Below, one piece after another: positions 1 through 34,871 of a DNA stretch of 34,871 nucleotides (positions within the stretch are counted from its first letter, which is position 1; each line of letters begins with the position of its first letter). The stretch lies in the IMG/VR virus record IMGVR_UViG_2541047758_000018. One strand, 5' to 3'. The notes below the pieces were generated by a model. The model searched no databases. It was not told the origin of the DNA and saw nothing but the letters and a program-made list of their open reading frames with translations. The DNA is from a virus. Lineage: Duplodnaviria > Heunggongvirae > Uroviricota > Caudoviricetes. The position numbers were made by a program, and so were the translations under genes.

Positions 1-1260
1 ATGCCAAAACTCACAGATATGCAGATCCGCACATGGATAAAGGCGGGAGACAGATTTGATGGCAAGGCAGACGGCAACGGCCTTTATATTTGCTACCCCA
101 AAAACTACACAGTCCCGTTCTGGCGATTCCGCTATAAGCTCGCAGGAAAGCAGCGGGCTATGGTTATAGGCTCTTACTCCGAACTGTCACTATCAAAAGC
201 CAGAGAAACAGCAAAAGAGCTGTCAGCCAGAGTTGCTCTTGGCTATGACGTAGCAGCAGAGAAACAGGAACGAAAAGCTGAAGCACTGGCAAAAATGGAG
301 GCTGAGAAAAACGCCATGCGTGTTTCAGATCTGGCCTCCGAATACTTCGAGCGCCAGATACTTCCGAGATGGAAACATCCCGATATCCTTCGCCGGAGAA
401 TTGATAAGGATATTAACCCCTGCATTGGGCATATGAAGGTAGAGGACGTTAAGCCACGTCACATTGACGACATGTTGAAAGGTATCGTTGACCGAGGAGC
501 ACCAACGATAGCAACAGATGTATTACGCTGGACACGCCGTATCTTTGACTATGGGATAAAACGCCACGCTCTGGAGATAAACCCTTGTTCAGCGTTTGAA
601 GTATCTGATGCTGGTGGTAAAGAGGTTTCCCGCGACCGTTGGCTAACTCGCGATGAGCTTATCAGGCTATTCGAGGCTATGCGCACCGCAAAAGGATTCA
701 GCCGCCAGAACGAACTGACATTTAAGCTATTGCTGGCACTATGCGTTCGTAAGATGGAGTTATGCGCCGCACGATGGGAAGAGTTTGATTTAGATGGTGC
801 GGTATGGCATTTGCCGGAAGAACGCAGCAAAAACGGAGACCCTATTGATATACCTCTACCTTCCCCAGCCGTTGAATGGTTGAGAGAGCTACACACCTTT
901 TCATGTAATAGCGCATGGGTGCTTCCAGCCAGGAAAATGCAAAACAGAATGATCCCACATATTCAGGAAAGCACTTTACCCGTAGCACTGGCTAAGGTTC
1001 GCGCCGAAATGCCGGATGTGCCTAATTTCACGATTCACGACTTCCGACGCACCGCACGTACTCATTTAGCAGCGTTGGGTGTTGATCCTGTCGTAGCGGA
1101 ACGATGCCTCAATCATCGCATTAAGGGCGTAGAGGGGATTTATAACCGCCATCAGTATTTTGATGAGCGTAAAGCAGCACTGGCACTGTGGGCTGATCTG
1201 CTGGTGGCACTGGAAAGCGGAAAAGACTACAACGTAACGCCTCTCAGAAGGGCGAACTAA
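1..1260 (+). CDS. int: P4-type tyrosine integrase (site-specific recombinase), apparently full length (419 aa)
   Basis: N-terminus MPKLTDMQIRTW resembles the P4-integrase N-terminus (MSLTDAKIR... from memory); C-terminal catalytic region HDFRRTARTHLAALGV...NH...GIYNRHQY carries the R/H-x-x-R...Y tyrosine-recombinase signature. It is the first gene of the island, so the att site would lie upstream of the window. Confidence 0.9.
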   Translation: MPKLTDMQIRTWIKAGDRFDGKADGNGLYICYPKNYTVPFWRFRYKLAGKQRAMVIGSYSELSLSKARETAKELSARVALGYDVAAEKQERKAEALAKMEAEKNAMRVSDLASEYFERQILPRWKHPDILRRRIDKDINPCIGHMKVEDVKPRHIDDMLKGIVDRGAPTIATDVLRWTRRIFDYGIKRHALEINPCSAFEVSDAGGKEVSRDRWLTRDELIRLFEAMRTAKGFSRQNELTFKLLLALCVRKMELCAARWEEFDLDGAVWHLPEERSKNGDPIDIPLPSPAVEWLRELHTFSCNSAWVLPARKMQNRMIPHIQESTLPVALAKVRAEMPDVPNFTIHDFRRTARTHLAALGVDPVVAERCLNHRIKGVEGIYNRHQYFDERKAALALWADLLVALESGKDYNVTPLRRAN

Positions 1261-1355
1261 CTGAATAGATTGAGCCTAGCTCGACGGGGCGAAAAGCGGG
1301 AAGCCTTACCGCCTGGCTCAATCACAAAATAAGGCGCAGCGTAAAAGGTGACGCA

Positions 1356-2321
1356 ATGAACGACTCTCATGAAACAACTGCGGTGCATAGAAATTTATGG
1401 CAGGAATCAGGTATCCCACCTTTGGACTACTGCACGATAGAGCGAGCATCAAAATTATTAAATTGTGAAATTGATGATATATGGCATTGGAAAGATAGAC
1501 TACATATAGACTTTTATGTCTATGCTGACTTTCTTGATTTCATTGAAGCTGATGCCACCATCCACTTCAAAAAAGATGCTGATTTTATAACTGATTTATT
1601 ACTTATGTACCCAGAAGAAGTAAGGTTTACATTTCCTTTTCTTATTACCAGCGCAAGCAACGAAGTTTATATCCCAGCATCTGAAAGCGGTGCTTATGAG
1701 CTATTTTATGCACATAAACCACTGACAGTTGAAGACAGAGACAATAAAAATGTTTTTGAACAAATTGGCAAAAACTCTTTTATTGTAAGAAAATCAATTG
1801 CATGTGGATTGTTGCGTGTACGCGGTAGTACAACACGACATTATCATTCACAAGAATGTGGAGAGCCATATGTGCGACTTGAAGCAACATTTGATTGTGA
1901 TCTATATAAATTCAAAATGCAAAGTTCCCAGATTCACCTGAGTAGCCTGTCAGATAAAAACATTTATATAACAAAGGCTGATTTAGAATACCTTCACGAC
2001 GCAAAGGTTAATGGAAGCTTTGACGCAGCTAAGAGCAAAAAACGATACGAAATGGCGGTAGAACAGGAACTAATACCTGAAATAAAAAATAGCAACCATA
2101 ATGCCGAGAGACATGCTGAAAACAGGGAAAAACTTTTCAAATCAGCAATATATCTTTTGTCAAAGTATCCTGATGAATGCCGTGGCAAAAAGAAAGAAAT
2201 AAGCCCTGAGAAGTGGCGGGATTGCATAGTGGCTCATAAAGACGAAATTCCACCGTTAGCAATCACAAATGAAGATGTGATTTTGAGACACTTACGTGCT
2301 GCCGCCAACGGTAAGGGGTAG
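1356..2321 (+). CDS. Hypothetical protein (321 aa), AT-rich cargo gene between integrase and AlpA-family regulator; no domain recognised
   Basis: Long uninterrupted ORF with a possible GGTG Shine-Dalgarno about 9 nt upstream; visibly lower GC than flanking genes; followed by a hairpin plus T-run terminator. I cannot place the protein in a family by eye. Confidence 0.6.
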   Translation: MNDSHETTAVHRNLWQESGIPPLDYCTIERASKLLNCEIDDIWHWKDRLHIDFYVYADFLDFIEADATIHFKKDADFITDLLLMYPEEVRFTFPFLITSASNEVYIPASESGAYELFYAHKPLTVEDRDNKNVFEQIGKNSFIVRKSIACGLLRVRGSTTRHYHSQECGEPYVRLEATFDCDLYKFKMQSSQIHLSSLSDKNIYITKADLEYLHDAKVNGSFDAAKSKKRYEMAVEQELIPEIKNSNHNAERHAENREKLFKSAIYLLSKYPDECRGKKKEISPEKWRDCIVAHKDEIPPLAITNEDVILRHLRAAANGKG

Positions 2322-2336
2322 AGTAGCTAACTATTC

Positions 2337-2367
2337 AGGCACAGTATCATTACTGTGCCTTTTTATT
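2337..2367 (+). terminator. Putative Rho-independent terminator after the cargo gene
   Basis: aggcacagta-tcat-tactgtgcct forms a 10-bp stem, followed by ttttatt. Confidence 0.5.
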
Positions 2368-2386
2368 GTTCATATATGTACAGATA

Positions 2387-2434
2387 CTTCCTCCCGTAAC
2401 GAAGCAACAACTATCGCTAAGAGGTTACGGGAAG
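2387..2434 (+). promoter_or_regulatory. Inverted repeat overlapping the ribosome-binding region of the AlpA-family gene (possible operator or translational control hairpin)
   Basis: cttcctcccgtaac ... gttacgggaag: arms cccgtaac/gttacggg are perfectly complementary, separated by about 23 nt and ending 2 nt before the ATG at 2436. Confidence 0.35.
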
Positions 2435-2435
2435 C

Positions 2436-2639
2436 ATGAACACCGACACTATTCCTACAAAAGGCTATATCAGACGCTTTCGCCTGGCTGAATTGCTGGG
2501 CGTTAGTGTATCCACCATCGACCGTAAAGTAAGAAACGGTTCACTACCACGTCCGGTAAAGCTGGGAGAAAAAATAACTGCGTTTGATGCGGTTGAGATT
2601 CACAACTGGCTGGCAGAACGCCGCGGGAAGGTGGCCTGA
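2436..2639 (+). CDS. AlpA-family (phage excisionase/transcriptional regulator-like) HTH protein, 67 aa
   Basis: Small protein with the pattern RFRLAELLGVSVSTIDR...LPRPVKLG....F...E...WL typical of AlpA/Xis-like winged-helix regulators; positioned directly downstream of the integrase module as in CP4-57 and PICI-type elements. Confidence 0.75.
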   Translation: MNTDTIPTKGYIRRFRLAELLGVSVSTIDRKVRNGSLPRPVKLGEKITAFDAVEIHNWLAERRGKVA

Positions 2640-3070
2640 TGGAAAAGAAAAACCGCCCATTACAGGCGGCTAATTCAGATATTCGCGTATCTGATGTTAC
2701 GCCCCTTACAAAATCCCTTCAAGAACCAAAGCGCACACCGAAAAAGCATCGTGCCCGAGTCTATATGCTGCGTACTGGTATAGAGGGATGGACAGAAAAT
2801 GACATTCTTCGCTACTGCCGTCTGTCTTCTGGTCGTAACTATGCAACAGAGTTAGAACGCCAGCTTGGAATCACTCTGGAGCGTATCGACGAAAAGAATC
2901 CTGATGGTATCGGAACACACCTTCGCTACCGTTTCTCCTGCCGTGGTGATGTTCTGAAAGTGATCACTCATGTTAACCATCTTGCGAACATAAATGATCA
3001 CAACGGACTTTCTCAGCAGGAAATTGCCGACATTCTGAAACTCTACCCGGACGCGTTTAACGCCGCCTAA
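2639..3070 (+). CDS. Hypothetical protein (143 aa), start overlaps stop of the upstream gene
   Basis: ORF in operon arrangement (ATGA-type overlap with the AlpA-family gene); no recognisable motif. Confidence 0.5.
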   Translation: MEKKNRPLQAANSDIRVSDVTPLTKSLQEPKRTPKKHRARVYMLRTGIEGWTENDILRYCRLSSGRNYATELERQLGITLERIDEKNPDGIGTHLRYRFSCRGDVLKVITHVNHLANINDHNGLSQQEIADILKLYPDAFNAA

Positions 3071-3082
3071 CGGAGACTGAAA

Positions 3083-3916
3083 ATGAACATCGAAAAAAGC
3101 AGATTAATTTCTGAGGCCGCCCCTCATCTGAACGCCTCTCTGGGCACAATTAACGGTAATGAATTTGCCGCAATTGTCCCGGTTATTCCTGGTCATATCG
3201 GTGGGCGTGAAACCAATATTGTTAGCGCAAAAGCGTTACACAAAGCGTTGGGCGTGGGAAAAGACTTCTCTACATGGATCGCTGATCGCATCTCTGAATA
3301 TGACTTCACCATTGGGCACGATTACTCAGTCCATAAAACAATTTCCCCAAATTTGGGGAAAAGCCCGAATGGCGCGGCTTACAGCAAGATTAAGCACTCT
3401 GGCAGACCCGGCAAAGACTATCTGTTAAGTGTCGGAATGGCGAAAGAACTGGCAATGATCGAACGCAATGATCAGGGTCGCGCTATCCGTCGTTATTTCA
3501 TCCAGTGCGAGGAAGAATTACAGCGTAGCGTTCCTGAAATCGCCGCCCGCTATCGTCGCCAGCTAAAAGCCCGTATCAGTGCCGCAAACAACTTTAAGCC
3601 AATGTGCGATGCGCTGAACATGGCCCGTGCCGAGCAGGGGAAAACGACGCAGCAACACCACTACACAAACGAGAGCAATATGATTTCTCGTATCGTTCTT
3701 GGTGGGCTAACTGCTAAGCAGTGGGCGCGGATAAATGGCTATTCTGGCGAACCTCGCGACCATATGAACGCAGAACAGCTTGAGCACCTCTCATATCTCG
3801 AAAGCACCAATATCACGTTAATTGATATGGGCATGGAATATGAGCAGCGCAAAGGAGAACTCACCCGCCTGTCGCAACGCTGGCTCGCTAAGCGTCTGGA
3901 GGCGGTCAATGTCTAA
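3083..3916 (+). CDS. Phage antirepressor-like protein (AntA/AntB-type N-terminal domain)
   Basis: N-terminal segment VSAKALHKALGVGKDFSTWIADRISEYDFTIGHDY matches the antirepressor/KilA-type pattern (..F.NWI..RI..Y.F.EG.D..); 277 aa is typical. Confidence 0.55.
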   Translation: MNIEKSRLISEAAPHLNASLGTINGNEFAAIVPVIPGHIGGRETNIVSAKALHKALGVGKDFSTWIADRISEYDFTIGHDYSVHKTISPNLGKSPNGAAYSKIKHSGRPGKDYLLSVGMAKELAMIERNDQGRAIRRYFIQCEEELQRSVPEIAARYRRQLKARISAANNFKPMCDALNMARAEQGKTTQQHHYTNESNMISRIVLGGLTAKQWARINGYSGEPRDHMNAEQLEHLSYLESTNITLIDMGMEYEQRKGELTRLSQRWLAKRLEAVNV

Positions 3917-4091
3917 GCCAACAGGAACACCACAACCACAAAAACGCTACAAAGATGCCCACGGAGCACTCGTTACTGTCGAAAGCGTGTCTCACAACCG
4001 AGTGACGTTTTATCGCGACGGGTATCAATCGCCATGCGTACAACCGCTGGCACGTTTCATGAAGGAGTTCGCGGAGGTTAACAAATGCTAA
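3909..4091 (+). CDS. Small hypothetical protein (60 aa); start chosen at internal ATG 3909 rather than ORF-track start 3822
   Basis: ATG at 3909 overlaps the stop of the antirepressor-like gene (ATGTCTAA), typical of translational coupling; the longer ORF-track version would overlap the upstream gene by about 95 nt. Confidence 0.4.
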   Translation: MSKPTGTPQPQKRYKDAHGALVTVESVSHNRVTFYRDGYQSPCVQPLARFMKEFAEVNKC

Positions 4092-4522
4092 CCGCCCAGA
4101 AGAAGATATTTTCACTGGCTGGTATATCGCCAAAATCCAGCAATATGACAGCAAAGTCTGGCATTAATACAGCAGATACAAGCAAAGTTTATCATTTTCT
4201 GGTGGTAGGAGCGGATGCCTTAACTATGTCAGAAATTACGGTCGATGGTGTTAGCATTGAGAAGGTCAGCGGCTGCGCCAGAGAATTTCTGGTCGTAGAT
4301 GACCTGTTCTGCTCGCGTAGTGACTCCACAAAAATCTTCGTCCACGCGCGTGACGTTAACGAAATGAGCGCGATGTACTGTGCTTCTGGTTCTTCCAATA
4401 GTGAGTTTTCGGAGTCCATAAAAAAGAGCTTGCCGTTATGCGGCAACACGGTTTATGGTTATAAGGCACCTCATAAAACGGGTGCCGGGTTTCGCAGCCC
4501 GGAAATGTACGAGGCGACACAT

Positions 4523-4544
4523 GACGCGCCGAGCGTCTTTTTTT
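4523..4544 (+). terminator. Putative Rho-independent terminator
   Basis: gacgc-gccga-gcgtc hairpin followed by ttttttt. Confidence 0.45.
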
Positions 4545-4550
4545 GTGCCG

Positions 4551-4590
4551 TTAGCCAGACTCACACTTTTTTCAGTGATGTGGTTATAAT
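4551..4590 (+). promoter_or_regulatory. Putative sigma70 promoter for the early (primase) operon
   Basis: Perfect -10 hexamer tataat at 4585-4590 with a weak -35 candidate about 17-18 bp upstream; followed by a roughly 150-nt hairpin-rich leader and an aaggagg Shine-Dalgarno before the ATG at 4747. Confidence 0.35.
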
Positions 4591-4746
4591 CCGCGTCGCT
4601 TGCAAAATTATGGTGGGCTGGACAGGGCAGCCGAAAGGCTGGCCGGTTTCCTTGTACGCCGGTACTGCGAACTCTGTTCAGTCCACCACCAGCGAGTTTC
4701 GCAGCTCCGGTGGTGGGAAGAATTCCCAGTACAAGGAGGCTGCCAC

Positions 4747-4941
4747 ATGCTGGCTACTACCCCTACCCAAAAACCGCAATTTATCTGGATTATCGCCGCA
4801 GTTCGCCGCGATTGCCCGACAATTACCGCCAAAATTCATCATATTGCTGCCGAGTCTGAACGCGATGCTCGCCGTTCTCTGGTGCGCGATCACGTCTGCT
4901 TTTTTGCTGGTCGTATCCGCATGGAGGTGGCACATGATTAA
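4747..4941 (+). CDS. Small protein (64 aa), possibly Icd/Kil-like (host cell-division inhibitor-like), first gene of early operon
   Basis: Strong Shine-Dalgarno aaggagg 7 nt upstream of ATG 4747; protein MLATTPTQKPQFIWIIAAVRRD...ARRSLVRDHVCFFAGRI resembles Icd-like small proteins as I remember them. Preferred over the 355-aa ORF 4085-5152 that spans it in another frame. Confidence 0.4.
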   Translation: MLATTPTQKPQFIWIIAAVRRDCPTITAKIHHIAAESERDARRSLVRDHVCFFAGRIRMEVAHD

Positions 4942-5144
4942 AACCTACGATGTGCATATGGACCCCCTCGAACGCACAAGCCAGATCATCACACTGACAG
5001 AAGTGATTAATGACATTCTGGTGAGCAACTCTCCCTCACGAGACGAAAAACTGAAGGCGTTACTCGCGATATTGGATCTCGCCGTTCGTGACGTTCATTT
5101 CCTGCTGGAAGGTGGCGAAATGCCGGTAAAAACGGGGGCAACCA

Positions 5145-5339
5145 ATGAATAACTCAATCAATACCCCTCGCCTTACGTCCGCACTTCAATTAATCGAGCA
5201 AGCAGCGGCTGTCCTGCTTGCTGTCAGTCTTTCGGCTGAAGAAATGGATGCTGCTGATGTCGTGGATGCGATTAAAGCGTGCTCATCTTTGGTTAACGAT
5301 GCCCGTGCAGAGCTGGTAATTCTTGGGGGTGAAAAATGA
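5145..5339 (+). CDS. Small hypothetical early protein (64 aa)
   Basis: Part of a chain of small ORFs with overlapping stop/start codons leading to the primase gene. Confidence 0.5.
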   Translation: MNNSINTPRLTSALQLIEQAAAVLLAVSLSAEEMDAADVVDAIKACSSLVNDARAELVILGGEK

Positions 5340-5599
5340 ATATCAACTTAATTTATCGTCATCCGTGTGAGCTGGAAATTGAATCATTGCTGGGGCGCGA
5401 AGAGCCATATCCAGACACATTCACTCCCGCAGATTGCGCGACTGAACGGCTTACCAGAGCGCGCACAGGTCTGGTTCATGTGATGAATGAGATTATTCCC
5501 TCGGTGGGAGGGGAACAGGCGACAGTAATCAATAGCTGGCTACAAAAAGTTACCTTTCTGATAGATATCAGTTTAATCGATGTGGAGAGTGCGAAATGA
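5336..5599 (+). CDS. Small hypothetical early protein (87 aa)
   Basis: Start overlaps the upstream stop (ATGA); same operon chain. Confidence 0.5.
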   Translation: MNINLIYRHPCELEIESLLGREEPYPDTFTPADCATERLTRARTGLVHVMNEIIPSVGGEQATVINSWLQKVTFLIDISLIDVESAK

Positions 5600-5817
5600 C
5601 CAACATCCAGCTCATTGAAGCGCAATGTCGCATCGAACAGGTTCAGACTGTTTTAGGGTTCTGGCTTGAAGGGGCCAGCCCAAGCAACAGAGACAAGTTA
5701 ATGATTGGCGCGGTTATGTCACTGCTCAATGGCGTACCAGAAGCTATTCAGGAAGCAGACGAATTGTTGGGCAAATATGAGTTACAGAATCATTCAGGCG
5801 AGGCGAAACATGAATAA
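5596..5817 (+). CDS. Small hypothetical early protein (73 aa)
   Basis: Start overlaps the upstream stop; same operon chain. Confidence 0.5.
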   Translation: MTNIQLIEAQCRIEQVQTVLGFWLEGASPSNRDKLMIGAVMSLLNGVPEAIQEADELLGKYELQNHSGEAKHE

Positions 5818-6412
5818 TTTCTTAACTTTCCATGCAGAAGCAACGCCTGACGGCGTAAACATCATGCACCGCAGCAACGATGGCATGACAGAACGCGTTG
5901 AGACCGTCTCATATATTGATGCCGTAAATCGTCTGGATGCCGGGGATTATGACGATAAACCAGATGAAGGTATGTCAATACATCTCGCTATAGCCGATGG
6001 CGGCAACCAGGGATATTTCGATTACACATCACAGCATAACGTCATTATGTGGAGATGGTTGATCGCAACAGTATTCATGCTGGAAATGAGAGAGGAAAAC
6101 GGCACTGTCAGCATCATTGATGATACTGGCAATCCTTCCGAAGTGGCTGTTTATTCCAACGGCATCGTCGCCATGCCGCTGTATCCAGTAGCAGAGCGCC
6201 TCGCTATGGCAAACAACATTGAGGGCGCGATGATAGAACGTTTTGGCATCGAGTCTGGCACAGAACGCGCCATCATTTTCTACAGAGCCATGATGGATGT
6301 GGAACAAGGAACACTAACTCCATTTGGTCGTGAAACGCTTGCTGAACTTCACAACAGCTTTATAGCTGAACTGAATGAAAACGGCATGCCATCGGAACCA
6401 GTGACGCACTGA
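5810..6412 (+). CDS. Hypothetical protein (200 aa); start chosen at 5810 rather than ORF-track start 5705
   Basis: ATG at 5810 overlaps the stop of the upstream gene (ATGAATAA); the upstream extension would overlap the previous CDS by more than 100 nt. Confidence 0.5.
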   Translation: MNNFLTFHAEATPDGVNIMHRSNDGMTERVETVSYIDAVNRLDAGDYDDKPDEGMSIHLAIADGGNQGYFDYTSQHNVIMWRWLIATVFMLEMREENGTVSIIDDTGNPSEVAVYSNGIVAMPLYPVAERLAMANNIEGAMIERFGIESGTERAIIFYRAMMDVEQGTLTPFGRETLAELHNSFIAELNENGMPSEPVTH

Positions 6413-6422
6413 GGATGGAGCC

Positions 6423-6764
6423 ATGATTACTAAAAATTTCCGACTGAATGCGCTGGCAAATAAGTATGCGTCGGCACTGTATAACCACATTACCTCCACC
6501 AGCGGCGGGGACTATTTCATGGTTGATGCGGACGGCGAGGCCGTCCGTGTGGAAATCGTCAATGGAGTAAAAGGCGTTCGCAGCCTGATCGATAGCTACA
6601 CACTGGCAGCCATGAAAGTGTTCTACCCGCAGTGGGAAACCGTGGGGATCGAGCTTCTTGAACGTTGCGTCACTAAGGACGGATTGACTGACGTCGGGCG
6701 TGAGATATGGCAAAGCATGGTTAATGACATGGGCGCAACTGTAGCGGGAGGTTCTCATGCGTGA
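6423..6764 (+). CDS. Hypothetical protein (113 aa)
   Basis: ORF with ggatggag Shine-Dalgarno-like sequence upstream; operon position. Confidence 0.5.
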   Translation: MITKNFRLNALANKYASALYNHITSTSGGDYFMVDADGEAVRVEIVNGVKGVRSLIDSYTLAAMKVFYPQWETVGIELLERCVTKDGLTDVGREIWQSMVNDMGATVAGGSHA

Positions 6765-7128
6765 AAATGCAGAAATGGCGCTTAGCTCCGCAATCGGAGA
6801 GCAGGTGGCAAAGATTGCTGGTGCTGTGTGGATTCATAACCTTCATTCTACTGGTGAAGAGAAAATGGCAATTCAGACGCCAGAGGGACGCACCATTACT
6901 ACATCTCTGAAGCCGTCAGATGTTTGTGATCTGATTTGCGCATTCATGTACCCAGCAATGAGGACTGTCCACGGCGATAAGTGGAAACTTGCGACAACCG
7001 CTGAATTTGATATGTGGCTAAACAATGATGGCATGCTGACTGATTACGGAATAACCAAGTGGCAGATGCTGGTTAGCCATATCGCAAACGCTATAGACCA
7101 CGTGGGGTACGGTGATGCGAAACATTGA
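6757..7128 (+). CDS. Hypothetical protein (123 aa)
   Basis: Overlaps the upstream gene by 8 nt and the primase gene by 17 nt, typical phage-like coupling. Confidence 0.5.
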   Translation: MRENAEMALSSAIGEQVAKIAGAVWIHNLHSTGEEKMAIQTPEGRTITTSLKPSDVCDLICAFMYPAMRTVHGDKWKLATTAEFDMWLNNDGMLTDYGITKWQMLVSHIANAIDHVGYGDAKH

Positions 7129-9871
7129 TCTTATCCGTCAGGTTATCAGTGCGTCTGAAAACAACTGGCCTCATGTGCTGGGCTGCCTGAACATAAATGT
7201 CCCTGACTCTCCGCGCCGTCATGCTCCCTGCCCTGCATGTGGGGGCAAAGATCGATTCCGATTCGACGACAACGGGCGCGGTAGCTTCATCTGTAATCAG
7301 TGCGGCGCTGGTGATGGGCTGGATTTAATTAAACGCGTAAATAACTGCGACACAACAGAGGCGGCGTTGCTTGCCGCTGATGTTCTGGGTATTGATTACC
7401 GGACAACGGAAACACCAGAAGCCACCAGCCAGAAACGGGAACAACTGGAAACCGAGCGCCAGCGACGCGAACAGGAGCGCCTGAAAAGGGCAGAGAAGGA
7501 CGAACAACAAAGACGGGATACGTTTTCCCGTCAGTTTGATGACATGCGCAGAAAGGCTGTAAACGGCAAATCTGATTATCTGGTTGCGAAAGGGGTAGGT
7601 GATTTTACATTCCCCGTGTTGCCCGATGGATCTCTGTTGCTGGCGCTGGTGGATAAATCCGGCGCAGTCACAGCAGCACAGACTATTACCTCACATGGTG
7701 AAAAAAGACTCCTGACAGGTTCAGCAAAGCGAGGGGCATATCACGCCATAAACGCACCAGAAACAACACAGAGCATCTTAATCGCAGAAGGGCTGGCAAC
7801 GGCATTATCTGCCCATTTAATTCGTCCAGAGGCGCTGACAGTGGCGGCGATTGATGCCGGGAACCTGTTATATGTCGCCCAGGTACTGCGGGATAAATTT
7901 CCTTCAGCACAAATCATCATTGCTGCGGATAACGACCACAGCGAAGGAAGACAAAACACGGGGAGAATAGCAGCAGAAAAAGCAGCTTTATCTGTTTCTG
8001 GATGGGTGGCATTACCCCCGACAGATCACAAAGCAGACTGGAATGATTACCACCAAAAACACGGCATTAAATGCGCCACAGAAGCGTTCAATAAGTCAAT
8101 GTACCAACCACAGGGTAATGGCGTGAAACAGGAGCCACAGACCATTGAGGGAAGCGATTTTAAGGTTATGGATACCGACCCACTGAAACCAAGAATAGAA
8201 AGCCGCGAGGATGGTATTTATTGGGTATCTCCGAGAGCTGACAGCCAGAGTGGAGAAATCATCAATAACGAAAGCTGGTTATGTTCTCCGTTAAGCGTTA
8301 TCGGTACTGGCAGAGACGATAAAGACCAGTATCTCATTCTTCGCTGGCTGTCGTTTGGTTCTGAAACGCCGACAACCGCTGCCATTCCACTGGCTGATAT
8401 TGGTGAACGTGAAGGATGGCGCACACTTAAAGCTGGTGGGGTAAATGTCACGACCAAAAGCAGCCTCAGAGCAATACTGGCAGACTGGCTACAACGCAGT
8501 GGCTCTCGTGAATTGTGGCGTGTTGCTCATGCCACTGGCTGGCAATGCGGAGCGTACATCATGCCTGATGGGGAAATCATCGGAACACCTGAAAATCCTG
8601 TGCTGTTCAGCGGGAGAAGCTCAGCCGCAGCCGGATATACCGTCTCAGGGAGCGCGAAAAGCTGGCGTGATAACGTGGCGCGTCTGGCCTTTGGTAACTA
8701 TTCAATGATGACCGGGATCGGCGCAGCACTGGCAGCGCCATTGATTGGGCTGGTGGGCGCTGACGGGTTCGGCATTCATTTCTATGAGCAGTCGAGCGCA
8801 GGTAAGACCACCACGGCAAACGTGGCGAGCAGCTTATACGGCAACCCTGATTTACTGCGGCTGACGTGGTACGGAACCGCGCTGGGGCTGGCAAATGAAG
8901 CTGCCGCCCACAATGACGGACTAATGCCGCTTGATGAAGTTGGTCAGGGCGCTGATCCTGTCAGTGTTTCACAGTCTGCCTATGCGTTATTTAACGGTGT
9001 AGGGAAACTGCAAGGCGCTAAAGATGGTGGAAACCGGGATCTAAAACGCTGGCGTACAGTGGCAATCAGCACCGGAGAAATGGATTTAGAAACATTTATC
9101 GCTACTTCCGGGCGAAAAACCAAAGCCGGGCAACTGGTGCGACTGCTGAATATTCCGTTGAGTAAAGCAGTACGCTTTCACGATTACCAGAACGGAAAAC
9201 AGCACGCAGACGCACTGAAAGACGCTTACCAGCATCACCACGGCGCGTCCGGGCGTGAGTGGATTAAATGGCTGGCAGACCACCAGCAACAGGCTATTAA
9301 AACTGTTCGTGATTGCGAAAGCAGATGGAGAAGCCTGATCCCATCCGATTATGGTGAGCAGGTTCACCGTGTAGCCGCGCGATTTGCCATTCTGGAGGCC
9401 GCATTGTTGTTAGGCGAGGTTGTAACAGGCTGGGATGCTCAGACATGCCGTGATGCGATACAGCACAGCTATAACGCATGGTTGCGCGAGTTCGGCACAG
9501 GTAACAAAGAGCATCAGCAGATTATTGAACAAACGGAGGCATTTCTTAATGCCTATGGGCTTAGCCGTTTTGCACCATTTCCATACAGCCCGGCAGATTT
9601 GCCCATCAAAGATTTAGCCGGATACCGTCAGCGTGGAGAACATGACGAAAGTCCAATGATTTTCTACACATTCCCGGCCACATTTGAAAAGGAGATCGCA
9701 TGTGGTTTCAACGCAAAACAGTTTGCTGAAGTGTTGAAAAAAGCCGGGATGCTAACCCCACCAAACAGCGGTCGTGGATACCAAAGAAAATCACCACGTA
9801 TTCAGGGACGACAAATAAACGTTTATGTACTCAATTACCAGCCAGGAGATTACAACTCATCTGAAGAATGA
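7112..9871 (+). CDS. P4 alpha-like primase-helicase (Zn-ribbon + TOPRIM primase + C-terminal NTPase domain), 919 aa
   Basis: Zinc-ribbon motif PCPACGGKDRFRFDDNGRGSFICNQCGAGDGLDLI; TOPRIM-like acidic motifs ILIAEGLATAL and IIIAADNDHSEG; C-terminal region with Walker-A-like YEQSSAGKTT. Confidence 0.9.
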   Translation: MMRNIDLIRQVISASENNWPHVLGCLNINVPDSPRRHAPCPACGGKDRFRFDDNGRGSFICNQCGAGDGLDLIKRVNNCDTTEAALLAADVLGIDYRTTETPEATSQKREQLETERQRREQERLKRAEKDEQQRRDTFSRQFDDMRRKAVNGKSDYLVAKGVGDFTFPVLPDGSLLLALVDKSGAVTAAQTITSHGEKRLLTGSAKRGAYHAINAPETTQSILIAEGLATALSAHLIRPEALTVAAIDAGNLLYVAQVLRDKFPSAQIIIAADNDHSEGRQNTGRIAAEKAALSVSGWVALPPTDHKADWNDYHQKHGIKCATEAFNKSMYQPQGNGVKQEPQTIEGSDFKVMDTDPLKPRIESREDGIYWVSPRADSQSGEIINNESWLCSPLSVIGTGRDDKDQYLILRWLSFGSETPTTAAIPLADIGEREGWRTLKAGGVNVTTKSSLRAILADWLQRSGSRELWRVAHATGWQCGAYIMPDGEIIGTPENPVLFSGRSSAAAGYTVSGSAKSWRDNVARLAFGNYSMMTGIGAALAAPLIGLVGADGFGIHFYEQSSAGKTTTANVASSLYGNPDLLRLTWYGTALGLANEAAAHNDGLMPLDEVGQGADPVSVSQSAYALFNGVGKLQGAKDGGNRDLKRWRTVAISTGEMDLETFIATSGRKTKAGQLVRLLNIPLSKAVRFHDYQNGKQHADALKDAYQHHHGASGREWIKWLADHQQQAIKTVRDCESRWRSLIPSDYGEQVHRVAARFAILEAALLLGEVVTGWDAQTCRDAIQHSYNAWLREFGTGNKEHQQIIEQTEAFLNAYGLSRFAPFPYSPADLPIKDLAGYRQRGEHDESPMIFYTFPATFEKEIACGFNAKQFAEVLKKAGMLTPPNSGRGYQRKSPRIQGRQINVYVLNYQPGDYNSSEE

Positions 9872-9895
9872 GCTTCTTCATGTGCGTAGAAAAGG

Positions 9896-10010
9896 TGTTG
9901 GTTCAGTTGGTTCAGTTGGTTCAATTTGTAAAGAGTATTGTTTTATAAGGATTTTATTCTTTTTATTGAACCAACACTGAACCAACAACACGGTATTTTG
10001 AACCAACACA
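9896..10010. repeat. Putative replication origin: three tandem GGTTCAGT-type iterons, AT-rich spacer, three inverted GAACCAAC iterons
   Basis: gtgttggttcagttggttcagttggttcaa (9896-9925), then about 40 bp of AT-rich sequence, then ttgaaccaacactgaaccaacaacacggtattttgaaccaacaca (9966-10010); sits immediately 3' of the primase gene, as ori/crr does in P4 and as ori does in PICIs. Confidence 0.6.
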
Positions 10011-10328
10011 ATGTGACTGAATTGATGCGCACAACACCTGGCTGGCATCAGAGAGTGTTTTACGAGACTTTCGTAAAATCCTGTGTACAAGGGCGTGACG
10101 TTTTTGAAAGTGAGCACTACGAAATTTTCGTAGTTCAAAAAACAGCCTCTGAGAAGTTGTTATGCCTGTTCAGCAAACCATCCGCATAGCTGATCGCGAA
10201 TCAAATTACCAATGGAGCCAGAAGCAAGGGCAGAACTGAAAAGCACCTGCCGTGAAGAGTAATGCGATACCATAAATATAGTTTTTAGAGTCCATAAAAA
10301 ACCTGTCAAAACCTGACACACAGAACGA

Positions 10329-10360
10329 TGCCACCAGCTACTGAGCGGTGGCATTTTTTT
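10329..10360 (+). terminator. Putative Rho-independent terminator
   Basis: gccacc-agctactgagc-ggtggc hairpin followed by attttttttg. Confidence 0.55.
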
Positions 10361-10456
10361 TGTGCTATTTGTTTCATATTTTGCAATTACGATGATGAAT
10401 ATTGCGATTTGTGAAACTATAATAACTGTTGTTTTATACAGTTCTAAGGGGGCGTT

Positions 10457-10618
10457 ATGGCTATTTCAGTAAAGCCGGTATTGATAAGTGAGAAGCAAAT
10501 GGAAGCGATAAAGAAAATTCAGGAAGAGCAGCGTAAAAAATCAGGAATTGGAGTAGCGCCAACTCTGCATGAAATTGCACGAGGGTTAATAGATAAGGCG
10601 CTGGCAGGCTGTATGTGA
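10457..10618 (+). CDS. Small protein (53 aa), possible ribbon-helix-helix-type regulator at the head of the ejection-protein operon
   Basis: Not in the ORF track (below 60 aa). ATG at 10457 is preceded by aagggggcg Shine-Dalgarno; translation MAISVKPVLISEKQMEAIKKIQEEQRKKSGIGVAPTLHEIARGLIDKALAGCM; about 80 bp of AT-rich promoter-like sequence lies between the terminator and the start. Confidence 0.4.
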   Translation: MAISVKPVLISEKQMEAIKKIQEEQRKKSGIGVAPTLHEIARGLIDKALAGCM

Positions 10619-10634
10619 AAATGGATGGCATCGC

Positions 10635-11096
10635 ATGGAACTAAAATTTATTGATAACCCTGTGCGATTACAGGCCTTTCTTAACGAGCCAGGCAATACC
10701 GAAAATATTGTTGAGCCGGGGCACACGTACTACATCAAGCCTGATGCGGTATATCTCGGCATCTACGAAGGATTAGTGCTGGCTGGCGTTCATGAAGTGC
10801 GTAACTTCTGGCATAGCGTTGTTGAATGCCATGCGGTGTACGACCCCGGATTCCGTGGTGAATATGCACTGCAAGGGCATCGATTATTCTGCAAATGGCT
10901 TCTCGAAAACTCACCATTCCTTAACAGCATCACTATGGTTCCTGACACCACGAAATACGGACGGGCAATTATCCGTTTGCTTGGCGCTACCCGTGTTGGT
11001 CACCTTGATGATGCTTATATCAGATGTGGTAAACCCGTCGGCGTAACGCTTTATCAGTTAACTCGGCAACAATATAAGGAATTCAGCGAATGTTAA
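10635..11096 (+). CDS. Hypothetical phage-like protein (153 aa), first large gene of ejection-protein-like operon
   Basis: ORF 16 nt downstream of the small regulator-like ORF; no motif recognised; position is analogous to P22 gp14 or T7 gp13 ahead of the ejection proteins. Confidence 0.5.
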   Translation: MELKFIDNPVRLQAFLNEPGNTENIVEPGHTYYIKPDAVYLGIYEGLVLAGVHEVRNFWHSVVECHAVYDPGFRGEYALQGHRLFCKWLLENSPFLNSITMVPDTTKYGRAIIRLLGATRVGHLDDAYIRCGKPVGVTLYQLTRQQYKEFSEC

Positions 11097-11767
11097 TTAC
11101 CCATATAGCTCATAAACATCTCAATCGTGCCGTATACGAAAAAGGCGGTGATGGTGGTGCCTCTAAAGCTCAGGCGAAGGCCCAGCAGCAGGCAATTGAT
11201 TTGCAGCGCGAGCAGTGGAATACGGTGATGAATAATCTCAAGCCGTATGCAGAAGTCGGATTGCCTGCTTTACAACAACTGCAAGGACTGATGACTCTGG
11301 AAGGGCAGAATAAAGCCGCGAATGATTTCTTTGGTTCTGGTTTATATAAAACACAGGCAGATCAGGCCCGTTATCAGAACCTTGTCTCAGCAGAAGCTAC
11401 CGGGGGGCTTGGCTCAACAGCTACCAGTAACCAGTTATCTTCCATTGCGCCCATGCTTTATAACAATTGGCTCAGTGGGCAAATGCAAAATTATGGAAAC
11501 CTGCTAAATGTCGGGATGAATGCGGCATCAGGGCAGGCAACGGCAGGGCAAAACTACGCCAATAATACCGGACAACTCTTGCAGGGGCTTGGCGCTATTC
11601 GTGCAGGTCAGGCGCAGCAGCCATCCAGTCTTGCGCGTGGTATTGGTGGGGCAGCATCAGGCGCTTTAGCGGGTGCGCAACTTGGTTCCGTTGTTCCTGG
11701 AATAGGAACTGCGGCCGGCGCTATTGGTGGTGGGCTTATTGGTCTTGTTGGGGGGCTTGGATTCTAA
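11090..11767 (+). CDS. Glycine-rich protein (225 aa) with hydrophobic Gly/Ala C-terminal tail; podovirus ejection/internal-virion-protein-like
   Basis: C-terminus GIGGAASGALAGAQLGSVVPGIGTAAGAIGGGLIGLVGGLGF is membrane-insertion-like; Q/N-rich body; operon-coupled to neighbours. Confidence 0.5.
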   Translation: MLITHIAHKHLNRAVYEKGGDGGASKAQAKAQQQAIDLQREQWNTVMNNLKPYAEVGLPALQQLQGLMTLEGQNKAANDFFGSGLYKTQADQARYQNLVSAEATGGLGSTATSNQLSSIAPMLYNNWLSGQMQNYGNLLNVGMNAASGQATAGQNYANNTGQLLQGLGAIRAGQAQQPSSLARGIGGAASGALAGAQLGSVVPGIGTAAGAIGGGLIGLVGGLGF

Positions 11768-13086
11768 TGGCGACATGGCAACTTGGCGGGCTGCCTAGCA
11801 TGGCACCGCAAAATGATAATGCTCCTCGTTCTTCCGTTCCTCAGCCTGTGCAGTATCAGCAGCAGCCAAACGTAGGTTTAATGGCGCTACAGGGGCTAAG
11901 AGGCGTTGCTGAGATTAATCAGCAGGCGCAAATTTCCCAGCAGTTAAAAGAATATCAGGCACGGTTGGGTAGTGCGGTAGCTAATAATGATCGTGTTGGC
12001 GTGCAGAAGTTAATGGCCCAGTATCCCCAGTTTATGGCTGATTCTCAAAAACAGATGGGATTCATTGATGCTGAGCAAAATCGACAGACCGCTGACGCTG
12101 CCATGAATCTGCGTCTTGCGTCACAAACTGGAGATCCACTGACCATGCAGAAGGCCATTCAGCAGGCAAATCCAGTATTACAGCGATTTGGTCTTCCTGC
12201 TGAAGAGGTTTATCAGTCTTGGCAGAATGACCCACAGGAATTCAACAGAATCACTGACCTCATCCACCTCCATGCTGATCCAAATAGTTACTTTAGTGTT
12301 CAAGAGAAGCAGCAAGGGCAGAGCATTGCACAGCAGAACGCAGATACATCCGCATATAATGCTCAGGTTAATGCGGAACAGGGTAATCGACGTCTCGATA
12401 TGGAGCAGTTCAAAGTCCTATCCGATAACCAACTACGCACGAGAGAAATGGTTCTGAAAGCACGACTTGGACGTGCTCAAAATGACATCGAGAGAGACAA
12501 GCTCAATGCTGAACTGAGCAAGGTACAGCAGGCGAAAGTGGAGAAGATGAACGATAAAATTAATACTGTTGCAGGTAACATCGACTCCTTGAACTCTGCG
12601 CTTGAAGTGGGTCATGAACTGGCGGGAATTGTAGGGAAACATCCTTCGGCCGTTACCCGCTCGCAGAACTATAACCCCCTGACGCTGGGGTTTGGATTCC
12701 TTCCTGATGTAGCAGAAGACACACGAAGCCTACGCGCCAAAGCTGATGAATACAACCTAAAGGTTATTCTGCCTAGCCTCAAAGGGACTTTTGGCTCTAA
12801 CCCAACCGAAGGGGAAAGGGCTGCCCTTATGCAATCTCAAAATGGCATTAAGTCAGCAACCAGCAATGAGGCATTTTTGCGAGAGTTGAATAAAGCGCAG
12901 GACGTAATTATTCGAATGCAGAAACGACAGATTGCCGGGCTCGGTATTCCTGTAACCAAATCTAAGGACGAAGAAACTGATACCAAAATGCTGTTGCAGG
13001 ATCCTTCACTAGTTAAGGATTATGTGACCGCACATGGCTATCTGCCGGAAAGTTACTATCAGGCAAAACTTAAGGGATGGCAATGA
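11767..13086 (+). CDS. Gln-rich coiled-coil-like protein (439 aa); ejection/internal-virion-protein-like
   Basis: ATG overlaps the upstream stop (TAATGG); composition and size resemble the middle ejection protein of podoviruses (P22 gp20 / T7 gp15 class). Confidence 0.5.
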   Translation: MATWQLGGLPSMAPQNDNAPRSSVPQPVQYQQQPNVGLMALQGLRGVAEINQQAQISQQLKEYQARLGSAVANNDRVGVQKLMAQYPQFMADSQKQMGFIDAEQNRQTADAAMNLRLASQTGDPLTMQKAIQQANPVLQRFGLPAEEVYQSWQNDPQEFNRITDLIHLHADPNSYFSVQEKQQGQSIAQQNADTSAYNAQVNAEQGNRRLDMEQFKVLSDNQLRTREMVLKARLGRAQNDIERDKLNAELSKVQQAKVEKMNDKINTVAGNIDSLNSALEVGHELAGIVGKHPSAVTRSQNYNPLTLGFGFLPDVAEDTRSLRAKADEYNLKVILPSLKGTFGSNPTEGERAALMQSQNGIKSATSNEAFLRELNKAQDVIIRMQKRQIAGLGIPVTKSKDEETDTKMLLQDPSLVKDYVTAHGYLPESYYQAKLKGWQ

Positions 13087-15414
13087 TGGCACAACTGACA
13101 GAAAAACAGAAAGCCTATTCCCGTCATCTCGATGAAAAATATGGTTTCCCATCAGGGACGATGGAAACATTAGTTGGCAATGAATCTAGTGGTAACGGAA
13201 GTGCCGAGTCACCGAAAGGAGCTAGAGGATTTGCTCAACTGATGCCCTCAGTAATGAGTGATGCTGGTTATCGTGGAACAGATCCGCGCTCACTGCCATT
13301 TGAAAAGCAAATGGATATCGCAGCAAACCATCTCAATAAAGGAATGAAGCGATTTGGTGATATAGGTATGGCATTGGCTGGGTATAATTCTGGCTATGCT
13401 CGTATTAATGCCGTCAGAAACGGTAAATCTACACTGCCAGATGAAACGGCTAATTACGTAAGTAAATTTGCAGATGCTGGAATAATCCCTGATGACAGTG
13501 AAATCTTGCAGTTTGCACAAACCAGTCAACATCGCAATCTTCAGCAGCCTGACTACTCAGAGCTTGATAAAGAAATCTCTCAGGTGGGAGATATTTCTGC
13601 ATGGGAAGCAAAACGTCAGCAATTTAAGAACATAGAAGCAGGACTACCAACAGCCAGTTCATGGGAGCAGAAAAGAGCTCAGTTTCTCGCCGATGAAAAT
13701 GCCGGGGAACCGCAGCAGCAAGTAGCCAAGTCTAACCTTAATCCTGAGATGGAATATCTTTCGCCAGGACTGAAAGCTGCGCCAGAGCAGATGGCCAGAG
13801 GGATTGCTAATATACCGTTTGATGTAATGGACGCAGGCGTGGGGGTAGTCAATGCGGCGCAATCAGCCGGAGCATGGGCAGCTCAGAAGCTTGGTGTGGG
13901 TGATGGCACATACACGCCCATATCACCTGTCTTTCGCCCAGTAGACCAACCTACAGATCCATACGCGCAGGCTGGTGAGCAGCTAGCACCTTACCTTATT
14001 ACAGGATTAGGTGCAGGAAAGGCAGCTACCGCAGCTTCTTCAGTTGCCAACGCTCCACGTGCTGAACGTGCGGCCACAAAGGTGGCTAGTATGTTGGCAG
14101 AAAACCTGCCAGGTACATTGGTGAACGCCCAAAAGAACGGGCAGATCAGCCCAGAAGACCTAGCAAAAGAGACAGGTATTGGCCTAGCAGGATCGCTAGG
14201 AGCACGCGCTTTAATAAAGAGCGGACAGACAGCCAGTGACGTAATGCGAGATGTATTGCGGAGTAATACAAATCAATCAGGCCATGTGTTAGGGGCAGCA
14301 AATACTCTGGAAACCGCCAATGATGTATCGAAAGCAGCGCGTTCTGCCGTAGGCCGAGAGCATATCGCATCGCAGGCATCAAACGTCAGAGATGATGTCG
14401 CTAAGGCGGCGAAAATCACTGGTATTAATATCAACACCCTGACGCCTGGAATGCGCTCAGGTAGTCGTGGAATTGCCCAAGCAGAAGGTGTTCTGGCATC
14501 AACTCCTGGGAATGTTCAGGATGCTCACCTTACGGCCTTCAATGAAATATCCTCAAAGTTGAATAAGCAGTTGTCTGATTTCGGTGCTGAGTCTGGAAGC
14601 GCATCAGAAAAAAGCGCAGCAATTAAAGAGCGCATCATCGCGAGCCTCAGTGATATGAAAACAGCAGAGAATATGGCATGGGCAGAACTGCGAAGCACGA
14701 TGCCACGCGAAAGGATGAAAATGAGTAATGGGATGGCTGTCGTCCAAGCAGAAAAAGCAGCCAATGTTCCACTCAGCCCGGAGATGAAACAGTTTCAGGC
14801 TGCCAACAACCAAGGTGGCGGCATAACCTTCGACGGGATGAAGGCATGGCGTGCTAAGTTTGCTGATGCTGAACAAGCAAACACCCGGGCAGGTAAGGCC
14901 AATGCCGCCCGGATTGCCGGAGAAATGCGCAGAGCTATCACTGATGACATGCGCATCATGGCTGAAAAAGGAAACTTCCTCACAGAATGGCAGAAAGCTA
15001 ACGATCTCTCTAAAAGTTACATTATCGCCAAACAAAATGCCGAATCTGTTTTTGGTCGAGATCTCGCATCAGACGCTATGGTAAGAAAAGGTGCCGATAC
15101 GCTTAAGGCATCCGCAAACACTGGAACGGGAGCTTTTCACCGTCTTATCTCCGCGCTGCCGGAAGCAGAACGCCAACCTGCAATAGCATCTATTCTTCAG
15201 CATGCTGTGGCGCAGGGAGAGAAGGGAGGAATCGGTGAAGAGTCAGGTATCCAGTATTTTGCCAAGCTCATGACCCAGCAGAATGTAAACGCCATCAGTC
15301 GTCATGCGCCAGATCTCGGTAGAATGATGAAAGAGTTCGGTGTACTCGCTAAAGCCAGTACCAGACCGCAGCGATACGTAGAGCGCACGGGAAGAACAAC
15401 TGAGGCTCTCAAAA
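13077..15414 (+). pseudogene. Phage internal-virion/ejection-type protein with N-terminal lytic transglycosylase (SLT) domain, 3'-truncated by IS911-like insertion (native part about 779 codons)
   Basis: SLT signature ESSGNGSAESPKGARGFAQLMP ... ALAGYNSGY near the N-terminus. The ORF reads through the IS end at 15415 and terminates inside the IS at 15569, so the last 51 codons are IS-derived. Confidence 0.7.
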
Positions 15415-15444
15415 TGAAGTGGTCAACAAAAACTGGCCACCGAG

Positions 15445-16628
<1,184 letters not shown>

Positions 16629-17051
16629 CTCTGTTCAGGTGGCCAAATTCAGTAAACCACTTCAGTTCCTGGAGATGATTCGTTGCTTGTGAGCAAGAGG
16701 TGGTCCGCTTTACTGGACAAGTTTTGCATTTGTTGAGTGGTGAAATGGAAGTAAAAAGAGCCCCTTTCTGGCAATGACTGAAAAAGTCAGTAGCGTGTGA
16801 CAGTAAAAACTAACATAAAGTGATTATCGTATGATTATGACAATGACTTATAACTTTTATGAAAAGAACAACAGAAACTATGAAACCATAGCAGATTCCT
16901 GAGACCATGTTTTTTGAGGTAGAGAAAATAATTCAAGAGTAAACCAGTTTGTTTTTTGATCAGTAAAGAACCATGCCTGATGTGAAAACGGGTAATCAAC
17001 ATTCAGTCTGCATGAGTGTCTGAGAATGTTGCTAATGTCGGTATGATACTA

Positions 17052-17210
17052 TATACACATATTTTACTAAGTATTTTTACTAAGCATTTCAGTAAGTGTT
17101 ATACACGTATTTTCTACTAAGTGTTTTACCAGACATACACGTATTTTCATAAACACTTCTACAAGTGTTTTCATTAAGTATTGTTATACACATTGCTTTG
17201 TCTGACACAC
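17052..17210. repeat. Imperfect direct-repeat array (ATACAC[A/G]TATTTT and ACTAAGT[G/A]TTTT motifs, about 4 copies) inside a 1.37-kb ORF-free region
   Basis: atacacatattttactaagtatttttactaagc / atacacgtattttctactaagtgttttacc / atacacgtattttcataaacacttctacaagtgttttcattaagt / atacacattg; no ORF of 60 aa or more on either strand between 16665 and 18034. Confidence 0.5.
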
Positions 17211-17980
17211 ATCCAGTTTAGTAAATCTTTACGTTAGCTAAAATCAGTTTAAAGCTGCTACAAAGCAATCTTTCCTGTTTAAGCAATCAAGATGACATTC
17301 TGTTTTTCTGAAGTTACGTTTAACCTTTTCTGAGTTTTTGTGTTTTTGGTCGTTAACCGGAGAAAAGTATCTTTACGTAAAAACGCAAATCCGACTGAGA
17401 TAACCTGGCGTGATTTACGGAGTGCTTACGACGATTTAGTTAAATGGTTTTATGGATGATTTTGTAGCGATGAGGTTGATGAGATGATTAACTGGCCCTG
17501 GTGTTTTTTTTTCTCAGAGCAAGGCTCTTTTCAGAAAAAGCGTGATGATTGGTTCTGGTGTTTTGATTCAGATGAGGTTTACGTTATCGATGGTTAATCG
17601 CTTTTATGGTGCGTAGTGAAACGTAACATTTTCAGGATGAGAAAATCGATTCTGATGTTAGTGGTTTTTGTTCTTGGGGTGGGGTTATCTGTAAACAGGT
17701 TTTAAACGCGCTATTCGGCTCTGTGATTGAGTTGTGTGGTTAAGCTATAGGTTTTGGTGTTGTTGTTGATTCACAGCGCCAGAAATCGTTCTGATTGCGT
17801 TTTTGATGTTTTGTTTGCACGTTCTGTTGATCCGTTTCCCTTCTGACTTTTCTCGTCGTCCATGCCGTTTTTAAATTCATTTGCTGTTGTTGTGTTTTTT
17901 TACCATCTTTTCGTTTGTAGGGGATTCCATTTTTATCCGGAGTAGGTTGTGTTGCTCAATGGTGGGAGTTCGTAAAGTTT

Positions 17981-18024
17981 TACCGCGGTGATTAATGATG
18001 TGAAGTCAATCCAAATCAATGGAG
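17981..18024 (+). promoter_or_regulatory. Conserved roughly 44-bp motif, copy 1, ending 10 nt upstream of the first YagK/YfjJ-like gene (includes its Shine-Dalgarno ggag)
   Basis: taccgcggtgattaatgatgtgaagtcaatccaaatcaatggag; near-identical core to copy 2 at 18917-18956. Confidence 0.45.
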
Positions 18025-18034
18025 ATCTCTCATC

Positions 18035-18766
18035 ATGAATCAACCAATACACAATGCTTACTGGTTATCCCGTTTTGAAAGTATTCTCAACAGTGCCCTG
18101 GCGCAACACCGTGCCGTCTCGTTAATCCGGGTGGATTTACGTTTCCCTGAGTATATGCCTGCCACCATTATGGATACCGATTTAGATTCAGCGGTGATTT
18201 CTCGTTTTTTCGAATCCCTGAAAGCAAAAATTCAGGCTTACCAGCGACATAAACGACGTGCCAACAAGCGTGTGCATGCAACCACTCTGCGTTATTTCTG
18301 GTGCCGGGAGTTCGGCAAGGAAAAAGGCAGGAAACATTATCACGTGATATTACTGCTCAACAAAGATACCTGGTGCTCGCCAGGGGATTTCACCGTTCCT
18401 TCTTCGCTGGCGACGCTGATCCAACTGGCATGGTGCAGTGCTCTGCATCTTGAGCCCTGGCAGGGTAATGGACTGGTTCATTTTTCCAGGCGGACGCCTT
18501 TCCGTAAACCGACATCATCCGATGCTCGCCCTTCTTCCGATGACACGCCTTTACCTGGTGGATGTTCTGATACCCGGAAGGATTCTGACAAAAAGTCTGG
18601 TGGATCCGCTGTGCTCTGGATCAAGCGTGGTGATGTAGAAGCGATGCAGAAAGCCATGGAGAGAGCCCGTTATCTCGTGAAGTATGAGACGAAGCAGCAT
18701 GACGGTTCTGGTCAACGTAATTATGGTTGCAGTCGTGGAGCGGGGCGTCTACTGGATGGCAGGTGA
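18035..18766 (+). CDS. CP4-type prophage protein, YagK/YfjJ-like (inovirus Gp2-like family) - assignment from memory of family features
   Basis: 243-aa protein with RVDLRFP ... KHYHVILLL pattern; tandem paralog arrangement next to an AlpA-like gene as in CP4-6/CP4-57 cryptic prophages. Confidence 0.45.
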   Translation: MNQPIHNAYWLSRFESILNSALAQHRAVSLIRVDLRFPEYMPATIMDTDLDSAVISRFFESLKAKIQAYQRHKRRANKRVHATTLRYFWCREFGKEKGRKHYHVILLLNKDTWCSPGDFTVPSSLATLIQLAWCSALHLEPWQGNGLVHFSRRTPFRKPTSSDARPSSDDTPLPGGCSDTRKDSDKKSGGSAVLWIKRGDVEAMQKAMERARYLVKYETKQHDGSGQRNYGCSRGAGRLLDGR

Positions 18767-18916
18767 ACCCTGTAAAACGGCATCCGGTGCCTGAGCGTAT
18801 GCCACGGTAGGGCGTCAGCCAACGCCCTTACCTCGTATTCTGATCACTCATTCTGAAGTCATGCAACGGTATTTTTATCTGCTTCCGCTCTTGGAAACAC
18901 TCCGTCGGTAAAAACT

Positions 18917-18956
18917 TACCGCCTTGATTAATGATGTGAACCGAAGTCAACGGAGG
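18917..18956 (+). promoter_or_regulatory. Conserved motif, copy 2
   Basis: taccgccttgattaatgatgtgaaccgaagtcaacggagg; shares tgattaatgatgtgaa...gtcaa...gga with copy 1. Confidence 0.45.
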
Positions 18957-19149
18957 TCATTCACCTTAAACCCACCTCAGGAATTTTACACCTGTCAGGT
19001 CTCCTGACTGTCCTGGCATACGACATCTGCCATCCCCGGTTCCACGGTTATTACATCAACAACCTCTGTACACGACGCCTTCAGTTTCACAATACGCTCG
19101 TCTTTCGCTGGCGGGGATGCGTCGTGCGTTTCTATATGGAGCATATCTT

Positions 19150-19722
19150 ATGAATGGTATCCCTCATTTCGACTATAGCCTGGCGCCCTTCTGGCCGTCT
19201 TATCAGAACAAAATCATCGGTGTTCTCAACCGTGCGCTGCGTGAACAGTCCTGCTCCCGGGTACGGCGGATCCTGCTTCGTCTGCCATGTGAATATGACA
19301 CTACCTTCAGTAGCAGAAAGACCTGGTTTGGTATGGACTTTATCGAAACTGTCAGTGCGCTGATGAATGCAAACCCCGGACGTGATCTCTGCTGGCTCCT
19401 GACTCGTCATCCGGAAAAGCCGGAATACCACGTGGTGCTGTGCGTCAGACAGGAGTATTTCGACGGCCCCGAACTGGATCGGTTGATACTGGATGCCTGG
19501 AGCAACGTACTGGGCTTCGCGTCACCGGGTGAAGCGGCACCGTACCAGAAGCAGATAACACGGGATGTGGTGCTGGACAGTCGTTCACCGGACTGCGAAG
19601 ACATCCTCAAAGAGCTGATATGGGCATTCAGTGATTTCGCCCGCGATCGTCGTGGTGTGCGCGATCCGGAAGCCCGTTACCTCGTCGGTAATCCCTGGTA
19701 TCCCGTAGCAGGCCAGCTCTGA
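19150..19722 (+). CDS. Second YagK/YfjJ-like paralog (190 aa); start placed at ATG 19150 (ggag Shine-Dalgarno 9 nt upstream), alternative start 19117
   Basis: RILLRLPCEYD ... EYHVVLCVRQEYF parallels RVDLRFPEY ... HYHVILLLNKD of the upstream paralog. Confidence 0.45.
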   Translation: MNGIPHFDYSLAPFWPSYQNKIIGVLNRALREQSCSRVRRILLRLPCEYDTTFSSRKTWFGMDFIETVSALMNANPGRDLCWLLTRHPEKPEYHVVLCVRQEYFDGPELDRLILDAWSNVLGFASPGEAAPYQKQITRDVVLDSRSPDCEDILKELIWAFSDFARDRRGVRDPEARYLVGNPWYPVAGQL

Positions 19723-19790
19723 AAGCACAGTTCAGCAGATTCACCCGCATTTGCCCAACCTTCATAAATCTCACAAAGGACATTCTGACC

Positions 19791-20024
19791 ATGTTGACCA
19801 CAACAAGCCACGACAGCGTATTGCTGCGTGCTGACGATCCCCTGATCGACATGAACTACATCACCAGTTTCACCGGTATGACCGATAAATGGTTTTACAA
19901 GCTGATCAGTGAAGGCCATTTTCCTAAACCCATCAAACTGGGTCGCAGCAGCCGCTGGTACAAAAGCGAAGTGGAGCAGTGGATGCAGCAGCGAATCGAG
20001 GAGTCACGAGGAGCTGCTGCATGA
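19791..20024 (+). CDS. AlpA-family HTH regulator (second copy in window)
   Basis: NYITSFTGMTDKWFYKLISEGHFPKPIKLGRSSRWYKSEVEQWM matches the AlpA pattern (HTH then FP.P.K.G...RW...EV..W). The true start may be the internal ATG at 19851. Confidence 0.6.
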   Translation: MLTTTSHDSVLLRADDPLIDMNYITSFTGMTDKWFYKLISEGHFPKPIKLGRSSRWYKSEVEQWMQQRIEESRGAAA

Positions 20025-20289
20025 AACGTGTTGTAATACCGGTACGCTGGCGATGTGCAAAATGCCGGCGCTGGTATTGTGGAAATCAGCCCTGTCCCTG
20101 GTGCTGGCGACACTCTCGTTCATCTTTCTGCTGATACCCTCCTGTCAGTAGCGGGTTGTAGCTCTTCCCTGACCGATTTGTCATTCCACTCTTATTGTTT
20201 ATAACGGGTATTGAGCCGGTACTGGCGTGTTTTCCTGCATGTTTGCACCGGTTCAGTAAAATTCAACAGGATTCGAAAAGGAACATTTC

Positions 20290-20838
20290 GTGCAAATAAC
20301 CGAAGCATTACTTTCAGAGCCAGGGGAAATCCGGCGTTTTGTTCAGCAGGCGGTGGATCACTGGCCGCATCTGTTGGCATTTCACTTCACGCTCCATTCG
20401 GCTGAAGAAAACATCAACGGGCAACGGGTTCAGACATTCTGTACTTCCTTTTACCGGCAGGTACACGAACGTATTGCTGAACGTAATCACACGGCCAGTC
20501 CATCATCGCCGTTGGTATTACGCTGGTTGCGGGAACAACATGGAAAAGCAACAATACGATGCCTGTTGCTGCTCAGCCAGACGAGCATTTGCCATCCGCG
20601 AGCCAGTGTCACAGTTGATGAACAATGTTCGCAAGTGGTGGATTTACTGCAACATAGCTGGCAGGTGATAAGTGCTGGCGGACAATGCCGGGTGGAAAGG
20701 TGTTTTCGGGTTGCCCGGGGTGATACATCCGGTCAGTATGTTGCGTTAAAAACAGTCGCATTGTCTCTGGGGTTACCGGTTGTGACCGCCATTACCCATC
20801 GTCCGGTACAGCGCTGTACATTGATTACAGCTCAGTGA
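20290..20838 (+). CDS. Hypothetical protein (182 aa, GTG start in ORF track)
   Basis: ORF only; weak resemblance to the YagK/YfjJ-like neighbours (HFTLH ... RCLLLLS). Confidence 0.4.
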   Translation: MQITEALLSEPGEIRRFVQQAVDHWPHLLAFHFTLHSAEENINGQRVQTFCTSFYRQVHERIAERNHTASPSSPLVLRWLREQHGKATIRCLLLLSQTSICHPRASVTVDEQCSQVVDLLQHSWQVISAGGQCRVERCFRVARGDTSGQYVALKTVALSLGLPVVTAITHRPVQRCTLITAQ

Positions 20839-20839
20839 A

Positions 20840-21181
20840 TCAGCGCTTTCTGGCTTTTCGTCGGTCATTCAGCACCATTAGCCGGGCCTCTGCCTCTTTC
20901 TGTTCCTGTAGTGTCACTTCCCCGCACGGCAGCCCCTTCAGATCGTAACGGGCGCCATCTGCCATTAACGCACATGAATAGTGCGGAGACTGCACATAAG
21001 ACGCCACTGCCGCGTGTAATGTACCAGCGCCAAACGCCAGTTCTCTGATGGCGATATCCTGTATCAGGTCGTCAGGTATCTCAACTTTAAGCGGTTGGGG
21101 TTTTTCCCGGTTGAATAACTCAGGCCAGAGTTCCACAAGACGATTAATACGCTTACGGTTTTTACGCTGGCGTTTTGTCAT
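20840..21181 (-). CDS. ProQ/FinO-domain RNA-binding protein (113 aa)
   Basis: LVELWPELFN...PLKVEIPDDLIQDIA...LHAAVASYVQSPHYSCALMADGARYDLKGLPCGEV aligns by eye to E. coli ProQ (LAERFPHCF...PLKIGIFQDLVDRVA...[35 protein letters not shown]). Confidence 0.65.
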   Translation of the reverse strand: MTKRQRKNRKRINRLVELWPELFNREKPQPLKVEIPDDLIQDIAIRELAFGAGTLHAAVASYVQSPHYSCALMADGARYDLKGLPCGEVTLQEQKEAEARLMVLNDRRKARKR

Positions 21182-22014
21182 ATGCCGCCACGGTGTTTTT
21201 TCAGCAGAGCAGGGCTCTGTTTATCGTTCAACTGTGGTATCCGTTCCCTGGCCTTCACGTTGTGTGCAGTGTTCGTTTTATCCTGCAGCGGCGTTGCCGG
21301 TGATTTACTGAAAATGCCCTGTGGTTTACGGTTAATGGTCAGCGTTACCATCAGTATTGTTACCTCATGCTGTCAATGGAAGTAGTACTCCATCCAGAGC
21401 CTTGGCGACCCCGGGGCTGAAAACGAAACAATAACCCGCGCACAGTGCGAGGAGCCCGGGCGTGAAGCAATCAGCAGGTAATATTAATGGCAAGACCAGT
21501 AGGTTCTTTAAACAAACGAACAATATCAGCAAATACGACAACTCCCGGAGAGGTAAAAAGTTTTTCACTTGAGCACTTCTTAAAAAAATGGAGACGAACA
21601 AAAATGGGGCGACATACCTGGAAAGTATTGCTACCAGATGATGCTAAAAAGCAGAAATAGTGTTCCAGGCCTGAAAGGGATGAGAATCAGTATCTGTGTG
21701 TATTTATAACATCTTCTTGAAGAGGCTGGAGATTGTTAGTCCATTAGTATAATCGATATTCGTGTTCCTGCGAATATGCAGGCTACACCAGATATATGAT
21801 TGCTACCGAATTTCATCAGTTTGATGAAATTACGCATCATACTGCGGGCTTTTCTCATTAACATTAACGAAAGTGAATGGACTCAGACAAGTAGTGACCG
21901 GCGCAATTTCGCTAAGTATCAAATACAAAGAACGTTCTCTTACTTTCTGCGATGGCCTTTCCTTCGGAAAGGAAGTGACGATTAAGTACCGAAAAATGTG
22001 ATACACATATTATT

Positions 22015-22049
22015 TTTATGGCAAATCACCTGATAGGATTTGCCATAAA
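22015..22049. promoter_or_regulatory. Perfect 13-bp-arm palindrome about 25 nt upstream of the H-NS-like gene (candidate operator or hairpin)
   Basis: tttatggcaaatc-acctgatag-gatttgccataaa. Confidence 0.45.
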
Positions 22050-22074
22050 TGAATGAAAAGCTGAGTGTTAATAA

Positions 22075-22509
22075 ATGAGTAAGAAGAAAATTTCTTTTGA
22101 AAATGAAGAGTTCATTACTTACCGGGCATTACTTCTGAGTATTGACTTTGTTAAAAAACTGGTTATAGAAATGTCTGATGAAGATTTAAATAAGGTTAAG
22201 GAAAACTTTGACATAGCTATTCAGCAACGTAATGAGCGAAAGGAAAATATGAAAGCTATCAAATCACTCATGGATGAACATGGTATATCTCTGGAAGATT
22301 TTTATTGTGAATTTGGCAAAAAATCACAGGCAGGCAGAAAAAGTGTGTCAGGAAGGCATAAATACGAGTATGACGATAACGGTAAAAGAATGTACTGGAA
22401 TGGACAAGGACGTCGGCCTAAGGCCATAGCAGAGGCTATAAAAGCCGGAGGTTCTCTTGATGATTTTCTTATATCTCAGGAAGTATCATCTGGTCCTGAT
22501 TATGAATAA
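22075..22509 (+). CDS. H-NS family nucleoid-associated protein paralog (144 aa), island-borne
   Basis: C-terminal DNA-binding signature YEYDDNGKRMYWNGQGRRPKAIAEAIKAGGSLDDFLI matches H-NS Y.Y.DENGE.KTWTGQGRTP..I.....LDDFLI; N-terminal coiled-coil-like region; AT-rich gene. Confidence 0.8.
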   Translation: MSKKKISFENEEFITYRALLLSIDFVKKLVIEMSDEDLNKVKENFDIAIQQRNERKENMKAIKSLMDEHGISLEDFYCEFGKKSQAGRKSVSGRHKYEYDDNGKRMYWNGQGRRPKAIAEAIKAGGSLDDFLISQEVSSGPDYE

Positions 22510-22925
22510 CAGCAATATATATTTTGATCTGTATTAATATCAAGAAATATATAGTAAACACTTCTCCGGAGTTGATATATTATCGGCAGGGAATGAAAAT
22601 GCCTGACTTCATGCTAATATATGGCAATAAAGATAAATGAGTTATACTGTAGAGTTATGAAATAACGATAGTGATAAGAGCCAGTCAGCGAGACTGATTG
22701 TTTTATCTGTACTGGCAGCAGGCAGTTTACCATGGCTTACTGCTTCAGCTTCTGAATCTGTGTTGATGATATTTATCTGTTTATAAGGCAAGGCTTGTCT
22801 CTGTGAGTTGGTAATCTTTATCCCGGGATAGCTTTTCTCTGTATTTTTAGTATAGCCAGTAATCGATTACTCCTGTATGCGCAAAAATATAGCAACTCAT
22901 CCATGGTAAACATGTCAGCTTTTAC

Positions 22926-23498
22926 CTACATATAGATAAATTCATATTTCACGATATACGACCCAATTTTATTAACACGAGCTGTTACCCATACACCTGT
23001 CATCCCCTGTTTATGGTGACTGCGCGGGAACTCTTTATTTGTACAAAGTTGTATCCATCTGGAAGTGTTTTGATCTTTCAACCAGAGTCCCGCTTCACAA
23101 TGTCCATACTTTCCTCTTGATGGTCCCGGAAAAACAACATCATATTCAGATTCATAGCTAATAACCTTATCCGGAAAAAGATAAACACAGACATCGTAAC
23201 AGTTCAGACTCAGTATAAATCCAAGACAAAATCCCCCCGTGAATGCATTTAATAAATACTTTAATGTTCTGTTAAAGGTGCGGATATAAAATGCATAAAT
23301 AAAAGAAAGAGAACCGGTGGTTATACCGGTGCAAAAATATGTTGTCCATTCAGGTACCGTATTTTGTAAAACAGTATAATGAGATATGGCGGATGCCCAC
23401 AACATATACCAGCACAAACCACCTGCAATAAGATATGTTATTGCTGTGGAAAACCATTTCCTGTATTTATTTTCAGGGTGATTGTTTTTGCCCATCAA
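22926..23498 (-). CDS. Hypothetical membrane protein (190 aa, about 4 predicted TM segments plus C-terminal soluble domain)
   Basis: Hydrophobic stretches ITYLIAGGLCWYMLWASAI, GITTGSLSFIYAFYI, FTGGFCLGFILSL; AT-rich; lies 97 bp downstream of, and co-directional with, the dGTPase gene. Confidence 0.5.
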   Translation of the reverse strand: MMGKNNHPENKYRKWFSTAITYLIAGGLCWYMLWASAISHYTVLQNTVPEWTTYFCTGITTGSLSFIYAFYIRTFNRTLKYLLNAFTGGFCLGFILSLNCYDVCVYLFPDKVISYESEYDVVFPGPSRGKYGHCEAGLWLKDQNTSRWIQLCTNKEFPRSHHKQGMTGVWVTARVNKIGSYIVKYEFIYM

Positions 23499-23595
23499 CG
23501 CATTTCCAGAATATTTAAAAATAACCTGTCACCGAAACAGAATAAAGGCGCAATAACCATAACGGGAAAATATGCGCCTCTGGTAATCGACAGTG

Positions 23596-24849
23596 TTACT
23601 TCAGACAGTGAGTTTCCCATTCCTTGACTGCAAATGTATCCATCATACCTGAAATATAGTCAACCACTGCTCGTTTTTTGCTGATTTTAAATATATAGGA
23701 ATCTGGTTGGGGTAAGGTGAATTTAAGTTCAGGAGGCAGAAATTTATAATTCTCTCCTTCATTGTAAAAGTCATATAAATCCCTGATTATTTTATTTCCC
23801 CTGAACTCATAGGTGAGGATATTACGTTTTCGCATGATGACTTTAAAGAGAAGTTTTTTGAGCCCTTCGGATAACGCATTCAGTTTCCCGAATCCCAGTT
23901 CCTGAAAACCATTCAGGTTCGTTACTACAGAAATATCTGCAACGAGGCGATTGACAATATTTGAAGTTAACTCCTTGCGGAATATGATGGCAAATTCTTC
24001 TGAGGTTTTCAGTAAGTTAGCCTGAAAAGCGGTGTTTCTCGACTGAGTAACGATTTCCCTGAACTGTTCCCTCGCTCCCCGGAATTCGTCAGAAATCTGA
24101 AACTCATATTCAATATCTTCAATCGTGACCATGTTCCTGCTAAGGGCATCTTCCAGGTCATGCGCGGCATAGGCAATCTCATCCGCGAGATCCATTATCT
24201 GCGCATCAATCGTTTTCTCTCCGGGATTCAGATCGAGCTGATTTTCAGCAAGCAGGTTAATGTAAAAATAGTAATCATCATCATAAATGAACTTGCCGGC
24301 AGTAGCTGCAGCGCGGGGGATGGGATACTTAACAACCGAAAGTAAACTACGGTGAGTCAGATTTAATCCGTTGCAGTATGAAAATTTCTTCTCCAGTTTT
24401 CTCAGGATACGTAGCGCCTGTGCATTGCCTTCATAGCCGCCGATTTCTTCAGACAGTTCATTAAGCAGTTTTTCACCGGAATGACCGAAAGGAGGATTTC
24501 CGATGTCATGCGCCAGCGCTGCCAGTTCAACCACCACCGGGTTAACCAGTTTGAGGTCTGACGCGATACTTCGGGCGATCTGAGCAACCTCAAGACTGTG
24601 CGTTAATCTGTTTCTGTTGAATTTTTCAGGATCAATTTCAAAAAGTTGCATCTTTCCCTGCAGCCTGCGAAATGATGATGAATACAGAATACGCGCATAA
24701 TCCCGTTGATAATTATCCCGGCTTCTTGTTTCACCATCGGGGGACGGGTGCTCTCTGGTATCAGCAAGCGCACTGATAAGTTTTTGTTCCTGCTCTTGCG
24801 CAAATTCTTTTAATTCATTGCAGTACATATTTCTTCCTTTCTGGAGCAT
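23596..24849 (-). CDS. dGTP triphosphohydrolase-family HD-domain protein (short form, 417 aa) - probable antiphage dNTP-depleting dGTPase
   Basis: Aligns by eye to E. coli Dgt motifs: FRRLQGKMQLF (IRRLQQKTQVF), RLTHSLEVAQIARSIA, LAHDIGNPPFGHSGE, YEGNAQALRIL, MDLADEIAYAAHDLEDA, DYISGMMDTFA; shorter than housekeeping Dgt (505 aa). Confidence 0.85.
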   Translation of the reverse strand: MLQKGRNMYCNELKEFAQEQEQKLISALADTREHPSPDGETRSRDNYQRDYARILYSSSFRRLQGKMQLFEIDPEKFNRNRLTHSLEVAQIARSIASDLKLVNPVVVELAALAHDIGNPPFGHSGEKLLNELSEEIGGYEGNAQALRILRKLEKKFSYCNGLNLTHRSLLSVVKYPIPRAAATAGKFIYDDDYYFYINLLAENQLDLNPGEKTIDAQIMDLADEIAYAAHDLEDALSRNMVTIEDIEYEFQISDEFRGAREQFREIVTQSRNTAFQANLLKTSEEFAIIFRKELTSNIVNRLVADISVVTNLNGFQELGFGKLNALSEGLKKLLFKVIMRKRNILTYEFRGNKIIRDLYDFYNEGENYKFLPPELKFTLPQPDSYIFKISKKRAVVDYISGMMDTFAVKEWETHCLK

Positions 24850-24978
24850 GTTACCAAATCAGAATACCGGATGAACAAAACTGGTGGCTACATCCTGTAG
24901 GGATTATGTATTAGTAAGCTCTGGCCATTAGTGCCATTTCAGGTTATGTGATCCTACTCACGTAATATGGACACAGGC

Positions 24979-25845
24979 CTAAGTGAGGTTCTGGTTTTCA
25001 AATTGTTCCGGACTGAGGCCGCCACACCAACTGTGCCGCCGCCACCGATTGTAATCACATTCGATATAATTAAACACCGTTGCCCGCATTATTTCCCGGC
25101 TGATAAAGTGTTCTCCATGGATACATTCCACTTTCAGCGAATGAAAGAAGCTTTCCACGCAGGCATTATCGTAGCAGCAACCTTTTGCGCTCATACTTCC
25201 ACGCAGATTATGCCGCTTCAGTTGCGCCTGATAATCTGCTGAACAGTACTGGCCTCCACGGTCCGTGTGAACGATAACGTTCCGGGGCCTCTTACGCCGC
25301 CACAGCGCCATCTGCAGGGCATCGCAGGCCAGTTGCGCCGTCATGCGTGGCGACATTGACCAGCCAATAACGGCACGTGACCACAGGTCAATGACCACTG
25401 CCAGATACAGCCAGCCTTCATCTGTACGTAAGTACGTGATGTCTCCTGCCCACTTCTGGTTCGGGCCACTGGCGTAAAAATCCTGCTCCAACAGATTTTC
25501 TGACACAGGCAGGCCGTGTGCGCGGTAGCTGACCGGGCTGAACTTCCGGGAGGCCTTTGCCCTCAGTCCCTGACGGCGCAGGCTTGCCGCCACGGTTTTT
25601 ACGTTAAAGGGGTAACCCTGAGCACGCAGTTCATCCGTCAGGCGTGGGGCACCGTAACGCTGTTTTGACCGGGTAAAAGCCGCGAGGACAACGCTGTCGC
25701 AGTGTTGGCGGAACTGCTGACGCGTGCTTATCCTTGTCCGCCGCTGACACCACGTATACCAGCCGCTGCGGGCCACCCGGAGCACGCGGCACATTGCTTT
25801 GATGCTGAACTCAGCCTGATGTTTTTCAATAAAGACATACTTCAT
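24979..25845 (-). CDS. insF: IS3 transposase OrfB (InsF)
   Basis: [32 protein letters not shown] ... [34 protein letters not shown] ... HTDRGGQY is the IS3 InsF sequence as I recall it. Confidence 0.9.
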
Positions 25846-26150
25846 TTCAGGCGCTTCGCGAAGTATGTCGCGGCCTTTTGGAGGATAGCCAGCTCTTCAT
25901 CCCGTTCTGCCAGCTGGCGTTTGAGACGTGCAATCTCGGTAGACATCTCCAGTTCACGTTCAGAAGACGTCTGCTGATTTTGCTGTTTACTGCGCCAGTT
26001 GTAGAGTTGTGATTCATACAGGCTGAGTTCACGGGCTGCGGCAGTAACACCGATGCGTTCAGCAAGCTTCAGGGCTTCACTGCGAAATTCAGGCGAATGC
26101 TGTTTACGGGGTTTTTTACTGGTTGATACTGTTTTTGTCATGTGAGTCAC
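25842..26150 (-). CDS. insE: IS3 transposase OrfA (InsE)
   Basis: [52 protein letters not shown]...; start may be the internal ATG (MTKTV). Confidence 0.9.
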
Positions 26151-26297
26151 CTCTGACTGAGAGTTTACTCACTTAGCCGCGTGTCCACTATTGCTGGGTA
26201 AGATCACCCTGTGAACCATGTTGATATTGATACTATATTGACTATATGCCATACAGGTGGTAATGATTAGTTACTACCATACAGGAAAAGGTAGAAA

Positions 26298-27278
26298 ATG
26301 ACTCTTTTGGTAACGGCTGAGTGTGTTGACGATCTGATAAACGATGTTCATCAAGCTATCCTAGCGGATGGACTCAGTAACGATCCTACAAAAGGATCAA
26401 CTCTAGAGATTCTTGGTGCCTATCTTGTCCTTACCGACCCCCGCCGAAGAATAAGTAGAACAGAATCCCGAGGAAAACTAATTAGTTGCTTAGGTGAATT
26501 TCTGTGGTATCTCTCAGCTCAGAACGATCTTGAGTTTATAAAACACTTCATACCACGTTACGCTGAATCCGCTGAGTCAGATGGGAAAATACATGGTGGT
26601 TACGGGCCACGGTTGTTTAATATGCGTGGTTTATATAATCAGCTAAAAAATGTCATCAACCTTTTGCAGGAGAAAAAACCTACCAGACGTGCAGTAATAC
26701 AGCTTTTCGATGCCTCAGACTTGGTGCCCTCAAAAACTGAACAGCGAGAATACGTAGATATTCCTTGTACAATATCTATGCAGTTTATTGTCAGATGTGA
26801 AGAGCTGCATCTATTTGTTTGTATGCGTTCTAACGATGCCTTTATGGGGCTGCCTCATGATGTATTTGCGTTCACGATGCTACAGGAATTAGTTGCCCGC
26901 TTGATAGGATGCGAATTGGGTCACTATCATCACTTTGTATCCAGCCTACATCTCTATAAAAATGATTTAGAAAAAGTGAAGGCTCTTCAGAAAGAGGGGT
27001 TCATGAGCACCCTACCAGTCATGGGATCGATGCCTGAAATGCATTCCTTAGATGATATCTTACCCCTGCTTGAGGCAGAAAAAGCTCTTCGAGAGAATAA
27101 GGAATTTGATATTGACACTACTTCCTTGAATGACTACTGGAAGGATTTATTGCGTATATTAAAAATCCACTTTTTGTTACGTTCACATACACCCAACCAC
27201 AAAGGACTAGCCTTCCAAGAGTTGGCTGCAATGAAAAATCAGGAATATCGGTTTATTTTTGAAGGAAGACTACAATGA
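26298..27278 (+). CDS. Thymidylate-synthase-fold pyrimidine C5-modifying enzyme (ThyA / dCMP-hydroxymethylase-like), 326 aa
   Basis: Aligns by eye to E. coli ThyA: LISCLGEFLWYL (IIHELLWFL), RRAVIQLFD (RRIIVSAWN), nucleophile Cys in IPCTISMQF (APCHAFFQF), MRSNDAFMGLPHD (QRSCDVFLGLPFN), HLY (THLY). The specificity Asn is replaced by Asp, as in dCMP hydroxymethylase. Confidence 0.8.
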   Translation: MTLLVTAECVDDLINDVHQAILADGLSNDPTKGSTLEILGAYLVLTDPRRRISRTESRGKLISCLGEFLWYLSAQNDLEFIKHFIPRYAESAESDGKIHGGYGPRLFNMRGLYNQLKNVINLLQEKKPTRRAVIQLFDASDLVPSKTEQREYVDIPCTISMQFIVRCEELHLFVCMRSNDAFMGLPHDVFAFTMLQELVARLIGCELGHYHHFVSSLHLYKNDLEKVKALQKEGFMSTLPVMGSMPEMHSLDDILPLLEAEKALRENKEFDIDTTSLNDYWKDLLRILKIHFLLRSHTPNHKGLAFQELAAMKNQEYRFIFEGRLQ

Positions 27279-28219
27279 AAAGACATAATCAAATCAGTCA
27301 GCTGGTTAGTAATTTGCAAAATTTTAGCCGCAATGAACACAACCTAAATGGTCTAAGTTCTCCTGCCTGCTTTGATGTTTTAGCCTGTCAGATTATCGAC
27401 AGTATACGTCGTATACGCTATGTGGAAACTCTTGCATTACGGACCGATTATATGACTCCGTTACGAAAAGAGCCGAATTCTGATGTTTTTGATCCTCTCC
27501 GCGCTGCCTGCCTTTATCTTCGTGACAACAATTACGATGAAGCCTGCTGGCTGGTTTTCCTTGCCACACATTTCGGCAAGAGTAACAAAACCGGCTGGAT
27601 TTTGTGTCGAGATATATACAGTGGACTCGGTACACAAACGTGGACATGGGATACGATAACTGATGACTTTGCTGCTTTTGAACAATGGTTCGCCAGCGTC
27701 TCTGATGAGTTGACAGCTAACAGTAGCCTAAGACAATATGGTAACCATCGGAAATATGAAACGAAGAAATATCACTCTCGTCGTTCAATACCTGCGGTTT
27801 TTCGCTCTTACATCGGATTCATTGGTGCTACACACAGTCATGAGGCTAGGTTTGCAGAGGCCAAGAGCTTTTCATCTTCACCAGAATCTTTATTCGAACT
27901 ATTGTATTCAGGGCTAAATGCCGTGATCTCATTTGGACGAACCGCAAAATTTGATTACCTAACTATGCTCAAGAAAACGGGACTTCTGGATGTAGAGCCG
28001 GGTCATGCTTTTCTGAATGGAGCAACCGGGCCCCTTCAAGGAAGCCGGCTACTTTTCAGCAATAGCCGGACTGCTGGTGACACAATAGACGTATTGAATG
28101 AAAAACTAGCTGACCTTGCGGCAATTATTCCTGCACCCTACTTGAGAATGCAGGTTATTGAAGATGCGTTGTGCAACTGGCAGAAATCACCTGACCGTTA
28201 TGTCTATTTCGGCGGCTGA
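27275..28219 (+). CDS. Hypothetical protein (314 aa), translationally coupled partner of the ThyA-like enzyme; function unknown
   Basis: ATG overlaps the ThyA-like stop (ATGA at 27275-27278); no motif I can assign with confidence. Confidence 0.6.
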   Translation: MKRHNQISQLVSNLQNFSRNEHNLNGLSSPACFDVLACQIIDSIRRIRYVETLALRTDYMTPLRKEPNSDVFDPLRAACLYLRDNNYDEACWLVFLATHFGKSNKTGWILCRDIYSGLGTQTWTWDTITDDFAAFEQWFASVSDELTANSSLRQYGNHRKYETKKYHSRRSIPAVFRSYIGFIGATHSHEARFAEAKSFSSSPESLFELLYSGLNAVISFGRTAKFDYLTMLKKTGLLDVEPGHAFLNGATGPLQGSRLLFSNSRTAGDTIDVLNEKLADLAAIIPAPYLRMQVIEDALCNWQKSPDRYVYFGG

Positions 28220-28221
28220 TA

Positions 28222-29304
28222 TCAGACGATATCTTCTTTACGGAATCTCACTTTAAACCGATTAAGGTGAGAAAAAGGTATATTACCTTCATGCTGCAAA
28301 TATCCCAGTACGATCCCTTTGGATACCCCCATTTTCCTAGCTAACCGGATGATCTCTTTCCAATGCCGGACACCATAGCGACTAAGTTGCTGCCGGTATT
28401 CTTCTGGGATAAGAACATCAACGGCAAATTTATCTGCTTCCTTTTCCTCTTCCGACGAAAGACTATCTTTACCTTCTACGCGAACTCGGACAGCTTCATG
28501 CAAGATGAGATGCCCAATCTCATGAAACAGCGTAAACCAAAAATGGTCATCGGTCAGATAACGGAAACTCATGACTAGGGTTGCGCGATCTGGTGTAAAA
28601 AAGCAGGTAGCACCACTTGCCCGACATCCCTTTGGCGTTGGCAACACAACGAGAGAAACTCCAGCAGTGGCGAGAAGGTCGCGAATGTAAGGGATAAAAA
28701 TCCTCATGTCGGGTTCATTTGTAGCTTTGCGCAGTTCTGGCAACAATGCTATCAGCACCTCTTTATCCCATACAGCACAGTTTTGGTTTGAGGTAAGTTG
28801 TGCAGCCCTAGTCAGCCACACCAAATCGGCCATAGGCTCGGTTGCCAGATTAAGAGATTTACGAAAAGCGACCAAAGGAGCATCTGACTGAATTTTATAA
28901 AAAAAATCATTGACGGAATTTATTCCGAAAAACGATAGGCAGTGCTGGAATTTACTTTCCCGAGTTGTAGTTTTGGGGATCCAACCAAACTCCATCATAT
29001 CACGTACAGGCAATGATTCGAGCCAATCATTATTCACTTTCTCGAGGTATCCAATTTGCTGGCGATAAGCGACTTCGCGCTTGATCCAGAAGTCTGTCGA
29101 TACGTTGAATAACTCCTCAAGCTTACAAGCCAGAGACTCATTGAGTCGGATTTTTCCTTCAAGAAGTTGCTGACCCCGGATAAGAGACAATCCAATCCTC
29201 TTACTCAGTTCTTCACCAGAAAGCCCATGTTCATCCATTAGATCTATAATTGTATCACCGGGTGGAGATACCCAGTCAGGCTGGAAGTCCTGCGTAACTA
29301 TCAT
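28222..29304 (-). CDS. HTH (XRE-type) + ImmA/IrrE-family zinc metallopeptidase fusion protein (360 aa)
   Basis: N-terminal HTH GDTIIDLMDEHGLSGEELSKRIGLS; C-terminal HExxH motif FHEIGHLILHE with downstream EKEAD, typical of the ImmA/IrrE (COG2856) peptidase domain. Confidence 0.75.
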   Translation of the reverse strand: MIVTQDFQPDWVSPPGDTIIDLMDEHGLSGEELSKRIGLSLIRGQQLLEGKIRLNESLACKLEELFNVSTDFWIKREVAYRQQIGYLEKVNNDWLESLPVRDMMEFGWIPKTTTRESKFQHCLSFFGINSVNDFFYKIQSDAPLVAFRKSLNLATEPMADLVWLTRAAQLTSNQNCAVWDKEVLIALLPELRKATNEPDMRIFIPYIRDLLATAGVSLVVLPTPKGCRASGATCFFTPDRATLVMSFRYLTDDHFWFTLFHEIGHLILHEAVRVRVEGKDSLSSEEEKEADKFAVDVLIPEEYRQQLSRYGVRHWKEIIRLARKMGVSKGIVLGYLQHEGNIPFSHLNRFKVRFRKEDIV

Positions 29305-29627
29305 TTCACGTCACCTATGAACACTAACCGTATCCGGCTAACTCGGGACCAGTTAATTGTATTATCTTGATTTTTGGGCTGAACTGTATTCCCACAGACA
29401 AATCCCATTTTTACATCACCGAGAATGGTAATTGTAATACACTCTTCCCCATCCTCAAAGCAGACCTCCGGCGAACCTACGGGCAACAGTAATATGTTGT
29501 CTGTCACGGAAAGATCGGAAAGTCGCGAGCGTAGTCTTGATGCCACTTTGTCACCAAAGATCTCATTTGCCTCATGCATACTCTCGCAAATAGTCCTTAA
29601 CTTCTTGCTTTGAAAGGTAATGAACAA
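29301..29627 (-). CDS. Small protein (108 aa) overlapping the start of the HTH-peptidase gene; possible toxin-like partner (RelE/HigB-like?), unverified
   Basis: 4-nt overlap with the downstream HTH-peptidase gene implies co-translation; weak resemblance to killer-protein N-termini (MFITFQSKKLRTI...); family call is a guess. Confidence 0.35.
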   Translation of the reverse strand: MFITFQSKKLRTICESMHEANEIFGDKVASRLRSRLSDLSVTDNILLLPVGSPEVCFEDGEECITITILGDVKMGFVCGNTVQPKNQDNTINWSRVSRIRLVFIGDVK

Positions 29628-29728
29628 AATTATCCACTTTTATTTTTCTTGGTTGCTACGTTTATAGCAAACTCAACGCTCATTCACAAAATGAGATGTA
29701 GCGAATTAATGGACTCTGCACATATTAA

Positions 29729-30034
29729 ATGTTAATGATGGACTTAAAATCACGGATTCGTAAGGGAAACATGAAAGGTAAACATCAAGACACTAAAGCC
29801 CTGTCTGACGTGCTAGCGGAAATGCAACGGCAGGATGCCAAATGGGGGGCAGACCGTAATCAAGATCCTTTTATCTGGGGAGCGATTCTCGGAGAAGAGG
29901 TGGGAGAATTTCATCAGGCTGTCCTCCATGATCGTTTTGGTGGTAAAGCAGCCGGTACCAGTAGGGAGGAAGCAGTACAAATTGCTGCTGTTGCACTGCA
30001 AATCATCGAATATTATGATCGCGTAATAGATTGA
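29729..30034 (+). CDS. Small all-alpha protein, possibly MazG-like nucleotide pyrophosphohydrolase (101 aa; true start may be internal at 29771)
   Basis: ILGEEVGEFHQAV (E-E-x-x-E motif) and REEAVQIAAVALQIIEY resemble the MazG/NTP-PPase metal-binding helices. Confidence 0.35.
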   Translation: MLMMDLKSRIRKGNMKGKHQDTKALSDVLAEMQRQDAKWGADRNQDPFIWGAILGEEVGEFHQAVLHDRFGGKAAGTSREEAVQIAAVALQIIEYYDRVID

Positions 30035-30336
30035 TAAATTAGAATTAATCAACTAAGAGTCTTTTACACGCGAAGATGAACTCTGGCAGCCATCTACCTT
30101 CGTGGGCCTGTAGAACACATCTAATTGCAATACTCCCAGTTAATCACTAACCAGCCTCTCCAGTAAGGCTGGTCGATTAGGTTTAATTAAACAGATATAA
30201 CAAGCAATTCACTTGGTATTACGCGGTTCACACAGACTTCTTTAGTTGTGTCATATCCTATAACTTTCAGAGGCTTATTTACGGTATTATCACGAACGGT
30301 GCAAAAGTGGCTCTTCCGCAACCTAGGTGGAGATTT

Positions 30337-30957
30337 TCATGCCAGTGGACTCATTACCCTCTGCCTAAGTAGTTCAAATCCGGCTCGACCATACATCAGA
30401 CGTTTCAGCATCTTCAGGCGATTTACATGACCTTCGACAACACCGTTACTCCAGCGGCTGCTGGTTGCCTCACATATAGCCGCGGCATCAGCTTCCATCC
30501 CCGCAGCCACGCGCCGAAGTTCTGCTGAACCGTTTTCGTGGACTCGAGTGAACCAACTGCTTAGATTTGATTTATTTGGGGTTTTCAGAATACGGTAGAA
30601 CTCAAGTACTAGTTGCTGCGCTATTTTCAGCGCCGGTTCTTTTTCACACATCAGACTAATAAATCGGGAAGCATAATTTTCTTCACCCCTGATTATTATC
30701 CAGGGCATCAACCAGCGGCTTACCCGGGACACTGAAGGAAGTCTGGCGGCAGTAGTAACTGGTGGGTTCCAGCCTTTACGCCATTTGGCAACAGCATCCC
30801 TGACGATGGTTTCACTGCCTGTAACCCCCGGCCACCATTTCCCGCCATATCCAGTCGCTGGTGTGCTGAATTGGTCATGTATGAAGGAAGATATCAATGG
30901 TGGTATCTCCCTTTCAAAAGGAAGTGAAAAGCTTGATGCCTGCTGCCAGGCAATCAA
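30337..30957 (-). pseudogene. ISL3-family transposase remnant (C-terminal part intact in frame, N-terminal part decayed)
   Basis: C-terminus WSNGVVEGHVNRLKMLKRLMYGRAGFELLRQRV fits the ISL3 C-terminal pattern SNG..EG.N.[KR].K.LKR..YG...F; the upstream two thirds of the ORF are not transposase-like, and short broken ORFs (30977-31174, 31265-31474) follow on the same strand. Confidence 0.55.
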
Positions 30958-31454
30958 TATTACGTGCTTTTAACGACTATCCTAAATGGTGGTAGCTATG
31001 CAGAGCTCCCGGTCCTAGCGCTGGGAGCTTATCGCTTATCTTTACCGTAAGCGTAAACGGACCGCCGTATGTAGCCATTAAACCAGTATTGGTAACGTAG
31101 ATACCCACCTTTTCAAAAGGGAAGTGGATAAAAGATAGCGAAAATGCGAAGAGTTGATTAATGCATTGAAACAAAATTCATTAATGATGAACTTGGAGAA
31201 AAGCTCCATCGTTTTATTGGCTCAAAAAACATATCCCATAGATGATCAGCCATACCTTCATTGGTTAGCAAGGTATCCTGTGAGTAGCCATGGCTGAAGA
31301 TGCCCATTGATGGGCGAAAACCAAGGATCTGACCGTTAGAGCAGTTATGTCGTTAAACACATCACCACCATATGCCATCCGGCTCACTTCGTCGGCCAAA
31401 TTAGTGTGATATTCTTTCCAGAAATGCTGTTGTATCCACGACATAAGGCGATGA

Positions 31455-34400
31455 TTGATGGAGCAGTCTCTCAATTTTGAAATGTTGCGCAGCCAGTGGC
31501 CGGAACTGGCTGAACTCGCGTGTATGGCGGAACGCTATGTTCACTCCGATCCGGAAAGTTGTCTGGTCAAGCTGCGCAACTACACTGAATTGATGGTGCG
31601 CTGGTTGTATCGTCAGGAGCGGTTGCCGGAAGGTATTAAGGCTAATCTTTACGATTTAATGAATGCTGATGTCTTTACCAGCATGATGCCGGAAGCCATC
31701 ATCATGAAAATGGATGCGCTGCGTATCCATGGCAACCGTGCCGCGCACGGCGGACGTATCAAAGCTAAAGATACTTACTGGCTGCTCAAAGAAGCGTATT
31801 TGTTGGGAATTTGGCTGTATGTTCGCTACGCCCACGGTAATGTTGATGACTGCCCCAAATTTACACTCCCTCCATTAACACAATCTTCAGGTCGTGCAGA
31901 TGAAAAACGTCTGGAAGATGCAATCAGGGCTCAGGATGAAAGCCGTGAGCGCGAACTGGCGCTGCAACGCGCACTACAGCAAGAACAGGAAAAGGCCGAA
32001 CACCTCACTCAACGCCTGAATGAAGCCAGAGCGCGTAACCAGCATGTTGCCGATATTCTCTCTATTGATGAAGCGGAAACCCGCCGTCGCCTGATTGACT
32101 CTCGCCTGCTTGCTGCTGACTGGAATGTAGGCGAAGGCCTTAAAAATACCGATCAGGTTACGCAGGAACATCCCGTTAAAGAACAACCTACCGCGACCGG
32201 AGACGGTTATGCGGACTATGTCTTGTGGGATGAGGCACACAAACCGCTGGCGGTGGTGGAAGCAAAAAAAACCAGCGTCAATGCCGAGCAAGGACGAATT
32301 CAGGCCCGGCTGTATGCAGACTGGCTGGAAAAAGAATACGGCCAGCGTCCGATCATCTTCTACACCAACGGCTATGATATCTGGCTGTGGGATGACCATA
32401 AAACTCATGGTTATCCCCCGCGTCGGGTGTTTGGCTTCTACAGCAAGGAAAGCCTGCAATATCTTATTCAACAGCGTGAAACCCGTCTTCCGCTGAACAG
32501 TGTGCCGCACGTAAAAGATAACGAAGGTAAGGCCGTTGCCGGACGTTTGTACCAGCTTGAAACCATTGCCCGTGTCAGCGAGCGGTTTACCAACAAATAC
32601 CGGCAATCGCTAATTGTTCAGGCTACGGGTACAGGCAAAACCCGCGTGGCAATAGCGCTAAGCAAACTGATGATTGATGCCCGCTGGGTAAAACGCGTCC
32701 TGTTTCTTTGCGACCGCAAGGAACTACGTAAACAGGCGGCGAATGCCTTTAATCAATTCACCAATGAGCCGCTGTATGTGGTCGGGAAATCGAAAAAAGC
32801 AGACAGGCAGAATGCTAGGATCTACATCGCCACCTATCCTGGTATGATGAAAATCATGGACCATTTCGATGTTGGTTATTTCGATTTGATCATCGCCGAT
32901 GAATCCCATCGCTCTATCTACAACGTTTACGGCGATCTGTTTAAGTATTTTGATGCCCTCCAGATTGGCCTGACGGCCACGCCGATTGACATGGTGAGTA
33001 AAACCACTTTCGGCCTGTTTGGTTGTGAAGGACGTATTCCTACCGCCAACTACAGCCTGGAAGATGCCATCGCCGATAACAATCTGGTTCCCTATGAGGT
33101 TGTCACGCACACCACAGAATTCCTGCGCGAAGGCATCAAACGGGAGAAATTAAGCGACGCACAAATCCGCGAGCTGGAAGAACAAGGCATAGATCCCAAT
33201 ACGCTGGAGTTTGATGGCAAGGCGCTGGATGAGGCGATCTACAACAAAGACACCAACCGCTATATCCTGCGTAACCTGATGGAAAATGGCCTGAAAGATC
33301 GGGACGGCCAGTTGCCAGGTAAAACCATCATTTTCGCCCGTAACCACAAACACGCGCTGCTGTTGAATGAATTATTCGACGATATGTACCCGCAGTTTGC
33401 CGGGCGCTTCTGCCAGGTCATCGACAATTACGATCCCCGCGCCGAGCAACTGATTGATGATTTTAAAGGGCTGGATGAAAGCACCAACAAAGAGCTGACC
33501 ATCGCTATCTCCGTTGACATGCTCGATACCGGTATTGATGTCCCGGAAATTGTGAATCTGGTCTTTGCCAAACCGGTCAAATCAAAAGTGAAGTTCTGGC
33601 AGATGATTGGCCGTGGTACGCGCCTCTGTCCGGGGTTGTACGGTTACGACGATAACGGCAAACCTCTGGATAAACAGAAATTCCGCATTTTCGATCACTG
33701 GGGCAATTTTGAGTATCACGAACTGCATACCGAAGAGGCCGAAGTCACAGCGACAAAATCGCTTGCACAAAAACGCTTCGAAGCGTGGGTTATGCTGGGG
33801 GCCGCTGCGCAACGTAAATTCGACAAACAGGCGGTGGATTTAGTTGCTCACCAGCTACGCGAGCAAATCAATGCACTGGATGAAAAGTCGATTGCCGTCC
33901 AGGAAAAGTGGCATCAAAAAGCGCAGTACAGCGATGAAAAAGTGCTGCGCCAGCTTTCCCCGAAAACACAGCAGGATTTGCTATCTGTCCTGGCCCCGCT
34001 GATGCAGTGGCTGGACGTGCGCGGGCAAAGCGACGCTATGCGCTTTGATATGGATATTCTGGCGGCGCAAACTGCCCGTTATACCAACCCGGAAGAGCTG
34101 GATGTGCTCTGGCCGGTCATCGTCGAAAAAGTGGAGCGCCTGCCGCCGCATTTGGCGCAAGTCCAACAGCAAGGACCGCGGATCAATCAGCTTCGTGATT
34201 TAGGCTGGTGGAAGCAGGCCAGCCTGGAAGAGCTGGAAGATATCCGCATTCATCTGCGCGGCATCATGCACCTGATGGAAAAAGACGCGACGCCGAAATT
34301 TGGTTCGATACAGGTGGATATTACCGAAGATGCGAACCTGATTCAGACGGAAAACCGTAAAACCAACATCCGCTCGATTGACTTCAAACTCTATCGCCAG

Positions 34401-34871
34401 CAGGTGCAGGGAGCGCTGGAGCCGCTGTTCCAGCAAAATCCGGTGCTGAAGAAAATCCGCAACGGCGAGCCTGTGACGCAAAGCGAGCTGGATGAACTGG
34501 CTAAACTGGTGCTGATCCAGAACCCTAACGTTGATATCCGGGCACTGAAAGAGTTCTACCCGCAGGCGACCGCCAGCCTGGATAAACTATTGCGTACCAT
34601 CATCGGGATGGACAGCGACGCGGTGGAAGTGCGCTTTGCTCAGTTCGCCGCTGATAACAGCCTGACCAGCCAGCAATTGCGCTTCCTGTCATTGCTGAAA
34701 AACCACATTCGCGATTACGGCACCATTGAAATGCGGCAGCTCTTTGAACAGCCTTTTACGCATATCCACAACGAAGGCGTTACCGGTGTGTTCCCTGATA
34801 TAGAACAGATCGCCCGCCTACAAAAGATAGTCGAAGAGCTGGGTGTTGTGACCGACGCAGCAACGGTATAA
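31455..34871 (+). CDS. hsdR: Type I restriction-modification system restriction (R) subunit, HsdR (1138 aa)
   Basis: Aligns to EcoKI HsdR from memory: N-terminal domain MMEQSLNFEMLRSQ (MMNKSNFEFLKG), nuclease motif YADYVLWDEAHKPLAVVEAKK (FADYVLFVGLKPIAVVEAKR), helicase motif I VQATGTGKTRVAIAL, motif II IIADESHRS, later TATP and MIGRGTRL. Ends at the last base of the window, so hsdM/hsdS are expected downstream. Confidence 0.9.
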   Translation: MMEQSLNFEMLRSQWPELAELACMAERYVHSDPESCLVKLRNYTELMVRWLYRQERLPEGIKANLYDLMNADVFTSMMPEAIIMKMDALRIHGNRAAHGGRIKAKDTYWLLKEAYLLGIWLYVRYAHGNVDDCPKFTLPPLTQSSGRADEKRLEDAIRAQDESRERELALQRALQQEQEKAEHLTQRLNEARARNQHVADILSIDEAETRRRLIDSRLLAADWNVGEGLKNTDQVTQEHPVKEQPTATGDGYADYVLWDEAHKPLAVVEAKKTSVNAEQGRIQARLYADWLEKEYGQRPIIFYTNGYDIWLWDDHKTHGYPPRRVFGFYSKESLQYLIQQRETRLPLNSVPHVKDNEGKAVAGRLYQLETIARVSERFTNKYRQSLIVQATGTGKTRVAIALSKLMIDARWVKRVLFLCDRKELRKQAANAFNQFTNEPLYVVGKSKKADRQNARIYIATYPGMMKIMDHFDVGYFDLIIADESHRSIYNVYGDLFKYFDALQIGLTATPIDMVSKTTFGLFGCEGRIPTANYSLEDAIADNNLVPYEVVTHTTEFLREGIKREKLSDAQIRELEEQGIDPNTLEFDGKALDEAIYNKDTNRYILRNLMENGLKDRDGQLPGKTIIFARNHKHALLLNELFDDMYPQFAGRFCQVIDNYDPRAEQLIDDFKGLDESTNKELTIAISVDMLDTGIDVPEIVNLVFAKPVKSKVKFWQMIGRGTRLCPGLYGYDDNGKPLDKQKFRIFDHWGNFEYHELHTEEAEVTATKSLAQKRFEAWVMLGAAAQRKFDKQAVDLVAHQLREQINALDEKSIAVQEKWHQKAQYSDEKVLRQLSPKTQQDLLSVLAPLMQWLDVRGQSDAMRFDMDILAAQTARYTNPEELDVLWPVIVEKVERLPPHLAQVQQQGPRINQLRDLGWWKQASLEELEDIRIHLRGIMHLMEKDATPKFGSIQVDITEDANLIQTENRKTNIRSIDFKLYRQQVQGALEPLFQQNPVLKKIRNGEPVTQSELDELAKLVLIQNPNVDIRALKEFYPQATASLDKLLRTIIGMDSDAVEVRFAQFAADNSLTSQQLRFLSLLKNHIRDYGTIEMRQLFEQPFTHIHNEGVTGVFPDIEQIARLQKIVEELGVVTDAATV

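Follow-up and report, generated by a model that had tools for sequence, protein, structure and literature searches.

Known satellite systems and the setting of the locus

Satellites are emerging as rich stores of new antiviral genes, which they are known to hold in variable accessory regions (PMC9122126, PMC11364771, PMC13586616). The described hotspots (psu-int in P4; the 5', 3' and pri-adjacent sites of PICIs, e.g., Tai) are variable slots between conserved backbone genes, in which single AT-rich genes with no assigned function are swapped between near-identical elements (PMC9122126, PMC11364771, PMC13586616). Gram-negative PICIs have been proposed to follow a four-zone layout, Integration/Bro/Replication/Late (PMC10111431). 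One PICI validated by experiment is EcCIMP1, which the P22-like phage Kapi1 induces and transfers (PMC11773190). No repressor or sensor is known in Gram-negative PICIs, and neither the helper-encoded inducer of alpA nor the helper switch for this gene is known (PMC6092414). Stl of SaPIs and Rpr of Gram-positive PICIs are satellite proteins that adjoin int, have an N-terminal HTH-type domain and are transcribed divergently from the operon that they regulate; the remainder of these proteins is extremely divergent and sets helper specificity. PIME1 elements have a regulator between a P4-type integrase gene and alpA, which is LuxR-type, divergently oriented and essential for excision (bioRxiv 10.64898/2026.01.12.698999).

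We analysed a 34.9-kb stretch of DNA (34,871 nucleotides; hereafter the window) in which a gene, ORF321, lies between int and alpA. The features of this slot are as follows.

1..1260, + strand: P4-type tyrosine integrase gene (int), left flank of the slot; Pfam Arm-DNA-bind_3, Phage_int_M and Phage_integrase
1261..1355, + strand: int-ORF321 spacer with a stem (about 1268-1323, without a T-run) and the Shine-Dalgarno sequence AAGGTG (1345-1350)
1356..2321, + strand: ORF321, an intact ORF with a Shine-Dalgarno sequence, deviant GC and family members
2337..2368, + strand: hairpin terminator (stem 2337-2360) and T-run, from sequence; homologous stem-loop in relatives
2367..2382, no strand assigned: palindrome TGTTCATATATGTACA between the terminator and alpA, from sequence
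2393..2431, + strand: alpA leader hairpin (CCCGTAAC...GTTACGGG) enclosing the alpA Shine-Dalgarno sequence AAGAGG (2419-2424)
2436..2639, + strand: gene of an AlpA-family HTH regulator (alpA), right flank of the slot; Pfam Phage_AlpA 2.2e-08

The initial annotation had placed this gene in a satellite, between an integrase gene and an AlpA-family gene. Pfam matches confirm both flanks, and the island is a PICI-type satellite that resembles EcCIMP1 (PMC11773190). Positions 2629-5792 of the window show 98% identity to EcCIMP1, and positions 1-2628 (int, slot and alpA) have no blastn match in it. The int-alpA gap of EcCIMP1 is 427 nt only and is not a remnant of the family gene, as tblastn gave no signal there. 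The module junction at 2629 (alpA stop/start of the gene for a 143-aa protein) is sharp, and in about 24 of 60 evenly sampled E. coli hits the match is limited to 2629-3100. This indicates that whole integration modules (int, slot and alpA) are exchanged at 2629. Since EcCIMP1 is inducible and transferable without the family gene, the family is dispensable for the basic satellite cycle; at the same time, EcCIMP1 differs across the whole integration module, so the absence there says little about dispensability in the present module.

Downstream of alpA, the island encodes the 143-aa protein, an AntA antirepressor, DUF4222, Ash, several small ORFs and a Zn-ribbon/Toprim/DUF927 primase. Beyond the primase gene come DUF2824 and then homologues of P22 gp7, gp20 and a gp16-like ejection protein. 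None of psu, sid and delta was recognisable among the island ORFs scanned. In E. coli EPSSH018, the island lies between yicC and dinD, and the integrase gene adjoins yicC. This layout fits the four-zone scheme, with ORF321 inside the integration zone.

ORF321 and its expression signals

ORF321 is a real, moron-like cassette composed of a Shine-Dalgarno sequence, an ORF and a hairpin terminator. The intact ORF starts with ATG, 5 nt after the Shine-Dalgarno sequence, and encodes a soluble, acidic protein of 321 aa (WP_001000003.1; pI 5.9), which belongs to a family without a name. As claimed in the initial annotation, its GC content is markedly lower than that of int and alpA (0.376 versus 0.49-0.50). 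GC3 of ORF321 is 0.30, and the GC contents of the neighbours are 0.493 (int), 0.500 (alpA), 0.498 (antA) and 0.511 (primase gene). ORF321 is the GC minimum across the island backbone (1-10000), and equally low GC is seen in just 7% of all 966-nt windows over the whole 34.9 kb. The claim that the gene has its own terminator also held: a 10-pair terminator-like hairpin at 2337-2360, with TTTTTATTG directly after it, is scored as an intrinsic terminator. Homologues of this stem-loop after the stop codon are kept in 10 related loci, and three of the ten pairs have compensatory changes; a clear T-run follows the stem-loop only in the window and in the locus of one other allele, L003.

No sigma-70-like promoter was found in the 95-nt int-ORF321 spacer, which makes co-transcription of int and ORF321 plausible. 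Two sigma-70-like sites are both located within ORF321 and are not more than in shuffled sequence. The spacer RNA has a folding energy of -32.4 kcal/mol (z -2.45), and the spacer is kept up to the ATG in islands with other alleles (L004 and L005). ORF321 resembles phage morons in that it is an extra gene between two backbone genes, with deviant GC and its own terminator. It may differ from them in its promoter, as the sigma-70-like scan detected none of its own, and it differs in that its family holds one position over deep divergence, which is beyond a typical moron.

Alleles of the int-alpA slot

A 3.1-kb slot query reaching from int to the start of antA matched 686 of 5426 complete E. coli genomes, and at least 80% of its length was matched in only 75. 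ORF321 with its flanks (at least 80% of window positions 1261-2435) is present in 77 of the 5426 genomes, with an identity of at least 99.6% in all 20 matches listed. The initial annotation had taken the position to be a variable slot, and the slot comparison bears this out. As in satellite variable slots, alternative occupants lie between the same int and alpA: E. coli islands with these flanks carry at least five alternative slot genes. Allele-specific probes against the 5426 complete E. coli genomes gave the following counts.

L003 allele: 316 aa, ORF321-family member, 41/5426 genomes
L004 allele: 281 aa, ORF321-family member, 37/5426 genomes
L005 allele: 293 aa, just a weak N-terminal match to the family, 21/5426 genomes
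L002 allele: 216 aa plus a 470-nt AT-rich spacer, unrelated to the family, 110/5426 genomes

DNA homology among the alleles ends at 1241-1360, exactly at the start codon for L004 and L005, and restarts at 2393 (past the terminator), at 2449, or at 2121 (L003, within the 3' end of the gene). In hhalign comparisons, L004 fell in the ORF321 family with 98.4% probability, L005 gave its weak match at the N-terminus, and L002 was outside. Thus, three of the five E. coli slot alleles (ORF321, L003 and L004) are family members, and L002 and L005 are not demonstrably full members. The occupants are not a set of unrelated systems that are also found in other contexts. No occupant of the slot matched a known defence family, and those other than ORF321 gave no hit in PADLOC-DB 2.0.

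The slot thus resembles the satellite hotspots described above in its variability between conserved backbone genes and in the swapping of single AT-rich genes. It differs from them in its place (int-alpA, in an island with no recognisable psu, sid or delta), in that three of five sampled occupants are alleles of one family sharing end modules, and in that no int-alpA occupant matches a defence family. In other words, a variable slot of a satellite is a known setting; what differs is this slot, its occupation by a single family with shared end modules, and a protein with no known domain beyond a generic winged helix.

E. coli K-12 also has a gene in the corresponding slot. In CP4-57, yfjH (2757644-2758600, 318 aa) occupies the same position between a P4-type int and alpA, and YfjH is of the same size and likewise uncharacterised. 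However, yfjH is on the opposite strand and has no detectable homology to ORF321; YfjH was ruled out as a homologue by an hhalign probability of 0.4%. A literature search on WP_001000003.1, yicC/dinD islands and yfjH found nothing relevant.

A large family at one position

A word-indexed search found 48 Enterobacterales relatives of about 315 aa, none of which has a name or a Pfam domain. When 1.84 billion representatives were searched with a profile, the family grew to 600 clusters (50% identity) at E <= 1e-3, or 164 at E <= 1e-10, and nearly all of these clusters are 270-350 aa long. On present sequence comparisons, ORF321 is an allele within a very large family rather than one among unrelated cargo genes. 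A tblastn search of the phage collection gave no match.

In each of the sampled loci whose flank was long enough (about 27), the family gene precedes the alpA/primase module. The order in these loci is integrase, family gene, AlpA/HTH_17, and DUF927 or D5 primase. The gene is directly 3' of a P4-type integrase gene in all but two of them; the exceptions are L013, which has no integrase within the upstream 6 kb, and the viral locus L032, in which no integrase was detected. The position is held even where the integrase is just 23-29% identical and AlpA is undetectable by tblastn. One locus, L038, is a 21.8-kb circular 'plasmid' of K. pneumoniae (CP031371.2), which shows the arrangement of the other loci. 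It carries a family member, AlpA, an antirepressor and DUF4222 in order, and is probably an excised satellite island deposited as a non-mobilizable plasmid.

Stand-alone defence genes tend to move among contexts. In the sampled loci, the family was seen solely in the integrase-alpA context, and this suggests that its role is tied to the integration/regulation module of the island. The initial annotation had held that a position conserved in all related elements, with the same GC as the neighbours, would speak against its cargo reading. The position is indeed conserved family-wide, which in part speaks against that reading, but the GC still deviates and two of the five E. coli occupants are not demonstrably full family members.

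Three modules of the protein

An AF2 model of ORF321 was built on the family alignment (pLDDT 74). Together with the alignment, it divides the protein into three parts.

1413..1526, + strand, aa 20-57: N-terminal winged helix, beta-alpha-alpha-beta, MerR/Xis/AlpA-like fold (predicted structure)
1527..2084, + strand, aa 58-243: acidic, beta-rich, fast-evolving middle, which keeps G151 (GLW-type) and a DLxIT strand (aa 203-206)
2085..2318, + strand, aa 244-321 (about 75 residues): basic, helical, conserved C-terminal module

The family is thus made of three modules, a diversifying front and middle and a strongly conserved tail. The median identity of 46 relatives to ORF321 is 78% over the C-terminal module, whose motif is ERHAxNRE...YPDECRG...EISPEKWRDC...VILRHLR, but falls to 28% over the winged helix and to 12% over the middle. 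In 140 distant representatives, only A31, D41, G151 (GLW), the DLxIT strand and the ER.A..RE / P..C / WA motifs persist. The charge also differs among the modules. The winged helix (aa 18-57) has -3.4 in ORF321 (family median -2 to +1), and its nearly invariant residues, A31 and D41, are not basic; the middle has a family median of -10 to -20, and ORF321 has -8 overall; the C-terminal module has +4 in ORF321, with a pI of 9.2.

In the C-terminal module, amino-acid identity is 62-86%, whereas identity at third-codon positions is 35-52%; dS is saturated and dN is 0.1-0.3. This shows strong purifying selection on the protein. Conservation by DNA-level constraint or by recent recombination or transfer is ruled out, because synonymous sites are saturated. 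In the divergent island L025, the C-terminal module is 82% identical to that of ORF321, versus 29% for Int and 31% for AlpA. The module is conserved independently of its neighbours, an indication that its partner varies less than the proteins encoded by the island itself. When its profile was run against a big protein set, only four fragments were returned, so no alternative architectures of the module were found.

The initial annotation had recognised no domain in ORF321. This stands for Pfam, PHROGs, PADLOC and NCBIfam, none of which gave anything significant for ORF321 or its relatives, but the predicted structure shows the N-terminal winged helix. No match was found in Pfam at E <= 0.001 for the 140 family representatives, in the PDB by sequence search with the C-terminal profile, or in BFVD by Foldseek structure search. 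The middle and the C-terminal module have no relative in Pfam, NCBIfam, PHROG, PADLOC or PDB. Weak matches to DUF6137 and DUF1140 were below their cut-offs, and a PADLOC match to PDC-S31 (E 0.002, 15.5 bits) was rejected because only one of 23 family members shows it. A Cys/His zinc site in the C-terminal module was dropped since the residues are not conserved in distant members, and a HEPN-like or toxin motif was dropped since none is present. ORF321 has no hydrophobic segment, and neither an effector nor an enzymatic or membrane domain could be recognised.

The predicted N-terminal fold, beta-alpha-alpha-beta(-beta), is that of MerR/Xis/AlpA (HTH_17-type) winged helices and matches the excisionases Pukovnik Xis, GIsul2 AlpA, TorI and RdfS. 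The ORF321 domain nevertheless differs from MerR/excisionase winged helices, including those of the protein-binding CbpM, RppC and DafA, in several respects. It has no sequence-profile match (no hit of ORF321 to Pfam HTH_17, MerR or Phage_AlpA at E <= 1), the conserved basic DNA-contact residues are absent in the family, the nearly invariant residue of the family is an Asp in the second helix, and about 260 further residues are unrelated.

Region between ORF321 and alpA

The palindrome TGTTCATATATGTACA lies within the segment exchanged in L004, L005 and L002. It is not a LexA box, as its spacing is wrong. At the corresponding place, L003 carries another palindrome, the LexA-box-like TTGTATATCTATACAG (about 2757-2775 of that locus). 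These palindromes may be operators or promoter elements that travel with the slot allele.

Hairpins of other sequence than that of the window occur just upstream of alpA in L005, L006, L013, L015-L018, L025, L029 and L038. The window hairpin around the alpA Shine-Dalgarno sequence is stable, and those of the relatives are apparently compensatory. This suggests that AlpA, the master activator, is under translational or attenuation control.

Possible function of ORF321

We tentatively regard ORF321 as an accessory phage-sensing adaptor for interference or defence, with a rough probability of 0.35. ORF321 would be produced alongside the integrase, both while the island is quiescent and when it enters a new cell. 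Its variable front and middle would act as the specificity part and recognise a fast-evolving component of a phage, either helper or competitor. A winged helix that is neutral to acidic would more likely have a protein as its target than classical DNA sites. The invariant C-terminal module would link recognition to a partner that is itself conserved; since this module changes less than Int, AlpA or primase do, a host machine is the probable candidate. The result would be phage interference or defence. Recombination, either in the conserved flanks or within the conserved part of the gene that encodes the C-terminal module, would swap alleles as cassettes. In this picture, the timing of expression, the sensing, the partner and the effect on phages are inferred.

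Several results argue for this adaptor. The occupants of the slot differ while int and alpA stay the same, and homology breaks at the ATG, past the terminator or in the C-terminal module; GC and GC3 deviate; the hairpin terminator is conserved; conservation is mosaic with arms-race-like divergence; the C-terminal module, with its saturated dS, persists where Int and AlpA diverge; the winged helix and the middle are acidic; EcCIMP1 cycles without the family; and antiviral cargo has precedents in satellites. Against it stand the lack of a defence-family match and of an effector domain, and the strict tie to the integration module. A regulatory or anti-defence role fits the data about as well as a defence or anti-helper function.

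It is possible, if on the unlikely side, that ORF321 senses the helper and controls either excision or the transcription or translation of alpA, as a functional analogue of SaPI Stl/Rpr or the PIME1 LuxR. Its variable part would bind a helper-phage protein, and the alleles would tune the island to different helpers. Consistent with this, the place just upstream of alpA is fixed across very divergent islands, PIME1 elements have their essential regulator between int and alpA, and the predicted N-terminal domain is of the MerR/Xis type. The palindrome before alpA is allele-specific, and the order of hairpin 1, spacer, hairpin 2/Shine-Dalgarno sequence and alpA is kept downstream. A regulator would also fit the lack of a known repressor and of a known alpA inducer in Gram-negative PICIs, and Stl proteins likewise pair an HTH with highly divergent sensing parts (PMC6092414). 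On the other hand, the winged helix is neutral to acidic without conserved basic residues, and the acidity of both winged helix and middle argues against a classical DNA-binding regulator or repressor. ORF321 is co-directional with int and alpA and separated from alpA by a terminator, whereas stl and rpr are divergent from the operon that they regulate and the PIME1 regulator, a LuxR-type protein, is divergently oriented. Stl binds DNA and lacks the invariant C-terminal module of ORF321, and it has no sequence or fold match to ORF321 past a generic HTH. Identical alpA genes with identical upstream leaders are paired with different alleles or with the unrelated 216-aa gene. Finally, the alpA promoters of EcCIMP1 and EcCICFT073 respond to helpers without the ORF321 family (PMC11773190, PMC6092414).

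A more specific proposal, which we consider unlikely, joins the adaptor with such regulation: the family would be a core-adjacent switch of Gram-negative PICI/P4-integrase islands that senses phage or helper. Its hypervariable sensor would determine to which phage the satellite responds, or which one it blocks, and its C-terminal module would dock onto a host machine, e.g., the transcription apparatus. If true, it would be the missing link from helper infection to alpA induction, or a new adaptor-type class of immunity.

We doubt, and think it quite unlikely, that ORF321 is an anti-defence protein of the entry phase, e.g., a DNA mimic or decoy that counters restriction or another arm of host immunity and is co-expressed with the integrase. 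The strongly acidic middle of the family and its rapid diversification, typical of arms-race proteins, would agree with such a function, and the position directly 3' of int makes expression on entry plausible. However, ORF321 itself is just moderately acidic, and it has no similarity in Pfam or PHROGs to ArdA, Ocr, KlcA or other known anti-restriction families. Neither a profile nor a fold of DNA-mimic anti-restriction proteins of the ArdA/Ocr type was found in it, its middle, predicted to be globular and rich in beta strands, does not obviously resemble the helix array of a DNA mimic, and the basic conserved C-terminal module would be left without explanation.

Very unlikely is an accessory role in site-specific recombination, in which ORF321 would assist Int and AlpA as a directionality or architectural factor. 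Its position in the integration zone, between int and the gene of the excisionase-type AlpA, and the match of its N-terminal fold to excisionases speak for this. Yet one integrase pairs with several alleles and with an unrelated gene, the C-terminal module is conserved independently of the divergence of Int and AlpA, the winged helix is acidic, and EcCIMP1 excises without the family (PMC11773190). A small-terminase-like role was rejected, as it has the generic similarity of winged helices as its only support and the position is wrong.

The adaptor thus comes first among these readings. The family is large, unnamed and bound to one island position, and hypervariable specificity parts beside a tail under purifying selection are a clear signature. 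Whether ORF321 is a defence adaptor, a helper sensor or a decoy, the natural allele swaps and the small conserved module give a testable handle.

Other genes of the window

The late zone of the window (10635-15569) contains DUF2824 and homologues of P22 gp7, gp20 and a gp16-like protein with an SLT domain. The satellite thus has its own P22-type ejection proteins. Such proteins were likewise noted for EcCIMP1 (PMC11773190).

At 26298-29304, an aGPT-Pplase3/ADDT gene comes after a thymidylate-synthase-like gene, and a gene with HTH_3 and Peptidase_M78 (IrrE-like) adjoins this pair on the minus strand. Thymidylate-synthase-like and aGPT-Pplase3/ADDT proteins are thymidine hypermodification enzymes, mostly known from phages. 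Low-GC cargo of the window includes genes for an H-NS-like protein (22075-22509) and, on the minus strand, an HD/dGTPase-like protein (23596-24849). A third such gene (31455-34871) encodes a type I restriction HsdR that has DUF4145 at its N-terminus and continues past the end of the window.

Follow-up and report, generated by a model that had tools for sequence, protein, structure and literature searches.

The window analysed here is the whole 34,871-nt stretch of viral DNA (Caudoviricetes) held as IMG/VR record IMGVR_UViG_2541047758_000018. Between its alpA-antA-DUF4222 operon and a small icd/kil-like gene lies an interval, positions 4092-4746, that a sequence-only reading had described as one structured, probably non-coding control region. 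This description held for 4401-4746, the only part that is conserved between genera. It did not hold for 4092-4400, which is lineage-specific and variable in sequence, gave no RNA-family match in an Rfam search, and carries a fragment of a P22-type small terminase gene (terS) with a pac-like site. The features of the interval are collected in the table.

Table. Features in and around positions 4092-4746 of the window (coordinates are those of the window).
Feature	Position	Strand	Match or remark
Eta-like pass-through ORF, 355 aa	4085-5152	+	Pfam PF10554 Phage_ASH, 99.8 bits (gathering 26)
P22 gene-3-type small terminase (terS) fragment, 107 nt	4233-4339	-	terS nt 268-374, 91% identical
pac-like 22-mer GAAGATTTTTGTGGAGTCACTA	4318-4339	-	17/22 vs annotated P22 pac (NC_002371.2, 4-25)
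Conserved A-rich block	4416-4429	+	upstream of PLE-like promoter
Predicted PLE-like sigma-70 promoter	4430-4459	+	-35 TTGCCG (4430-4435), 18-nt spacer, -10 TATGGT (4454-4459)
IsrK / P4 SeqA-type RNA	4466-4543	+	Rfam RF01394, 69 bits (gathering 50), E = 6.4e-13
IsrK hairpin 1	4466-4485	+	isrK match
IsrK hairpin 2	4486-4501	+	loop holds box a1 TTCGCAG (4491-4497)
IsrK box b1 TGTACGAGG	4506-4514	+	
IsrK intrinsic terminator	4523-4537, T-run to 4544	+	called independently by terminator scan
Spacer hairpin	stem 4574-4583 / 4591-4600, loop TTATAAT 4584-4590	+	contains TATAAT
C4 / P4 CI-type antisense RNA	4606-4693	+	Rfam RF01695, 81.1 bits (gathering 45), E = 1.3e-14
C4 loop b' GTTTCCTTGTAC	4646-4657	+	
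C4 single-stranded a' CTGCGAA	4665-4671	+	
seqC-like target region	4698-4740	+	a2 TTCGCAG (4698-4704), intervening hairpin, b2 GTACAAGGAGGC (4729-4740)
icd/kil-like gene, 64 aa	4747-4941	+	NCBIfam phage_ICD_like, 71.7 bits

Two RNA families account for the conserved part. The matches to isrK and C4 are both full-length (model positions 1-77 of 77 and 1-87 of 87, respectively), and these are the families of the P4 seqA and CI RNAs (PMC3632133, PMC4825925). The C4 RNA has a 17-bp closing stem around two inner hairpins, and a tRNA-like stem and the 3' end ...CCACCACCA are visible in its sequence. The P4 genome, scanned in the same way, gave an isrK and then a C4 match ahead of kil, spaced as here. 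Among 20 related loci scanned, C4 was present upstream of the icd-like gene in every one, and isrK exceeded its gathering score in all except L023. The c4-a1b1 model (RF03163), with a gathering score of 46.7, reached no more than 22.5 bits in the window. An RNA-based immunity or attenuation element like that of P4, with a small RNA encoded in the leader, had been suggested for this interval, and with both families above their Rfam gathering scores and P4 collinear the suggestion is borne out. The three hairpins named in the sequence-only reading are likewise present: 4466-4485 and 4486-4501 fall within the isrK match, and 4628-4641 is the first inner hairpin of C4. The terminator hairpin and T-run at 4523-4544 also exist as described, but they belong to the IsrK leader rather than marking the end of the antirepressor operon.

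The predicted structures are conserved as well as stable. The leader from 4466 to 4760 folds at -128.4 kcal/mol, compared to -100.2 +/- 5.3 for shuffled sequences (z = -5.35). A check of structure conservation across relatives, which had been proposed, was run on 11 related sequences: 97.1% of the cells of the Rfam-type structure were paired vs. 37-47% in slid controls, with compensatory changes at 19 pairs. Helices 1-3, which make up IsrK, were 98.7-100% paired and helices 5-7, those of C4, 98.9-100%; the compensatory pairs in C4 comprise six in the closing stem and five in inner hairpin 1, while the second inner hairpin is invariant and thus uninformative on covariation.

A search for complementary boxes of the seqA/seqC type was equally positive. 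Box a' of C4 is complementary to a2 and box b' to b2, and the same two boxes are complementary to a1 and b1 in IsrK, over 7 and 9 nt, respectively. Box b2 includes the Shine-Dalgarno sequence of the icd-like gene, AAGGAGG (4733-4739). The predicted duplex between the C4 core and the downstream region has an energy of -43.4 kcal/mol (z = -4.5). Across 21 elements the a' heptamer occurs in seven versions and the b' loop in 15, and for each of them the same element carries complementary runs in its IsrK and in its downstream region, the a1/b1 runs co-varying with C4. Mean cognate runs were 7.0, 7.0, 8.4 and 10.4 nt vs. 5.3-6.1 nt for non-cognate combinations, and mean cognate duplexes -35.5 and -37.1 kcal/mol vs. 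-25.2 and -27.8 for non-cognate ones. RNAalifold, applied to the full leader, predicted that a1/b1 of IsrK pair in cis with a'/b' of C4, and compensatory changes in this pairing were numerous.

Upstream of IsrK, the PLE-like promoter matches the consensus at 8/12 positions and fell below the threshold of a generic promoter scan, which made no call there. It is nonetheless kept in nearly all 21 elements, L012 being the clear exception, and it is collinear with the sequence upstream of P4 seqA (TTGCCT-18-TATAGT-6-+1 in P4, TTGCCG-18-TATGGT here). The predicted transcription start would be at 4466, 6 nt after the -10 element.

The 355-aa ORF that runs through the whole module (4085-5152) had been dismissed as probably not a real gene. 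Our comparison points the other way: it is probably not spurious, being an eta-type frame whose openness is conserved. The ORF begins with GGAGG followed by an ATG that overlaps the stop codon of the DUF4222 gene (ATGCTAA; GGAGGTTAACAAATGCTAA, ATG at 4085, stop at 4089-4091), the sequence signature of translational coupling to that gene. Both RNAs, the PLE-like promoter before them, the IsrK terminator and the target boxes all lie within it; further on it runs over icd out of frame (4747-4085 = 662; IsrK to ATG is 281 nt, 2 mod 3) and ends at the stop codon of the next gene (4934-5152). In all 21 elements, with the phase kept, exactly one frame is free of stop codons between IsrK and the icd ATG, and it is always the one counted from IsrK +1. 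The distance from IsrK to C4 is 2 mod 3 throughout, even though six different distances occur among the 21 elements, and the spacer classes, unrelated in sequence, differ in length by multiples of three. Upstream of the module the median open length of the conserved frame is 94 codons, vs. 15 and 1 for the other two frames, and in relatives it begins with a Shine-Dalgarno sequence and an ATG that often overlaps the stop codon of the upstream gene.

The amino acids of the upstream part tell a different story from the frame. In the N-terminal 127 codons, variable sites were distributed 18/9/17 over the three codon positions and changes were 12 synonymous vs. 32 non-synonymous, giving no sign of purifying selection on the amino acids of this part within E. 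coli. The N-terminal parts are non-homologous between genera, and neither the N-terminal 146 aa nor the small downstream ORFs gave anything significant in Pfam or NCBIfam. A conserved reading frame in homologues, which according to the sequence-only reading would speak for a protein, was therefore found as openness and phase and not as amino-acid selection on the N-terminal part. Since those codons lack amino-acid constraint, it is the openness and phase of the frame that argue for its translation. As a side observation, the Ash/eta ORF appears in two interchangeable wirings: in 13 loci the frame ends in icd, in phase as in P4, and in the window and seven further loci it passes icd out of frame and ends in the next gene.

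Taken together, the module is an ordinary member of the known IsrK/C4 (seqA/CI) immunity systems of P4-like satellites and many temperate phages. We consider it very probable that 4401-4746 serves a satellite island of P4-like or PICI-like type as its immunity region, built as P4 PLE-seqA-cI-seqC-kil, and this judgement extends to the whole explanation, including the following mechanism. The promoter at 4430-4459 is conserved and, by sequence and comparison, positioned for a start at 4466. Most transcripts would end at the terminator (4523-4544) to give a 78-nt IsrK/SeqA RNA. Read-through transcripts would carry the C4/CI RNA (4606-4693), which by analogy with P4 and P1, where RNase P makes the 5' cut, may be released from them as a stable product of about 80 nt. 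Pairing of a'/b' with a2/b2, whose complementarity is evident, would hide the ribosome-binding site of the icd/kil-like gene, which is predicted to lead the replication (early) operon and to be the target of the control. The untranslated leader would then be terminated and the operon from icd to primase kept off, which by homology would correspond to the immune state. Termination in the P4 leader is Rho-dependent. The eta-like ORF would be translated only on transcripts coming from the upstream alpA-antA-DUF4222 operon, to which it would be translationally coupled. As inferred from P4 eta, ribosomes moving across IsrK, the terminator, C4 and the targets would block folding, pairing and termination, and we propose that transcription from the upstream promoter would therefore be insensitive to immunity. 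IsrK may also work in trans as an anti-C4 activator, as it does in Gifsy-1.

Two other accounts would assign the same sequences differently. The sequence-only reading had the terminator at 4523-4544 closing the antirepressor operon and the TATAAT at 4585-4590 serving as the early promoter, so that the leader would start at about 4597, directly 5' of C4, with the IsrK-like part reduced to a 3' UTR. The hexamer is indeed present as a perfect -10 element, and it or a near-match is retained in 8-9 of the 11 elements that have a 62-nt spacer. As a promoter, however, it is poorly supported: its -35 (CACACT) is too poor to be acceptable, there is no TGn, and the generic scan made no call at this position. 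The TATAAT is instead the loop of the spacer hairpin, which is restricted to elements of the 62-nt spacer class, is paired in 87% of cells and shows compensatory changes at five stem pairs, while the loop reads GTCAT, AGCAT or CTATACT in some members. Spacers of 21-25 nt lack the hexamer and are too short to hold a promoter, yet they retain the whole module, and P4 has no promoter at this place. Moreover, deletion of the isrK promoter in Gifsy-1 causes the C4-like RNA, STnc1160, to vanish (PMC4825925). We consequently regard this architecture as unlikely. It is still harder to believe that the ORF is an ordinary coding gene, a functional regulator of the Bro/Ash type in which the RNA matches would be incidental. 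The strong Phage_ASH score, the annotation of the ORF by PGAP as 'ash family protein', and the frame that stays open and starts with a Shine-Dalgarno sequence and ATG in relatives would all fit such a gene. However, the Phage_ASH match covers aa 124-232, that is nt 4454-4780, which is precisely IsrK, the terminator, the spacer, C4 and the Shine-Dalgarno stretch, and the same HMM also matches the obsolete 'cI protein' CDS of P4, which lies over the CI RNA. The Ash family is thus best seen as RNA-level conservation read in the eta frame, not as an independent domain. Conservation across the region tracks RNA pairing, through compensatory changes, and RNA-RNA complementarity; the unrelated spacers with their 3n length differences, the variable C-terminal partner and the unconstrained, non-homologous N-terminal parts are also at odds with a conserved product, and we give this account very little credence.

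A third alternative concerns the direction of the control and has its model in the IsrK-orf45 (STnc1160)-anrP region of Gifsy-1 in Salmonella. There, IsrK has its own promoter and a leaky terminator and is followed by a processed RNA of about 80 nt complementary to it, and an ORF through this RNA is coupled to the next gene (PMC4825925); the sequence predicts a similar arrangement here. In the Gifsy-1 work IsrK proved to activate, and repression by the C4-like RNA was not confirmed (PMC4825925). Transferred to the window, short IsrK RNA would act in trans to open the IsrK:C4 cis-structure of read-through transcripts, with IsrK an activator of the early operon and C4 not a repressor. Ribosomes would initiate at an AUG within C4 (position 4610, eta frame), and translation of the genes that follow would be coupled to this. 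The Gifsy-1 experiments support such a mode, the cis pairing predicted by RNAalifold corresponds to 'structure A' of that study (PMC4825925), and AUG 4610 does not vary and falls within the open frame. Against this, no recognisable Shine-Dalgarno sequence precedes AUG 4610, the surrounding genes (integrase, alpA, icd/kil, primase) are of the P4 kind, and in P4 the CI RNA is the immunity factor, and a2/b2 overlap the icd Shine-Dalgarno sequence as they do in P1 and P4. Gifsy-1 differs further in having an antirepressor gene downstream and an ORF of 45 codons, and in that IsrK has been shown to activate; in the window the ORF is open from far upstream and icd and replication genes follow. We see this mode as possible but doubtful for the island. 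The Gifsy-1 and P4 modes are compatible with each other.

The P4-type organisation remains our preferred reading, and the likeness extends to details. Predicted promoter, isrK-family RNA with its own terminator, C4-family RNA and target boxes share order and spacing with P4, the second target box covers the Shine-Dalgarno sequence of an icd/kil-like gene of 64-66 aa, and a long ORF enters from upstream of the promoter, coupled to the upstream gene (PMC10111431). The logic of P4 eta, kil and PLL is summarised in the same source, a passage of which, citing Forti 1999, describes eta as a long ORF through seqA, cI and seqC whose translation overrides immunity (PMC10111431). The two systems differ in the sequence of the boxes (a' is CTGCGAA here vs. 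TTCTCAC in P4; b' is CCTTGTAC vs. CCTGTGAA, respectively) and in the spacer (62 nt with an extra hairpin vs. 107 nt). Eta ends as Kil in P4, whereas the frame in the window passes icd out of phase to finish with the gene after it, so the 'nested kil' part of the P4 scheme is not literally valid. The ORF in the window also has a 127-codon N-terminal part that holds the terS fragment, and the upstream operon encodes AntA and DUF4222 proteins beyond a Vis/AlpA homologue. The c4-icd-ant immunity regions of P1 and P7 use the same RNA family (RF01695) and the same a'/b' logic, with a1b1 on the upstream side and, on the downstream side, a2b2 covering the ribosome-binding site of icd. Citron and Schuster, in 1990 and 1992, reportedly found the P1 C4 RNA to be processed from a longer transcript. 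P1 controls icd and ant, whereas in the window the antirepressor gene precedes the module, and control would fall on an operon of icd and replication genes.

The terS fragment in the variable part lies antisense to the eta-like ORF and begins at the pac-like 22-mer. In P22, pac lies inside gene 3, and the 22-mer at 4318-4339 aligns with it; here only the 107-nt gene fragment is present, and the 22-mer is a candidate site. It agrees at 22/22 positions with the corresponding stretch of a complete P22-like terS (L031) and matches the pac core (AAGATTTATCTG) at 10/12, differing at one position from the published pseudo-pac pattern. Outside 4233-4339 the TerS frame does not stay intact, and the island encodes no TerS. 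Variants of the island, with pac-fragment types AAGA, AAGG and AATG, carry polymorphisms of different P22-like terS lineages while the fragment boundaries stay constant. In a sister island lineage all that is kept is about 30-40 nt with the same 22-mer at their centre, in another place and orientation, and one genome contains both an island of this lineage and a P22-like phage with an identical site. The island itself measures 15 kb, carries P22-type ejection-protein genes and adjoins yicC in strain GN02350. A search for its attachment sites with the tRNA-Thr region of L001 found none, as the integrase of the window differs from that of L001.

Tentatively, and with odds that we place clearly below even, we put forward two linked readings: the terS fragment would be a working pac site acquired from P22-like helpers, through which the island is packaged by the helper terminase, and translation of the Ash/eta ORF would itself counter termination, so that selection acts on its open frame and its translation and not on its product. 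The reduced sister lineage, the genome with both elements and the terS-lineage polymorphisms all speak for the first of these. Mimicry of helper sites by satellites has precedents in the cos sites of cos-type SaPIs and of E. coli PICIs; the fragment here is of the P22 pac type, and a limited literature search found no report of a satellite with such a site. An antisense RNA directed against the helper terS mRNA, suggested by the antisense orientation of the fragment to the island's transcript, is less likely, as the short version of the fragment in L032 lies sense relative to its neighbours. In L030 and L032, a PLE/IsrK module following the pac-like core was also considered, on the basis of a AGTCCATAAAAAGGG block in common; at these loci Rfam gave neither isrK nor C4.

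The main effect of recognising the module is a correction of annotation: the '355-aa ash family protein' is an eta-type frame over two regulatory RNAs, both of which are missing from genome annotations of the island, as is often the icd gene. The 21 elements provide natural evidence for selection on RNA pairing and, through frame openness and phase, on translation of the leader, and their seven a' and 15 b' specificities could serve directly as a set of orthogonal antisense/target pairs. What may be new here is a single item, the P22 terS/pac fragment. Seen alongside the ejection-protein genes of P22 type, it suggests that this island, widespread in E. coli, may be a satellite of P22-like phages that borrows their packaging signal.

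The interval between the DUF4222 gene and the icd-like gene contains RNAs of two known families, isrK (RF01394) and C4 (RF01695). Folding of the leader (4466-4760) is more stable than that of shuffled sequences by 5.35 standard deviations, and the hairpins of the interval are not a chance collection. Phage P4 (NC_001609) has both Rfam matches in identical order: isrK (8692-8615), terminator included, then C4 (8507-8420), followed by the target boxes and the start of kil (icd-like) at 8365. Since the two families have also been equated with P4 elements in the literature, the analogy with P4 RNA-based immunity or attenuation drawn in the sequence-only reading is correct and the system is of a known kind: the module is an IsrK/C4 (P4 seqA/CI) immunity system with a new specificity. 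All the individual features listed in that reading were found again, i.e. ORF 4085-5152 (355 aa), a hairpin with T-run (4523-4544), a TATAAT (4585-4590) and three named hairpins.

Features of the module and of its surroundings (whole-stretch coordinates)
Feature	Position	Match or basis
Integrase gene	start of window	
alpA	2436-2639	
AntA-type antirepressor gene	3083-3916	
DUF4222 gene	3909-4091	
PLE-like promoter (predicted)	-35 4430-4435, -10 4454-4459, +1 4466	conserved block, P4-like geometry
isrK RNA	4466-4543	Rfam, full length, 69 bits (gathering score 50), E = 6.4e-13
C4 antisense RNA	4606-4693	Rfam, full length, 81.1 bits (gathering score 45), E = 1.3e-14
icd-like gene	4747-4941	NCBIfam phage_ICD_like, 71.7 bits
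Small ORFs	between icd-like and primase genes	
Primase gene	7112-9871	Zn-ribbon/Toprim/DUF927
DUF2824 gene	10635-11096	P22-type
P22_gp7 gene	11090-11767	
Inj_translocase gene	11767-13086	gp20-like
gp16-like ejection protein gene	13077-15569	SLT domain, 830 aa

A search with the icd-like protein gave 19 loci from Escherichia, Klebsiella, Enterobacter, Leclercia, Raoultella and other genera. In an Rfam scan of these plus one further E. coli locus, C4 was located upstream of icd in 20/20 loci and isrK scored above gathering in 19/20; the remaining locus, L023, had C4 only, with no isrK above the gathering score. Segments were compared one by one in 21 elements (the window, P4 and 19 loci), where the isrK-to-C4 spacer falls into eight length classes (21, 23, 24, 25, 48, 50, 62 and 107 nt) and the C4-to-ATG distance is 50-54 nt. 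Among the 11 elements with a 62-nt spacer, 97.1% of cells were paired in the Rfam-type structure vs. 37-47% with the partners slid, and 19 pairs had changes on both sides, values reached by 0/500 shuffles; the structure is thus conserved across relatives, a check proposed in the sequence-only reading. DNA similarity between genera extends from ~4401 into icd, while 4095-4400 is common only to the Escherichia copies of this island. The idea of a structured leader spanning 4092-4746 consequently holds for its right part, with isrK and C4; the left half is variable, is not structured RNA and includes a P22 terS/pac fragment. An alternative pairing of the 3′ strand of the C4 closing stem, GUCCACCACC (4682-4690), with the downstream CCGGUGGUGGG (4709-4717; alignment columns 217-225/244-252) shows one compensatory change, C-G to U-A in the related loci L008 and L024, and may form in the unprocessed leader.

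The single-stranded C4 segment a′, CTGCGAA (4665-4671), has an exact complement, TTCGCAG, both in the loop of isrK hairpin 2 (4491-4497) and at 4698-4704. The C4 loop b′, GTTTCCTTGTAC (4646-4657), pairs with GTACAAGGAGGC (4729-4740), which includes the icd Shine-Dalgarno (SD), and also, using one G-U pair, with TGTACGAGG at 4506-4514. Complementary segments of the seqA/seqB/seqC type, which had been suggested as something to look for in the leader, are therefore present, and they co-vary: seven a′ heptamers and 15 b′ loops occur among the 21 elements, and every one has its match in the isrK and the downstream region of the element that carries it. The a′ run was 7.0 nt with the cognate isrK and 7.0 nt with the cognate downstream region (5.8 nt in both cases for non-cognate partners), and the b′ run was 8.4 vs. 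5.3 nt and 10.4 vs. 6.1 nt, respectively. Mean duplex energies were -35.5 and -37.1 kcal/mol for cognate vs. -25.2 and -27.8 kcal/mol for non-cognate combinations. This three-way covariation is the strongest evidence for the predicted seqA/seqB/seqC (a1b1/a′b′/a2b2) logic of the module. Applied to the whole leader, RNAalifold predicts cis pairing of the isrK boxes a1/b1 with C4 a′/b′, with many compensatory changes, corresponding to the closed 'structure A' demonstrated in Gifsy-1 (PMC4825925). The specificity of the window is its own, its a′ being common only to near-identical Escherichia copies.

Nearly all of the 21 elements share a conserved promoter-like block directly 5′ of isrK (CTTGCCG, 18 nt, TATGGT, 6 nt, first isrK base), preceded by an A-rich block and matching the geometry of P4 (TTGCCT-18-TATAGT-6). 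This comparison puts the predicted promoter of the leader upstream of IsrK. The sequence-only reading had placed it at TATAAT 4585-4590, a perfect hexamer that has no usable -35. The hexamer is the loop of a hairpin (stem 4574-4583/4591-4600); among elements with a 62-nt spacer, the hairpin has 87% of its cells paired and compensatory changes at five pairs. Some members have GTCAT, AGCAT or CTATACT as the loop, and the hairpin is wholly absent from elements with 21-25-nt spacers. The C4-like RNA of Gifsy-1 depends on the isrK promoter (PMC4825925). We think it unlikely that TATAAT serves as a second promoter. The terminator at 4523-4544 belongs to the isrK model and is invariant among relatives; it is a leader terminator, 3′ of the PLE-like promoter, and does not mark where the antirepressor operon ends. 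The PLE-like -35 region itself lies within an inverted repeat (TTGCCG ttatg CGGCAA), with a minus-strand terminator-like call at 4446-4430. Because a minus-strand T-run follows this repeat (4430-4446), it resembles a terminator acting on leftward transcripts; alternatively, the conserved A-tract may serve as an UP element.

ORF 4085-5152 had been dismissed as probably not a real gene. However, between the isrK +1 and the icd ATG exactly one forward frame is free of stops in 21/21 elements, always the isrK +1 frame, the others having 1-7 stops each, and the distance from isrK start to C4 start (98, 101, 125, 128, 140 or 185 nt) is always 2 mod 3. Upstream of isrK, the same frame has a median open length of 94 codons (vs. 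15 and 1 for the other two), although the upstream sequences are unrelated between genera. Its ATG follows GGAGG or GGGGG and in many cases overlaps the preceding gene's stop codon (GGAGGTTAACAAATGCTAA in the window). P4 likewise has an ORF (8812-8168, 214 aa) that runs from upstream of PLE and ends as Kil. According to PMC10111431, citing Forti et al. 1999, the constitutive promoter of P4 is internal to eta, Kil is a truncated Eta, only transcripts from the upstream late promoter yield full-length Eta, and Eta translation prevents termination. Given this precedent and the open, phase-locked frame in relatives, ORF 4085-5152 is probably a translated, eta-like pass-through frame. Within E. coli, its N-terminal ~128 codons have 44 variable sites (18/9/17 by codon position), with 12 synonymous vs. 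32 non-synonymous changes, 0 stops and 0 indels. Protein-level constraint was not found in this comparison, and conservation concerns the openness of the frame rather than its product.

Unlike in P4, the ORF of the window is out of phase with icd, because its SD-to-ATG spacing is one base shorter; it traverses icd in another frame and shares its stop with the following gene (4934-5152). The eta-like frame is in phase, as in P4, in 13 elements and out of phase in eight, of which 7 continue to the stop of the next gene. Synonymous recoding of icd would be expected to leave an alternative frame open across the gene in only ~11% of cases. We know of no description of this second wiring, a small variant in which the out-of-phase frame reaches the next gene. 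The Pfam model Phage_ASH (PF10554) matches aa 124-232 of the ORF (nt 4454-4780, 99.8 bits), a stretch that runs precisely from isrK to the first icd-overlapping codons, with the terminator, spacer, C4 and targets in between. In P4 (8584-8168), the model also matches the obsolete 'cI gene product' CDS over the CI RNA (59.7 bits). 'Ash family' similarity is thus RNA-level conservation seen in the eta frame, and Phage_ASH a conceptual translation of the IsrK-C4 module. The PGAP label 'ash family protein' has to be understood accordingly; in several genomes it suppresses, replaces or truncates the icd gene call.

The P22 fragment (4233-4339, minus strand, 107 nt) shares 91% identity with nt 268-374 of the P22 small terminase gene (terS, gene 3), and its start coincides exactly with the pac site annotated in P22 (NC_002371.2 positions 4-25). 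Its pac-like 22-mer, GAAGATTTTTGTGGAGTCACTA (4318-4339), departs from that of P22 at 5 positions and from the published pseudo-pac pattern at one (PMC10996546), and matches at all 22 positions the native site of IMG/VR locus L031, which has a full-length P22-like terS. Contigs of a sister island lineage (L030:12093-12121, L032:4113-4141) keep only ~30-40 nt centred on the 22-mer, 3′ of a gp16-like gene and in the opposite orientation vs. the window relative to the shared AGTCCATAAAAAGGG block; the L032 island and P22-like phage L031 are in one genome (IMG taxon 2845778185). Among island copies, AAGG and AATG variants occur; AAGG and its linked downstream polymorphisms are the native state of other P22-like terS genes of full length. 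Salmonella P22 is the closest match to the window-type fragment, and E. coli P22-like phages, IME10 among them, are closest to the type found in locus L026; the fragment boundaries are always identical across island variants. This pattern suggests that the fragment was acquired once and was then repeatedly converted against the terS genes of helpers.

Many E. coli genomes contain the island (window 1 to ~15414) as one conserved unit at 98-99% identity; it adjoins yicC in strain GN02350. It carries a block of P22-type virion/ejection-protein genes (10635-15569), including the DUF2824 gene, whose product we take to be gp14-like. The identity to L031, the retention in L030 and L032, the terS-lineage variants and these P22-type genes make it plausible that the terS fragment is a borrowed putative pac site; it could equally be a relic of recombination. 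A literature search of limited extent found no description of a satellite with a borrowed P22-type pac site. Elsewhere in the window, an int-alpA RNA (Rfam RF02996) lies just 3′ of the integrase gene (1269-1335, +; 60.6 bits vs. a gathering score of 35.8). Past the island, ORFs with a YagK/YfjJ_C domain (18035-18766), H-NS-like (22075-22509) and with a dGTPase-like HD domain (23596-24849, minus strand) make 18035-24849 look like more horizontally acquired DNA.

By inference from P4, P1 and Gifsy-1, transcription would start at 4466 and terminate in part at 4543, yielding IsrK RNA, and read-through transcripts would be processed to a stable C4 RNA. RNase P reportedly makes the 5′ end of C4-type RNA, in 1995 work by Forti and by Hartmann. 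Pairing of C4 with a2/b2 would block icd translation, the leader would be terminated and the icd-to-primase operon kept off. Transcripts of the alpA-antA-DUF4222 operon would bring ribosomes through the ORF, so escaping immunity, and IsrK may also titrate or open C4, as in the Gifsy-1 mode. Sequence and comparison show the presence of both RNA families, the conserved structure, the complementarity with its covariation, the predicted target over the icd SD, the conserved promoter-like block and the phase-locked open frame coupled upstream. The immunity system is of a known kind; what deserves follow-up is the putative pac site and the two ways in which the eta frame is wired.

Follow-up and report, generated by a model that had tools for sequence, protein, structure and literature searches.

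A phage satellite of the PICI/SaPI type, integrated in an Escherichia chromosome, very probably has its replication origin in a short array of repeats lying immediately downstream of a primase-helicase gene. The array was analyzed within a stretch of 34,871 nucleotides, referred to here as the window, and consists of six exact copies of GTTGGTTCA within 111 bp, arranged in two opposed sets (both strands of the window searched). This reading is favored because the opposed sites flank an AT-rich core, the layout is kept in relatives, the iterons co-vary with the protein encoded upstream, that protein shares homology with SaPI Rep, and the surrounding island displays the hallmarks of a PICI. An earlier note had proposed a putative satellite origin of replication, and every check made at the level of sequence supported such an origin, bound by the upstream initiator. 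It is a known type of origin, cleanly documented here, and does not change current understanding; what is gained is a predicted function for a 919-aa protein, named 'TOPRIM and DUF927 domain-containing protein' in RefSeq, and for an unannotated intergenic stretch.

The coordinates of the features are collected in Table 1. The earlier note had described three tandem repeats, an AT-rich spacer and three inverted repeats, and exactly this arrangement was found. Its wording of the repeat was amended in two small points: the unit measures 9 bp and always opens with G, and the base that follows the third left copy is A, not G. The first repeat begins 25 nt downstream of the primase stop codon (TGA, 9869-9871). 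The core contains a semi-conserved TTTATAAGG(A/T)TT motif, and its GC content of 16% compares with 47% for the whole window. The array exceeds chance by far: the expected number of copies of the 9-mer, counting both strands of all 34.9 kb, is about 0.28, and outside the array only one further copy was found, at 30549 in an unrelated island. Nowhere else in the window does any 9-mer form a cluster of at least three copies. Markov simulation of 200 such windows gave, as the largest cluster per 120 bp, two copies in 178 cases, three in 20 and four in 2, against the six observed. A search for DnaA boxes found none within or near the array, and a sigma-70 promoter scan of 9700-10700 returned nothing.

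Table 1. Features of the window around the candidate origin, and iteron types of the related loci.
Feature	Position	Strand	Basis or remark
Tyrosine integrase	1-1260	+	At window start
AlpA-family regulator	2436-2639	+	
Initiator gene Pri-Rep	7112..9871	+	Pfam, PDB sequence matches, RefSeq annotation
C-terminal winged-helix coding region	9569..9868	+	aa 820-919; putative iteron reader
Putative specificity patch	9785..9802	+	aa 892-897, R-K-S-P-R-I; first strand and turn of wing
Left iteron set	9897-9923	+	Three head-to-tail GTTGGTTCA, 9-bp period, oriented toward AT-rich core
Left iteron copies	9897-9905, 9906-9914, 9915-9923	+	Exact GTTGGTTCA
AT-rich core	9924-9966	.	43 bp, 16% GC; putative DNA-unwinding region
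Right iteron set	9967-10007	-	Three inverted copies, seen on + as complement TGAACCAAC
Right iteron copies	9967-9975, 9978-9986, 9999-10007	-	Start-to-start 11 and 21 bp
Motif CTGGCTGGCA	10038..10047	+	Conserved non-iteron motif, +166 after stop
Frameshifted phage antirepressor-like remnant	10094..10203	+	tblastn, two frames
P22-type ejection cassette	10635-15569		DUF2824/gp14, gp7, gp20, gp16-like with SLT (lytic transglycosylase) domain
Iteron GTTGGTTCA (type A)			Most loci
Iteron GTTGTCTCA (type B), also written TGTTGTCTC			L009, L011, L012, L013, L019
Iteron TCGGTTCA			L023, L044, L045, L057, L060
Iteron ACGGGTTA			L017, L031, L038
Iteron GTGGGTTA			L003, L055
Iteron GTCGGGTA			L048
Iteron TGGGATAA			L058, L064
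Iteron GGTCGGTT			L043
Iteron CAGGGGCA			L072

The initiator ORF upstream of the array is intact, with the start of the CDS placed at 7115 in RefSeq. Its Pfam domains are Zn_Ribbon_Prim (aa 35-70), Toprim_3 (aa 222-319) and the DUF927 helicase (aa 366-644), followed by a helical region and then by a predicted C-terminal winged helix. Among PDB sequences, the initiator matched SaPIbov Rep (8tch_A, E 1.4e-11, query aa 403-814) and, as a second match, SCCmec Cch (5dgk_A), which shows a helicase core homologous to that of SaPI Rep. The winged helix, predicted with moderate confidence (mean pLDDT 70-75), matches the C-terminal domain of Rep as well as TcpK (TcpK-oriT). No Pfam match to D5_N or Pox_D5 and no PDB match to 1ka8 or 7ola was obtained for the initiator, and BLASTP against the alpha-like Pri-Rep of EcCICFT073 gave no significant match. 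Direct homology to this experimentally tested Pri-Rep was excluded by the BLASTP result together with the different Pfam families of the two proteins.

Relatives of the primase were collected by scanning one genome per species, which gave 77 loci, and two phage-database records were added. Layout was assessed at the 64 loci that include the 3' end of the gene, using whichever 8-mer is repeated most often within 450 bp downstream of the stop. At about 58 of these loci, that 8-mer is the iteron, arranged as in the window; six have no clear iterons. The earlier note had tied its reading to conservation of the repeats in related elements, and since position and spacing are kept at these loci, the repeats are neither absent nor displaced there. 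The common plan consists of two or three head-to-tail copies, an AT-rich gap, and three inverted copies spaced 11 and 21 bp. The left set starts at an offset of +25 to +45 after the stop, and the 11/21 spacing of the right set recurs in most iteron types (offsets 106/117/138). Hosts of the array belong to many genera of Enterobacterales, among them Enterobacter, Klebsiella, Kosakonia, Pantoea, Erwinia, Serratia, Pectobacterium, Yersinia and Rahnella, and an array of the same kind accompanies a protein of 31% identity in a Desulfohalobiaceae MAG. The sequence of the iteron itself varies by lineage, with at least eight types. One primase relative, in Yersinia pekkanenii (L035), is apparently interrupted, as its tblastn match spans 3.9 kb versus 2.8 kb; a fragment from that contig (P0103) is annotated as an HNH endonuclease domain protein, so an intein or homing-endonuclease insertion is possible.

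This variation among lineages was set against the protein by aligning the last 330 aa of 61 initiators, each labeled by its iteron type. Divergence between iteron types was found concentrated in the last ~40 residues of the initiator. Over the last 330 aa, type A and type B proteins are ~81-88% identical, and the residues of the patch are the only columns without a shared residue between 40 GTTGGTTCA and five GTTGTCTCA proteins, the latter having G-R-V-gap-R-E in place of the type A residues. At L023, an A-like backbone is combined with the one-base iteron variant TCGGTTCA and the substitution S894T. Between types A and B, the flanks, the AT-rich spacer and the DNA between the iterons are still homologous, while every iteron copy is changed. 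Linkage, in the form of a recombination block covering the 3' end of the gene and the origin, was considered as the cause of the co-variation; it was rejected on the grounds that homology persists in the flanks, in the spacer and in the protein beyond aa 897, while every iteron differs. The pattern is one of apparent concerted co-evolution of the sites with their putative reader, the winged helix, and the co-variation of aa 892-897 with iteron type supports probable recognition of the iterons by the C-terminal domain. RKSPRI/GTTGGTTCA versus GRV-RE/GTTGTCTCA makes a testable protein-DNA specificity pair.

The window carries an origin of one module (3+3), while about half of the relatives add a second module of five or six sites, giving 10-12 iterons in total versus six in the window. 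The second module is made of two inverted iterons 21 bp apart, one direct copy, a spacer, and three inverted copies at a 9-bp period. The one-module form, 3+3 or 2+3, recurs across many genera. A conserved non-iteron motif, CYGGCWGGS, occurs at +152 to +170 after the primase stop in about 19 loci of five iteron types. In relatives this CTGGCTGGCA motif directly precedes the second module, whereas the window keeps the motif without the module; CTGGCTGGCA(G) was seen between the first and second modules in L005-L013, L017, L023, L045 and L048. The motif could be a priming site or a site for a host factor. The antirepressor remnant, which in tblastn resembles gp080 of Klebsiella phage phiKp_30 and the ZX1 anti-repressor, stands where the second module of the relatives was replaced and lies outside the origin. 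The palindrome TACGA-N5-TCGTA occurs at 10061 and again at 10118. A role of the pair as operators was weighed and set aside because the second falls in the coding remnant of the antirepressor pseudogene, where it encodes YEIFV. Farther downstream, a strong intrinsic terminator at 10330-10360 (+; GCCACC...GGTGGC, then T8) sits in an unannotated gap between the origin and a small ORF at 10457-10618, upstream of the ejection cassette, and might gate late-gene expression.

Several known systems were compared with this arrangement. In SaPI, the C-terminal winged helix of Rep binds iterons located directly downstream of rep, and the origin has an AT-rich middle with two or more iterons on either side, oppositely oriented; neither ATP nor a separate loader is needed for binding and melting, Rep being a self-loading helicase, and two hexamers are thought to load, one per side (PMC9371898). 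The initiator of the window shares a homologous helicase core and a matching predicted winged-helix fold with the SaPI proteins (Rep1, and SaPIbov Rep 8tch; Qiao et al. 2022, PMC9371898). Its candidate origin likewise has iterons right after the gene, an AT-rich centre and at least two opposed iterons on each side. Its helicase is presumed to be self-loading without DnaA. Unlike SaPI, the host is Gram-negative, the Toprim primase is fused in one chain, the iterons are 9 bp rather than 5-6 bp, and many relatives have a second module and the conserved CTGGCTGGCA motif. A related DUF927-type helicase and C-terminal domain fold is also found in SCCmec Cch (5dgk), which belongs to a different type of element; the literature examined describes no iteron origin next to cch.

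[quoted passage not shown] Like the candidate origin of the window, that of EcCICFT073 directly follows the 3' end of its primase/initiator gene, and opposed sets of iterons, 3+3 in the window, enclose an AT-rich region (Fillol-Salom et al. 2018, PMC6092414). In both EcCICFT073 and EcCIRM13514, two direct iterons after the stop are followed by an AT-rich stretch and inverted iterons. The initiators of these two islands are, however, P4 alpha- and PriRep5-like proteins with D5_N/DUF5906/Pox_D5 domains that match PDB 7ola and 1ka8, whereas that of the window, with Zn-ribbon/Toprim/DUF927, belongs to an unrelated family; the AAA_25 RepA-like initiator of EcCI042 is likewise unlike it. The iterons TGTCTACC of EcCICFT073 and TGTTCACC of EcCIRM13514 both differ from that of the window. 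We take TGTTCACC, read in L082 at 8565-8810, to be the phage P4 type I iteron, which fits the P4 alpha-like primase of EcCIRM13514.

Phage P4 has two separated elements, ori and crr, with the same iterons in both. P4 alpha is a functional analogue only: it too serves a satellite as a fused primase, helicase and origin binder whose C-terminal winged helix reads short iterons, but it combines a D5-type SF3 helicase with the 1ka8 origin-binding domain, neither of which was detected in the initiator of the window. The P4 ori/crr carries TGTTCACC repeats, while the window has a single cluster of a different 9-mer. The earlier note had likened the array to both P4 ori/crr and the PICI ori; the PICI half held, and the P4 half was reduced to analogy. 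Membership in the P4 ori/crr class was rejected, as neither an alpha-type initiator nor a separated ori and crr was found. An iteron-plasmid origin of the Rep_3/pi type, with direct 17-22 bp iterons and DnaA boxes, was rejected as well, because the iterons are 9 bp and opposed, no DnaA box lies near, and the initiator is a primase-helicase.

Based on the homology to SaPI Rep, a mechanism can be proposed in which the winged helix of each subunit would read one GTTGGTTCA site, so that the initiator would assemble to the left and right of the core, needing neither DnaA nor a separate loader. Melting of the core would follow, and two hexameric helicases would load in opposite directions. The first primers would be laid by the Zn-ribbon/Toprim domain of the initiator itself and extended by host polymerase III, and the excised circle would be amplified after a helper phage induces the island.

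The context of the array is that of a satellite. Genes on the + strand run from the integrase through AlpA, the AntA and Ash 'Bro-network' genes and small ORFs to the primase. The integrase shares 89% identity with its counterpart in the reference PICI EcCIRM13514, and int, alpA and genes running in one direction are likewise features of Gram-negative PICIs. In relatives, ssb and perC follow downstream, PerC being a further point of likeness to Gram-negative PICIs. The window begins at int, so that its own att site is out of view; a 99.8%-identical left end adjoins yicC, and in E. coli this type of island sits at thrW or yicC-dinD. The latter is a published PICI attachment site (Table S1, PMC6092414). 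With int, alpA and pri in one direction and a PICI attachment site, the host element can be assigned by its gene content to the PICI type. The island type is common in E. coli: in a search of 5426 complete genomes, the 2-kb segment 9000-11000 (3' end of the gene, array and downstream DNA) was matched in 988, and the 201-bp origin segment was present in 365 at a coverage of at least 80%.

Excised forms were found among deposited assemblies. Three E. coli assemblies contain the circle junction, in which the right end of the island meets the left and PerC adjoins int. NZ_LT599831.1 (L091), deposited as 'phage_14408_2', has 19,226 bp with both ends inside the injection-protein gene; its primase is identical over 918/918 aa, its 201-bp origin segment is identical, and its PerC-to-int junction is intact. 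NZ_CP148430.1 (L089) is a 12,152-bp circular 'plasmid' holding island genes only, with no other replication gene annotated; it has the same 3+3 origin with six identical iterons, differing in the AT-rich spacer and in the DNA downstream of the array. The third junction-bearing record is a chromosome, NZ_CP053080.1. A chromosomal copy is retained as well in each of the two E. coli strains that have a small separate record. L091 and L089 represent this type of island after excision, in circular form and with an intact junction. Such small records prove excision and enough extrachromosomal DNA to be assembled, which is compatible with replication but not proof of it. A literature search on the NRZ14408 'phage_14408_2' contig yielded nothing relevant. 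Three Klebsiella 'plasmids' of 16-22 kb (CP031370.2, CP031371.2 and NZ_CP069874.1) match only the iteron and AT-rich part of the origin segment, at 73-82% identity, and CP031370.2 (L090) has island-type genes with no primase in its gene table.

Two bolder ideas we regard as rather doubtful. One, suggested by these circular or circularly permuted 'plasmid' and 'phage' records of 12-22 kb in finished E. coli and Klebsiella genomes, is that Toprim-DUF927 islands may persist as helper-free, plasmid-like episomes; if true, this would go against published work, according to which PICIs lack a plasmid state. The other is that the six-residue wing patch may act as a simple, swappable code for origin specificity and, through it, for incompatibility between co-resident satellites.

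The most serious reservation about an active origin is that the window may hold a weakened one-module copy, an origin by descent that is non-functional or crippled after loss of its second module, with a pseudogene scar next to it. The fuller, two-module arrays of about half of the relatives would fit this, as would the antirepressor remnant abutting the array and the rearranged right part of the island in the window. It appears improbable, however, since the one-module form is widespread among genera, the array of the window has the SaPI minimum of at least two iterons per side, the primase ORF is intact, and the same short origin is present in two excised-circle records; the circular records in particular argue against it. 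Even less probable is that the repeats are initiator-binding sites serving copy control, autoregulation or incompatibility, in the manner of P4 crr or the control iterons of plasmids, and that initiation occurs elsewhere. Regulatory roles are common for iterons, and those of P4 are shared by ori and crr; yet the motif forms a single cluster in the window, an AT-rich core between opposed sets is the initiation geometry of SaPI and PICI origins, and the array lies downstream of the gene rather than at its promoter.

Two further explanations carry hardly any weight. Since the inverted repeats fold as a single strand at -28.8 kcal/mol (z = -7.1) and give weak hairpin-type Rfam matches, they might form a hairpin or cruciform serving as the primase terminator or as a structured RNA. 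But no T-run follows the stem, and the array is not the primase terminator, since the sole strong terminator found in 9700-10700 is that at ~10330-10360, which lies 320 bp beyond it. The arms are also unequal, with a 9-bp spacing on the left versus 11/21 on the right, L063 even having seven left versus three right copies, and relatives add same-orientation copies 21 bp apart. The Rfam matches (9800-10700, permissive thresholds) are to plant microRNA-precursor models only, score far below the gathering cutoffs and are caused by the palindrome; moreover, the iteron co-varies with the protein patch. Equally remote is a packaging (pac/cos) or recombination site recognized by a terminase small subunit or a recombinase. 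Packaging signals do occur in satellites, and TerS may bind to repeated motifs, but here the repeats track the C-terminus of the primase and not the integrase or late genes, integrases and downstream genes differ among relatives that share the iteron, and the attachment junction is elsewhere, between PerC and int.

A satellite origin of this kind would mean that the Rep/DUF927 initiator class of the staphylococcal islands, along with its origin plan, is in use among PICI-like islands of Gram-negative bacteria too. It would further offer a rule for annotating satellite origins, namely to look for iterons within ~25 nt after the stop of a DUF927 primase. Surveys of Gram-negative PICIs lump DUF927 proteins under 'Primase' (PMC10111431). 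Literature searches on DUF927 primases and PICI iterons found no study of this origin class, nor any experiment on replication or DNA binding with such initiators in Gram-negative bacteria, and a full-text search for the iteron sequence gave only unrelated primer and oligonucleotide matches.

The late region sets the island apart from the reference PICIs, as P22-type ejection genes stand in place of their capsid genes. Among the relatives, ejection genes occur only in Escherichia and in one Leclercia locus, and a literature search found no paper on satellites encoding ejection proteins. They hint at a P22-like helper. From ~16.7 kb onward (16665-34871), the window is a different island, whose genes include a DEAD/DEAH helicase, a dGTPase-like HD protein, IS3, thymidylate synthase, an XRE regulator, an H-NS-like protein and YagK/YfjJ. 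The gp16-like gene product has 830 aa in the window versus 906 aa in strain EH01-18-02, which suggests a rearranged right end of the satellite in the window.

Follow-up and report, generated by a model that had tools for sequence, protein, structure and literature searches.

Positions 1 to 15414 of the window (the whole stretch of DNA that was analysed, 34,871 nucleotides) hold an integrase, a regulatory zone, a primase with iterons and a co-oriented operon, which runs into an insertion sequence:

1..1260, plus strand: tyrosine integrase of a satellite (Pfam Arm-DNA-bind_3, Phage_int_M, Phage_integrase)
1269..1335, plus strand: int-alpA RNA motif (Rfam RF02996, 60.6 bits against a gathering score of 35.8)
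2436..2639, plus strand: AlpA-type regulator, 67 aa (from the ORF and its sequence)
3083..5152, plus strand: Bro zone, with AntA antirepressor, Ash-family ORF and P4-type immunity RNAs
3083-3916, plus strand: AntA antirepressor (Pfam AntA, 2.7e-21)
4085-5152, plus strand: Ash-family ORF (Pfam Phage_ASH, 1.4e-28)
4466-4543: isrK RNA, P4-type immunity (Rfam, 69 bits)
4606-4693: C4 RNA, P4-type immunity (Rfam, 81 bits)
7112..9871, plus strand: primase-helicase with Zn-ribbon, Toprim and DUF927 (Pfam; phrog_1139, 2.4e-178)
9897..9987, unstranded: iteron cluster, GTTGGTTCA three times at 9897-9923 and inverted TGAACCAACAC twice at 9967-9987
10327..10358, plus strand: intrinsic terminator, GCCACC..GGTGGC stem followed by T8
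10418..10441, plus strand: putative late-operon promoter, perfect TATAAT at 10418-10423 followed by the LexA-box-like palindrome CTGTTGTTTTATACAG at 10426-10441
10457..10618, plus strand: conserved 53-aa ORF heading the operon (homologues just before the cargo in 36 loci)
10635..11096, plus strand: homologue of P22 gp14, 153 aa (DUF2824/PF11039, 1.5e-61; phrog_651, 1e-66)
11090..11767, plus strand: gp7 homologue, 225 aa (P22_gp7/PF25688, 6.6e-73; phrog_598, 3.2e-70)
11767..13086, plus strand: gp20 homologue, 439 aa, Gln-rich (Inj_translocase/PF16928, 3.7e-22; phrog_917 and phrog_2534)
13077/13083..15414, plus strand: gp16 homologue with N-terminal SLT lytic transglycosylase domain (SLT/PF01464, 9.5e-13; phrog_770, 7.9e-102)
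15415..16664, minus strand: IS911-like insertion sequence of the IS3 family, 1250 bp (terminal inverted repeats at 15415-15441 and 16638-16664)

The operon at 10457-15414 encodes, in this order, a small conserved ORF, a gp14-type assembly factor, gp7, gp20 and an SLT-domain gp16; the last four proteins all had Pfam and PHROG matches far above threshold. The family of the gp14 homologue (DUF2824/phrog_651) carries the label 'head morphogenesis'. The PF25688 match spans residues 16-223 of the 225 aa of the gp7 homologue, which ends in a Gly-rich hydrophobic tail and is predicted to form the outer-membrane/tail-proximal part of a conduit. The gp20 homologue has the N-terminal Inj_translocase domain, matches phrog_2534 over residues 1-385 (8.6e-43), and is probably the periplasmic tube, in a divergent allele that is at most 28.5% identical to any of the 50,697 phage records compared. 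The gp16 homologue, truncated in the window, belongs to a family labelled 'DNA transfer protein' (phrog_770), is 47-52% identical to gp16 of Dewey, CUS-3, epsilon34 and HK620, and retains intact SLT motifs within residues 30-110 (GNESSG with the catalytic E-S, GFAQLM and AGYNSG). No conjugative or secretion family (VirB1, pilin, T4SS) was a best match, all significant Pfam and PHROG matches being to phage families. The gene order 14-7-20-16 within one operon is that of P22, HK620 and Kapi1. A sequence-only reading had described an operon behind a primase and an origin with ORFs of 153 aa, 225 aa (Gly-rich) and 439 aa (Gln-rich) and one with an N-terminal SLT domain, and its guess, going by size and composition, was the P22 gp14/7/20/16 class. 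The ORFs and the layout (primase at 7112-9871, then iterons) were as it described, and Pfam, PHROGs and gene order confirm the class; its operon start, 10457, is the start codon of the conserved 53-aa ORF.

The terminator at 10327-10358 divides the replication zone from the late operon. The box at 10426-10441 overlaps the putative promoter directly after TATAAT, and the 34.9-kb window has no other CTGT-N8-ACAG, although by chance at least one such box occurred somewhere in 40 of 100 shuffled windows. Whatever their cargo type, 29 loci keep TATAAT and CTGTAT ahead of the 53-aa ORF; loci with ejection genes, and also EcCIMP1, a published satellite considered below, have the complete CTGT-N8-ACAG at a conserved position. 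The right half of the box is not conserved in most tape-measure-type loci, which counts against the explanation that we prefer. Induction of alpA in EcCIMP1 is helper-dependent and not SOS-dependent (Pick et al., PMC11773190), so that the role of the LexA-like box is putative, as is LexA binding at 10426-10441. The 53-aa ORF evolves under a dN/dS of 0.03; its AF2 model has an extended N-terminus and two helices (pLDDT 78), our searches returned no family match and no fold match for it, and it is possibly a ribbon-helix-helix regulator.

The insertion sequence encodes OrfA and OrfB on the minus strand and shows no target duplication (flanks AAA and GTT). Homology to intact relatives ends at 15414 and does not resume beyond, and the element joins the truncated copy to another island. 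As a result, gp16 is interrupted after codon 777 of 906, and the missing 129 codons include a Gly-rich hydrophobic segment; the 830-aa ORF in the ORF-finder list is a read-through into the insertion sequence. The window copy is dead: gp16 is without its membrane-proximal C-terminus, and the island has lost its right end together with attR, so that this copy should be immobile. The earlier claims that an IS911-like insertion inactivated the last gene and that the module is probably non-functional now were both correct.

Positions 2629-15414 are 98.8% identical in DNA to EcCIMP1, a 20-kb PICI of E. coli MP1 with the helper vB_EcoP_Kapi1 (Pick, Stadel & Raivio, ISME J 2025; PMC11773190; GenBank OR778291). 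EcCIMP1 has the same order of alpA, antA, ash, primase, 53-aa ORF, gp14, gp7, gp20 and SLT-gp16; the primase is identical at 914 of 918 aa, the truncated gp16 at 775 of 777 aa, and the ejection proteins overall are 98-100% identical. The window differs from EcCIMP1 in its integrase module, which is of another type than the thrW integrase of EcCIMP1 (29% identity), and in having a 321-aa ORF between int and alpA; the last 129 gp16 codons, the lipoprotein gene, PerC and attR are missing from it because the IS911-like element ends the copy. Satellites L006, L023 and L035 have an integrase of the window's type (85-91%) at their left end. The element itself, an E. coli phage satellite of the EcCIMP1 type, is already published. 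Its authors suggested EcCIMP1_017-019 as possible packaging genes, reported no phage structural genes (PMC11773190), and did not recognise these genes as an ejection-protein set; the functional reading of the operon and the cross-genus cargo pattern given below appear to be undescribed so far.

As in Gram-negative PICIs, an integrase is followed by AlpA at one end (int 1-1260, int-alpA RNA, alpA 2436-2639), AlpA being the PICI master activator in EcCIMP1, and the element has its own replication module, with a Toprim and DUF927 primase and with iterons at 9897-9987 that are the probable origin; intact relatives have a second copy of the iteron stretch near PerC. These relatives are islands of about 20 kb at tRNA-Thr, carrying int-alpA-antA-ash-primase, within the PICI range of about 10-20 kb and without lysis genes or a complete virion gene set. 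Their PGAP annotation contains no coat, portal, terminase or tail genes, and tblastn with Kapi1 portal, coat, gp4, gp10 and gp26 gave no match within 10 kb in 29 loci; the portal, scaffold, coat, gp4/10/26, tailspike and terminase genes that would mark a Lederbergvirus prophage are thus not found beside the cassette. Some relatives of the window primase do belong to capsid-forming elements (portal, capsid, TerL). A circular 12-kb copy exists. EcCIMP1 excises only upon induction of the P22-like Kapi1, which also transduces it (PMC11773190). Of the two origins that the sequence-only reading had entertained, a mosaic with a prophage remnant finds no support, the intact relatives being satellites and not full independent prophages, whereas a satellite carrying its own ejection proteins fits both the gene content and the experimental mobilisation of the 98.8%-identical EcCIMP1 by a podovirus. 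Judged by homology and gene order, the window holds a broken EcCIMP1-type satellite, and its post-primase operon is a complete P22-type DNA-ejection gene set.

Of 5426 complete E. coli genomes, 240 have the same junction, and so has Leclercia, where the primase is 68% identical. Between the E. coli and Leclercia elements, the ejection genes have dN/dS of 0.06-0.08 at dS of 1.0-2.1, indicating strong purifying selection; together with the intact SLT motifs, this shows that the satellite ejection genes are functional. Backbones that are about 97-100% identical carry different gp20/gp16 pairs, with or without gp14/gp7, and never a mixed pair: in 14 loci, it is either a/a or b/b. The window gp20 has 10 relatives on viral contigs, and every one of them stands in the satellite layout. 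The operon is part of the excising unit, where it lies between the primase and PerC/attR; in intact copies, the cassette is followed by a lipoprotein gene (LLAGC lipobox), and the alternative cassette by a gene for a signal-peptide protein. The recurring junction, the alternative matched pairs and the satellite context of gp20 relatives show the operon to be a module, not debris.

Comparison with P22-like phages (Lederbergvirus: P22, Sf6, HK620, CUS-3, Kapi1) shows the same four families in the same order, 14-7-20-16, with gp20 and gp16 likewise varying as a pair; phages Dewey and Huey also have an N-terminal SLT domain on gp16 (97% coverage, 47% identity). Unlike in the P22-like phages, the satellite cassette has no genes 4, 10 and 26 ahead of it and no tailspike gene after it; it stands behind a satellite primase with its own promoter, and contains a gp20 allele that is in no sequenced phage above the 28.5% identity given above. 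Identity to the helper Kapi1 drops along the operon, from 85% for gp14 (Kapi1_055) and 58% for gp7 (Kapi1_056) to 26% for gp20 and 23% for gp16.

P22-like virions eject gp7, gp20 and gp16 to build a DNA conduit across the envelope. With a full ejection gene set as its post-primase operon, the satellite probably supplies a DNA-injection channel of its own, and we consider it on balance probable, from gene content and comparison, that the region is the late operon of an EcCIMP1-type PICI, a satellite of P22-like podoviruses that places its own conduit in helper-built particles. The LexA-box promoter would switch the operon on when DNA damage induces the helper, and the products would load into helper-built procapsids. 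The gp14 and gp7 proteins would be the parts that fit the helper virion, and hence are helper-like, whereas gp20 and gp16, always a matched pair, would be the satellite's own parts, meeting the recipient periplasm and inner membrane; with these in helper-built particles, satellite particles would inject through the satellite's own conduit. A likely benefit, more speculatively, would be independence from the helper's gp20/gp16 allele, and satellite particles may further escape SieA-type entry exclusion in recipients with a helper-type prophage. P22 virions assemble with foreign E-protein (ejection-protein) cassettes and work, provided that gp16 and gp20 are a matched pair, gp7 being exchangeable; gp16/gp20 are the target of SieA, which also blocks transducing particles (Leavitt et al. 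2024). Control of a satellite operon by LexA has a precedent in SaPI operon I, the packaging/interference operon of staphylococcal PICIs (Ubeda 2007): there too a helper-exploitation operon has an SOS-box promoter, SOS control being only presumptive here, and that operon holds TerS and capsid-size genes where the window operon holds ejection proteins. Against this explanation, no packaging determinant (TerS or pac site) was identified, and a Kapi1-like prophage is present in only 2 of 21 EcCIMP1 strains. Kapi1 transduces EcCIMP1 at a very low level (about 4.8e3 per ml; PMC11773190), so that Kapi1 is maybe not the natural helper or the module is of little help.

Two further observations count against the conduit explanation and favour a defence or superinfection-immunity module, perhaps including the following lipoprotein gene, in which the E-proteins would act in the resident cell, either by blocking the conduit through which incoming P22-like phages enter or by co-assembling into the progeny of these phages as mismatched gp16/gp20, so that the virions are non-infectious. 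EcCIMP1 has an unexplained superinfection-immunity phenotype, adding to that of Kapi1 lysogens (PMC11773190), and contains no known defence system; and the region just 3' of pri in PICIs is a known immune hotspot, with tail-assembly inhibitors. P22 virions with mismatched gp16 or gp20 do assemble and are non-infectious, and the lipoprotein and the signal-peptide protein encoded after the cassettes are envelope proteins. Yet Kapi1 titres after induction are no lower with EcCIMP1, which also leaves infection of non-lysogens unaffected, there are no PADLOC matches, and the promoter looks repressed and inducible rather than constitutive. A single mismatched protein would suffice as a poison, whereas matched gp20/gp16 pairs are always complete and the satellites usually keep gp14, gp7 and an intact SLT active site. 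We regard immunity as unlikely.

That the genes are back-up copies captured from the helper, complementing damaged helper prophages with no conduit specificity of their own, would agree with the capture of helper late genes in the 'Late zone' of Gram-negative PICIs, for which a back-up role has been proposed, and with EcCIMP1 alpA_1, which can replace the Kapi1 excisionase and which its authors called an 'insurance policy' (PMC11773190). The divergence of gp20 and gp16 from the verified helper (just 23-26% identity) and the restriction of this gp20 type to satellite contexts are unlike recent capture as a spare part, and long-term purifying selection also speaks against it; we hold this reading to be improbable. 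Redirection of packaging to the satellite, as suggested for EcCIMP1_017-019, would match the slot, which holds packaging genes in characterised PICIs and, in one Citrobacter case, a small terminase (TerS), as well as the 'head morphogenesis' label of gp14. It is highly improbable given that the gp7, gp20 and gp16 ejection families account for three of the four proteins (E-values 1e-22 to 1e-102) and that none of the four resembles a terminase, Rpp, Sid/Psu or a scaffold. A chance mosaic of P22-like prophage debris beside an unrelated P4-like island would account for the truncated, IS-fused window copy and is nevertheless hardly credible, considering the junction shared by 240 genomes and Leclercia, the operon's place within the excising unit, the absence of other P22 virion genes within 10 kb and the dN/dS of about 0.07.

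Gram-negative PICIs (Tommasini, Mageeney & Williams 2023; Fillol-Salom 2018/2019) share the four-zone layout of the element: Int/AlpA, a Bro zone with C4/isrK RNAs, primase and late genes. Their Late zones, as described, consist mostly of capsid and packaging genes from lambda-like helpers, where this one holds an ejected podovirus DNA conduit; ejection and tape-measure proteins are unmentioned in the main text of Tommasini 2023, and the Pfam family names that we searched are absent from its supplements. The P4 satellite has the P4-type primase, C4/isrK immunity RNAs, Ash, Icd-like genes and AlpA in common with the element; sid, psu and delta, the capsid-size and transactivation genes of the SatelliteFinder core for P4-like satellites (sid, psu, delta, eps, alpA, int, alpha), are not among the Pfam/PHROG matches of the window ORFs, and the helper of P4 is P2 whereas that of the EcCIMP1 type is a podovirus.

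In other Enterobacterales satellites, the same slot is occupied by tape-measure proteins or other podovirus internal-virion proteins; with the single TerS, these contents indicate that the slot serves helper exploitation. A wider, undescribed class of Enterobacterales satellites, whose operon would encode the ejected conduit of the helper's virion type and not capsid or packaging functions, seems to us a real possibility though somewhat short of an even chance. Its cargo, behind a conserved small ORF and promoter, would be P22-type gp7/20/16, other podovirus internal-virion proteins or a siphovirus tape-measure protein. If this is true, swapping the envelope-crossing parts would give a satellite control over the entry of its DNA into a cell; it could then enter, for instance, helper lysogens that are closed to the conduit of the helper itself (through SieA for P22-like helpers, gp15-type exclusion for HK97-like ones).

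Five tightly packed ORFs in one orientation occupy window positions 10457-15414, downstream of the primase gene and of the iterons that follow it. We assigned four of them with Pfam and PHROGs to the families of the P22 ejection proteins (E-proteins):

7112-9871, primase (Zn-ribbon/Toprim/DUF927), upstream of the operon
10457-10618, 53-aa ORF (the small ORF), head of the operon
10635-11096, 153-aa ORF, P22 gp14 counterpart (DUF2824/PF11039, 1.5e-61; phrog_651, 'head morphogenesis')
11090-11767, 225-aa ORF, P22 gp7 counterpart (PF25688, 6.6e-73)
11767-13086, 439-aa ORF, P22 gp20 counterpart (PF16928, 3.7e-22; phrog_917/2534)
from 13077/13083, long ORF, P22 gp16 counterpart (phrog_770, 7.9e-102) with an N-terminal SLT domain (PF01464, 9.5e-13)

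The gene order, 14-7-20-16, is that of HK620 and of the P22-like phage Kapi1. The operon described in the sequence-only reading is borne out by these ORFs and matches, and the guess that its products are of the P22 gp14/7/20/16 class agrees with both the families and the gene order. Conjugative-transfer or secretion-system proteins, the non-virion families that would have spoken against this class, can be dismissed, since the Pfam and PHROGs matches were to phage families only. Family membership identifies these 'packaging candidates' of the published EcCIMP1 element (below) as a full gp14/7/20/16 ejection set, an identification that appears to be new.

Intact relatives of the element are islands of ~20 kb that lie at tRNA-Thr, between proA and yagU/pao. 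Their left part runs int, alpA, a PM1773-family gene, antA, DUF4222, ash, several small ORFs and primase, followed by the 53-aa ORF, gp14, gp7, gp20, SLT-gp16 (906 aa), a 232-aa gene, variable genes and PerC; coat, portal, terminase, tail and lysis genes are all absent. The window has an int-alpA RNA and the P4-type immunity RNAs isrK and C4, and its element shares the four-zone layout of Gram-negative PICIs (Tommasini et al. 2023). A search for 'DUF2824' led to the paper on EcCIMP1, a 19,963-bp PICI of E. coli MP1 located at exactly the same site as the intact relatives (Pick, Stadel & Raivio, ISME J 2025); window positions 2629-15414 are 98.8% identical to EcCIMP1, and the E-proteins are 98-100% identical. 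EcCIMP1 excises and circularises only upon induction of the P22-like phage vB_EcoP_Kapi1, requires int and alpA, is transduced by Kapi1 at ~4.8e3 per ml, does not reduce Kapi1 titres and strengthens the superinfection immunity of Kapi1 lysogens (Pick, Stadel & Raivio, ISME J 2025). Its authors did not identify phage-like structural genes, and the words ejection, injection and transglycosylase are absent from their paper. The element family is already published and experimentally validated as a podovirus satellite.

Of the two alternatives left by the sequence-only reading, a mosaic with a P22/T7-like prophage remnant is rejected, given the satellite-type intact relatives, the recurrence of the primase-to-gp14 junction in 240 of 5426 complete E. 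coli genomes and the lack of neighbouring P22 virion genes; what follows the SLT gene in intact relatives is the 232-aa gene, variable genes and PerC, not a full prophage. The other alternative, a satellite supplying its own ejection apparatus, holds at the level of gene content, and we infer the delivery role itself. In a rough survey of helper co-occurrence, 5 of the 30 best satellite genomes have a second matching place. The 12,152-bp circular record pZ1323CEC0013_1-4 (L003, NZ_CP148430.1; a 'plasmid' of E. coli Z1323CEC0013) is an excised EcCIMP1-like copy with int, alpA, antA, ash, primase, a 57-aa ORF, truncated gp20 and PerC, so members of the family can occur as free circles. The iteron stretch at window 9890-9976 has an inverted second copy beside PerC, close to where intact elements end on the right (L001:28712-28798; L093:9846-9910), possibly a second origin-like site in the manner of P4 ori/crr.

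The copy in the window belongs to the EcCIMP1 family; it is integrated differently, and its truncation at the IS leaves it dead. Homology to intact relatives ends at 15414 and never resumes; immediately to the right lies

15415-16664, IS3-family, IS911-like element, 1250 bp, with terminal inverted repeats

whose flanks show no target duplication. Together with the failure of homology to resume, this points to IS-mediated deletion or recombination, not simple insertion. As had been read from the sequence, the last gene is broken by the IS911-like insertion: gp16 is cut after 777 of 906 codons, with the Gly-rich hydrophobic C-terminal segment gone, and without its right end the copy should be immobile. 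The exact gp16-IS junction has no match among complete E. coli genomes. Right of the IS is an unrelated island (16665-34871) with a YagK/YfjJ-type gene (18035-18766), an AlpA-like small ORF (19791-20024) and a long ORF (31455-34871) continuing past the window end. The window integrase (1-1260) has 29% identity to the thrW integrase and represents a second type. Satellites L006, L022, L023 and L035, whose cargo is tape-measure or E-proteins, carry it at their left end (85-91% identity), indicating that the backbone uses at least two attachment sites. Between int and alpA, a 321-aa ORF (1356-2321) has no Pfam match; the corresponding place in EcCIMP1 is taken by a short ORF wrongly annotated as UvrB, and the PICI 5' end is a known accessory and defence hotspot.

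Recurrence, purifying selection and cassette exchange mark the operon as a selected module. The complete operon is also present in Leclercia adecarboxylata, where the primase in front of it has only 68% identity. Comparison of the E. coli and Leclercia elements gave a dN/dS of 0.03 in the 53-aa ORF and of 0.06-0.08 in the four E-genes (dS 1.0-2.5). Different cassettes sit on backbones that are 97-100% identical. The cassette of strain 21EVA is a gp20/gp16 pair alone, of another type: its gp20 is 28% identical to window gp20, in the N-terminus only, and its gp16 has no BLASTP similarity to window gp16, although both proteins still match the same families. Escherichia sp. MOD1-EC7003, whose primase is 100% identical to that of the window, has window-type gp14 and gp7 joined to the 21EVA-type pair. 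The genes gp20 and gp16 always switch together (14 loci), in agreement with P22, in which gp16 and gp20 must match as a pair and gp7 is exchangeable (Leavitt et al. 2024). Among 50,697 phage records, the window gp20 type has at most 28.5% identity to anything and window gp16 at most 52%; the viral-contig relatives of window gp20 are all in satellite layout (10/10). Identity to the verified helper Kapi1 declines along the operon, from 85% for gp14 to 58% for gp7, 26% for gp20 and 23% for gp16. The helper-like parts, gp14 and gp7, are those expected to dock with the helper virion, and the helper-unlike parts, gp20 and gp16, are those meeting the recipient's periplasm and inner membrane. The helper identity gradient, the matched-pair cassette exchange and a putative SOS promoter appear to be new.

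The features on which this promoter rests precede the small ORF:

10327-10358, intrinsic terminator, closing the replication zone
10418-10423, perfect TATAAT after the terminator, with no good -35
10426-10441, CTGTTGTTTTATACAG, directly after the TATAAT, with the CTGT-N8-ACAG core of a LexA box

This is the sole CTGT-N8-ACAG instance within the window, and the site resembles the uvrB LexA box. Across 29 loci, covering every cargo type, TATAAT and CTGTAT are kept ahead of the 53-aa ORF; the full box is found in E-type loci, in EcCIMP1 and in two further satellite loci (L054, L059), and its right half is not kept in most tape-measure-type loci. These motifs suggest that the operon promoter may be under LexA control, for which SaPI operon I is a precedent of a LexA-controlled satellite operon (Ubeda 2007). 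Upstream of the promoter, a P2/P4-type TGT-N12-ACA activator site was matched only in part, by eye, and was dropped. For the 53-aa protein, we found no Pfam or PHROG family and no match in a PDB-sequence profile search or with Foldseek; its AF2 model has an extended N-terminus and two helices, and this strand-helix-helix layout, the sole hint, suggests a protein compatible with a ribbon-helix-helix regulator. Window 10055-10605 (terminator, promoter and 53-aa ORF) has ~93% identity in E. coli genomes matching neither the primase end nor gp14 (three matches), so the regulatory unit may be common to other element types.

We further sampled 66 primase relatives (at least 50% identity, one genome per species), of which 32 have the 53-aa ORF downstream of the primase; ~26 of these 32 loci have conduit-protein cargo after it. 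The satellite backbone is present in every locus tabulated here, with no P22 virion genes within 10 kb.

Cargo found in the slot behind primase and small ORF
3 loci, P22-type E-proteins (one a Pectobacterium 1425-aa gp20-gp16 fusion with no detectable small ORF)
12 loci, ~108-aa ORF and full-length tape-measure protein, 857-1245 aa (TMP_3, 3e-57; phrog_1107, E = 0)
7-8 loci, other tape-measure-like proteins, often with SLT (phrog_2013, 2276, 2854, 7694)
5 loci, second podovirus internal-virion set (phrog_418, 1044, 3003, 684)
1 locus (Citrobacter), small terminase (phrog_370, 2.2e-40)

Among the relatives that lack the small ORF, five are capsid-forming and a few have Dit, hub or spike genes. 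Satellites with alternative cargo in the slot of the E-operon occur in Klebsiella, Enterobacter, Pantoea, Erwinia, Chimaeribacter and other genera (L008, L009 from Klebsiella michiganensis DSM 25444, L023-L025, L028, L030, L047, L054 and L057, ~14-20 kb in each; also L016, L019, L041; L006, L022, L062, L046, L058, L067). They carry a lone full-length tape-measure protein behind a conserved ~108-aa ORF, an SLT tape-measure-like protein or a podovirus internal-virion set, with no other tail genes beside the cargo. The Pectobacterium ORF (L035:15130-19407), with a gp20-like part (phrog_2534) and a gp16-like part (phrog_770), is a natural fusion of the two proteins needing to match. Common to the conduit cargo types is that they are virion parts ejected to bring DNA across the envelope. 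A literature search for satellites with ejection or tape-measure genes did not find this pattern described, and conduit proteins in the same slot across genera appear to be new.

The gene identities, satellite nature, purifying selection and cassette exchange are established, as is, from published work, dependence on a P22-like helper. We propose as most likely that helper induction would lead to expression of the operon, that gp14-assisted loading would put satellite gp7, gp20 and gp16 into helper procapsids, and that the particles would inject via the satellite's own conduit. P22 virions work with foreign E-protein cassettes; the prophage protein SieA stops entry through gp16/gp20, also blocks transducing particles and is partly escaped by HK620 E-proteins (Leavitt et al. 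2024). Because SieA acts on gp16/gp20, a divergent pair might, speculatively, benefit a satellite entering helper lysogens.

The main rival, that the E-operon is a defence or superinfection-immunity module, is raised by the EcCIMP1 immunity phenotype, by a pri-adjacent region known as an immune hotspot and by a cassette with envelope proteins encoded downstream; we nevertheless consider it unlikely, as Kapi1 titres are unchanged by EcCIMP1, complete matched E-protein sets are retained, and PADLOC detected no known defence system in the E-proteins, the 53-aa ORF, the lipoprotein or the backbone unknowns. This lipoprotein (232 aa; signal peptide with LLAGC lipobox) is encoded directly after gp16 in intact EcCIMP1-type copies (L001:25555-26253; L093:11749-12447, minus strand); it has no family match, and its gene is missing from the window. 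Lying at the position of P22 sieA, the gene is a candidate for the immunity phenotype. Behind the alternative cassette in satellite locus L004, the opposite strand encodes a 132-aa signal-peptide protein (18966-19364).

The window itself is a modest finding, an inactivated copy of a published element; the general hypothesis of satellite-encoded DNA delivery reaches further, and is directly testable since the EcCIMP1/Kapi1 pair is already an experimental system. What known phage satellites hijack is capsid size, packaging specificity or the entire capsid, and we know of none shown to replace the proteins carrying DNA across the recipient's envelope. If the hypothesis is true, it would explain a large group of 'Type C' PICIs rated probably defective by current finders; satellites would have an entry specificity of their own and might get past superinfection exclusion, and the host range and spread of satellite-borne traits would be predicted differently.

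Follow-up and report, generated by a model that had tools for sequence, protein, structure and literature searches.

We suggest, at what we judge to be about an even chance, that the gene-free stretch at 16665-18034 of the window (the whole stretch of 34,871 nucleotides of DNA analysed here) is the upstream control region of an island HUH (Rep-like) gene, in which an autoregulated promoter, an iteron/origin module and a silenced leader are combined. In this model the region has two layers: (i) The first layer (16929-17210) would be an ancient cis-module that accompanies Gp2-family genes in many genera and in which motif 1, 50-130 nt of variable DNA, motif 2 (GTYGG in a sigma-70-type promoter) and tandem repeats follow each other in this order. 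The HUH protein would bind the repeats as iterons and, bound there, would both repress its own promoter and be positioned for nicking a conserved motif; the module would thus serve the excised island as an origin, either of rolling-circle replication or of mobilisation. (ii) The second layer (~17211-17984), confined to the E. coli lineage, would be an untranslated leader of ~0.8 kb, without structure, poor in C and rich in U and G, that is coated by H-NS/StpA and that likely functions in silencing of the Rep gene and in insulation, with a hairpin over the Shine-Dalgarno sequence and the AUG adding translational control; the G+T skew may have a role in this layer. The more far-reaching proposal that the motif module and Gp2 form a working replication/mobilisation cassette and that the leader is a selected gating device is one that we hold tentatively, as possible rather than probable.

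Extent, context and coding content of the region

The edges of the region and the adjacent gene are as follows.

16638..16664, minus strand: terminal inverted repeat of an IS911-type IS3 element, forming the left edge and lying outside the island module
16665-18034: gene-free stretch of ~1.4 kb between the IS911-type inverted repeat and the Gp2-family gene
16665..16920, plus strand: 3' flank of a variable upstream gene cassette, common only to islands L001-L007
18035..18766, plus strand: YagK/YfjJ "inovirus Gp2" family gene for an HUH nickase-like protein, with HUH at KHYHVILLL and the Tyr motif YLVK

The earlier note, which was made from the sequence alone, had placed the region between an IS911-like element and a YagK/YfjJ-like gene, and both edges agree with this: the last base of the inverted repeat (reverse complement TGAAGTGGTTTACTGAATTTGGCCACC) is 16664, homology to intact islands begins exactly at 16665, and the ATG of the Gp2-family gene is at 18035. 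Islands L001-L007 carry a 376-aa gene, which has been lost from the window together with a further 152 nt of spacer because of the IS; in islands with other upstream cassettes 16665..16920 is missing. An H-NS paralogue, expected ~4 kb away, is present at 22075-22509, and a ProQ/FinO gene is also nearby.

DNA related to the region is present in 1,878 of 5,426 complete E. coli genomes, i.e. about one third, in up to eight copies per genome and in every case immediately before a YagK/YfjJ "inovirus Gp2" gene. The region and the Gp2 gene sit between two variable cargo positions, and an AlpA-family gene is a core neighbour (see also the text of PMC12595487). Only four plasmid records contain the region, the phage collection searched gave no match to it, and six viral contigs encode Gp2 relatives. 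In the protein database, many Gp2 genes of E. coli appear in truncated or frameshifted form, and the Gp2 system may be decaying.

The lack of any ORF of 60 aa or more, on which the earlier note had remarked, was confirmed, the longest mechanical ORF being 55 aa. PGAP annotates no gene in the region in nearly all of 1,879 records and calls a minus-strand ORF of 52-57 aa in some genomes. It is most improbable that the region derives from the decay of one or several protein-coding genes. Such decay would fit with these PGAP calls and with frame 0 of 17292-17597, which is open except for one stop and which in L016 is an 86-aa ORF containing an internal W-x-W-C-F repeat. Nevertheless, no ORF of at least 38 aa is kept across 12 homologues of 16665-18034, nor was translated similarity detected; in half of the haplotypes frame 0 is interrupted by a 4-nt indel; tblastn with 42 stop-free fragments against 62 related loci gave nothing better than E = 0.05; and conceptual peptides have no Pfam match. 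The 159-nt ORF c4560 inside the spacer of CFT073 is a sequencing artefact that becomes frameshifted once the reference sequence is corrected, and the gene in L013/L016 replaces DNA of the region and is not homologous to it. The earlier note had named homologues with an intact gene and unconserved repeats as evidence for decay; none of the homologues has an intact gene in place of the region, and the repeats are conserved.

Motifs, repeat array and the adjacent HUH-like protein

The first layer and the block that follows it contain four features.

16929..16939, plus strand: motif 1, TAATTCAAGAG, with the family consensus TAAYTCCAGAGT (TAAYTCCAGAG)
17029..17057, plus strand: motif 2, sigma-70 promoter-like (TTGCTA, 17 nt, TATACA)
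17052..17210, plus strand: direct-repeat array of ~12 short units with a period of 12-13 nt; the units are of type A, TACACRTATTTT, and type B, ACTAAGTRTTTT
17205..17264, plus strand: conserved block after the array, holding TTTACGT and AAATCAGTTTAA, with an identity of 0.92-0.96 to the window in 12 homologues

Homologues in ~20 other genera share the strand-specific module of motif 1, motif 2 and lineage-specific tandem repeats. In a logo of 20 sequences motif 1 reads T20 A20 A20 Y T20 C19 C18 A19 G20 A20 G16 T15. Allowing at most one mismatch, 28 of 50 loci of other genera have it ahead of their Gp2 homologue, always on the strand of the gene, and the exact 11-mer occurs in 21 of 77 fetched loci, once in each and always on the plus strand, compared to a calculated chance expectation of ~0.6 matches in ~0.68 Mb. 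About half of the distant loci have no recognisable motif 1, and the 84 matches to a 14-mer version in viral contigs were judged to be at or below chance level. The universally conserved module begins on its left side with motif 1, which is one of two candidate recognition/nick sites. Few loci (L053, L037 and E. coli haplotype 2) have motif 1 inside a hairpin, and it was not recognised as any known nick sequence. The distance between motif 1 and motif 2 ranges from 51 to 129 nt.

Motif 2 has two hexamers within the 16-18 nt spacing of sigma-70 promoters, is conserved, and by its sequence qualifies as such a promoter, from which RNA polymerase is predicted to start near 17064. The GTYGG and TAnTAT elements are conserved across lineages, an invariant GTCGGTAT is located at 17037-17044 within the promoter spacer, and a promoter scan reports CTGAGA-16-TATGAT overlapping the motif. 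In position, motif 2 is homologous to the K-12 yagK promoter TTTAGA-16-TATAAT, a published constitutive RpoD promoter that lies in an H-NS-marked spacer (PMC3946193). The earlier note had proposed a comparison with CP4-type prophages, and for K-12 CP4-57 and CP4-6 this comparison revealed short motifs in common and no DNA homology: the yagK/yfjJ genes of these prophages belong to the same gene family and are preceded by motifs 1 and 2 in the same order and on the same strand; however, their spacers are only 152 and 271 nt long and contain neither a G+T-rich leader nor a 12-13-nt array.

The repeat array is real, although the previous count of about four units was too low. Type A has three mismatch-free copies (at 17054, 17102 and 17136) and weaker ones at 17160 and 17187, type B has five copies with at most two mismatches in 17066-17184, and an inverted pair, AAACACTT/AAGTGTTT, is present at 17151-17170. 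Among 12 E. coli homologues the copy number varies by whole units. Using TRF and matched AT-rich controls, tandem repeats were detected after motif 2 in 10 of 21 lineages compared to 12 of 196 control windows (p = 2.4e-6), and the enrichment amounts to 14-fold; the remaining 11 lineages have no TRF-detectable repeats. In most of the lineages with detected repeats, these begin 6-32 nt past the start of GTYGG, and the unit sequences differ. Judged by sequence, the array in the window is the E. coli version of these lineage-specific repeats, and its units are candidates for iterons or operators recognised by the HUH protein. An iteron-type theta origin, with DnaA boxes, AT-rich 13-mers and iterons, was rejected, there being no cluster of DnaA boxes above chance: the window contains 75 matches to TTWTNCACA with at most one mismatch where 73.7 are expected, the three local matches coincide with the repeats of type A, and the only box without mismatch, at 17184, is unconserved. 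No IHF sites were found in the region.

In the Gp2-family protein, H101-Y-H103 within KHYHVILLLN is kept in at least 90% of the 16 homologues compared, which range down to an aligned identity of 42%, and the Tyr motif Y-x-x-K (YLVK in the window, YLAK in the consensus) is conserved in all full-length homologues. The best structural matches of the protein model are the nickase domains of parvovirus NS1 and AAV Rep. By its His motif, its Tyr motif and its modelled fold the protein is HUH nickase-like, with a predicted activity of site-specific ssDNA nicking and joining. A search of PDB sequences with the Gp2 profile gave no match, and a literature search on the function of YagK/YfjJ or on the motif sequences found nothing.

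These data also bear on the idea that the region is a promoter/operator only, in which the motifs and repeats are sites for AlpA, for a different island regulator or for Gp2 as a pure repressor and in which there is no role as a replication or transfer origin. We regard this idea as doubtful, yet as one to be taken seriously: motif 2 fits a sigma-70 promoter and is equivalent to the one published for yagK, the core neighbours include an AlpA-family gene, and motif 1 shows neither a general hairpin nor a known nick sequence. On the other hand, the conservation of the HUH and Tyr catalytic motifs down to 42% aligned identity implies a DNA substrate, and a motif spacing that varies between 51 and 129 nt is unlike that of a fixed activator site. 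Moreover, a conserved site with tandem repeats next to it that are particular to the lineage is the arrangement usually seen in Rep origins, as in pMV158, geminiviruses and AAV.

The G+T-rich spacer and the probable leader

Between the conserved block and the ATG four further features can be distinguished.

17301..17950, plus strand: G+T-rich untranslated spacer/leader, unstructured and fast-evolving
17535..17654, plus strand: most conserved spacer block, with two ATCGAT sites and an identity of 0.91-0.98
17577..17924, plus strand: replaceable spacer segment, swapped in L013 and L016
17985..18045, plus strand: near-invariant proximal region with a predicted hairpin, identity 0.97-0.99

The G+T richness of the plus strand, originally ascribed to the entire region, holds for the 3' two-thirds and does not extend to 17051-17300, where the skew is slightly opposite. 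In 17301-17950 the GC skew is +0.28, the AT skew is -0.35 and the G+T content is 0.662, which exceeds that of all 4,961 background windows of 650 nt from other loci (window mean 0.496, sd 0.03). GTTTT occurs 19 times versus three times for AAAAC, and as RNA the segment would consist of 41% U, 25% G, 20% A and 14% C. The extreme keto skew is kept in all haplotypes, and the G+T-rich part (~800 nt) is found only in the E. coli lineage, having no counterpart in other genera. Internal duplication was not detected (no alignment of the G+T-rich part better than E = 0.3). The substitution spectrum has no strand-biased excess of transitions (71 C/T versus 62 A/G) and its transversions (34 G/T versus 11 A/C) track base composition; in this comparison, made without an outgroup, a simple deamination origin of the skew is not supported. 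Such a strong strand skew in 0.65 kb of untranslated DNA is a compositional oddity.

Spacer identity is 79-89%, compared to 85-95% at third codon positions of the adjacent gene. The spacer thus diverges faster than third codon positions, implying that most of it is under little sequence constraint, and most of it may have no specific function. The spacer also has many indels, a microsatellite expansion and whole-segment replacement. The last of these is seen in L013/L016, in which an insert of ~1.2 kb with a small opposite-strand gene (a 171-aa ORF in L016) replaces 17577..17924, and in which the right part of the most conserved block is absent. The location of this opposite-strand gene between motif 2 and Gp2 favours an additional promoter nearer to Gp2, or else speaks against one continuous leader of 1 kb.

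The earlier note had also considered a binding or silencing platform for H-NS; like its two other candidates, this one applies to only one part of the region and in weakened form. The CFT073 copy of the region is 98% identical, and in CFT073 ChIP-seq experiments c4560 and c4561 are listed as bound by H-NS/StpA (PMC9765446, Data set S1E). Occupancy is 0.20 for c4560, which lies inside the spacer and was assigned to C_RS29680 through length and order, and 0.60 for c4561, the gene upstream; the neighbouring genes are outside the bound list. Binding of H-NS is thus supported, with the reservation that binding to AT-rich acquired DNA is generic and that occupancy of the spacer is modest. The region resembles AT-rich acquired DNA silenced by H-NS/StpA in its low GC content, its T-tracts and the binding to the homologous stretch of CFT073. 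That the region is mostly a non-specific AT-rich spacer, i.e. an H-NS/StpA nucleation or silencing platform or tolerated junk in which the repeats are products of slippage, would agree with a GC content of 28-41%, this binding, the H-NS paralogue 4 kb away and the rapid divergence described above. We consider it unlikely: generic silencing leaves the conserved, strand-specific and gene-linked motifs 1 and 2 in several genera unaccounted for, as well as the enrichment of repeats at one fixed place and the keto skew in all haplotypes, and the modest occupancy of 0.20 is also against it.

Of the long structured 5' leader or ncRNA that the earlier note had listed among its candidates, the leader has held up better than the structure. 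A leader of ~970 nt is likely, since the region has no conserved promoter-like element other than that at 17029-57, and a terminator scan predicted none in the region. A functional long ncRNA or structured leader, acting as a riboregulator or as a target of the island's ProQ/FinO-like protein, is very unlikely. It would be in line with the distance of ~970 nt from the promoter-like element to the ATG with no predicted terminator between them, with the nearby ProQ/FinO gene, and with the block 17530-17800, which folds slightly better than its shuffles (z = -2.2; -1.5, +0.65 and +1.1 in the other three of four sub-regions tested as single RNA sequences) and in which 97.7% of the predicted pairs are kept in nine sequences. 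However, shuffles keep 97.3% of the pairs, and only three pairs change on both sides; an Rfam scan of the region gave no match at an E of 1 or less; and RNAalifold with 160-nt windows on both strands and column shuffling gave z scores between -1.9 and +2.0 along the spacer. L013/L016 do without part of the best block, and the spacer evolves faster than synonymous sites. A structured ncRNA was consequently rejected on the lack of an Rfam match and on covariation no better than that of shuffles.

Translational control by the proximal region is suggested by a predicted hairpin in which both the Shine-Dalgarno sequence GGAG (18021-18024) and the AUG (18035-18037) are paired (fold z = -1.9). RNAalifold, with next to no sequence variation to draw on in the proximal region, gives z = -2.4 for 17885-18044.

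Comparison with rolling-circle origins and mobilisable elements

An origin or transfer origin had been among the first suggestions for the region, and this is plausible for 16929-17210 only, where conserved motifs and iteron-like repeats form a module next to the Rep-like HUH gene; folding of the type seen in ssDNA origins is absent. With DNA parameters and 200-nt windows on both strands, ssDNA folding gave z scores between -1.2 and +1.1, and a single-strand origin, ssi site or Frpo-type ssDNA promoter was rejected because strand-specific ssDNA structure is absent. The leading region of a plasmid with oriT was also rejected, because the antirestriction, RadC and CbtA genes are transcribed away from the region (as reasoned from the F-plasmid model).

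Double-strand origins of rolling-circle replication have separate "nic" and "bind" loci, the nick sequence being conserved throughout a family and usually exposed in the loop of a hairpin; they are exemplified by the direct repeats of pMV158 RepB, the iterons and nonanucleotide of geminiviruses, and the Rep-binding repeats and trs of AAV and other parvoviruses. As in these origins, an HUH gene in the window lies beside non-coding conserved motifs and lineage-specific repeats over its own promoter, and the best structural matches of the Gp2 model are origin-binding nickase domains. Lineage-variable tandem repeats beside the rep gene, by which a bind locus is recognised, are found here. The window differs in having units of 12-13 nt, two interleaved types and ~12 copies, in being part of a chromosomal island and not of a plasmid or virus, and, in E. 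coli, in the ~0.8 kb of G+T-rich spacer between module and gene, which is not known from any classical origin. In some integrative mobilisable elements the relaxase is a Rep-type protein of the rolling-circle kind, and such relaxases include proteins that resemble phage gene II. The island in the window shares with these elements an integrase/AlpA organisation and a Rep-like HUH protein with an adjoining non-coding site; it differs from them in that it contains no coupling protein or conjugation gene.

If the module and Gp2 form a working cassette, excised circles of the very common "cryptic" P4-integrase/AlpA islands, in E. coli as in other Proteobacteria, could undergo amplification or mobilisation. 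A conserved HUH gene with its cis-site, common to islands in other genera, would provide a concrete mechanism for this in islands whose cargo includes virulence genes, toxin-antitoxin systems and probably defence genes and which are usually regarded as non-replicating passengers. If the leader is a gating device, it would be Rho-immune in the sense direction, Rho-sensitive in the antisense direction, possibly prone to R-loops and coated by H-NS/StpA. The cassette offers short DNA targets for experiments, i.e. the 11-mer, the GTCGG promoter and the iterons, and, since cargo hot spots with several sets of unknown genes adjoin it on either side, its motifs are useful landmarks for mining these. 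In Pseudomonas islands that are transduced by a jumbo phage, a Gp2-like protein is likewise among the core genes.

Edges, composition and island context

The region at 16665-18034 lies between an IS911-type element and a YagK/YfjJ gene of the "inovirus Gp2" family (the Gp2 gene), and its description in the earlier note as ORF-free is borne out, the longest mechanical ORF within it being 55 aa. The features discussed are:

16664: last base of the terminal inverted repeat of the IS911-type element, left edge of the region
16929-16939, + strand: motif 1, TAATTCAAGAG
17029-17057, + strand: promoter-like element, TTGCTA (17029-34), 17 nt, TATACA (17052-57), homologous to the yagK promoter
17037-17044, + strand: invariant part of motif 2, GTCGGTAT
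17052-17210: direct-repeat array
18035: ATG of the Gp2 gene, right edge of the region

The GC content of the region drops as low as 0.28-0.41. The G+T-richness attributed to its plus strand holds for 17301-17950 (G+T 66.2%, GC skew +0.28, AT skew -0.35; mean G+T of the window 0.496, sd 0.03), a G+T value unmatched by any of 4,961 650-nt windows from other loci, but not for 17051-17300, which lies outside the skew and is slightly skewed in the opposite direction. The keto skew is retained in all haplotypes, and no internal duplication is detectable within the G+T-rich part. The repeat array is real and has more units than were originally counted: TACACRTATTTT occurs in three zero-mismatch copies inside 94 nt and ACTAAGTRTTTT in five copies with ≤2 mismatches inside 120 nt, together with weaker copies and the inverted pair AAACACTT/AAGTGTTT, and Tandem Repeats Finder reports a 13-nt period and 5.2 copies. 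The array was found in 12/12 homologues, which differ by loss or gain of whole units. About 60 nt ahead of the H-NS paralogue gene there is a lone copy of the type A repeat with 1 mismatch, TACACATATTAT (22002-22013), which may be due to chance.

By megablast the region is present in 1,878/5,426 complete E. coli genomes, 798 of them with ≥80% query coverage, with as many as 8 copies in one genome, identities of 75-100% and a nearly always chromosomal location; only 4 plasmid records and no phages match. Gene order is constant in 13/13 fetched loci: a YfjP/YeeP GTPase gene (- strand), variable gene(s), a gap of 1.45-2.8 kb without annotated genes bar an occasional small hypothetical ORF, the Gp2 gene (+ strand) and variable cargo, among it YfjI, ireA, a TIR protein and a restriction endonuclease. 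Between the GTPase gene and motif 1, the islands alternate among at least four unrelated sets of genes, all without Pfam or PADLOC matches:

L001, 7718-8848: 376 aa
L008, 730-2465: 316+262 aa
L010, 351-2164: 320+284 aa
L012, 1227-2450: 407 aa

This slot resembles a hot spot for cargo, which may include unknown defence genes. Homology common to all arrangements starts at window ~16921-16926, with which motif 1 coincides, and the first 256 nt of the region thus belong to the 376-aa cassette. In the window, IS911 plus P22-type phage DNA has taken the place of the 376-aa gene together with the island's entire left arm. The IS911-type IS3 element (15445-16664) truncates a P22-type ejection/SLT gene (13077-15569) at one end and borders the island spacer at its other end, where the intact islands L001-L007 instead have 152 nt of extra spacer, the 376-aa gene, the YfjP GTPase gene and a klcA/radC/cbtA arm. 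Prophage and island have thus been joined by an IS-mediated rearrangement.

Conserved elements upstream of Gp2-family genes

A protein-alignment scan with one genome per species gave 62 loci in genera including Brenneria, Kluyvera, Rosenbergiella, Hafnia, Proteus, Providencia, Budvicia, Limnobaculum, Klebsiella, Serratia, Photorhabdus, Pectobacterium, Yersinia, Oceanisphaera, Neptuniibacter and Bermanella. The gaps before the Gp2 genes of other genera are AT-rich, ORF-free and without consistent skew, and mostly span 350-600 nt compared to 1.4 kb here. K-mer discovery on 29 non-redundant upstream regions yielded two non-trivial motifs. Motif 1, TAAYTCCAGAG(T), is found with ≤1 mismatch upstream of the Gp2 gene in 28/50 loci, at distances of 144-626 nt to the ATG and without any opposite-strand occurrence; the exact 11-mer is present in 21/77 fetched loci, with a single + strand copy in each, compared to a calculated chance expectation of ~0.6 matches, and the logo from 20 sequences is nearly invariant. 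Motif 2, an invariant T-GTYGG followed by WWT-R-K-TAnTAT, sits 75-129 nt beyond motif 1 (51 nt in K-12 yfjJ). In the comparison with CP4-57 and CP4-6 proposed in the earlier note, K-12 shows no DNA homology to the window, but compact versions of both motifs are present at yfjJ and yagK.

In many lineages tandem direct repeats, each with its own sequence and period, follow immediately past motif 2; Pectobacterium has no recognisable motif 2, yet a 17-nt array occupies the equivalent position there.

Periods of the repeats past motif 2
Proteus: 23 nt
Limnobaculum: 36 nt
Budvicia: 16 nt
Hydrogenovibrio: 25 nt
Buttiauxella: 13 nt
E. coli: 13 nt

Such repeats occur within the first 120 nt past motif 2 in 10/21 lineages and in 12/196 control AT-rich windows taken at these loci (Fisher p = 2.4e-6). 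The array at 17052-17210 is thus the form that this family-wide feature takes in E. coli.

A constitutive RpoD promoter for yagK, TTTAGA-16-TATAAT, lies in the yagK-yagL spacer, which is also marked with H-NS (Shimada et al. 2014, PMC3946193). Judged by its sequence, this promoter is motif 2, with GTTGG inside its spacer and TATAAT after it. The homologous element in the window places the predicted transcription start around 17064, giving a leader of ~970 nt headed by the array, and no terminator-like sites are predicted between this start and the Gp2 ATG. The final 50 nt upstream of the ATG are 97-99% conserved, and a predicted hairpin pairs GGAG and AUG (z = -1.9 for the single sequence, -2.4 for the alignment).

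The Gp2 protein matches PF11726 (4.5e-37) and, above threshold, PF23343 REP_ORF2-G2P (4.7e-9), and its HUH motif (KHYHVxLLLN) and Y-L-A/V-K motif are kept in homologues down to 42% aligned identity. Its structural model matches the following proteins:

Structural matches of the Gp2 model, with the value for each
MVM NS1: 8.3
Bocavirus NS1: 7.5
B19 NS1: 7.4
SIRV1 ORF119 Rep: 7.2
AAV5 Rep: 7.0
Helitron transposase: 6.7
pMV158 RepB OBD: 5.2
Geminivirus Rep: 5.0

Proteins of the NS1/Rep/RepB class bind tandem direct repeats beside their nick site. E. coli Gp2 has a ~37-aa low-complexity insert (residues 153-189, window 18491-18601; pLDDT below 50) that is missing from homologues of other genera, and many database entries for E. 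coli Gp2 are truncated or frameshifted.

The G+T-rich spacer

The spacer at about 17211-17984 is confined to the E. coli lineage and is weakly constrained, unstructured, C-poor and H-NS/StpA-bound. In divergent homologues its identity to the window is 79-89%, with many indels, lower than the 85-95% at third codon positions of the adjoining Gp2 gene, so that the spacer is under no blanket constraint. Within the region as a whole, blocks of higher conservation lie at 16995-17084, 17145-17174, 17205-17264, 17535-17654, 17685-17774 and 17985-18044. In L013 and L016, window 17577-17924 is swapped for ~1.2 kb with a small opposite-strand gene within the presumed leader (L013 3784-4314; L016 987-1502, a 171-aa ORF in L016), and this segment is therefore dispensable. 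L010 has a (GGTGAT)4 microsatellite expansion at ~17665 and a duplicated 17-nt unit, GTTTAGTAAATCTTTAC, near 17225.

Binding of H-NS, one of the candidates originally raised, is supported by the CFT073 bound-gene list (Hustmyer et al. 2022, PMC9765446, Data set S1E), in which length and order served to equate c4560 with C_RS29680 and c4561 with C_RS21510. c4560 (159 nt), inside the spacer, has an H-NS occupancy of 0.20, is H-NS-bound in wild type, ΔrfaH and ΔstpA, and is also StpA-bound; the upstream gene c4561 (1131 nt) has an occupancy of 0.60 and is bound also in Δhns, with anti-StpA signal remaining in ΔhnsΔstpA. The flanking c4551-59 and c4562-80 are not on the list (PMC9765446).

Alternatively, the region could be a decayed gene. 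No ORF ≥38 aa is common to the haplotypes, the sole longish frame is broken by a 4-nt indel, 42 stop-free fragments gave no tblastn match below E = 0.05 among 62 related loci, and a Pfam search of the conceptual peptides returned nothing, all of which speaks against pseudogene remnants. The CFT073 reference contains three errors at NC_004431.1 4331694-4331745, inside the spacer (Hustmyer et al. 2022, PMC9765446, Data set S1G) and equivalent to window about 17890-17940; because correction of one of these frameshifts c4560/C_RS29680, this 159-nt ORF is an annotation artefact.

The suggestion of a structured leader or ncRNA fares no better: there is no Rfam match, z-scores are -1.5, +0.65, -2.2 and +1.1 for single sequences and -1.9 to +2.0 for the alignment (160-nt windows, both strands, last window excepted), and the best-folding block keeps 97.7% of predicted pairs compared to 97.3% after shuffling, with only 3 pairs changing on both sides. 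An ssDNA origin or ssDNA promoter was rejected on DNA-parameter folding (z-scores -1.2 to +1.1), and a DnaA-box or IHF cluster on counts at chance level.

A putative origin and promoter, and the neighbouring genes

These data identify 16929-17210, the 5' third of the region, as an ancient cis-module of Gp2-family HUH genes consisting of (i) a conserved site, (ii) a promoter that holds another conserved site and (iii) lineage-specific iterons. The module itself is well supported by sequence comparison, from which we infer all functional steps. Most likely, 16929-17210 is the binding and nicking site of the Gp2 protein, i.e. a putative origin from which the excised island would replicate by rolling circle or be mobilised, and it probably doubles as an autoregulated promoter. 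We liken this arrangement to pMV158, geminiviruses and parvoviruses, in which the Rep site is also an autoregulated promoter. The spacer would act as a long silenced leader or insulator. Of possible relevance to its G+T-richness, a C-poor sense RNA would escape Rho and the C-rich antisense RNA would not, and R-loops could form more readily with a G-rich non-template strand. Strand-biased deamination leaves no clear trace in the substitution spectrum.

A Rep gene adjoined by an iteron origin or promoter is a familiar layout; new in detail are the Gp2 family, the motifs and, in E. coli, the spacer. We found no paper on the motifs, the module or the function of YagK/YfjJ proteins; one preprint lists a Gp2-like protein, function not given, among core genes of jumbo-phage-transduced Pseudomonas islands.

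Elsewhere in the island, a ProQ/FinO-family gene forms a 113-aa ORF (20840-21181), and the annotations of L001 and L004 give it as frameshifted. A thymidylate-synthase-like gene followed by an aGPT-Pplase3/ADDT gene (4.8e-90; 26298-28219), a pair that phages normally use for thymine hypermodification, is located beside an HD-domain dGTPase-like gene (23596-24849) and an M78 peptidase/HTH gene (28222-29304).

Follow-up and report, generated by a model that had tools for sequence, protein, structure and literature searches.

A Vdg-type dGTP triphosphohydrolase in the variable region of an Escherichia coli island, probably a single-gene anti-phage cassette

Several bacterial dGTPases are known to act against phages, and the one closest to the gene analysed here is Vdg from Vibrio cholerae. 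Vdg hydrolyses dGTP and guards Escherichia coli against phiX174, T2, T4, T5, T6 and T7; it is an octamer, the octamer interface is needed for its activity, and its residue R31 touches the phosphate in the dAMP pocket and keeps out di- and triphosphates (PMC13519002). Both Vdg and the enzymes of Tal et al. 2022 were assayed under strong induced expression. Tal et al. found enrichment in defence islands for homologues with more than 45% identity to Sp-dGTPase and no enrichment below 45%. For Ogmios, also an anti-phage dGTPase, homologues at E < 1e-73 (the authors' selection) miss the DefenseFinder dGTPase model (bioRxiv 10.1101/2024.07.02.601686).

Here we describe a related locus in a window of 34,871 nt, the whole stretch of DNA that was analysed (IMG/VR virus record IMGVR_UViG_2541047758_000018). 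We consider it likely that positions 23593-24948 are a self-contained single-gene cassette, made up of a coding sequence and the roughly 113 bp of upstream DNA that belong to it, which encodes a Vdg-type dGTP triphosphohydrolase, acts against phages by draining dGTP and travels as mobile cargo, the adjoining membrane-protein gene being a passenger and the IS3 element a later arrival. The features concerned are as follows.

22926-23495, minus strand: membrane protein of 189 aa from the ATG at 23495, a small orphan family, outside the proposed system
23496-23595, minus strand: spacer between the dGTPase stop codon and the membrane gene, sharing no DNA homology with what flanks the relatives of either gene
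23596-24828, minus strand: dGTPase coding sequence (HD-domain dNTP triphosphohydrolase, Vdg type), 410 aa from Met8; the mechanical open reading frame reaches 24849
24829-24948, minus strand: the cassette's native 5′ region, in which a Shine-Dalgarno sequence AAGGA precedes the ATG by 6-10 nt and about 113 bp are conserved with relatives
24949-26206, minus strand: complete IS3 (IS3 family, IS3 group), 1258 bp, with orfA (25842-26150) and orfB (24979-25845) both intact, in the same orientation as the dGTPase
26298-27278, plus strand: thymidylate-synthase-like (TS-like) gene
27275-28219, plus strand: aGPT-Pplase3/ADDT gene
28222-29304, minus strand: HTH-Peptidase_M78 regulator gene
29770-30033, plus strand: MazG-like gene
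26298-30033, both strands: the whole neighbouring module, divergent neighbour of the dGTPase before IS3 and unlinked to it elsewhere

The longest dGTPase reading frame, 23596-24849 on the minus strand, is intact and encodes the 417 aa HD-domain protein reported in the first-pass annotation, although its true start is Met8, with the ATG at 24828, giving 410 aa. We place the start there because the AAGGA Shine-Dalgarno sequence and the ATGTAC start are unchanged in all nine relatives aligned, the close homologues all start at the Met8 position and RefSeq likewise annotates 410 aa. E. coli 83972 encodes an identical protein, annotated as WP_000271620.1; the protein matches HD and HD_assoc in Pfam and scores 317 bits against TIGR01353 dGTP_triPase. 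It is 88-95 aa shorter than E. coli Dgt (505 aa), close to the 90 aa first estimated, and the gene is indeed AT-rich, with a GC fraction of 0.427 against 0.471 for the whole window (membrane gene, 0.372; IS3, 0.535).

The solved structure nearest to the dGTPase is that of Vdg (PDB 9VWA), to which phmmer aligns residues 1-407 against 1-390 with E = 2e-114, 386 bits and 55% identity; in the same set of structures, Sp-dGTPase (9P8W) reaches 168 bits, and E. coli Dgt 80. Of the catalytic and dGTP-binding residues, 14 were mapped, and each is the same as in Vdg. Five serve in metal binding or catalysis (H77, H107, D108 and the H116/E119 dyad) and nine contact dGTP (Q61, L62, D224, E341, Y220, N135, K167, Y168 and K179, per PMC13519002). 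At the octamer interface, 9 of the 14 mapped residues are identical and 5 are conservative; in the dAMP pocket, seven of eight are identical, with Glu at the position of Vdg R31. Of four Vdg 16-mer contacts, one is kept, and the C-terminal tail that bears Vdg Y400 and K402 is missing, with 3 residues past the last aligned position compared with 12 in Vdg. Given this exchange of R31 for Glu and the lack of the tail residues, neither octamer formation nor control by dAMP is assured for this enzyme. A speculative reading is that, with these two changes, the Enterobacterales subclade to which it belongs is assembled or triggered in a manner unlike Vdg.

That subclade is sister to the Vdg subclade in an NJ tree, where Sp-dGTPase lies on the same side and E. 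coli Dgt, together with its Leclercia and Pantoea orthologues, lies on the opposite side. The phylogeny suggested in the first-pass annotation as a check against housekeeping and defence clades therefore groups the protein with Vdg and Sp-dGTPase, away from E. coli Dgt. Housekeeping Dgt is ruled out as its identity by the side of the tree, by 28.5% identity to E. coli Dgt, by a score of 155 bits against the housekeeping model NF003429/PRK04926 (cut-off 405), by its island location and by its presence in only 344 of 5,426 complete E. coli genomes (about 6%), which, with Vdg as nearest solved relative, upholds its first description as an accessory, island-borne dGTPase of the defence type. Membership of the Sp type, represented by the NCBIfam model antiphage_dGTPase (NF041026), was likewise rejected: the score of 284.7 bits is below the curated cut-off of 400, and identity to Sp-dGTPase, counted on conserved fragments, is about 38%, under the 45% mark. 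The pair of NCBIfam scores resembles that of a Vdg-like protein, at about 270-285 bits for antiphage_dGTPase versus about 137-155 bits for PRK04926. The PADLOC dGTPase model PDLC02374 matches the protein at 365 bits (E = 1.4e-109) but is not discriminating by itself, because it also catches housekeeping Dgt at 237 bits. Current defence annotation is affected in both directions: the curated NCBIfam model, and reportedly DefenseFinder too, overlooks the Vdg-type clade, and the PADLOC model also picks up housekeeping Dgt.

The contexts of related genes are mobile and rich in defence genes. We scanned 80 genome loci by an alignment-based search of contigs, which hold 3 close and about 12 mid-distance dGTPase relatives among the matches listed, and supplemented them with inspections of single contigs and scans of viral and metagenome collections. 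Homologues at 64-82% identity follow directly on a prophage integrase in Proteus and lie some 2 kb inside the end of Stx2c phages; others adjoin a 2092-aa NACHT protein, SNIPE, SIR2_2, or PfkB-NDT with QueC. Klebsiella plasmids carry related genes in 78 records, the match covering part of the gene at about 69% nucleotide identity, and a single E. coli IncI NDM-5 plasmid bears the E. coli cassette itself. On the same island as the gene in question, a type I restriction-modification hsdR begins 6.6 kb from the dGTPase, and Tal et al. likewise reported a restriction-modification-type context for their defence dGTPases. Between the dGTPase gene and its relatives, DNA homology sets in at the stop codon and gives out some 113 bp ahead of the gene.

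These observations (an intact gene, conserved residues, its clade, an accessory distribution, mobile and defence-rich contexts, and no conserved partner) are consistent with the following course of events. The enzyme would split dGTP into deoxyguanosine and triphosphate, probably as an oligomer whose dimer interface forms an allosteric nucleotide pocket, by homology to the octameric Vdg. During phage replication it would drain dGTP and so protect the cell population. The cassette would move horizontally on prophages, plasmids and integrative islands and, in this case, would have come to rest in a variable region of an E. coli island beside other defence-type cargo; the membrane gene would have been acquired independently, and IS3 would later have entered the spacer between the cassette and the TS-like module. 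Activity, oligomeric state, phage protection and expression are predictions for this protein.

The upstream side of the cassette bears on its expression. The end of IS3, which carries imperfect terminal inverted repeats of 40 nt and is labelled in RefSeq 'IS3-like element IS3 family transposase, programmed frameshift', lies 99 or 120 bp upstream of the dGTPase; the 99 bp, counted from the first ATG, agrees with the distance of about 100 bp first reported. A clean 3-bp target duplication is absent (the flanks are ATG and CCC). In strain EC2, whose assembly has several indels within the dGTPase, the site is without the IS and is 5 bp shorter than the IS3 flanks joined, so it may be either an ancestral empty site or the product of imprecise excision. 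There the dGTPase and the TS-like gene are divergent neighbours across a 206-bp spacer, and it is into this spacer that IS3 is inserted, at the edge of the roughly 113-bp region that travels with the dGTPase. Upstream DNA homology to Proteus prophages and other elements extends to 24917-24941, 7-31 bp from the IS3 end. Because this gene-borne region is intact, disruption of dGTPase expression by IS3, which had been raised as a possibility, is unlikely; transcriptional read-through from the IS3, which has the same orientation, may occur. A promoter scan, which overall did not rise above shuffled sequences, called no sigma-70 promoter on the minus strand of 24829-24948, and visual reading of the aligned conserved upstream DNA revealed no -35/-10 pair that was convincing.

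The absence of a clear promoter is one of four points in favour of a different reading, in which the dGTPase has no defensive role or no function here and either trims the dNTP pool for its mobile element or is silent, decaying cargo. Damaged alleles are common. About a third of the database sequences of the E. coli gene belong to an N-terminally truncated form without the first metal-binding His (allele P0006, with 390 members, whereas the intact form has 730), and RefSeq marks several copies as frameshifted. Cells can do without the gene, and decay may be under way in part of the population. It is AT-rich and adjoins an H-NS-like gene, and its identity to Sp-dGTPase is in the range that Tal et al. 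found not to be enriched near defence genes. Against this reading, the open reading frame is intact with every catalytic residue present, the gene and its 5′ region share 70-80% DNA identity between genera, the Shine-Dalgarno sequence and start being invariant, the neighbours elsewhere are repeatedly of the defence type, and the closest characterised relative, Vdg, protects against six phages. We regard a non-defensive or functionless gene as unlikely and prefer the anti-phage cassette.

A second set of alternatives concerns the genes beyond IS3. The direct divergent arrangement in EC2 raises the question of whether the dGTPase and the neighbouring module were once co-regulated through the 206-bp spacer as a nucleotide-pool defence locus, until IS3, now almost fixed, uncoupled the dGTPase and came to supply or alter its transcription; we judge this very unlikely. 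The wider claim, that the dGTPase and the TS-like, aGPT-Pplase3, HTH-M78 and MazG-like genes are the two arms of a larger nucleotide-pool system, whose shared 206-bp control region was later split by IS3, is more improbable still. It would account for a set of genes that all concern deoxynucleotides and for the resemblance of the HTH-M78 protein to defence-system regulators (PD-Lambda-2_B at 3e-30 and, less strongly, capP and RmrA). However, the TS-like, aGPT and HTH-M78 genes form a trio that is complete in 22 of 23 viral-collection loci, down to 30-35% identity, and none of these 23 has a dGTPase within 8 kb. Conversely, no TS-like or aGPT gene was found near dGTPase relatives in about 100 loci (80 genome loci, among the matches listed, and 21 viral loci). 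Either half also occurs alone in E. coli, as the dGTPase without the module in strain 83972 and the module without the dGTPase in strain 1409, and the DNA homology of the cassette to its relatives ends at the spacer. The module of TS-like, aGPT-Pplase3, HTH-M78 and MazG-like genes is nevertheless a tightly conserved candidate system in its own right, and a more interesting object in this stretch than the dGTPase.

Several lines of evidence separate the single-gene cassette from the membrane-protein gene downstream of it. The first-pass annotation described a 4-TM protein 97 bp downstream on the same strand. The distance and strand hold, the mechanical reading frame 22926-23498 (minus strand, 190 aa) lying 97 bp from that of the dGTPase, but we count three hydrophobic spans (about 15-37, 51-71 and 81-107) in place of four. 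They are followed by a C-terminal beta domain of about 85 aa with two invariant Cys; the protein probably resides in the inner membrane with this domain in the periplasm. Pfam, NCBIfam and PADLOC return nothing significant for it. A profile search of 1.84 billion representatives gave 59 relatives of the same architecture and no fusions, compared with at least about 8000 scored matches for the dGTPase.

First, the two genes pair up in a single E. coli island lineage only, with identities of at least 95%. In more than 100 loci of dGTPase relatives (80 genome loci, among the matches listed, and 21 viral loci), nothing within 8-10 kb is homologous to the membrane protein, nor does a homologue appear in six further dGTPase contexts at 63-82% identity. 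In the reverse direction, none of 54 loci with diverged membrane homologues (44-75% identity), 43 of them with at least 2 kb on the relevant side, has a dGTPase, and the homologues in Enterobacter and Pantoea sit among apparently ordinary chromosomal genes. Second, the DNA homology of each gene to its relatives goes no further towards the other gene than its own open reading frame, and the spacer at 23496-23595 is homologous to neither side's relatives, marking it as a junction of two separately acquired pieces. The spacer holds a hairpin followed by a U-rich run, which could be a terminator, although the fold is no better than shuffles (z = -1.13), and the two genes may share a transcript. 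Third, the dGTPase is full-length in 318 E. coli genomes and the membrane gene in 204; at least 114 genomes keep the dGTPase beside a membrane gene reduced to its 5′ half next to a pap remnant, and the NDM-5 plasmid carries an intact dGTPase with the same truncated membrane gene. The membrane gene is an independently acquired, unrelated passenger, as the first-pass annotation had allowed in naming unrelated cargo as the alternative to an accessory or effector component; the co-occurrence check that it proposed goes against the latter. A two-gene system, in which both genes are co-transcribed and the membrane protein serves as effector, anchor or sensor, could point to the shared strand, the 97-100 bp separation with no terminator or promoter called between the genes, their adjacency in the island lineage wherever the locus leaves room for both (seen in 18 of the 20 metagenome loci whose membrane gene is at least 95% identical) and database clusters of similar size (730 and 734 members), yet in view of the evidence above it has next to no probability. 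In annotation and in cloning, the membrane gene should be left out of the system.

Set against known systems, the cassette is little new in kind, single-gene dGTP-depleting defence enzymes being established and the closest relative having both a structure and phage data. At least three distinct accessory dGTPase types occur in the E. coli pan-genome: the Sp type (Ec-G177), CloA, and the Vdg type with its cousin in Stx2c prophages. Housekeeping Dgt (b0160, 505 aa; PDB 4X9E) belongs to the same superfamily of HD-domain dGTP triphosphohydrolases but is 95 aa longer and has a fixed chromosomal place, the mtn/degP interval in K-12. Clover (CloA dGTPase and CloB nucleotidyltransferase; PMC12265719) is an example of a defence dGTPase that works with a partner gene; CloA is distantly related to the dGTPase described here (about 92 bits), which, unlike CloA, has no nucleotidyltransferase beside it, its neighbours being the membrane protein, the H-NS-like gene and IS3. 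Sp-dGTPase and Ec-G177 (Tal et al. 2022; NF041026; 9P8W) share the fold, the chemistry, the single-gene organisation and proximity to restriction-modification systems, but are hexamers of 455-463 aa, and the G177 enzyme is a different E. coli gene. Ogmios (Darracq et al., bioRxiv 10.1101/2024.07.02.601686), from a V. cholerae superintegron cassette, is likewise a single-gene anti-phage dGTPase and, compared by description, is a lead as a member of the same clade or as Vdg itself. The closest match is Vdg (PDB 9VWA/9VWC/9VWG; Shi et al., Nat Commun 2026, PMC13519002), also a single-domain, stand-alone enzyme of about 400 aa that aligns over its full length, from which the window dGTPase differs in falling in a separate Enterobacterales subclade.

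The window comes from E. coli: its segment at 22000–28300 recurs in 186 complete E. coli genomes at 98.4–99.9% identity and, in strain 4FM, lies within an integrative island, adjoining cadCBA. The dGTPase, an HD-domain dNTP triphosphohydrolase gene, the small membrane-protein gene downstream of it and IS3 are placed as the first-pass annotation had them, with two corrections, to the dGTPase start and to the number of membrane spans. The features as called are:

22926–23498, minus strand: membrane-protein open reading frame, 190 aa, 97 bp downstream of the dGTPase frame
23596–24849, minus strand: dGTPase open reading frame, 417 aa
24949–26206, same orientation as the dGTPase: IS3, 1258 bp, orfA and orfB intact
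26298–30033: conserved module of genes for a thymidylate-synthase-like (TS-like) protein, an aGPT-Pplase3/amino-acid:DNA transferase (ADDT), a convergent HTH-Peptidase_M78 protein and a MazG-like protein

The real start of the dGTPase is Met8 (ATG at 24828), giving 410 aa, because the Shine–Dalgarno AAGGA and the ATGTAC start are unchanged across nine relatives, every close homologue begins at this residue and the RefSeq annotation is also 410 aa. GC content is 42.7% in the dGTPase, 37.2% in the membrane gene and 53.5% in IS3. An H-NS/StpA-like gene (22075–22509) is convergent to the membrane gene, and upstream lie a YagK/YfjJ ('inovirus Gp2') gene in 18035–20024 and a short frame (19791–20024) that RefSeq calls a helix-turn-helix regulator; all three appear to belong to the backbone of the integrative island. 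Positions 1–15569 look like a satellite-like integrated element with ejection-protein genes, encoding a P4-type integrase, AntA and Ash proteins, a DUF927/Toprim primase and, after these, homologues of three phage P22 ejection proteins, gp7, gp20 and gp16, of which the gp16 homologue has an SLT domain. An ISL3 transposase remnant is found at 30337–30957, and a type I restriction R subunit gene (hsdR) with an N-terminal DUF4145 starts at 31455 and runs past the window end at 34871.

IS3, which has imperfect 40-nt terminal repeats, was inserted into a 206-bp spacer, as strain EC2, the only genome lacking the element among those with both flanks, has the dGTPase and the TS-like gene as divergent neighbours separated by that spacer. 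The IS3 end had been flagged as lying close upstream of the dGTPase and possibly driving or disrupting it. The proximity stands, at 120 bp from the real start codon; disruption is unlikely, since IS3 sits at the upstream limit of the conserved dGTPase cassette (7–31 bp from it) and the native 5′ region is intact. No terminator was called between IS3 and the dGTPase, and a promoter scan of the retained 5′ region found no convincing sigma-70 site. Given the shared orientation and the lack of a called terminator, read-through or an outward promoter of IS3 may act on the dGTPase, the effect of which is probably benign. No clean 3-bp target duplication was found at the IS3 flanks. The insertion is also a recombination point, with at least two island variants breaking there: in strain 83972, IS3, IS1 and fec genes lie on its far side, and in strain 1409, unrelated DNA lies on its dGTPase side.

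The first-pass annotation had proposed that the membrane protein, described as having four transmembrane segments, could be an accessory or effector component of the dGTPase. The protein has 189 aa and three hydrophobic spans, followed C-terminally by a beta domain of ~85 residues with two invariant cysteines, which the charge distribution would put in the periplasm. The suggested check of co-occurrence speaks against a partnership, as the membrane gene is absent around dGTPase relatives: no homologue lies within 8–10 kb in any of 80 genome loci (among the matches listed) or 21 viral loci, nor in any of six contig contexts. Membrane homologues of 67–73% identity, from Enterobacter, Pantoea and a third lineage, have seemingly ordinary chromosomal genes as neighbours and no dGTPase at those loci.

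The pairing is limited to the E. coli island, which favours the alternative of unrelated cargo. A metagenome scan gave 74 membrane-gene loci. Twenty were of the island type (at least 95% identity), with the dGTPase in all 18 that had room for it; it was found in none of the 54 others (44–75% identity), 43 of which extended 2 kb or more on the side concerned. Among E. coli genomes, the dGTPase is full length in 318 and the membrane gene in only 204. In ~131 complete genomes the latter is reduced to its 5′ half and fused to a pap fimbrial remnant, with the break near 23204–23207 and the dGTPase at full length; the IncI plasmid pNDM5_LS003 carries the same half gene beside an intact dGTPase. The family is small (one search gave 57 clusters, a second 59 representatives out of 1.84 billion proteins), and the members found share one architecture. 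It matches no family in Pfam, NCBIfam or PADLOC, and comparison of its confident predicted structure (pLDDT 87.6) with known folds gave no informative match. Judged by these comparisons, it is an orphan inner-membrane protein, acquired separately and hitch-hiking beside the dGTPase, and not a partner of it.

The module beyond IS3 forms a coherent, separate candidate system. Its TS-like, aGPT-Pplase3/ADDT and HTH-M78 genes occur together, all three, in 22 of 23 IMG/VR loci, down to 30–35% identity, and are joined by the MazG-like gene in closer loci. No dGTPase lies near module relatives in the 23 viral-collection loci, so the module has no functional link to it. In the TS-like protein, the catalytic Cys and the RSxD motif are retained and Asp occupies the ThyA Asn177 position, which, by comparison with T4 dCMP hydroxymethylase, presumably points to a cytosine substrate. 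The HTH-M78 regulator is capP/RmrA-like and matches PADLOC PD-Lambda-2_B at 3e-30; for the TS-like and aGPT proteins there is no PADLOC model. Among the systems that the DefensePredictor paper gives as predicted and unvalidated are aGPT-Pplase, MazG and HTH ones.

The dGTPase itself has Pfam HD and HD_assoc domains and matches TIGR01353 (dGTP triphosphohydrolase) at 317 bits. Among solved structures it is closest to that of Vdg, an octameric anti-phage dGTPase of Vibrio cholerae (9VWA; E = 2e-114, 55% identity over the whole length); scores were 168 bits for the defence enzyme Sp-dGTPase (9P8W), ~92 for CloA of the Clover system and 80 for housekeeping E. coli Dgt. In a neighbour-joining tree, built simply from distances, with no support values and with Sp-dGTPase entered as two fragments, the protein groups with Enterobacterales sequences (Proteus, Edwardsiella, Pantoea, Klebsiella, Morganella, Xenorhabdus, Providencia, Cronobacter) in a subclade whose sister is that of Vdg. 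The root separates these two subclades and Sp-dGTPase from E. coli Dgt (28.5% identical) and its orthologues. This position and the ~38% identity to Sp-dGTPase explain why the curated NCBIfam antiphage_dGTPase cut-off is not reached (285 versus 400 bits); a Vdg-like protein also falls below it. The PADLOC dGTPase model PDLC02374 scores 365 bits, which alone is little proof because the model also matches housekeeping Dgt (237 bits, E = 1e-70); automated 'dGTPase defence' calls made with it need a score or clade filter.

The gene matches in 344 of 5426 complete E. coli genomes, and its relatives occupy varied mobile and defence contexts. A Proteus mirabilis relative (81% identity) directly follows a prophage integrase, and Stx2c-converting phages carry one at 64% identity, ~2 kb from the prophage end and unannotated (Stx2c_EH0430, 4001–5224), so that E. 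coli has two members of the subclade on different mobile elements. Neighbours include a 2092-aa NACHT protein in a Klebsiella variicola island (75%), a SNIPE nuclease beside an 82% homologue, a SIR2_2 protein encoded after the dGTPase in Pantoea (77%) and PfkB-deoxyribosyltransferase and QueC-like genes in Cronobacter (66%). A related dGTPase gene (~69% nucleotide identity over part of its length) is present in 78 Klebsiella plasmid records, and an IncI NDM-5 plasmid carries the E. coli cassette. DNA homology to relatives extends from the stop codon (23593–23606) to 24917–24941, that is, the gene plus ~113 bp upstream and nothing else, the signature of what would be a single-gene cassette moving with its own 5′ region. 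Defective alleles are common: one of 337 aa, N-terminally truncated and without the first metal-binding His, makes up about one third of database sequences of the E. coli gene (390 members versus 730 intact), a second is frameshifted at 270 aa, and the RefSeq annotations of strains 4FM and EC2 show a frameshift in the gene.

The residues shown to be important in Vdg (PMC13519002) were mapped onto the dGTPase. The metal-binding His and HD residues, the His/Glu dyad and nine dGTP contacts are all identical (14 of 14), as are seven of eight dAMP-pocket residues, the exception being Vdg R31, here Glu. Of 14 mapped octamer-interface residues, 9 are identical and 5 conservative, whereas just one of four 16-mer stacking contacts is kept and the C-terminal tail with Y400/K402 is absent. 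Tal et al. found the defence dGTPases through neighbourhoods of the restriction-modification type, and the type I enzyme gene at 31455 makes the setting here comparable; their E. coli dGTPase, from strain G177 (455 aa, with 55% identity to Sp-dGTPase), is not the gene described here. The similarity to Vdg, the retained residues and the placement away from Dgt bear out the original suggestion of a defence-type enzyme, and on this sequence evidence the protein would belong to an already established kind of defence enzyme.

Follow-up and report, generated by a model that had tools for sequence, protein, structure and literature searches.

Do the nucleotide-metabolism genes found between positions 23596 and 30034 of this stretch of DNA, a 34,871-nt E. 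coli genomic island (the window), belong to one system or to several? The original prediction named a dGTPase, a ThyA-like and a MazG-like enzyme, took them to be probably separate systems and read into them a theme of nucleotide-pool-directed immunity. All three genes are present where they had been placed, and an IS3 element and an HTH-peptidase gene do lie between them. The ThyA-like label needs correcting, however, and the inventory was incomplete, as a fourth nucleotide or nucleobase enzyme of the aGPT-Pplase3/ADDT type and a 108-aa ORF (orf108) had been overlooked. The segment very probably comprises two unrelated units with IS3 as the join, namely a lone dGTPase gene and one conserved cassette containing a thymidylate synthase (TS)-like gene, Pplase3, an XRE-M78 regulator gene, orf108 and the MazG-like gene. 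This two-unit, one-cassette layout is well supported.

Layout and distribution of the two units

The dGTP triphosphohydrolase-family gene (23596–24849, minus strand; PGAP start at 24828, 410 aa) is a unit of its own outside the cassette. Its product contains HD and HD_assoc domains (Pfam), matches the PADLOC dGTPase model (E 1.4e-109) and passes TIGR01353 (317 bits, cutoff 152); with NF041026 antiphage_dGTPase it scores 285 bits, under the cutoff of 400. Single-gene dGTPases of this kind are known to defend bacteria by depleting dGTP once infection has begun. The gene is intact in the window and differs from the intact S3 allele by one substitution, while strains 4FM and FORC064, otherwise identical-looking, have a 1-nt deletion at 23674 and their dGTPase is annotated as frameshifted.

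The IS3 element (24950–26206, minus strand) lies where the dGTPase segment meets the cassette. Its transposase ORFs at 25842–26150 and 24979–25845 match Pfam HTH_Tnp_1, rve and rve_2, and PGAP labels the locus ‘IS3-like element IS3 family transposase, programmed frameshift’. No target duplication was found at its ends, which are flanked by ATG and CCC with no matching 3 bp. Strain ABU 83972 has the dGTPase without the cassette, and its homology to the window breaks off at the IS3 end. E. coli ET450 has the cassette without the dGTPase, in a copy of 79.5% identity that retains all five genes and lies beside tRNA-Leu/integrase, with another type I R-M system close by. Outside E. coli, a dGTPase gene lies beside the cassette in 0 of 79 loci. 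The two units are thus separate, each occurring alone in E. coli. The arrangement of both together is present in ~186 E. coli genomes, which are so alike (at least 98.9% identical among the matches listed) that the linkage was counted as one event.

The cassette consists of an operon of the TS-like and Pplase3 genes facing a convergent operon of orf108 and XRE-M78, and this gene order recurs unchanged in 79 loci that span more than 10 phyla; the genes overlap or nearly abut. Pplase3 is flanked by the TS-like gene in 73 of the 79 loci and by the convergent XRE-M78 gene in 77, and orf108 was detected in 76/80 loci by iterative search (51/79 by tblastn). No genes accompany the TS-like/Pplase3 operon more constantly, in each of the phyla sampled, than the HTH-peptidase gene, earlier regarded as a spacer, and orf108. 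Clustering beyond chance holds for the four core genes, which are syntenic across phyla in 75–80 of 80 loci, and within Enterobacterales for the MazG-like gene (8/8), but not for the dGTPase; accordingly, separateness as first proposed applies to the dGTPase alone. The cassette is mobile and sparse in its distribution. Its carriers are islands and 10 plasmids, and it was absent from 50,697 phage records. In other taxa the flanks are often housekeeping genes (gyrB, uvrB), not defence islands.

The predicted location in accessory DNA adjoining a type I R-M locus was borne out. A gene for an R-subunit-like helicase-nuclease (31455–34871, plus strand, running off the window) belongs to a neighbouring system outside the cassette; its product matches NCBIfam PRK11448 (1.7e-99) and the EcoAI-type R subunit (2.7e-68), though neither match reaches its cutoff. 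Downstream of this gene, the near-identical strain 4FM encodes HsdM, HsdS and an AAA ATPase.

The enzymes of the cassette

The TS-like gene (26298–27278, plus strand; WP_000174035.1, annotated ‘thymidylate synthase’) encodes a TS-superfamily enzyme (Pfam Thymidylat_synt, 5e-25) predicted to be a dCMP C5-hydroxymethylase. Its best PDB match is the CMP 5-hydroxymethylase MilA (1.6e-41, residues 26–304), whereas any true thymidylate synthase reached 1e-18. The catalytic residues are E67, C157, H218 and Y220. By the specificity rules of PMC5175136, R130 and S178 specify deoxyribose and D188 specifies cytosine. ThyA has a uracil-specifying Asn in the place of Asp188, and the dUMP hydroxymethylases M6 gp58 and DS-4A also differ from the family in having Asn there. 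C157, S178 and D188 are invariant in 68/68 family members. From these residues we infer that the ‘ThyA-like’ protein is a cytosine-specific, deoxyribose-type C5 hydroxymethylase-like enzyme; sequence does not separate hydroxymethyl from methyl transfer. A consensus scan predicted a sigma-70-like promoter for the operon (TTGACT-N18-AATGAT, 26238–26267, plus strand) that survives downstream of IS3, and both hexamers are kept in Enterobacterales copies of ~79% nucleotide identity.

Pplase3 (27275–28219, plus strand; WP_000820616.1) is translationally coupled to the TS-like gene, its start overlapping the upstream stop by 4 nt (ATGA). The protein is an aGPT-Pplase clade 3 member and amino-acid:DNA-transferase (AADT) homolog (Pfam aGPT-Pplase3, 4.8e-90; ADDT, 9.1e-59), related to the enzymes by which phages hypermodify DNA, and on the ADDT model it scores 199 bits versus 160 bits for the characterised AADT M6 gp51. 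The motifs GNHRKYE and Q-x-x-E-D-x-x-C-N-W-Q-K are invariant, and C300 and E296 align with Cys247 and Glu243 of M6 gp51. All 3,903 homologs are cellular, with no match among the 50,697 phage records. Clade 2 relatives, the mechanism of which has been described (PMC8989533), act on DNA and require phosphorylated 5-hmdU. The window and the 80 cassette loci were found to contain neither a nucleotide kinase nor a 5-hmdU DNA kinase. The substrate of Pplase3 may be DNA instead of a nucleotide.

The MazG-like gene (29771–30034, plus strand; WP_000676590.1) encodes an 87-aa protein of MazG-superfamily fold (AF_0060-like) with Gln in the second metal motif, where Asp is usual. It occupies a fixed position in all eight Enterobacterales cassettes and is a lineage-specific, accessory fifth member. 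Most cassettes lack it, so the mechanism must be able to run without it.

The XRE-M78 regulator and orf108

The XRE-M78 gene (28222–29304, minus strand) encodes an XRE-family HTH fused to an M78 (ImmA/IrrE) Zn-peptidase (Pfam HTH_3 and Peptidase_M78). In PADLOC the protein matches PD-Lambda-2_B (3.3e-30) and RmrA (3.9e-10), and its HTH domain weakly matches HigA TIGR02607 (7.6e-5). The HExxH motif (H261, E262, H265) is invariant in 71/71 members. We predict that the protein serves the cassette as sensor, regulator or antitoxin. The stop of orf108 (29301–29627, minus strand) overlaps the XRE-M78 start. The layout of the control module matches that of RosmerTA, in which overlapping genes encode first a toxin and then an antitoxin (RmrA) combining an HTH with an ImmA-type peptidase.

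The family of orf108 comprises 757 representative clusters, and those distant homologs that were checked again lie beside M78 and Pplase3 genes. HigB-like_toxin was the sole recurrent Pfam match, always sub-threshold (9/75 members, best 0.0046). One profile gave a match to GraT (6f8s, E 0.82) that disappeared with a deeper profile, and the AF2 model (pLDDT 43.7) was too low in confidence to use. On these matches, orf108 is possibly a very divergent HigB/RelE-like toxin.

The regulator operon and the MazG-like gene share a divergent intergenic region containing the palindrome TTGCTA-N6-TAGCAA (29653–29670), a candidate XRE operator. It is kept in eight Enterobacterales copies, in the Pectobacterium copy (62–75% identity) only in part. 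The palindrome is absent from the TS-like promoter. No operator is common to this promoter and the promoter region of the regulator, so there is no support for XRE-M78 controlling the enzymes at the level of transcription.

Proposed role and competing readings

The exact TS-like protein appears in the DefensePredictor listing (Science 2026) as a predicted defence gene with a log-odds of 7.63, the stringent cutoff being 4; the cassette does not belong to the 94 units tested there, and the overall validation rate was 45%. The related TS-containing system DS-4, whose TS is 29% identical to the TS-like protein, is experimentally protective. PADLOC matched the dGTPase and XRE-M78, while the TS-like protein and Pplase3 matched none of its models. 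Homology searches did not reassign two or more of the enzymes to non-nucleotide functions; nucleotide-directed functions abound in the segment, and immunity directed at the nucleotide pool is still the best reading. A defence role of the cassette is plausible and somewhat favoured; its location on islands and plasmids and its absence from the phage records speak for such a role, the housekeeping flanks in other taxa against it.

Starting from what was observed (which genes are present, their synteny, their folds, and the residues for catalysis and specificity), we infer a defence role, a trigger, the substrates of Pplase3 and of the MazG-like protein, and an outcome for an anti-phage system that would act on the deoxycytidylate pool. 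XRE-M78, whose layout is that of the RosmerTA antitoxin RmrA, would keep the system switched off until it is itself inactivated by infection. dCMP would come from dCTP through the MazG-like protein, and the TS-like enzyme would convert dCMP into 5-hydroxymethyl-dCMP with methylene-tetrahydrofolate. The conserved Cys/Glu of Pplase3 would then perform further chemistry at C5/C6 of this product, making the diversion irreversible or producing a toxic analogue, so that phage DNA synthesis would be starved or poisoned. orf108 may be a toxin acting as second effector, or it may partner the peptidase. This specific mechanism is tentative, and doubtful in its details.

The original view, that nucleotide-pool defence genes independent of one another (three as named, four in reality) gathered in the island beside an unrelated HTH-peptidase regulator or toxin-antitoxin module, is very unlikely. 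The dGTPase is truly independent, most cassettes do without the MazG-like gene, and defence genes cluster in islands, here with an R-M locus adjacent. Accumulation does not, however, explain four-gene synteny over more than ten phyla with heterogeneous flanks; the four core genes contradict it, and the 4-nt overlap and the fixed position of the MazG-like gene also argue against it. A small-molecule pathway resembling early mildiomycin or bacimethrin biosynthesis appears more improbable than any other reading. Here 5-hydroxymethyl-(d)CMP would be formed and Pplase3 would free 5-hydroxymethylcytosine, in analogy to MilA and MilB, giving an antimetabolite or nucleoside-antibiotic precursor. Among solved structures MilA is much the nearest to the TS-like protein, C-terminal extension included, an N-glycosidase acts after MilA in the MilA pathway (PMC4081090), and a glycosylase-like fold is predicted for Pplase3. 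Yet the residues that determine ribose specificity (R130, S178) are those of a deoxy-type enzyme, where MilA/BcmA have K and A. Pplase3 has a transferase-type Cys/Glu and no relationship to MilB, conservation around the cassette does not extend to other genes for biosynthesis, export or resistance, and the mobility and sparse distribution of the cassette do not fit such a pathway.

Modification of bases in DNA is rather improbable. It would require that 5-hydroxymethyl-dCMP be raised to the triphosphate by host or phage kinases and incorporated, Pplase3 then acting on 5-hydroxymethylcytosine in DNA, either to set a mark that shields the element itself from restriction or as a means of damaging or hypermodifying phage DNA in which hydroxymethylated pyrimidines are already present. 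Pplase3 is indeed a full-length homolog of amino-acid:DNA transferases, with the Cys/Glu motif kept and a score above that of the characterised enzyme, and the cassette resides on islands and plasmids, with R-M systems alongside in two E. coli contexts. By established T4 biology, however, E. coli without the phage gp1 kinase cannot phosphorylate 5-hydroxymethyl-dCMP, and the window and the 80 loci contain no nucleotide or 5-hmdU DNA kinase; glycosyltransferase and amino-acid-processing genes are likewise absent. Phages are the usual home of DNA hypermodification systems, and clade 3 is missing from the phage records. Toxin-antitoxin-like control would also be unusual for constitutive self-marking. 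We consider unlikely, finally, a RosmerTA-type toxin-antitoxin system with enzymatic accessories, in which orf108 would arrest growth, XRE-M78 would be antitoxin and sensor, and the modified nucleotide would serve as activation signal, cofactor or host protection instead of killing by pool depletion. The layout, the HigB and HigA matches and the constancy of both genes beside Pplase3 are in its favour. Against it, the toxin call for orf108 was sub-threshold in every test, the pair was not seen alone among the distant homologs checked, and strict conservation of catalytic residues in the TS-like protein and Pplase3 argues for central, not accessory, enzymes.

Our preferred reading, that of two units joined by IS3, with the cassette as a RosmerTA-like controlled system diverting or derivatising the deoxycytidylate pool, has as a whole slightly less than an even chance of being correct. 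The core cassette is conserved across many bacterial phyla.

Island architecture and the dGTPase

The window represents a genomic island of Escherichia coli. Segment 23400–30300 is about 100% identical to several complete E. coli genomes, the best matches differing by a single-base insertion or deletion, and at least 80% of it is present in 186 of 5,426 genomes. The left end of the window (1–9871) carries a P4-type integrase, an AntA antirepressor, an Ash-family protein and a primase/DUF927 gene, the backbone of a P4-like satellite or integrative element. P22-type DNA-ejection genes (10635–16628; DUF2824, gp7-like, injectosome translocase-like and an 830-aa SLT-domain protein) are found without other virion genes. 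An IS3-family element (15445–16628, minus strand) cuts these genes and is overlapped by the SLT-domain gene; the block looks like a prophage remnant. The interval 17001–18000, between this element and a YagK/YfjJ gene, has 36.9% G+C, a strong AT skew and no ORF as long as 90 aa. Left of the dGTPase, the YagK/YfjJ gene, a ProQ/FinO-like ORF (20840–21181, minus strand; frameshifted in the annotation of related strains) and an H-NS paralogue (22075–22509, plus strand) represent CP4-type backbone, the latter two belonging to the part of the island backbone that bears the dGTPase. On the far right lie an ISL3 transposase fragment (30337–30957, minus strand) and a type I R-subunit-like gene (31455 to the window end, plus strand). 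In the near-identical strain 4FM (locus L001:20059–28851), HsdM, HsdS, a 540-aa AAA ATPase and a 298-aa hypothetical gene come after the R-subunit-like gene, beyond the window end; the whole constitutes a type I R-M locus carrying two additional genes.

The original prediction had placed three clustered nucleotide-metabolism enzymes in this region, a dGTPase, a ThyA-like and a MazG-like protein. This was essentially right but incomplete, since the aGPT-Pplase clade 3/ADDT homolog encoded at 27275–28219 (plus strand; hereafter Pplase3) was missing from the list. The dGTPase call was borne out. The protein (23596–24849, minus strand) contains the Pfam domains HD (1.2e-14) and HD_assoc (5.4e-15), aligns over the whole PADLOC dGTPase model (residues 21–413, E 1.4e-109) and passes TIGR01353 (317 bits, cutoff 152). 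It fails the NCBI curated exception model for anti-phage dGTPases, NF041026 (284.7 bits, cutoff 400), which assigns it to a subfamily other than the curated one. Apart from this lower score it resembles the anti-phage dGTPases that act as single-gene dNTP-depletion systems, with the HD and HD_assoc domains, an intact frame and a location in accessory DNA. The 417-aa ORF differs by one substitution from the intact 410-aa allele WP_000271621 of strain S3. Across 6.9 kb, strains 4FM and FORC064 differ from the window only in the loss of 1 nt at window position 23674, which frameshifts the gene (annotated by PGAP as a pseudogene in 4FM); the window copy has no such deletion. The dGTPase is therefore being lost in part of the lineage while the cassette described below is kept. 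The gene was found in 318–344 E. coli genomes. A hypothetical 190-aa ORF just downstream on the same strand (22926–23498, minus strand), with weak membrane-protein-like Pfam matches, accompanies it in strains ABU 83972 and S3 and may be its partner.

An IS3 element (24950–26206, minus strand) separates the dGTPase from the genes to its right. Strain ABU 83972 contains the dGTPase and IS3 and has no cassette; homology to the window ends exactly at the IS3 end, ruling out cassette loss by a deletion that left a remnant. The bases flanking IS3 (24947–24949, ATG; 26207–26209, CCC) show no matching 3-bp target-site duplication, as fits a recombination junction. This points to IS3-mediated recombination or deletion, and not simple insertion, as the event that linked the dGTPase side to the cassette side. 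By its domains and distribution the dGTPase is a putative stand-alone defence gene of a known kind, unlinked to the cassette.

A syntenic cassette around Pplase3

Loci anchored on Pplase3 were collected from species-representative genomes (79 loci, or 80 once a second E. coli copy was added), and gene presence was scored by tblastn and iterative HMM search over all ORFs. The 79-locus sample covers Proteobacteria, Acidobacteriota, Planctomycetota, Verrucomicrobiota, Bacteroidota, Chloroflexota, Actinomycetota, Myxococcota, Saccharibacteria and others. Besides the anchor (80/80 loci), a gene for a thymidylate synthase (TS)-superfamily enzyme (TS-like; 26298–27278, plus strand) lies upstream of Pplase3 on the same strand in 75/80 loci, its absences falling mostly at contig ends. 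A gene encoding an XRE-type HTH domain and an M78 peptidase (XRE-M78; 28222–29304, minus strand) lies directly downstream of Pplase3 in 78/80 loci, convergent and often overlapping, and a 108-aa ORF (orf108; 29301–29627, minus strand) overlaps it from upstream in 76/80. The gene for the 87-aa MazG-like protein (29771–30034, plus strand) is restricted to eight of the 80 loci, all from Enterobacterales, where it is divergent and always about 145 bp past orf108. The dGTPase is absent (0/80).

This pangenome comparison, proposed with the original prediction as a check on which genes travel together, thus found TS-like, Pplase3, XRE-M78 and orf108 syntenic in 75–80 of the 80 loci. The HTH-peptidase gene, originally regarded as part of a spacer between the enzymes, is a core member. 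The view that the enzymes belong to separate systems holds for the unlinked dGTPase, but there are two units, not three or more; we consider it very probable that the segment is built of two units, one of them a conserved cassette.

In E. coli the block 26200–30100 was found in 232–257 genomes, nearly always whole, and the cassette occurs in about 4% of complete genomes. Strain ET450 has a copy of all five cassette genes, 79.5% identical, at a tRNA-Leu/integrase site; it lacks the dGTPase and adjoins a different type I R-M system. A TIR-domain gene fragment (ET450 locus L002:21472–21633) is located beyond that R-M locus, indicating that the ET450 island also gathers defence-type genes. Flanks are heterogeneous across the sample; their largest ORFs in other taxa mostly represent housekeeping genes or are spurious and due to high GC. 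For this reason the idea of a defence-island enrichment of the flanks was dropped, and the cassette is seen as a self-contained module instead of an accumulation of island genes.

Two variations on the gene order were noted. In the Enterobacter hormaechei representative (L013:7572–9974) an inserted IS21-like transposase gene separates TS-like from a truncated Pplase3 and disrupts the cassette. About 23 of the 79 cassettes (among loci L019–L083, e.g. L019:9173–9973 and L020:1390–2187) have an extra gene of about 266 aa between TS-like and Pplase3, with the strongly conserved motifs LGLNPSNREF, CHLDLIPYAT and GFNHNIQSSFGVT and without a Walker A motif. The motifs prompted the guess of a UDG-like glycosylase, for which Pfam, NCBIfam and a PDB profile search gave no match.

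Cassette enzymes and the XRE-M78/orf108 module

The original assignment of the TS-like protein as ThyA-like was correct at the level of the superfamily (Pfam PF00303, 5.3e-25) and wrong in detail. Among solved structures it is closest to MilA, a CMP 5-hydroxymethylase (1.6e-41 over residues 26–304, including the MilA C-terminal extension), true thymidylate synthases reaching only 1e-18, and it misses every NCBIfam ThyA equivalog model widely (best 81 bits, cutoff 327). Specificity was read from the MilA alignment using mutagenesis-based determinants (Zhao et al., 2016; PMC5175136). The catalytic residues Glu67, Cys157, His218 and Tyr220 are kept, C157 aligning with MilA C155 and the TS cysteine, while R130, S178 and D188 align with MilA K133, A176 and D186. 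An Arg/Ser pair denotes the deoxyribose type and Asp the cytosine type, whereas ThyA and dUMP hydroxymethylases have Asn in place of the latter (PMC5175136); Asn occupies the D188 position in two dUMP hydroxymethylases, gp58 of phage M6 and DS-4A of the defence system DS-4. Among 68 full-length homologs from cassette loci, C157, S178 and D188 never vary and 67 have Arg130; the uracil-specifying Asn (N177 in E. coli ThyA) is absent from the TS-like protein and from all 68 family members, which have Asp instead. Arg130, Ser178 and Asp188 together predict that TS-like acts on dCMP, as T4 gp42 does; the sequence is compatible with either hydroxymethyl or methyl transfer. 'Thymidylate synthase' is thus a misleading annotation for this family. 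A conserved putative promoter (TTGACT-N18-AATGAT) upstream of TS-like survives the IS3 insertion.

The start of the overlooked Pplase3 gene overlaps the TS-like stop codon. Its product matches Pfam aGPT-Pplase3 (PF18746; 4.8e-90, 302 bits) and ADDT (PF18724; 9.1e-59, 199 bits), the latter with a higher score than the 160 bits of the characterised amino-acid:DNA transferase (AADT) gp51 of phage M6. The aGPT-Pplases are predicted to be HhH, glycosylase-like proteins, and those of clade 2 were shown to be amino-acid:DNA transferases that use an essential Cys and a neighbouring Glu to attack phosphorylated 5-hydroxymethyl-dU at C6 in phage DNA (PMC8989533). No biochemical characterisation of clade 3 was found in the searchable literature. 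Clade 3 has an invariant motif Q-x-x-E-D-x-x-C-N-W-Q-K (E296, D297 and C300 in the window protein) that aligns with QEVETVLCKWK of gp51, C300 corresponding to Cys247 and E296 to E243; no other cysteine of gp51 falls on a position that is invariant in clade 3. We infer that E243 and C247 are probably the residues mutated in the AADT study, the main text of which gives no residue numbers. The Pplase3 family comprises 3,903 homologs in cellular genomes and was found on 10 plasmids; a pattern scan gave 327 bacterial species representatives, a lower bound. There was no tblastn match among 50,697 phage records. Homologs of the M6 5-hmdU DNA kinase proteins gp54/gp55 were likewise absent from the window and from the 80 loci with 10 kb flanks.

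For the MazG-like protein the original assignment stands as to fold, but not as a match to any curated model. PGAP names it 'MazG-like family protein'; even at E 10, Pfam, NCBIfam and PADLOC gave no match, and comparison with the PDB gave best E values of 0.16 (profile search) and 0.08 (Foldseek). The family is small (67 matches, mostly Enterobacterales) and has the conserved motifs RQDxKWG, ILGEEVGE and RxELVQ. The first metal motif is present, with E42, E43 and E46 nearly invariant; in the second, E67-x-x-Q70, a nearly invariant Gln replaces the usual Asp. The all-alpha helical-bundle fold of the MazG/NTP pyrophosphohydrolase superfamily is supported, the activity being putative.

XRE-M78 contains Pfam HTH_3 and Peptidase_M78 domains and matches PADLOC PD-Lambda-2_B (3.3e-30) as well as many RmrA models (down to 3.9e-10); its HExxH motif (HEIGH) is invariant in 71/71 homologs. 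In RosmerTA, a validated family of defence systems, RmrA is the antitoxin, with HTH and ImmA-peptidase domains, and is paired with diverse toxins whose gene usually comes first. With its 4-nt overlap upstream of XRE-M78, orf108 sits in this toxin position. Its only recurrent Pfam match is HigB-like_toxin (PF05015), always sub-threshold (9/75 members, best 0.0046). A 24-sequence profile (A3) matched the HigB-family toxin GraT (6f8s) at E 0.82, a match lost with a 75-sequence profile (A5), and an AF2 model from a shallow alignment (pLDDT 43.7) has the secondary structure alpha-alpha-beta-beta-beta. Orf108 is thus a possible toxin, as judged from gene position and remote similarity. Of two distant orf108 homologs recovered by an exhaustive library search, both adjoin M78 genes and one also adjoins Pplase3. 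The palindrome TTGCTA-N6-TAGCAA (29653–29670) is conserved between orf108 and the MazG-like gene and absent from the TS-like promoter. As no operator common to that promoter and the orf108/MazG-like intergenic region was found, we make no claim that XRE-M78 directly represses the enzyme operon.

A possible deoxycytidylate pathway and its alternatives

The DefensePredictor report (Science 2026; PMC13092281) gives exactly this TS-like protein, WP_000174035.1, the label 'predicted novel defense gene' and a log-odds score of 7.63 (stringent cutoff 4; overall experimental validation rate 45%), and it highlights aGPT-Pplase and MazG among predicted, unvalidated defence domains. The cassette is not among the tested units described there, and no other description of it was found in the searchable literature. 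The cassette is accordingly a predicted candidate defence system, and we think a role in defence fairly likely.

A dCMP-type C5 enzyme and an AADT-like protein with retained thiol chemistry are conserved partners, which suggests a short deoxycytidylate pathway. Where present, the MazG-like protein would convert dCTP to dCMP, TS-like would convert dCMP to 5-hydroxymethyl-dCMP, and Pplase3 would perform a further C5/C6 transformation. In phage T4 the dCTPase gp56 accompanies the dCMP hydroxymethylase gp42, and Enterobacterales cassettes similarly add an NTP-pyrophosphohydrolase-fold protein beside a hydroxymethylase-type enzyme. To our knowledge, E. coli cannot phosphorylate 5-hm-dCMP without a phage kinase, as established for T4, so that the pathway would drain or poison the dC pool. 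Defences based on dCTP deaminases and dGTPases are known, and a dC-pool drain is in line with both. TS-like shares the gp42 signature Arg, Ser and Asp (PMC5175136). Unlike the T4 pathway, the cassette has neither a gp1-type kinase nor a glucosyltransferase, is host-encoded under a toxin–antitoxin-like module, and has a TS-like enzyme nearer to MilA than to true thymidylate synthases. We favour this dC-pool mechanism over its rivals, although our confidence in its specific steps is low. More doubtful still is its extended form, in which clade 3 and the obligately cytosine-type hydroxymethylase would constitute a bacterial immune pathway making a hypermodified deoxycytidine nucleotide (a C5-substituted dCMP, formed from 5-hm-dCMP by thiol-mediated substitution and without a kinase) that serves as a nucleotide sink, a chain poison or a signal, the pathway being set free when the XRE-M78 sensor inactivates itself by proteolysis.

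The enzymes might instead act on DNA. In thymidine hypermodification by phages M6, ViI and PaMx11 (PMC8989533), a dUMP hydroxymethylase and a 5-hmdU DNA kinase work with a clade 2 aGPT-Pplase/AADT, and in the cassette, too, a C5 hydroxymethylase-type enzyme of the TS superfamily is found together with an AADT homolog that is full-length and keeps the catalytic Cys and Glu. The cassette differs, however, in the cytosine-type Asp188 of its TS-like enzyme, where the phage enzyme has the uracil-type Asn, and in lacking both the 5-hmdU DNA kinase and the PLP, radical-SAM and FAD tailoring enzymes; it resides on bacterial genomes and plasmids, with none in the phage records searched, and nearly always includes XRE-M78. 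The validated E. coli system DS-4 ('NTTI') consists of a TS, a dNMP kinase, a 5-hmdU DNA kinase, a TIR protein and NMAD2 (PMC13092281). Its TS is 29% identical to that of the cassette (E 1e-28), and both systems are nucleotide- or base-modification-themed and found in E. coli accessory DNA. As described there, DS-4 differs in its uracil-type Asn (DS-4A), in having kinases, TIR and NMAD, and in having no Pplase, M78 regulator or orf108, the TS domain alone being common to both. Cytosine-type chemistry, the missing kinase, cellular distribution and the XRE-M78/orf108 module separate the cassette from thymidine hypermodification and DS-4. Small-molecule biosynthesis would agree with the closest solved structure being MilA, of the mildiomycin pathway, which like BcmA of the bacimethrin pathway shares the cytosine-type Asp with TS-like. 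Unlike these enzymes, with Lys/Ala at the ribose-selecting positions, TS-like has the deoxy-type Arg/Ser; its partner is AADT-like and not a MilB-type N-glycosidase as in MilA/MilB and BcmA/BcmB, and there is no biosynthetic gene cluster.

A further alternative is a toxin-centred, RosmerTA-like system to which the enzymes are accessories. As in RosmerTA and PD-Lambda-2, the cassette has an XRE-HTH and M78 fusion with intact HExxH, matches to RmrA and PD-Lambda-2_B, and a small overlapping upstream gene. Unlike in RosmerTA, the pair is joined to an enzyme operon and orf108 lacks a match to a PADLOC toxin model; no autonomous XRE-M78/orf108 unit was seen, the two genes being joined to TS-like/Pplase3 in 75–78 of 80 loci. 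PADLOC matches component B only, PD-Lambda-2 A and C being absent, and orf108, TS-like, Pplase3 and the MazG-like protein match no PADLOC model. A last alternative is that the genes are independent of one another; TS-like, Pplase3, XRE-M78 and orf108, however, keep their order across the sampled phyla.

As to the original interpretation, the theme of nucleotide-directed immunity was upheld, while the number of units and the role of the HTH-peptidase gene, which should be annotated as a cassette member, were not. If the cassette does act in defence, it would be a compact and widespread module, present in no fewer than 327 bacterial species representatives, in some 4% of complete E. coli genomes and on plasmids, and would provide a first function for aGPT-Pplase clade 3. 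It would represent a third kind of pyrimidine-directed immunity beside dCTP deamination and dGTPase-type depletion, in which the enzymology of phage self-hypermodification is re-used, shifted from uracil to cytosine and placed under a toxin–antitoxin-type switch. Were the hypermodified-nucleotide reading true, bacteria would have turned the enzymology of phage DNA hypermodification against phages.
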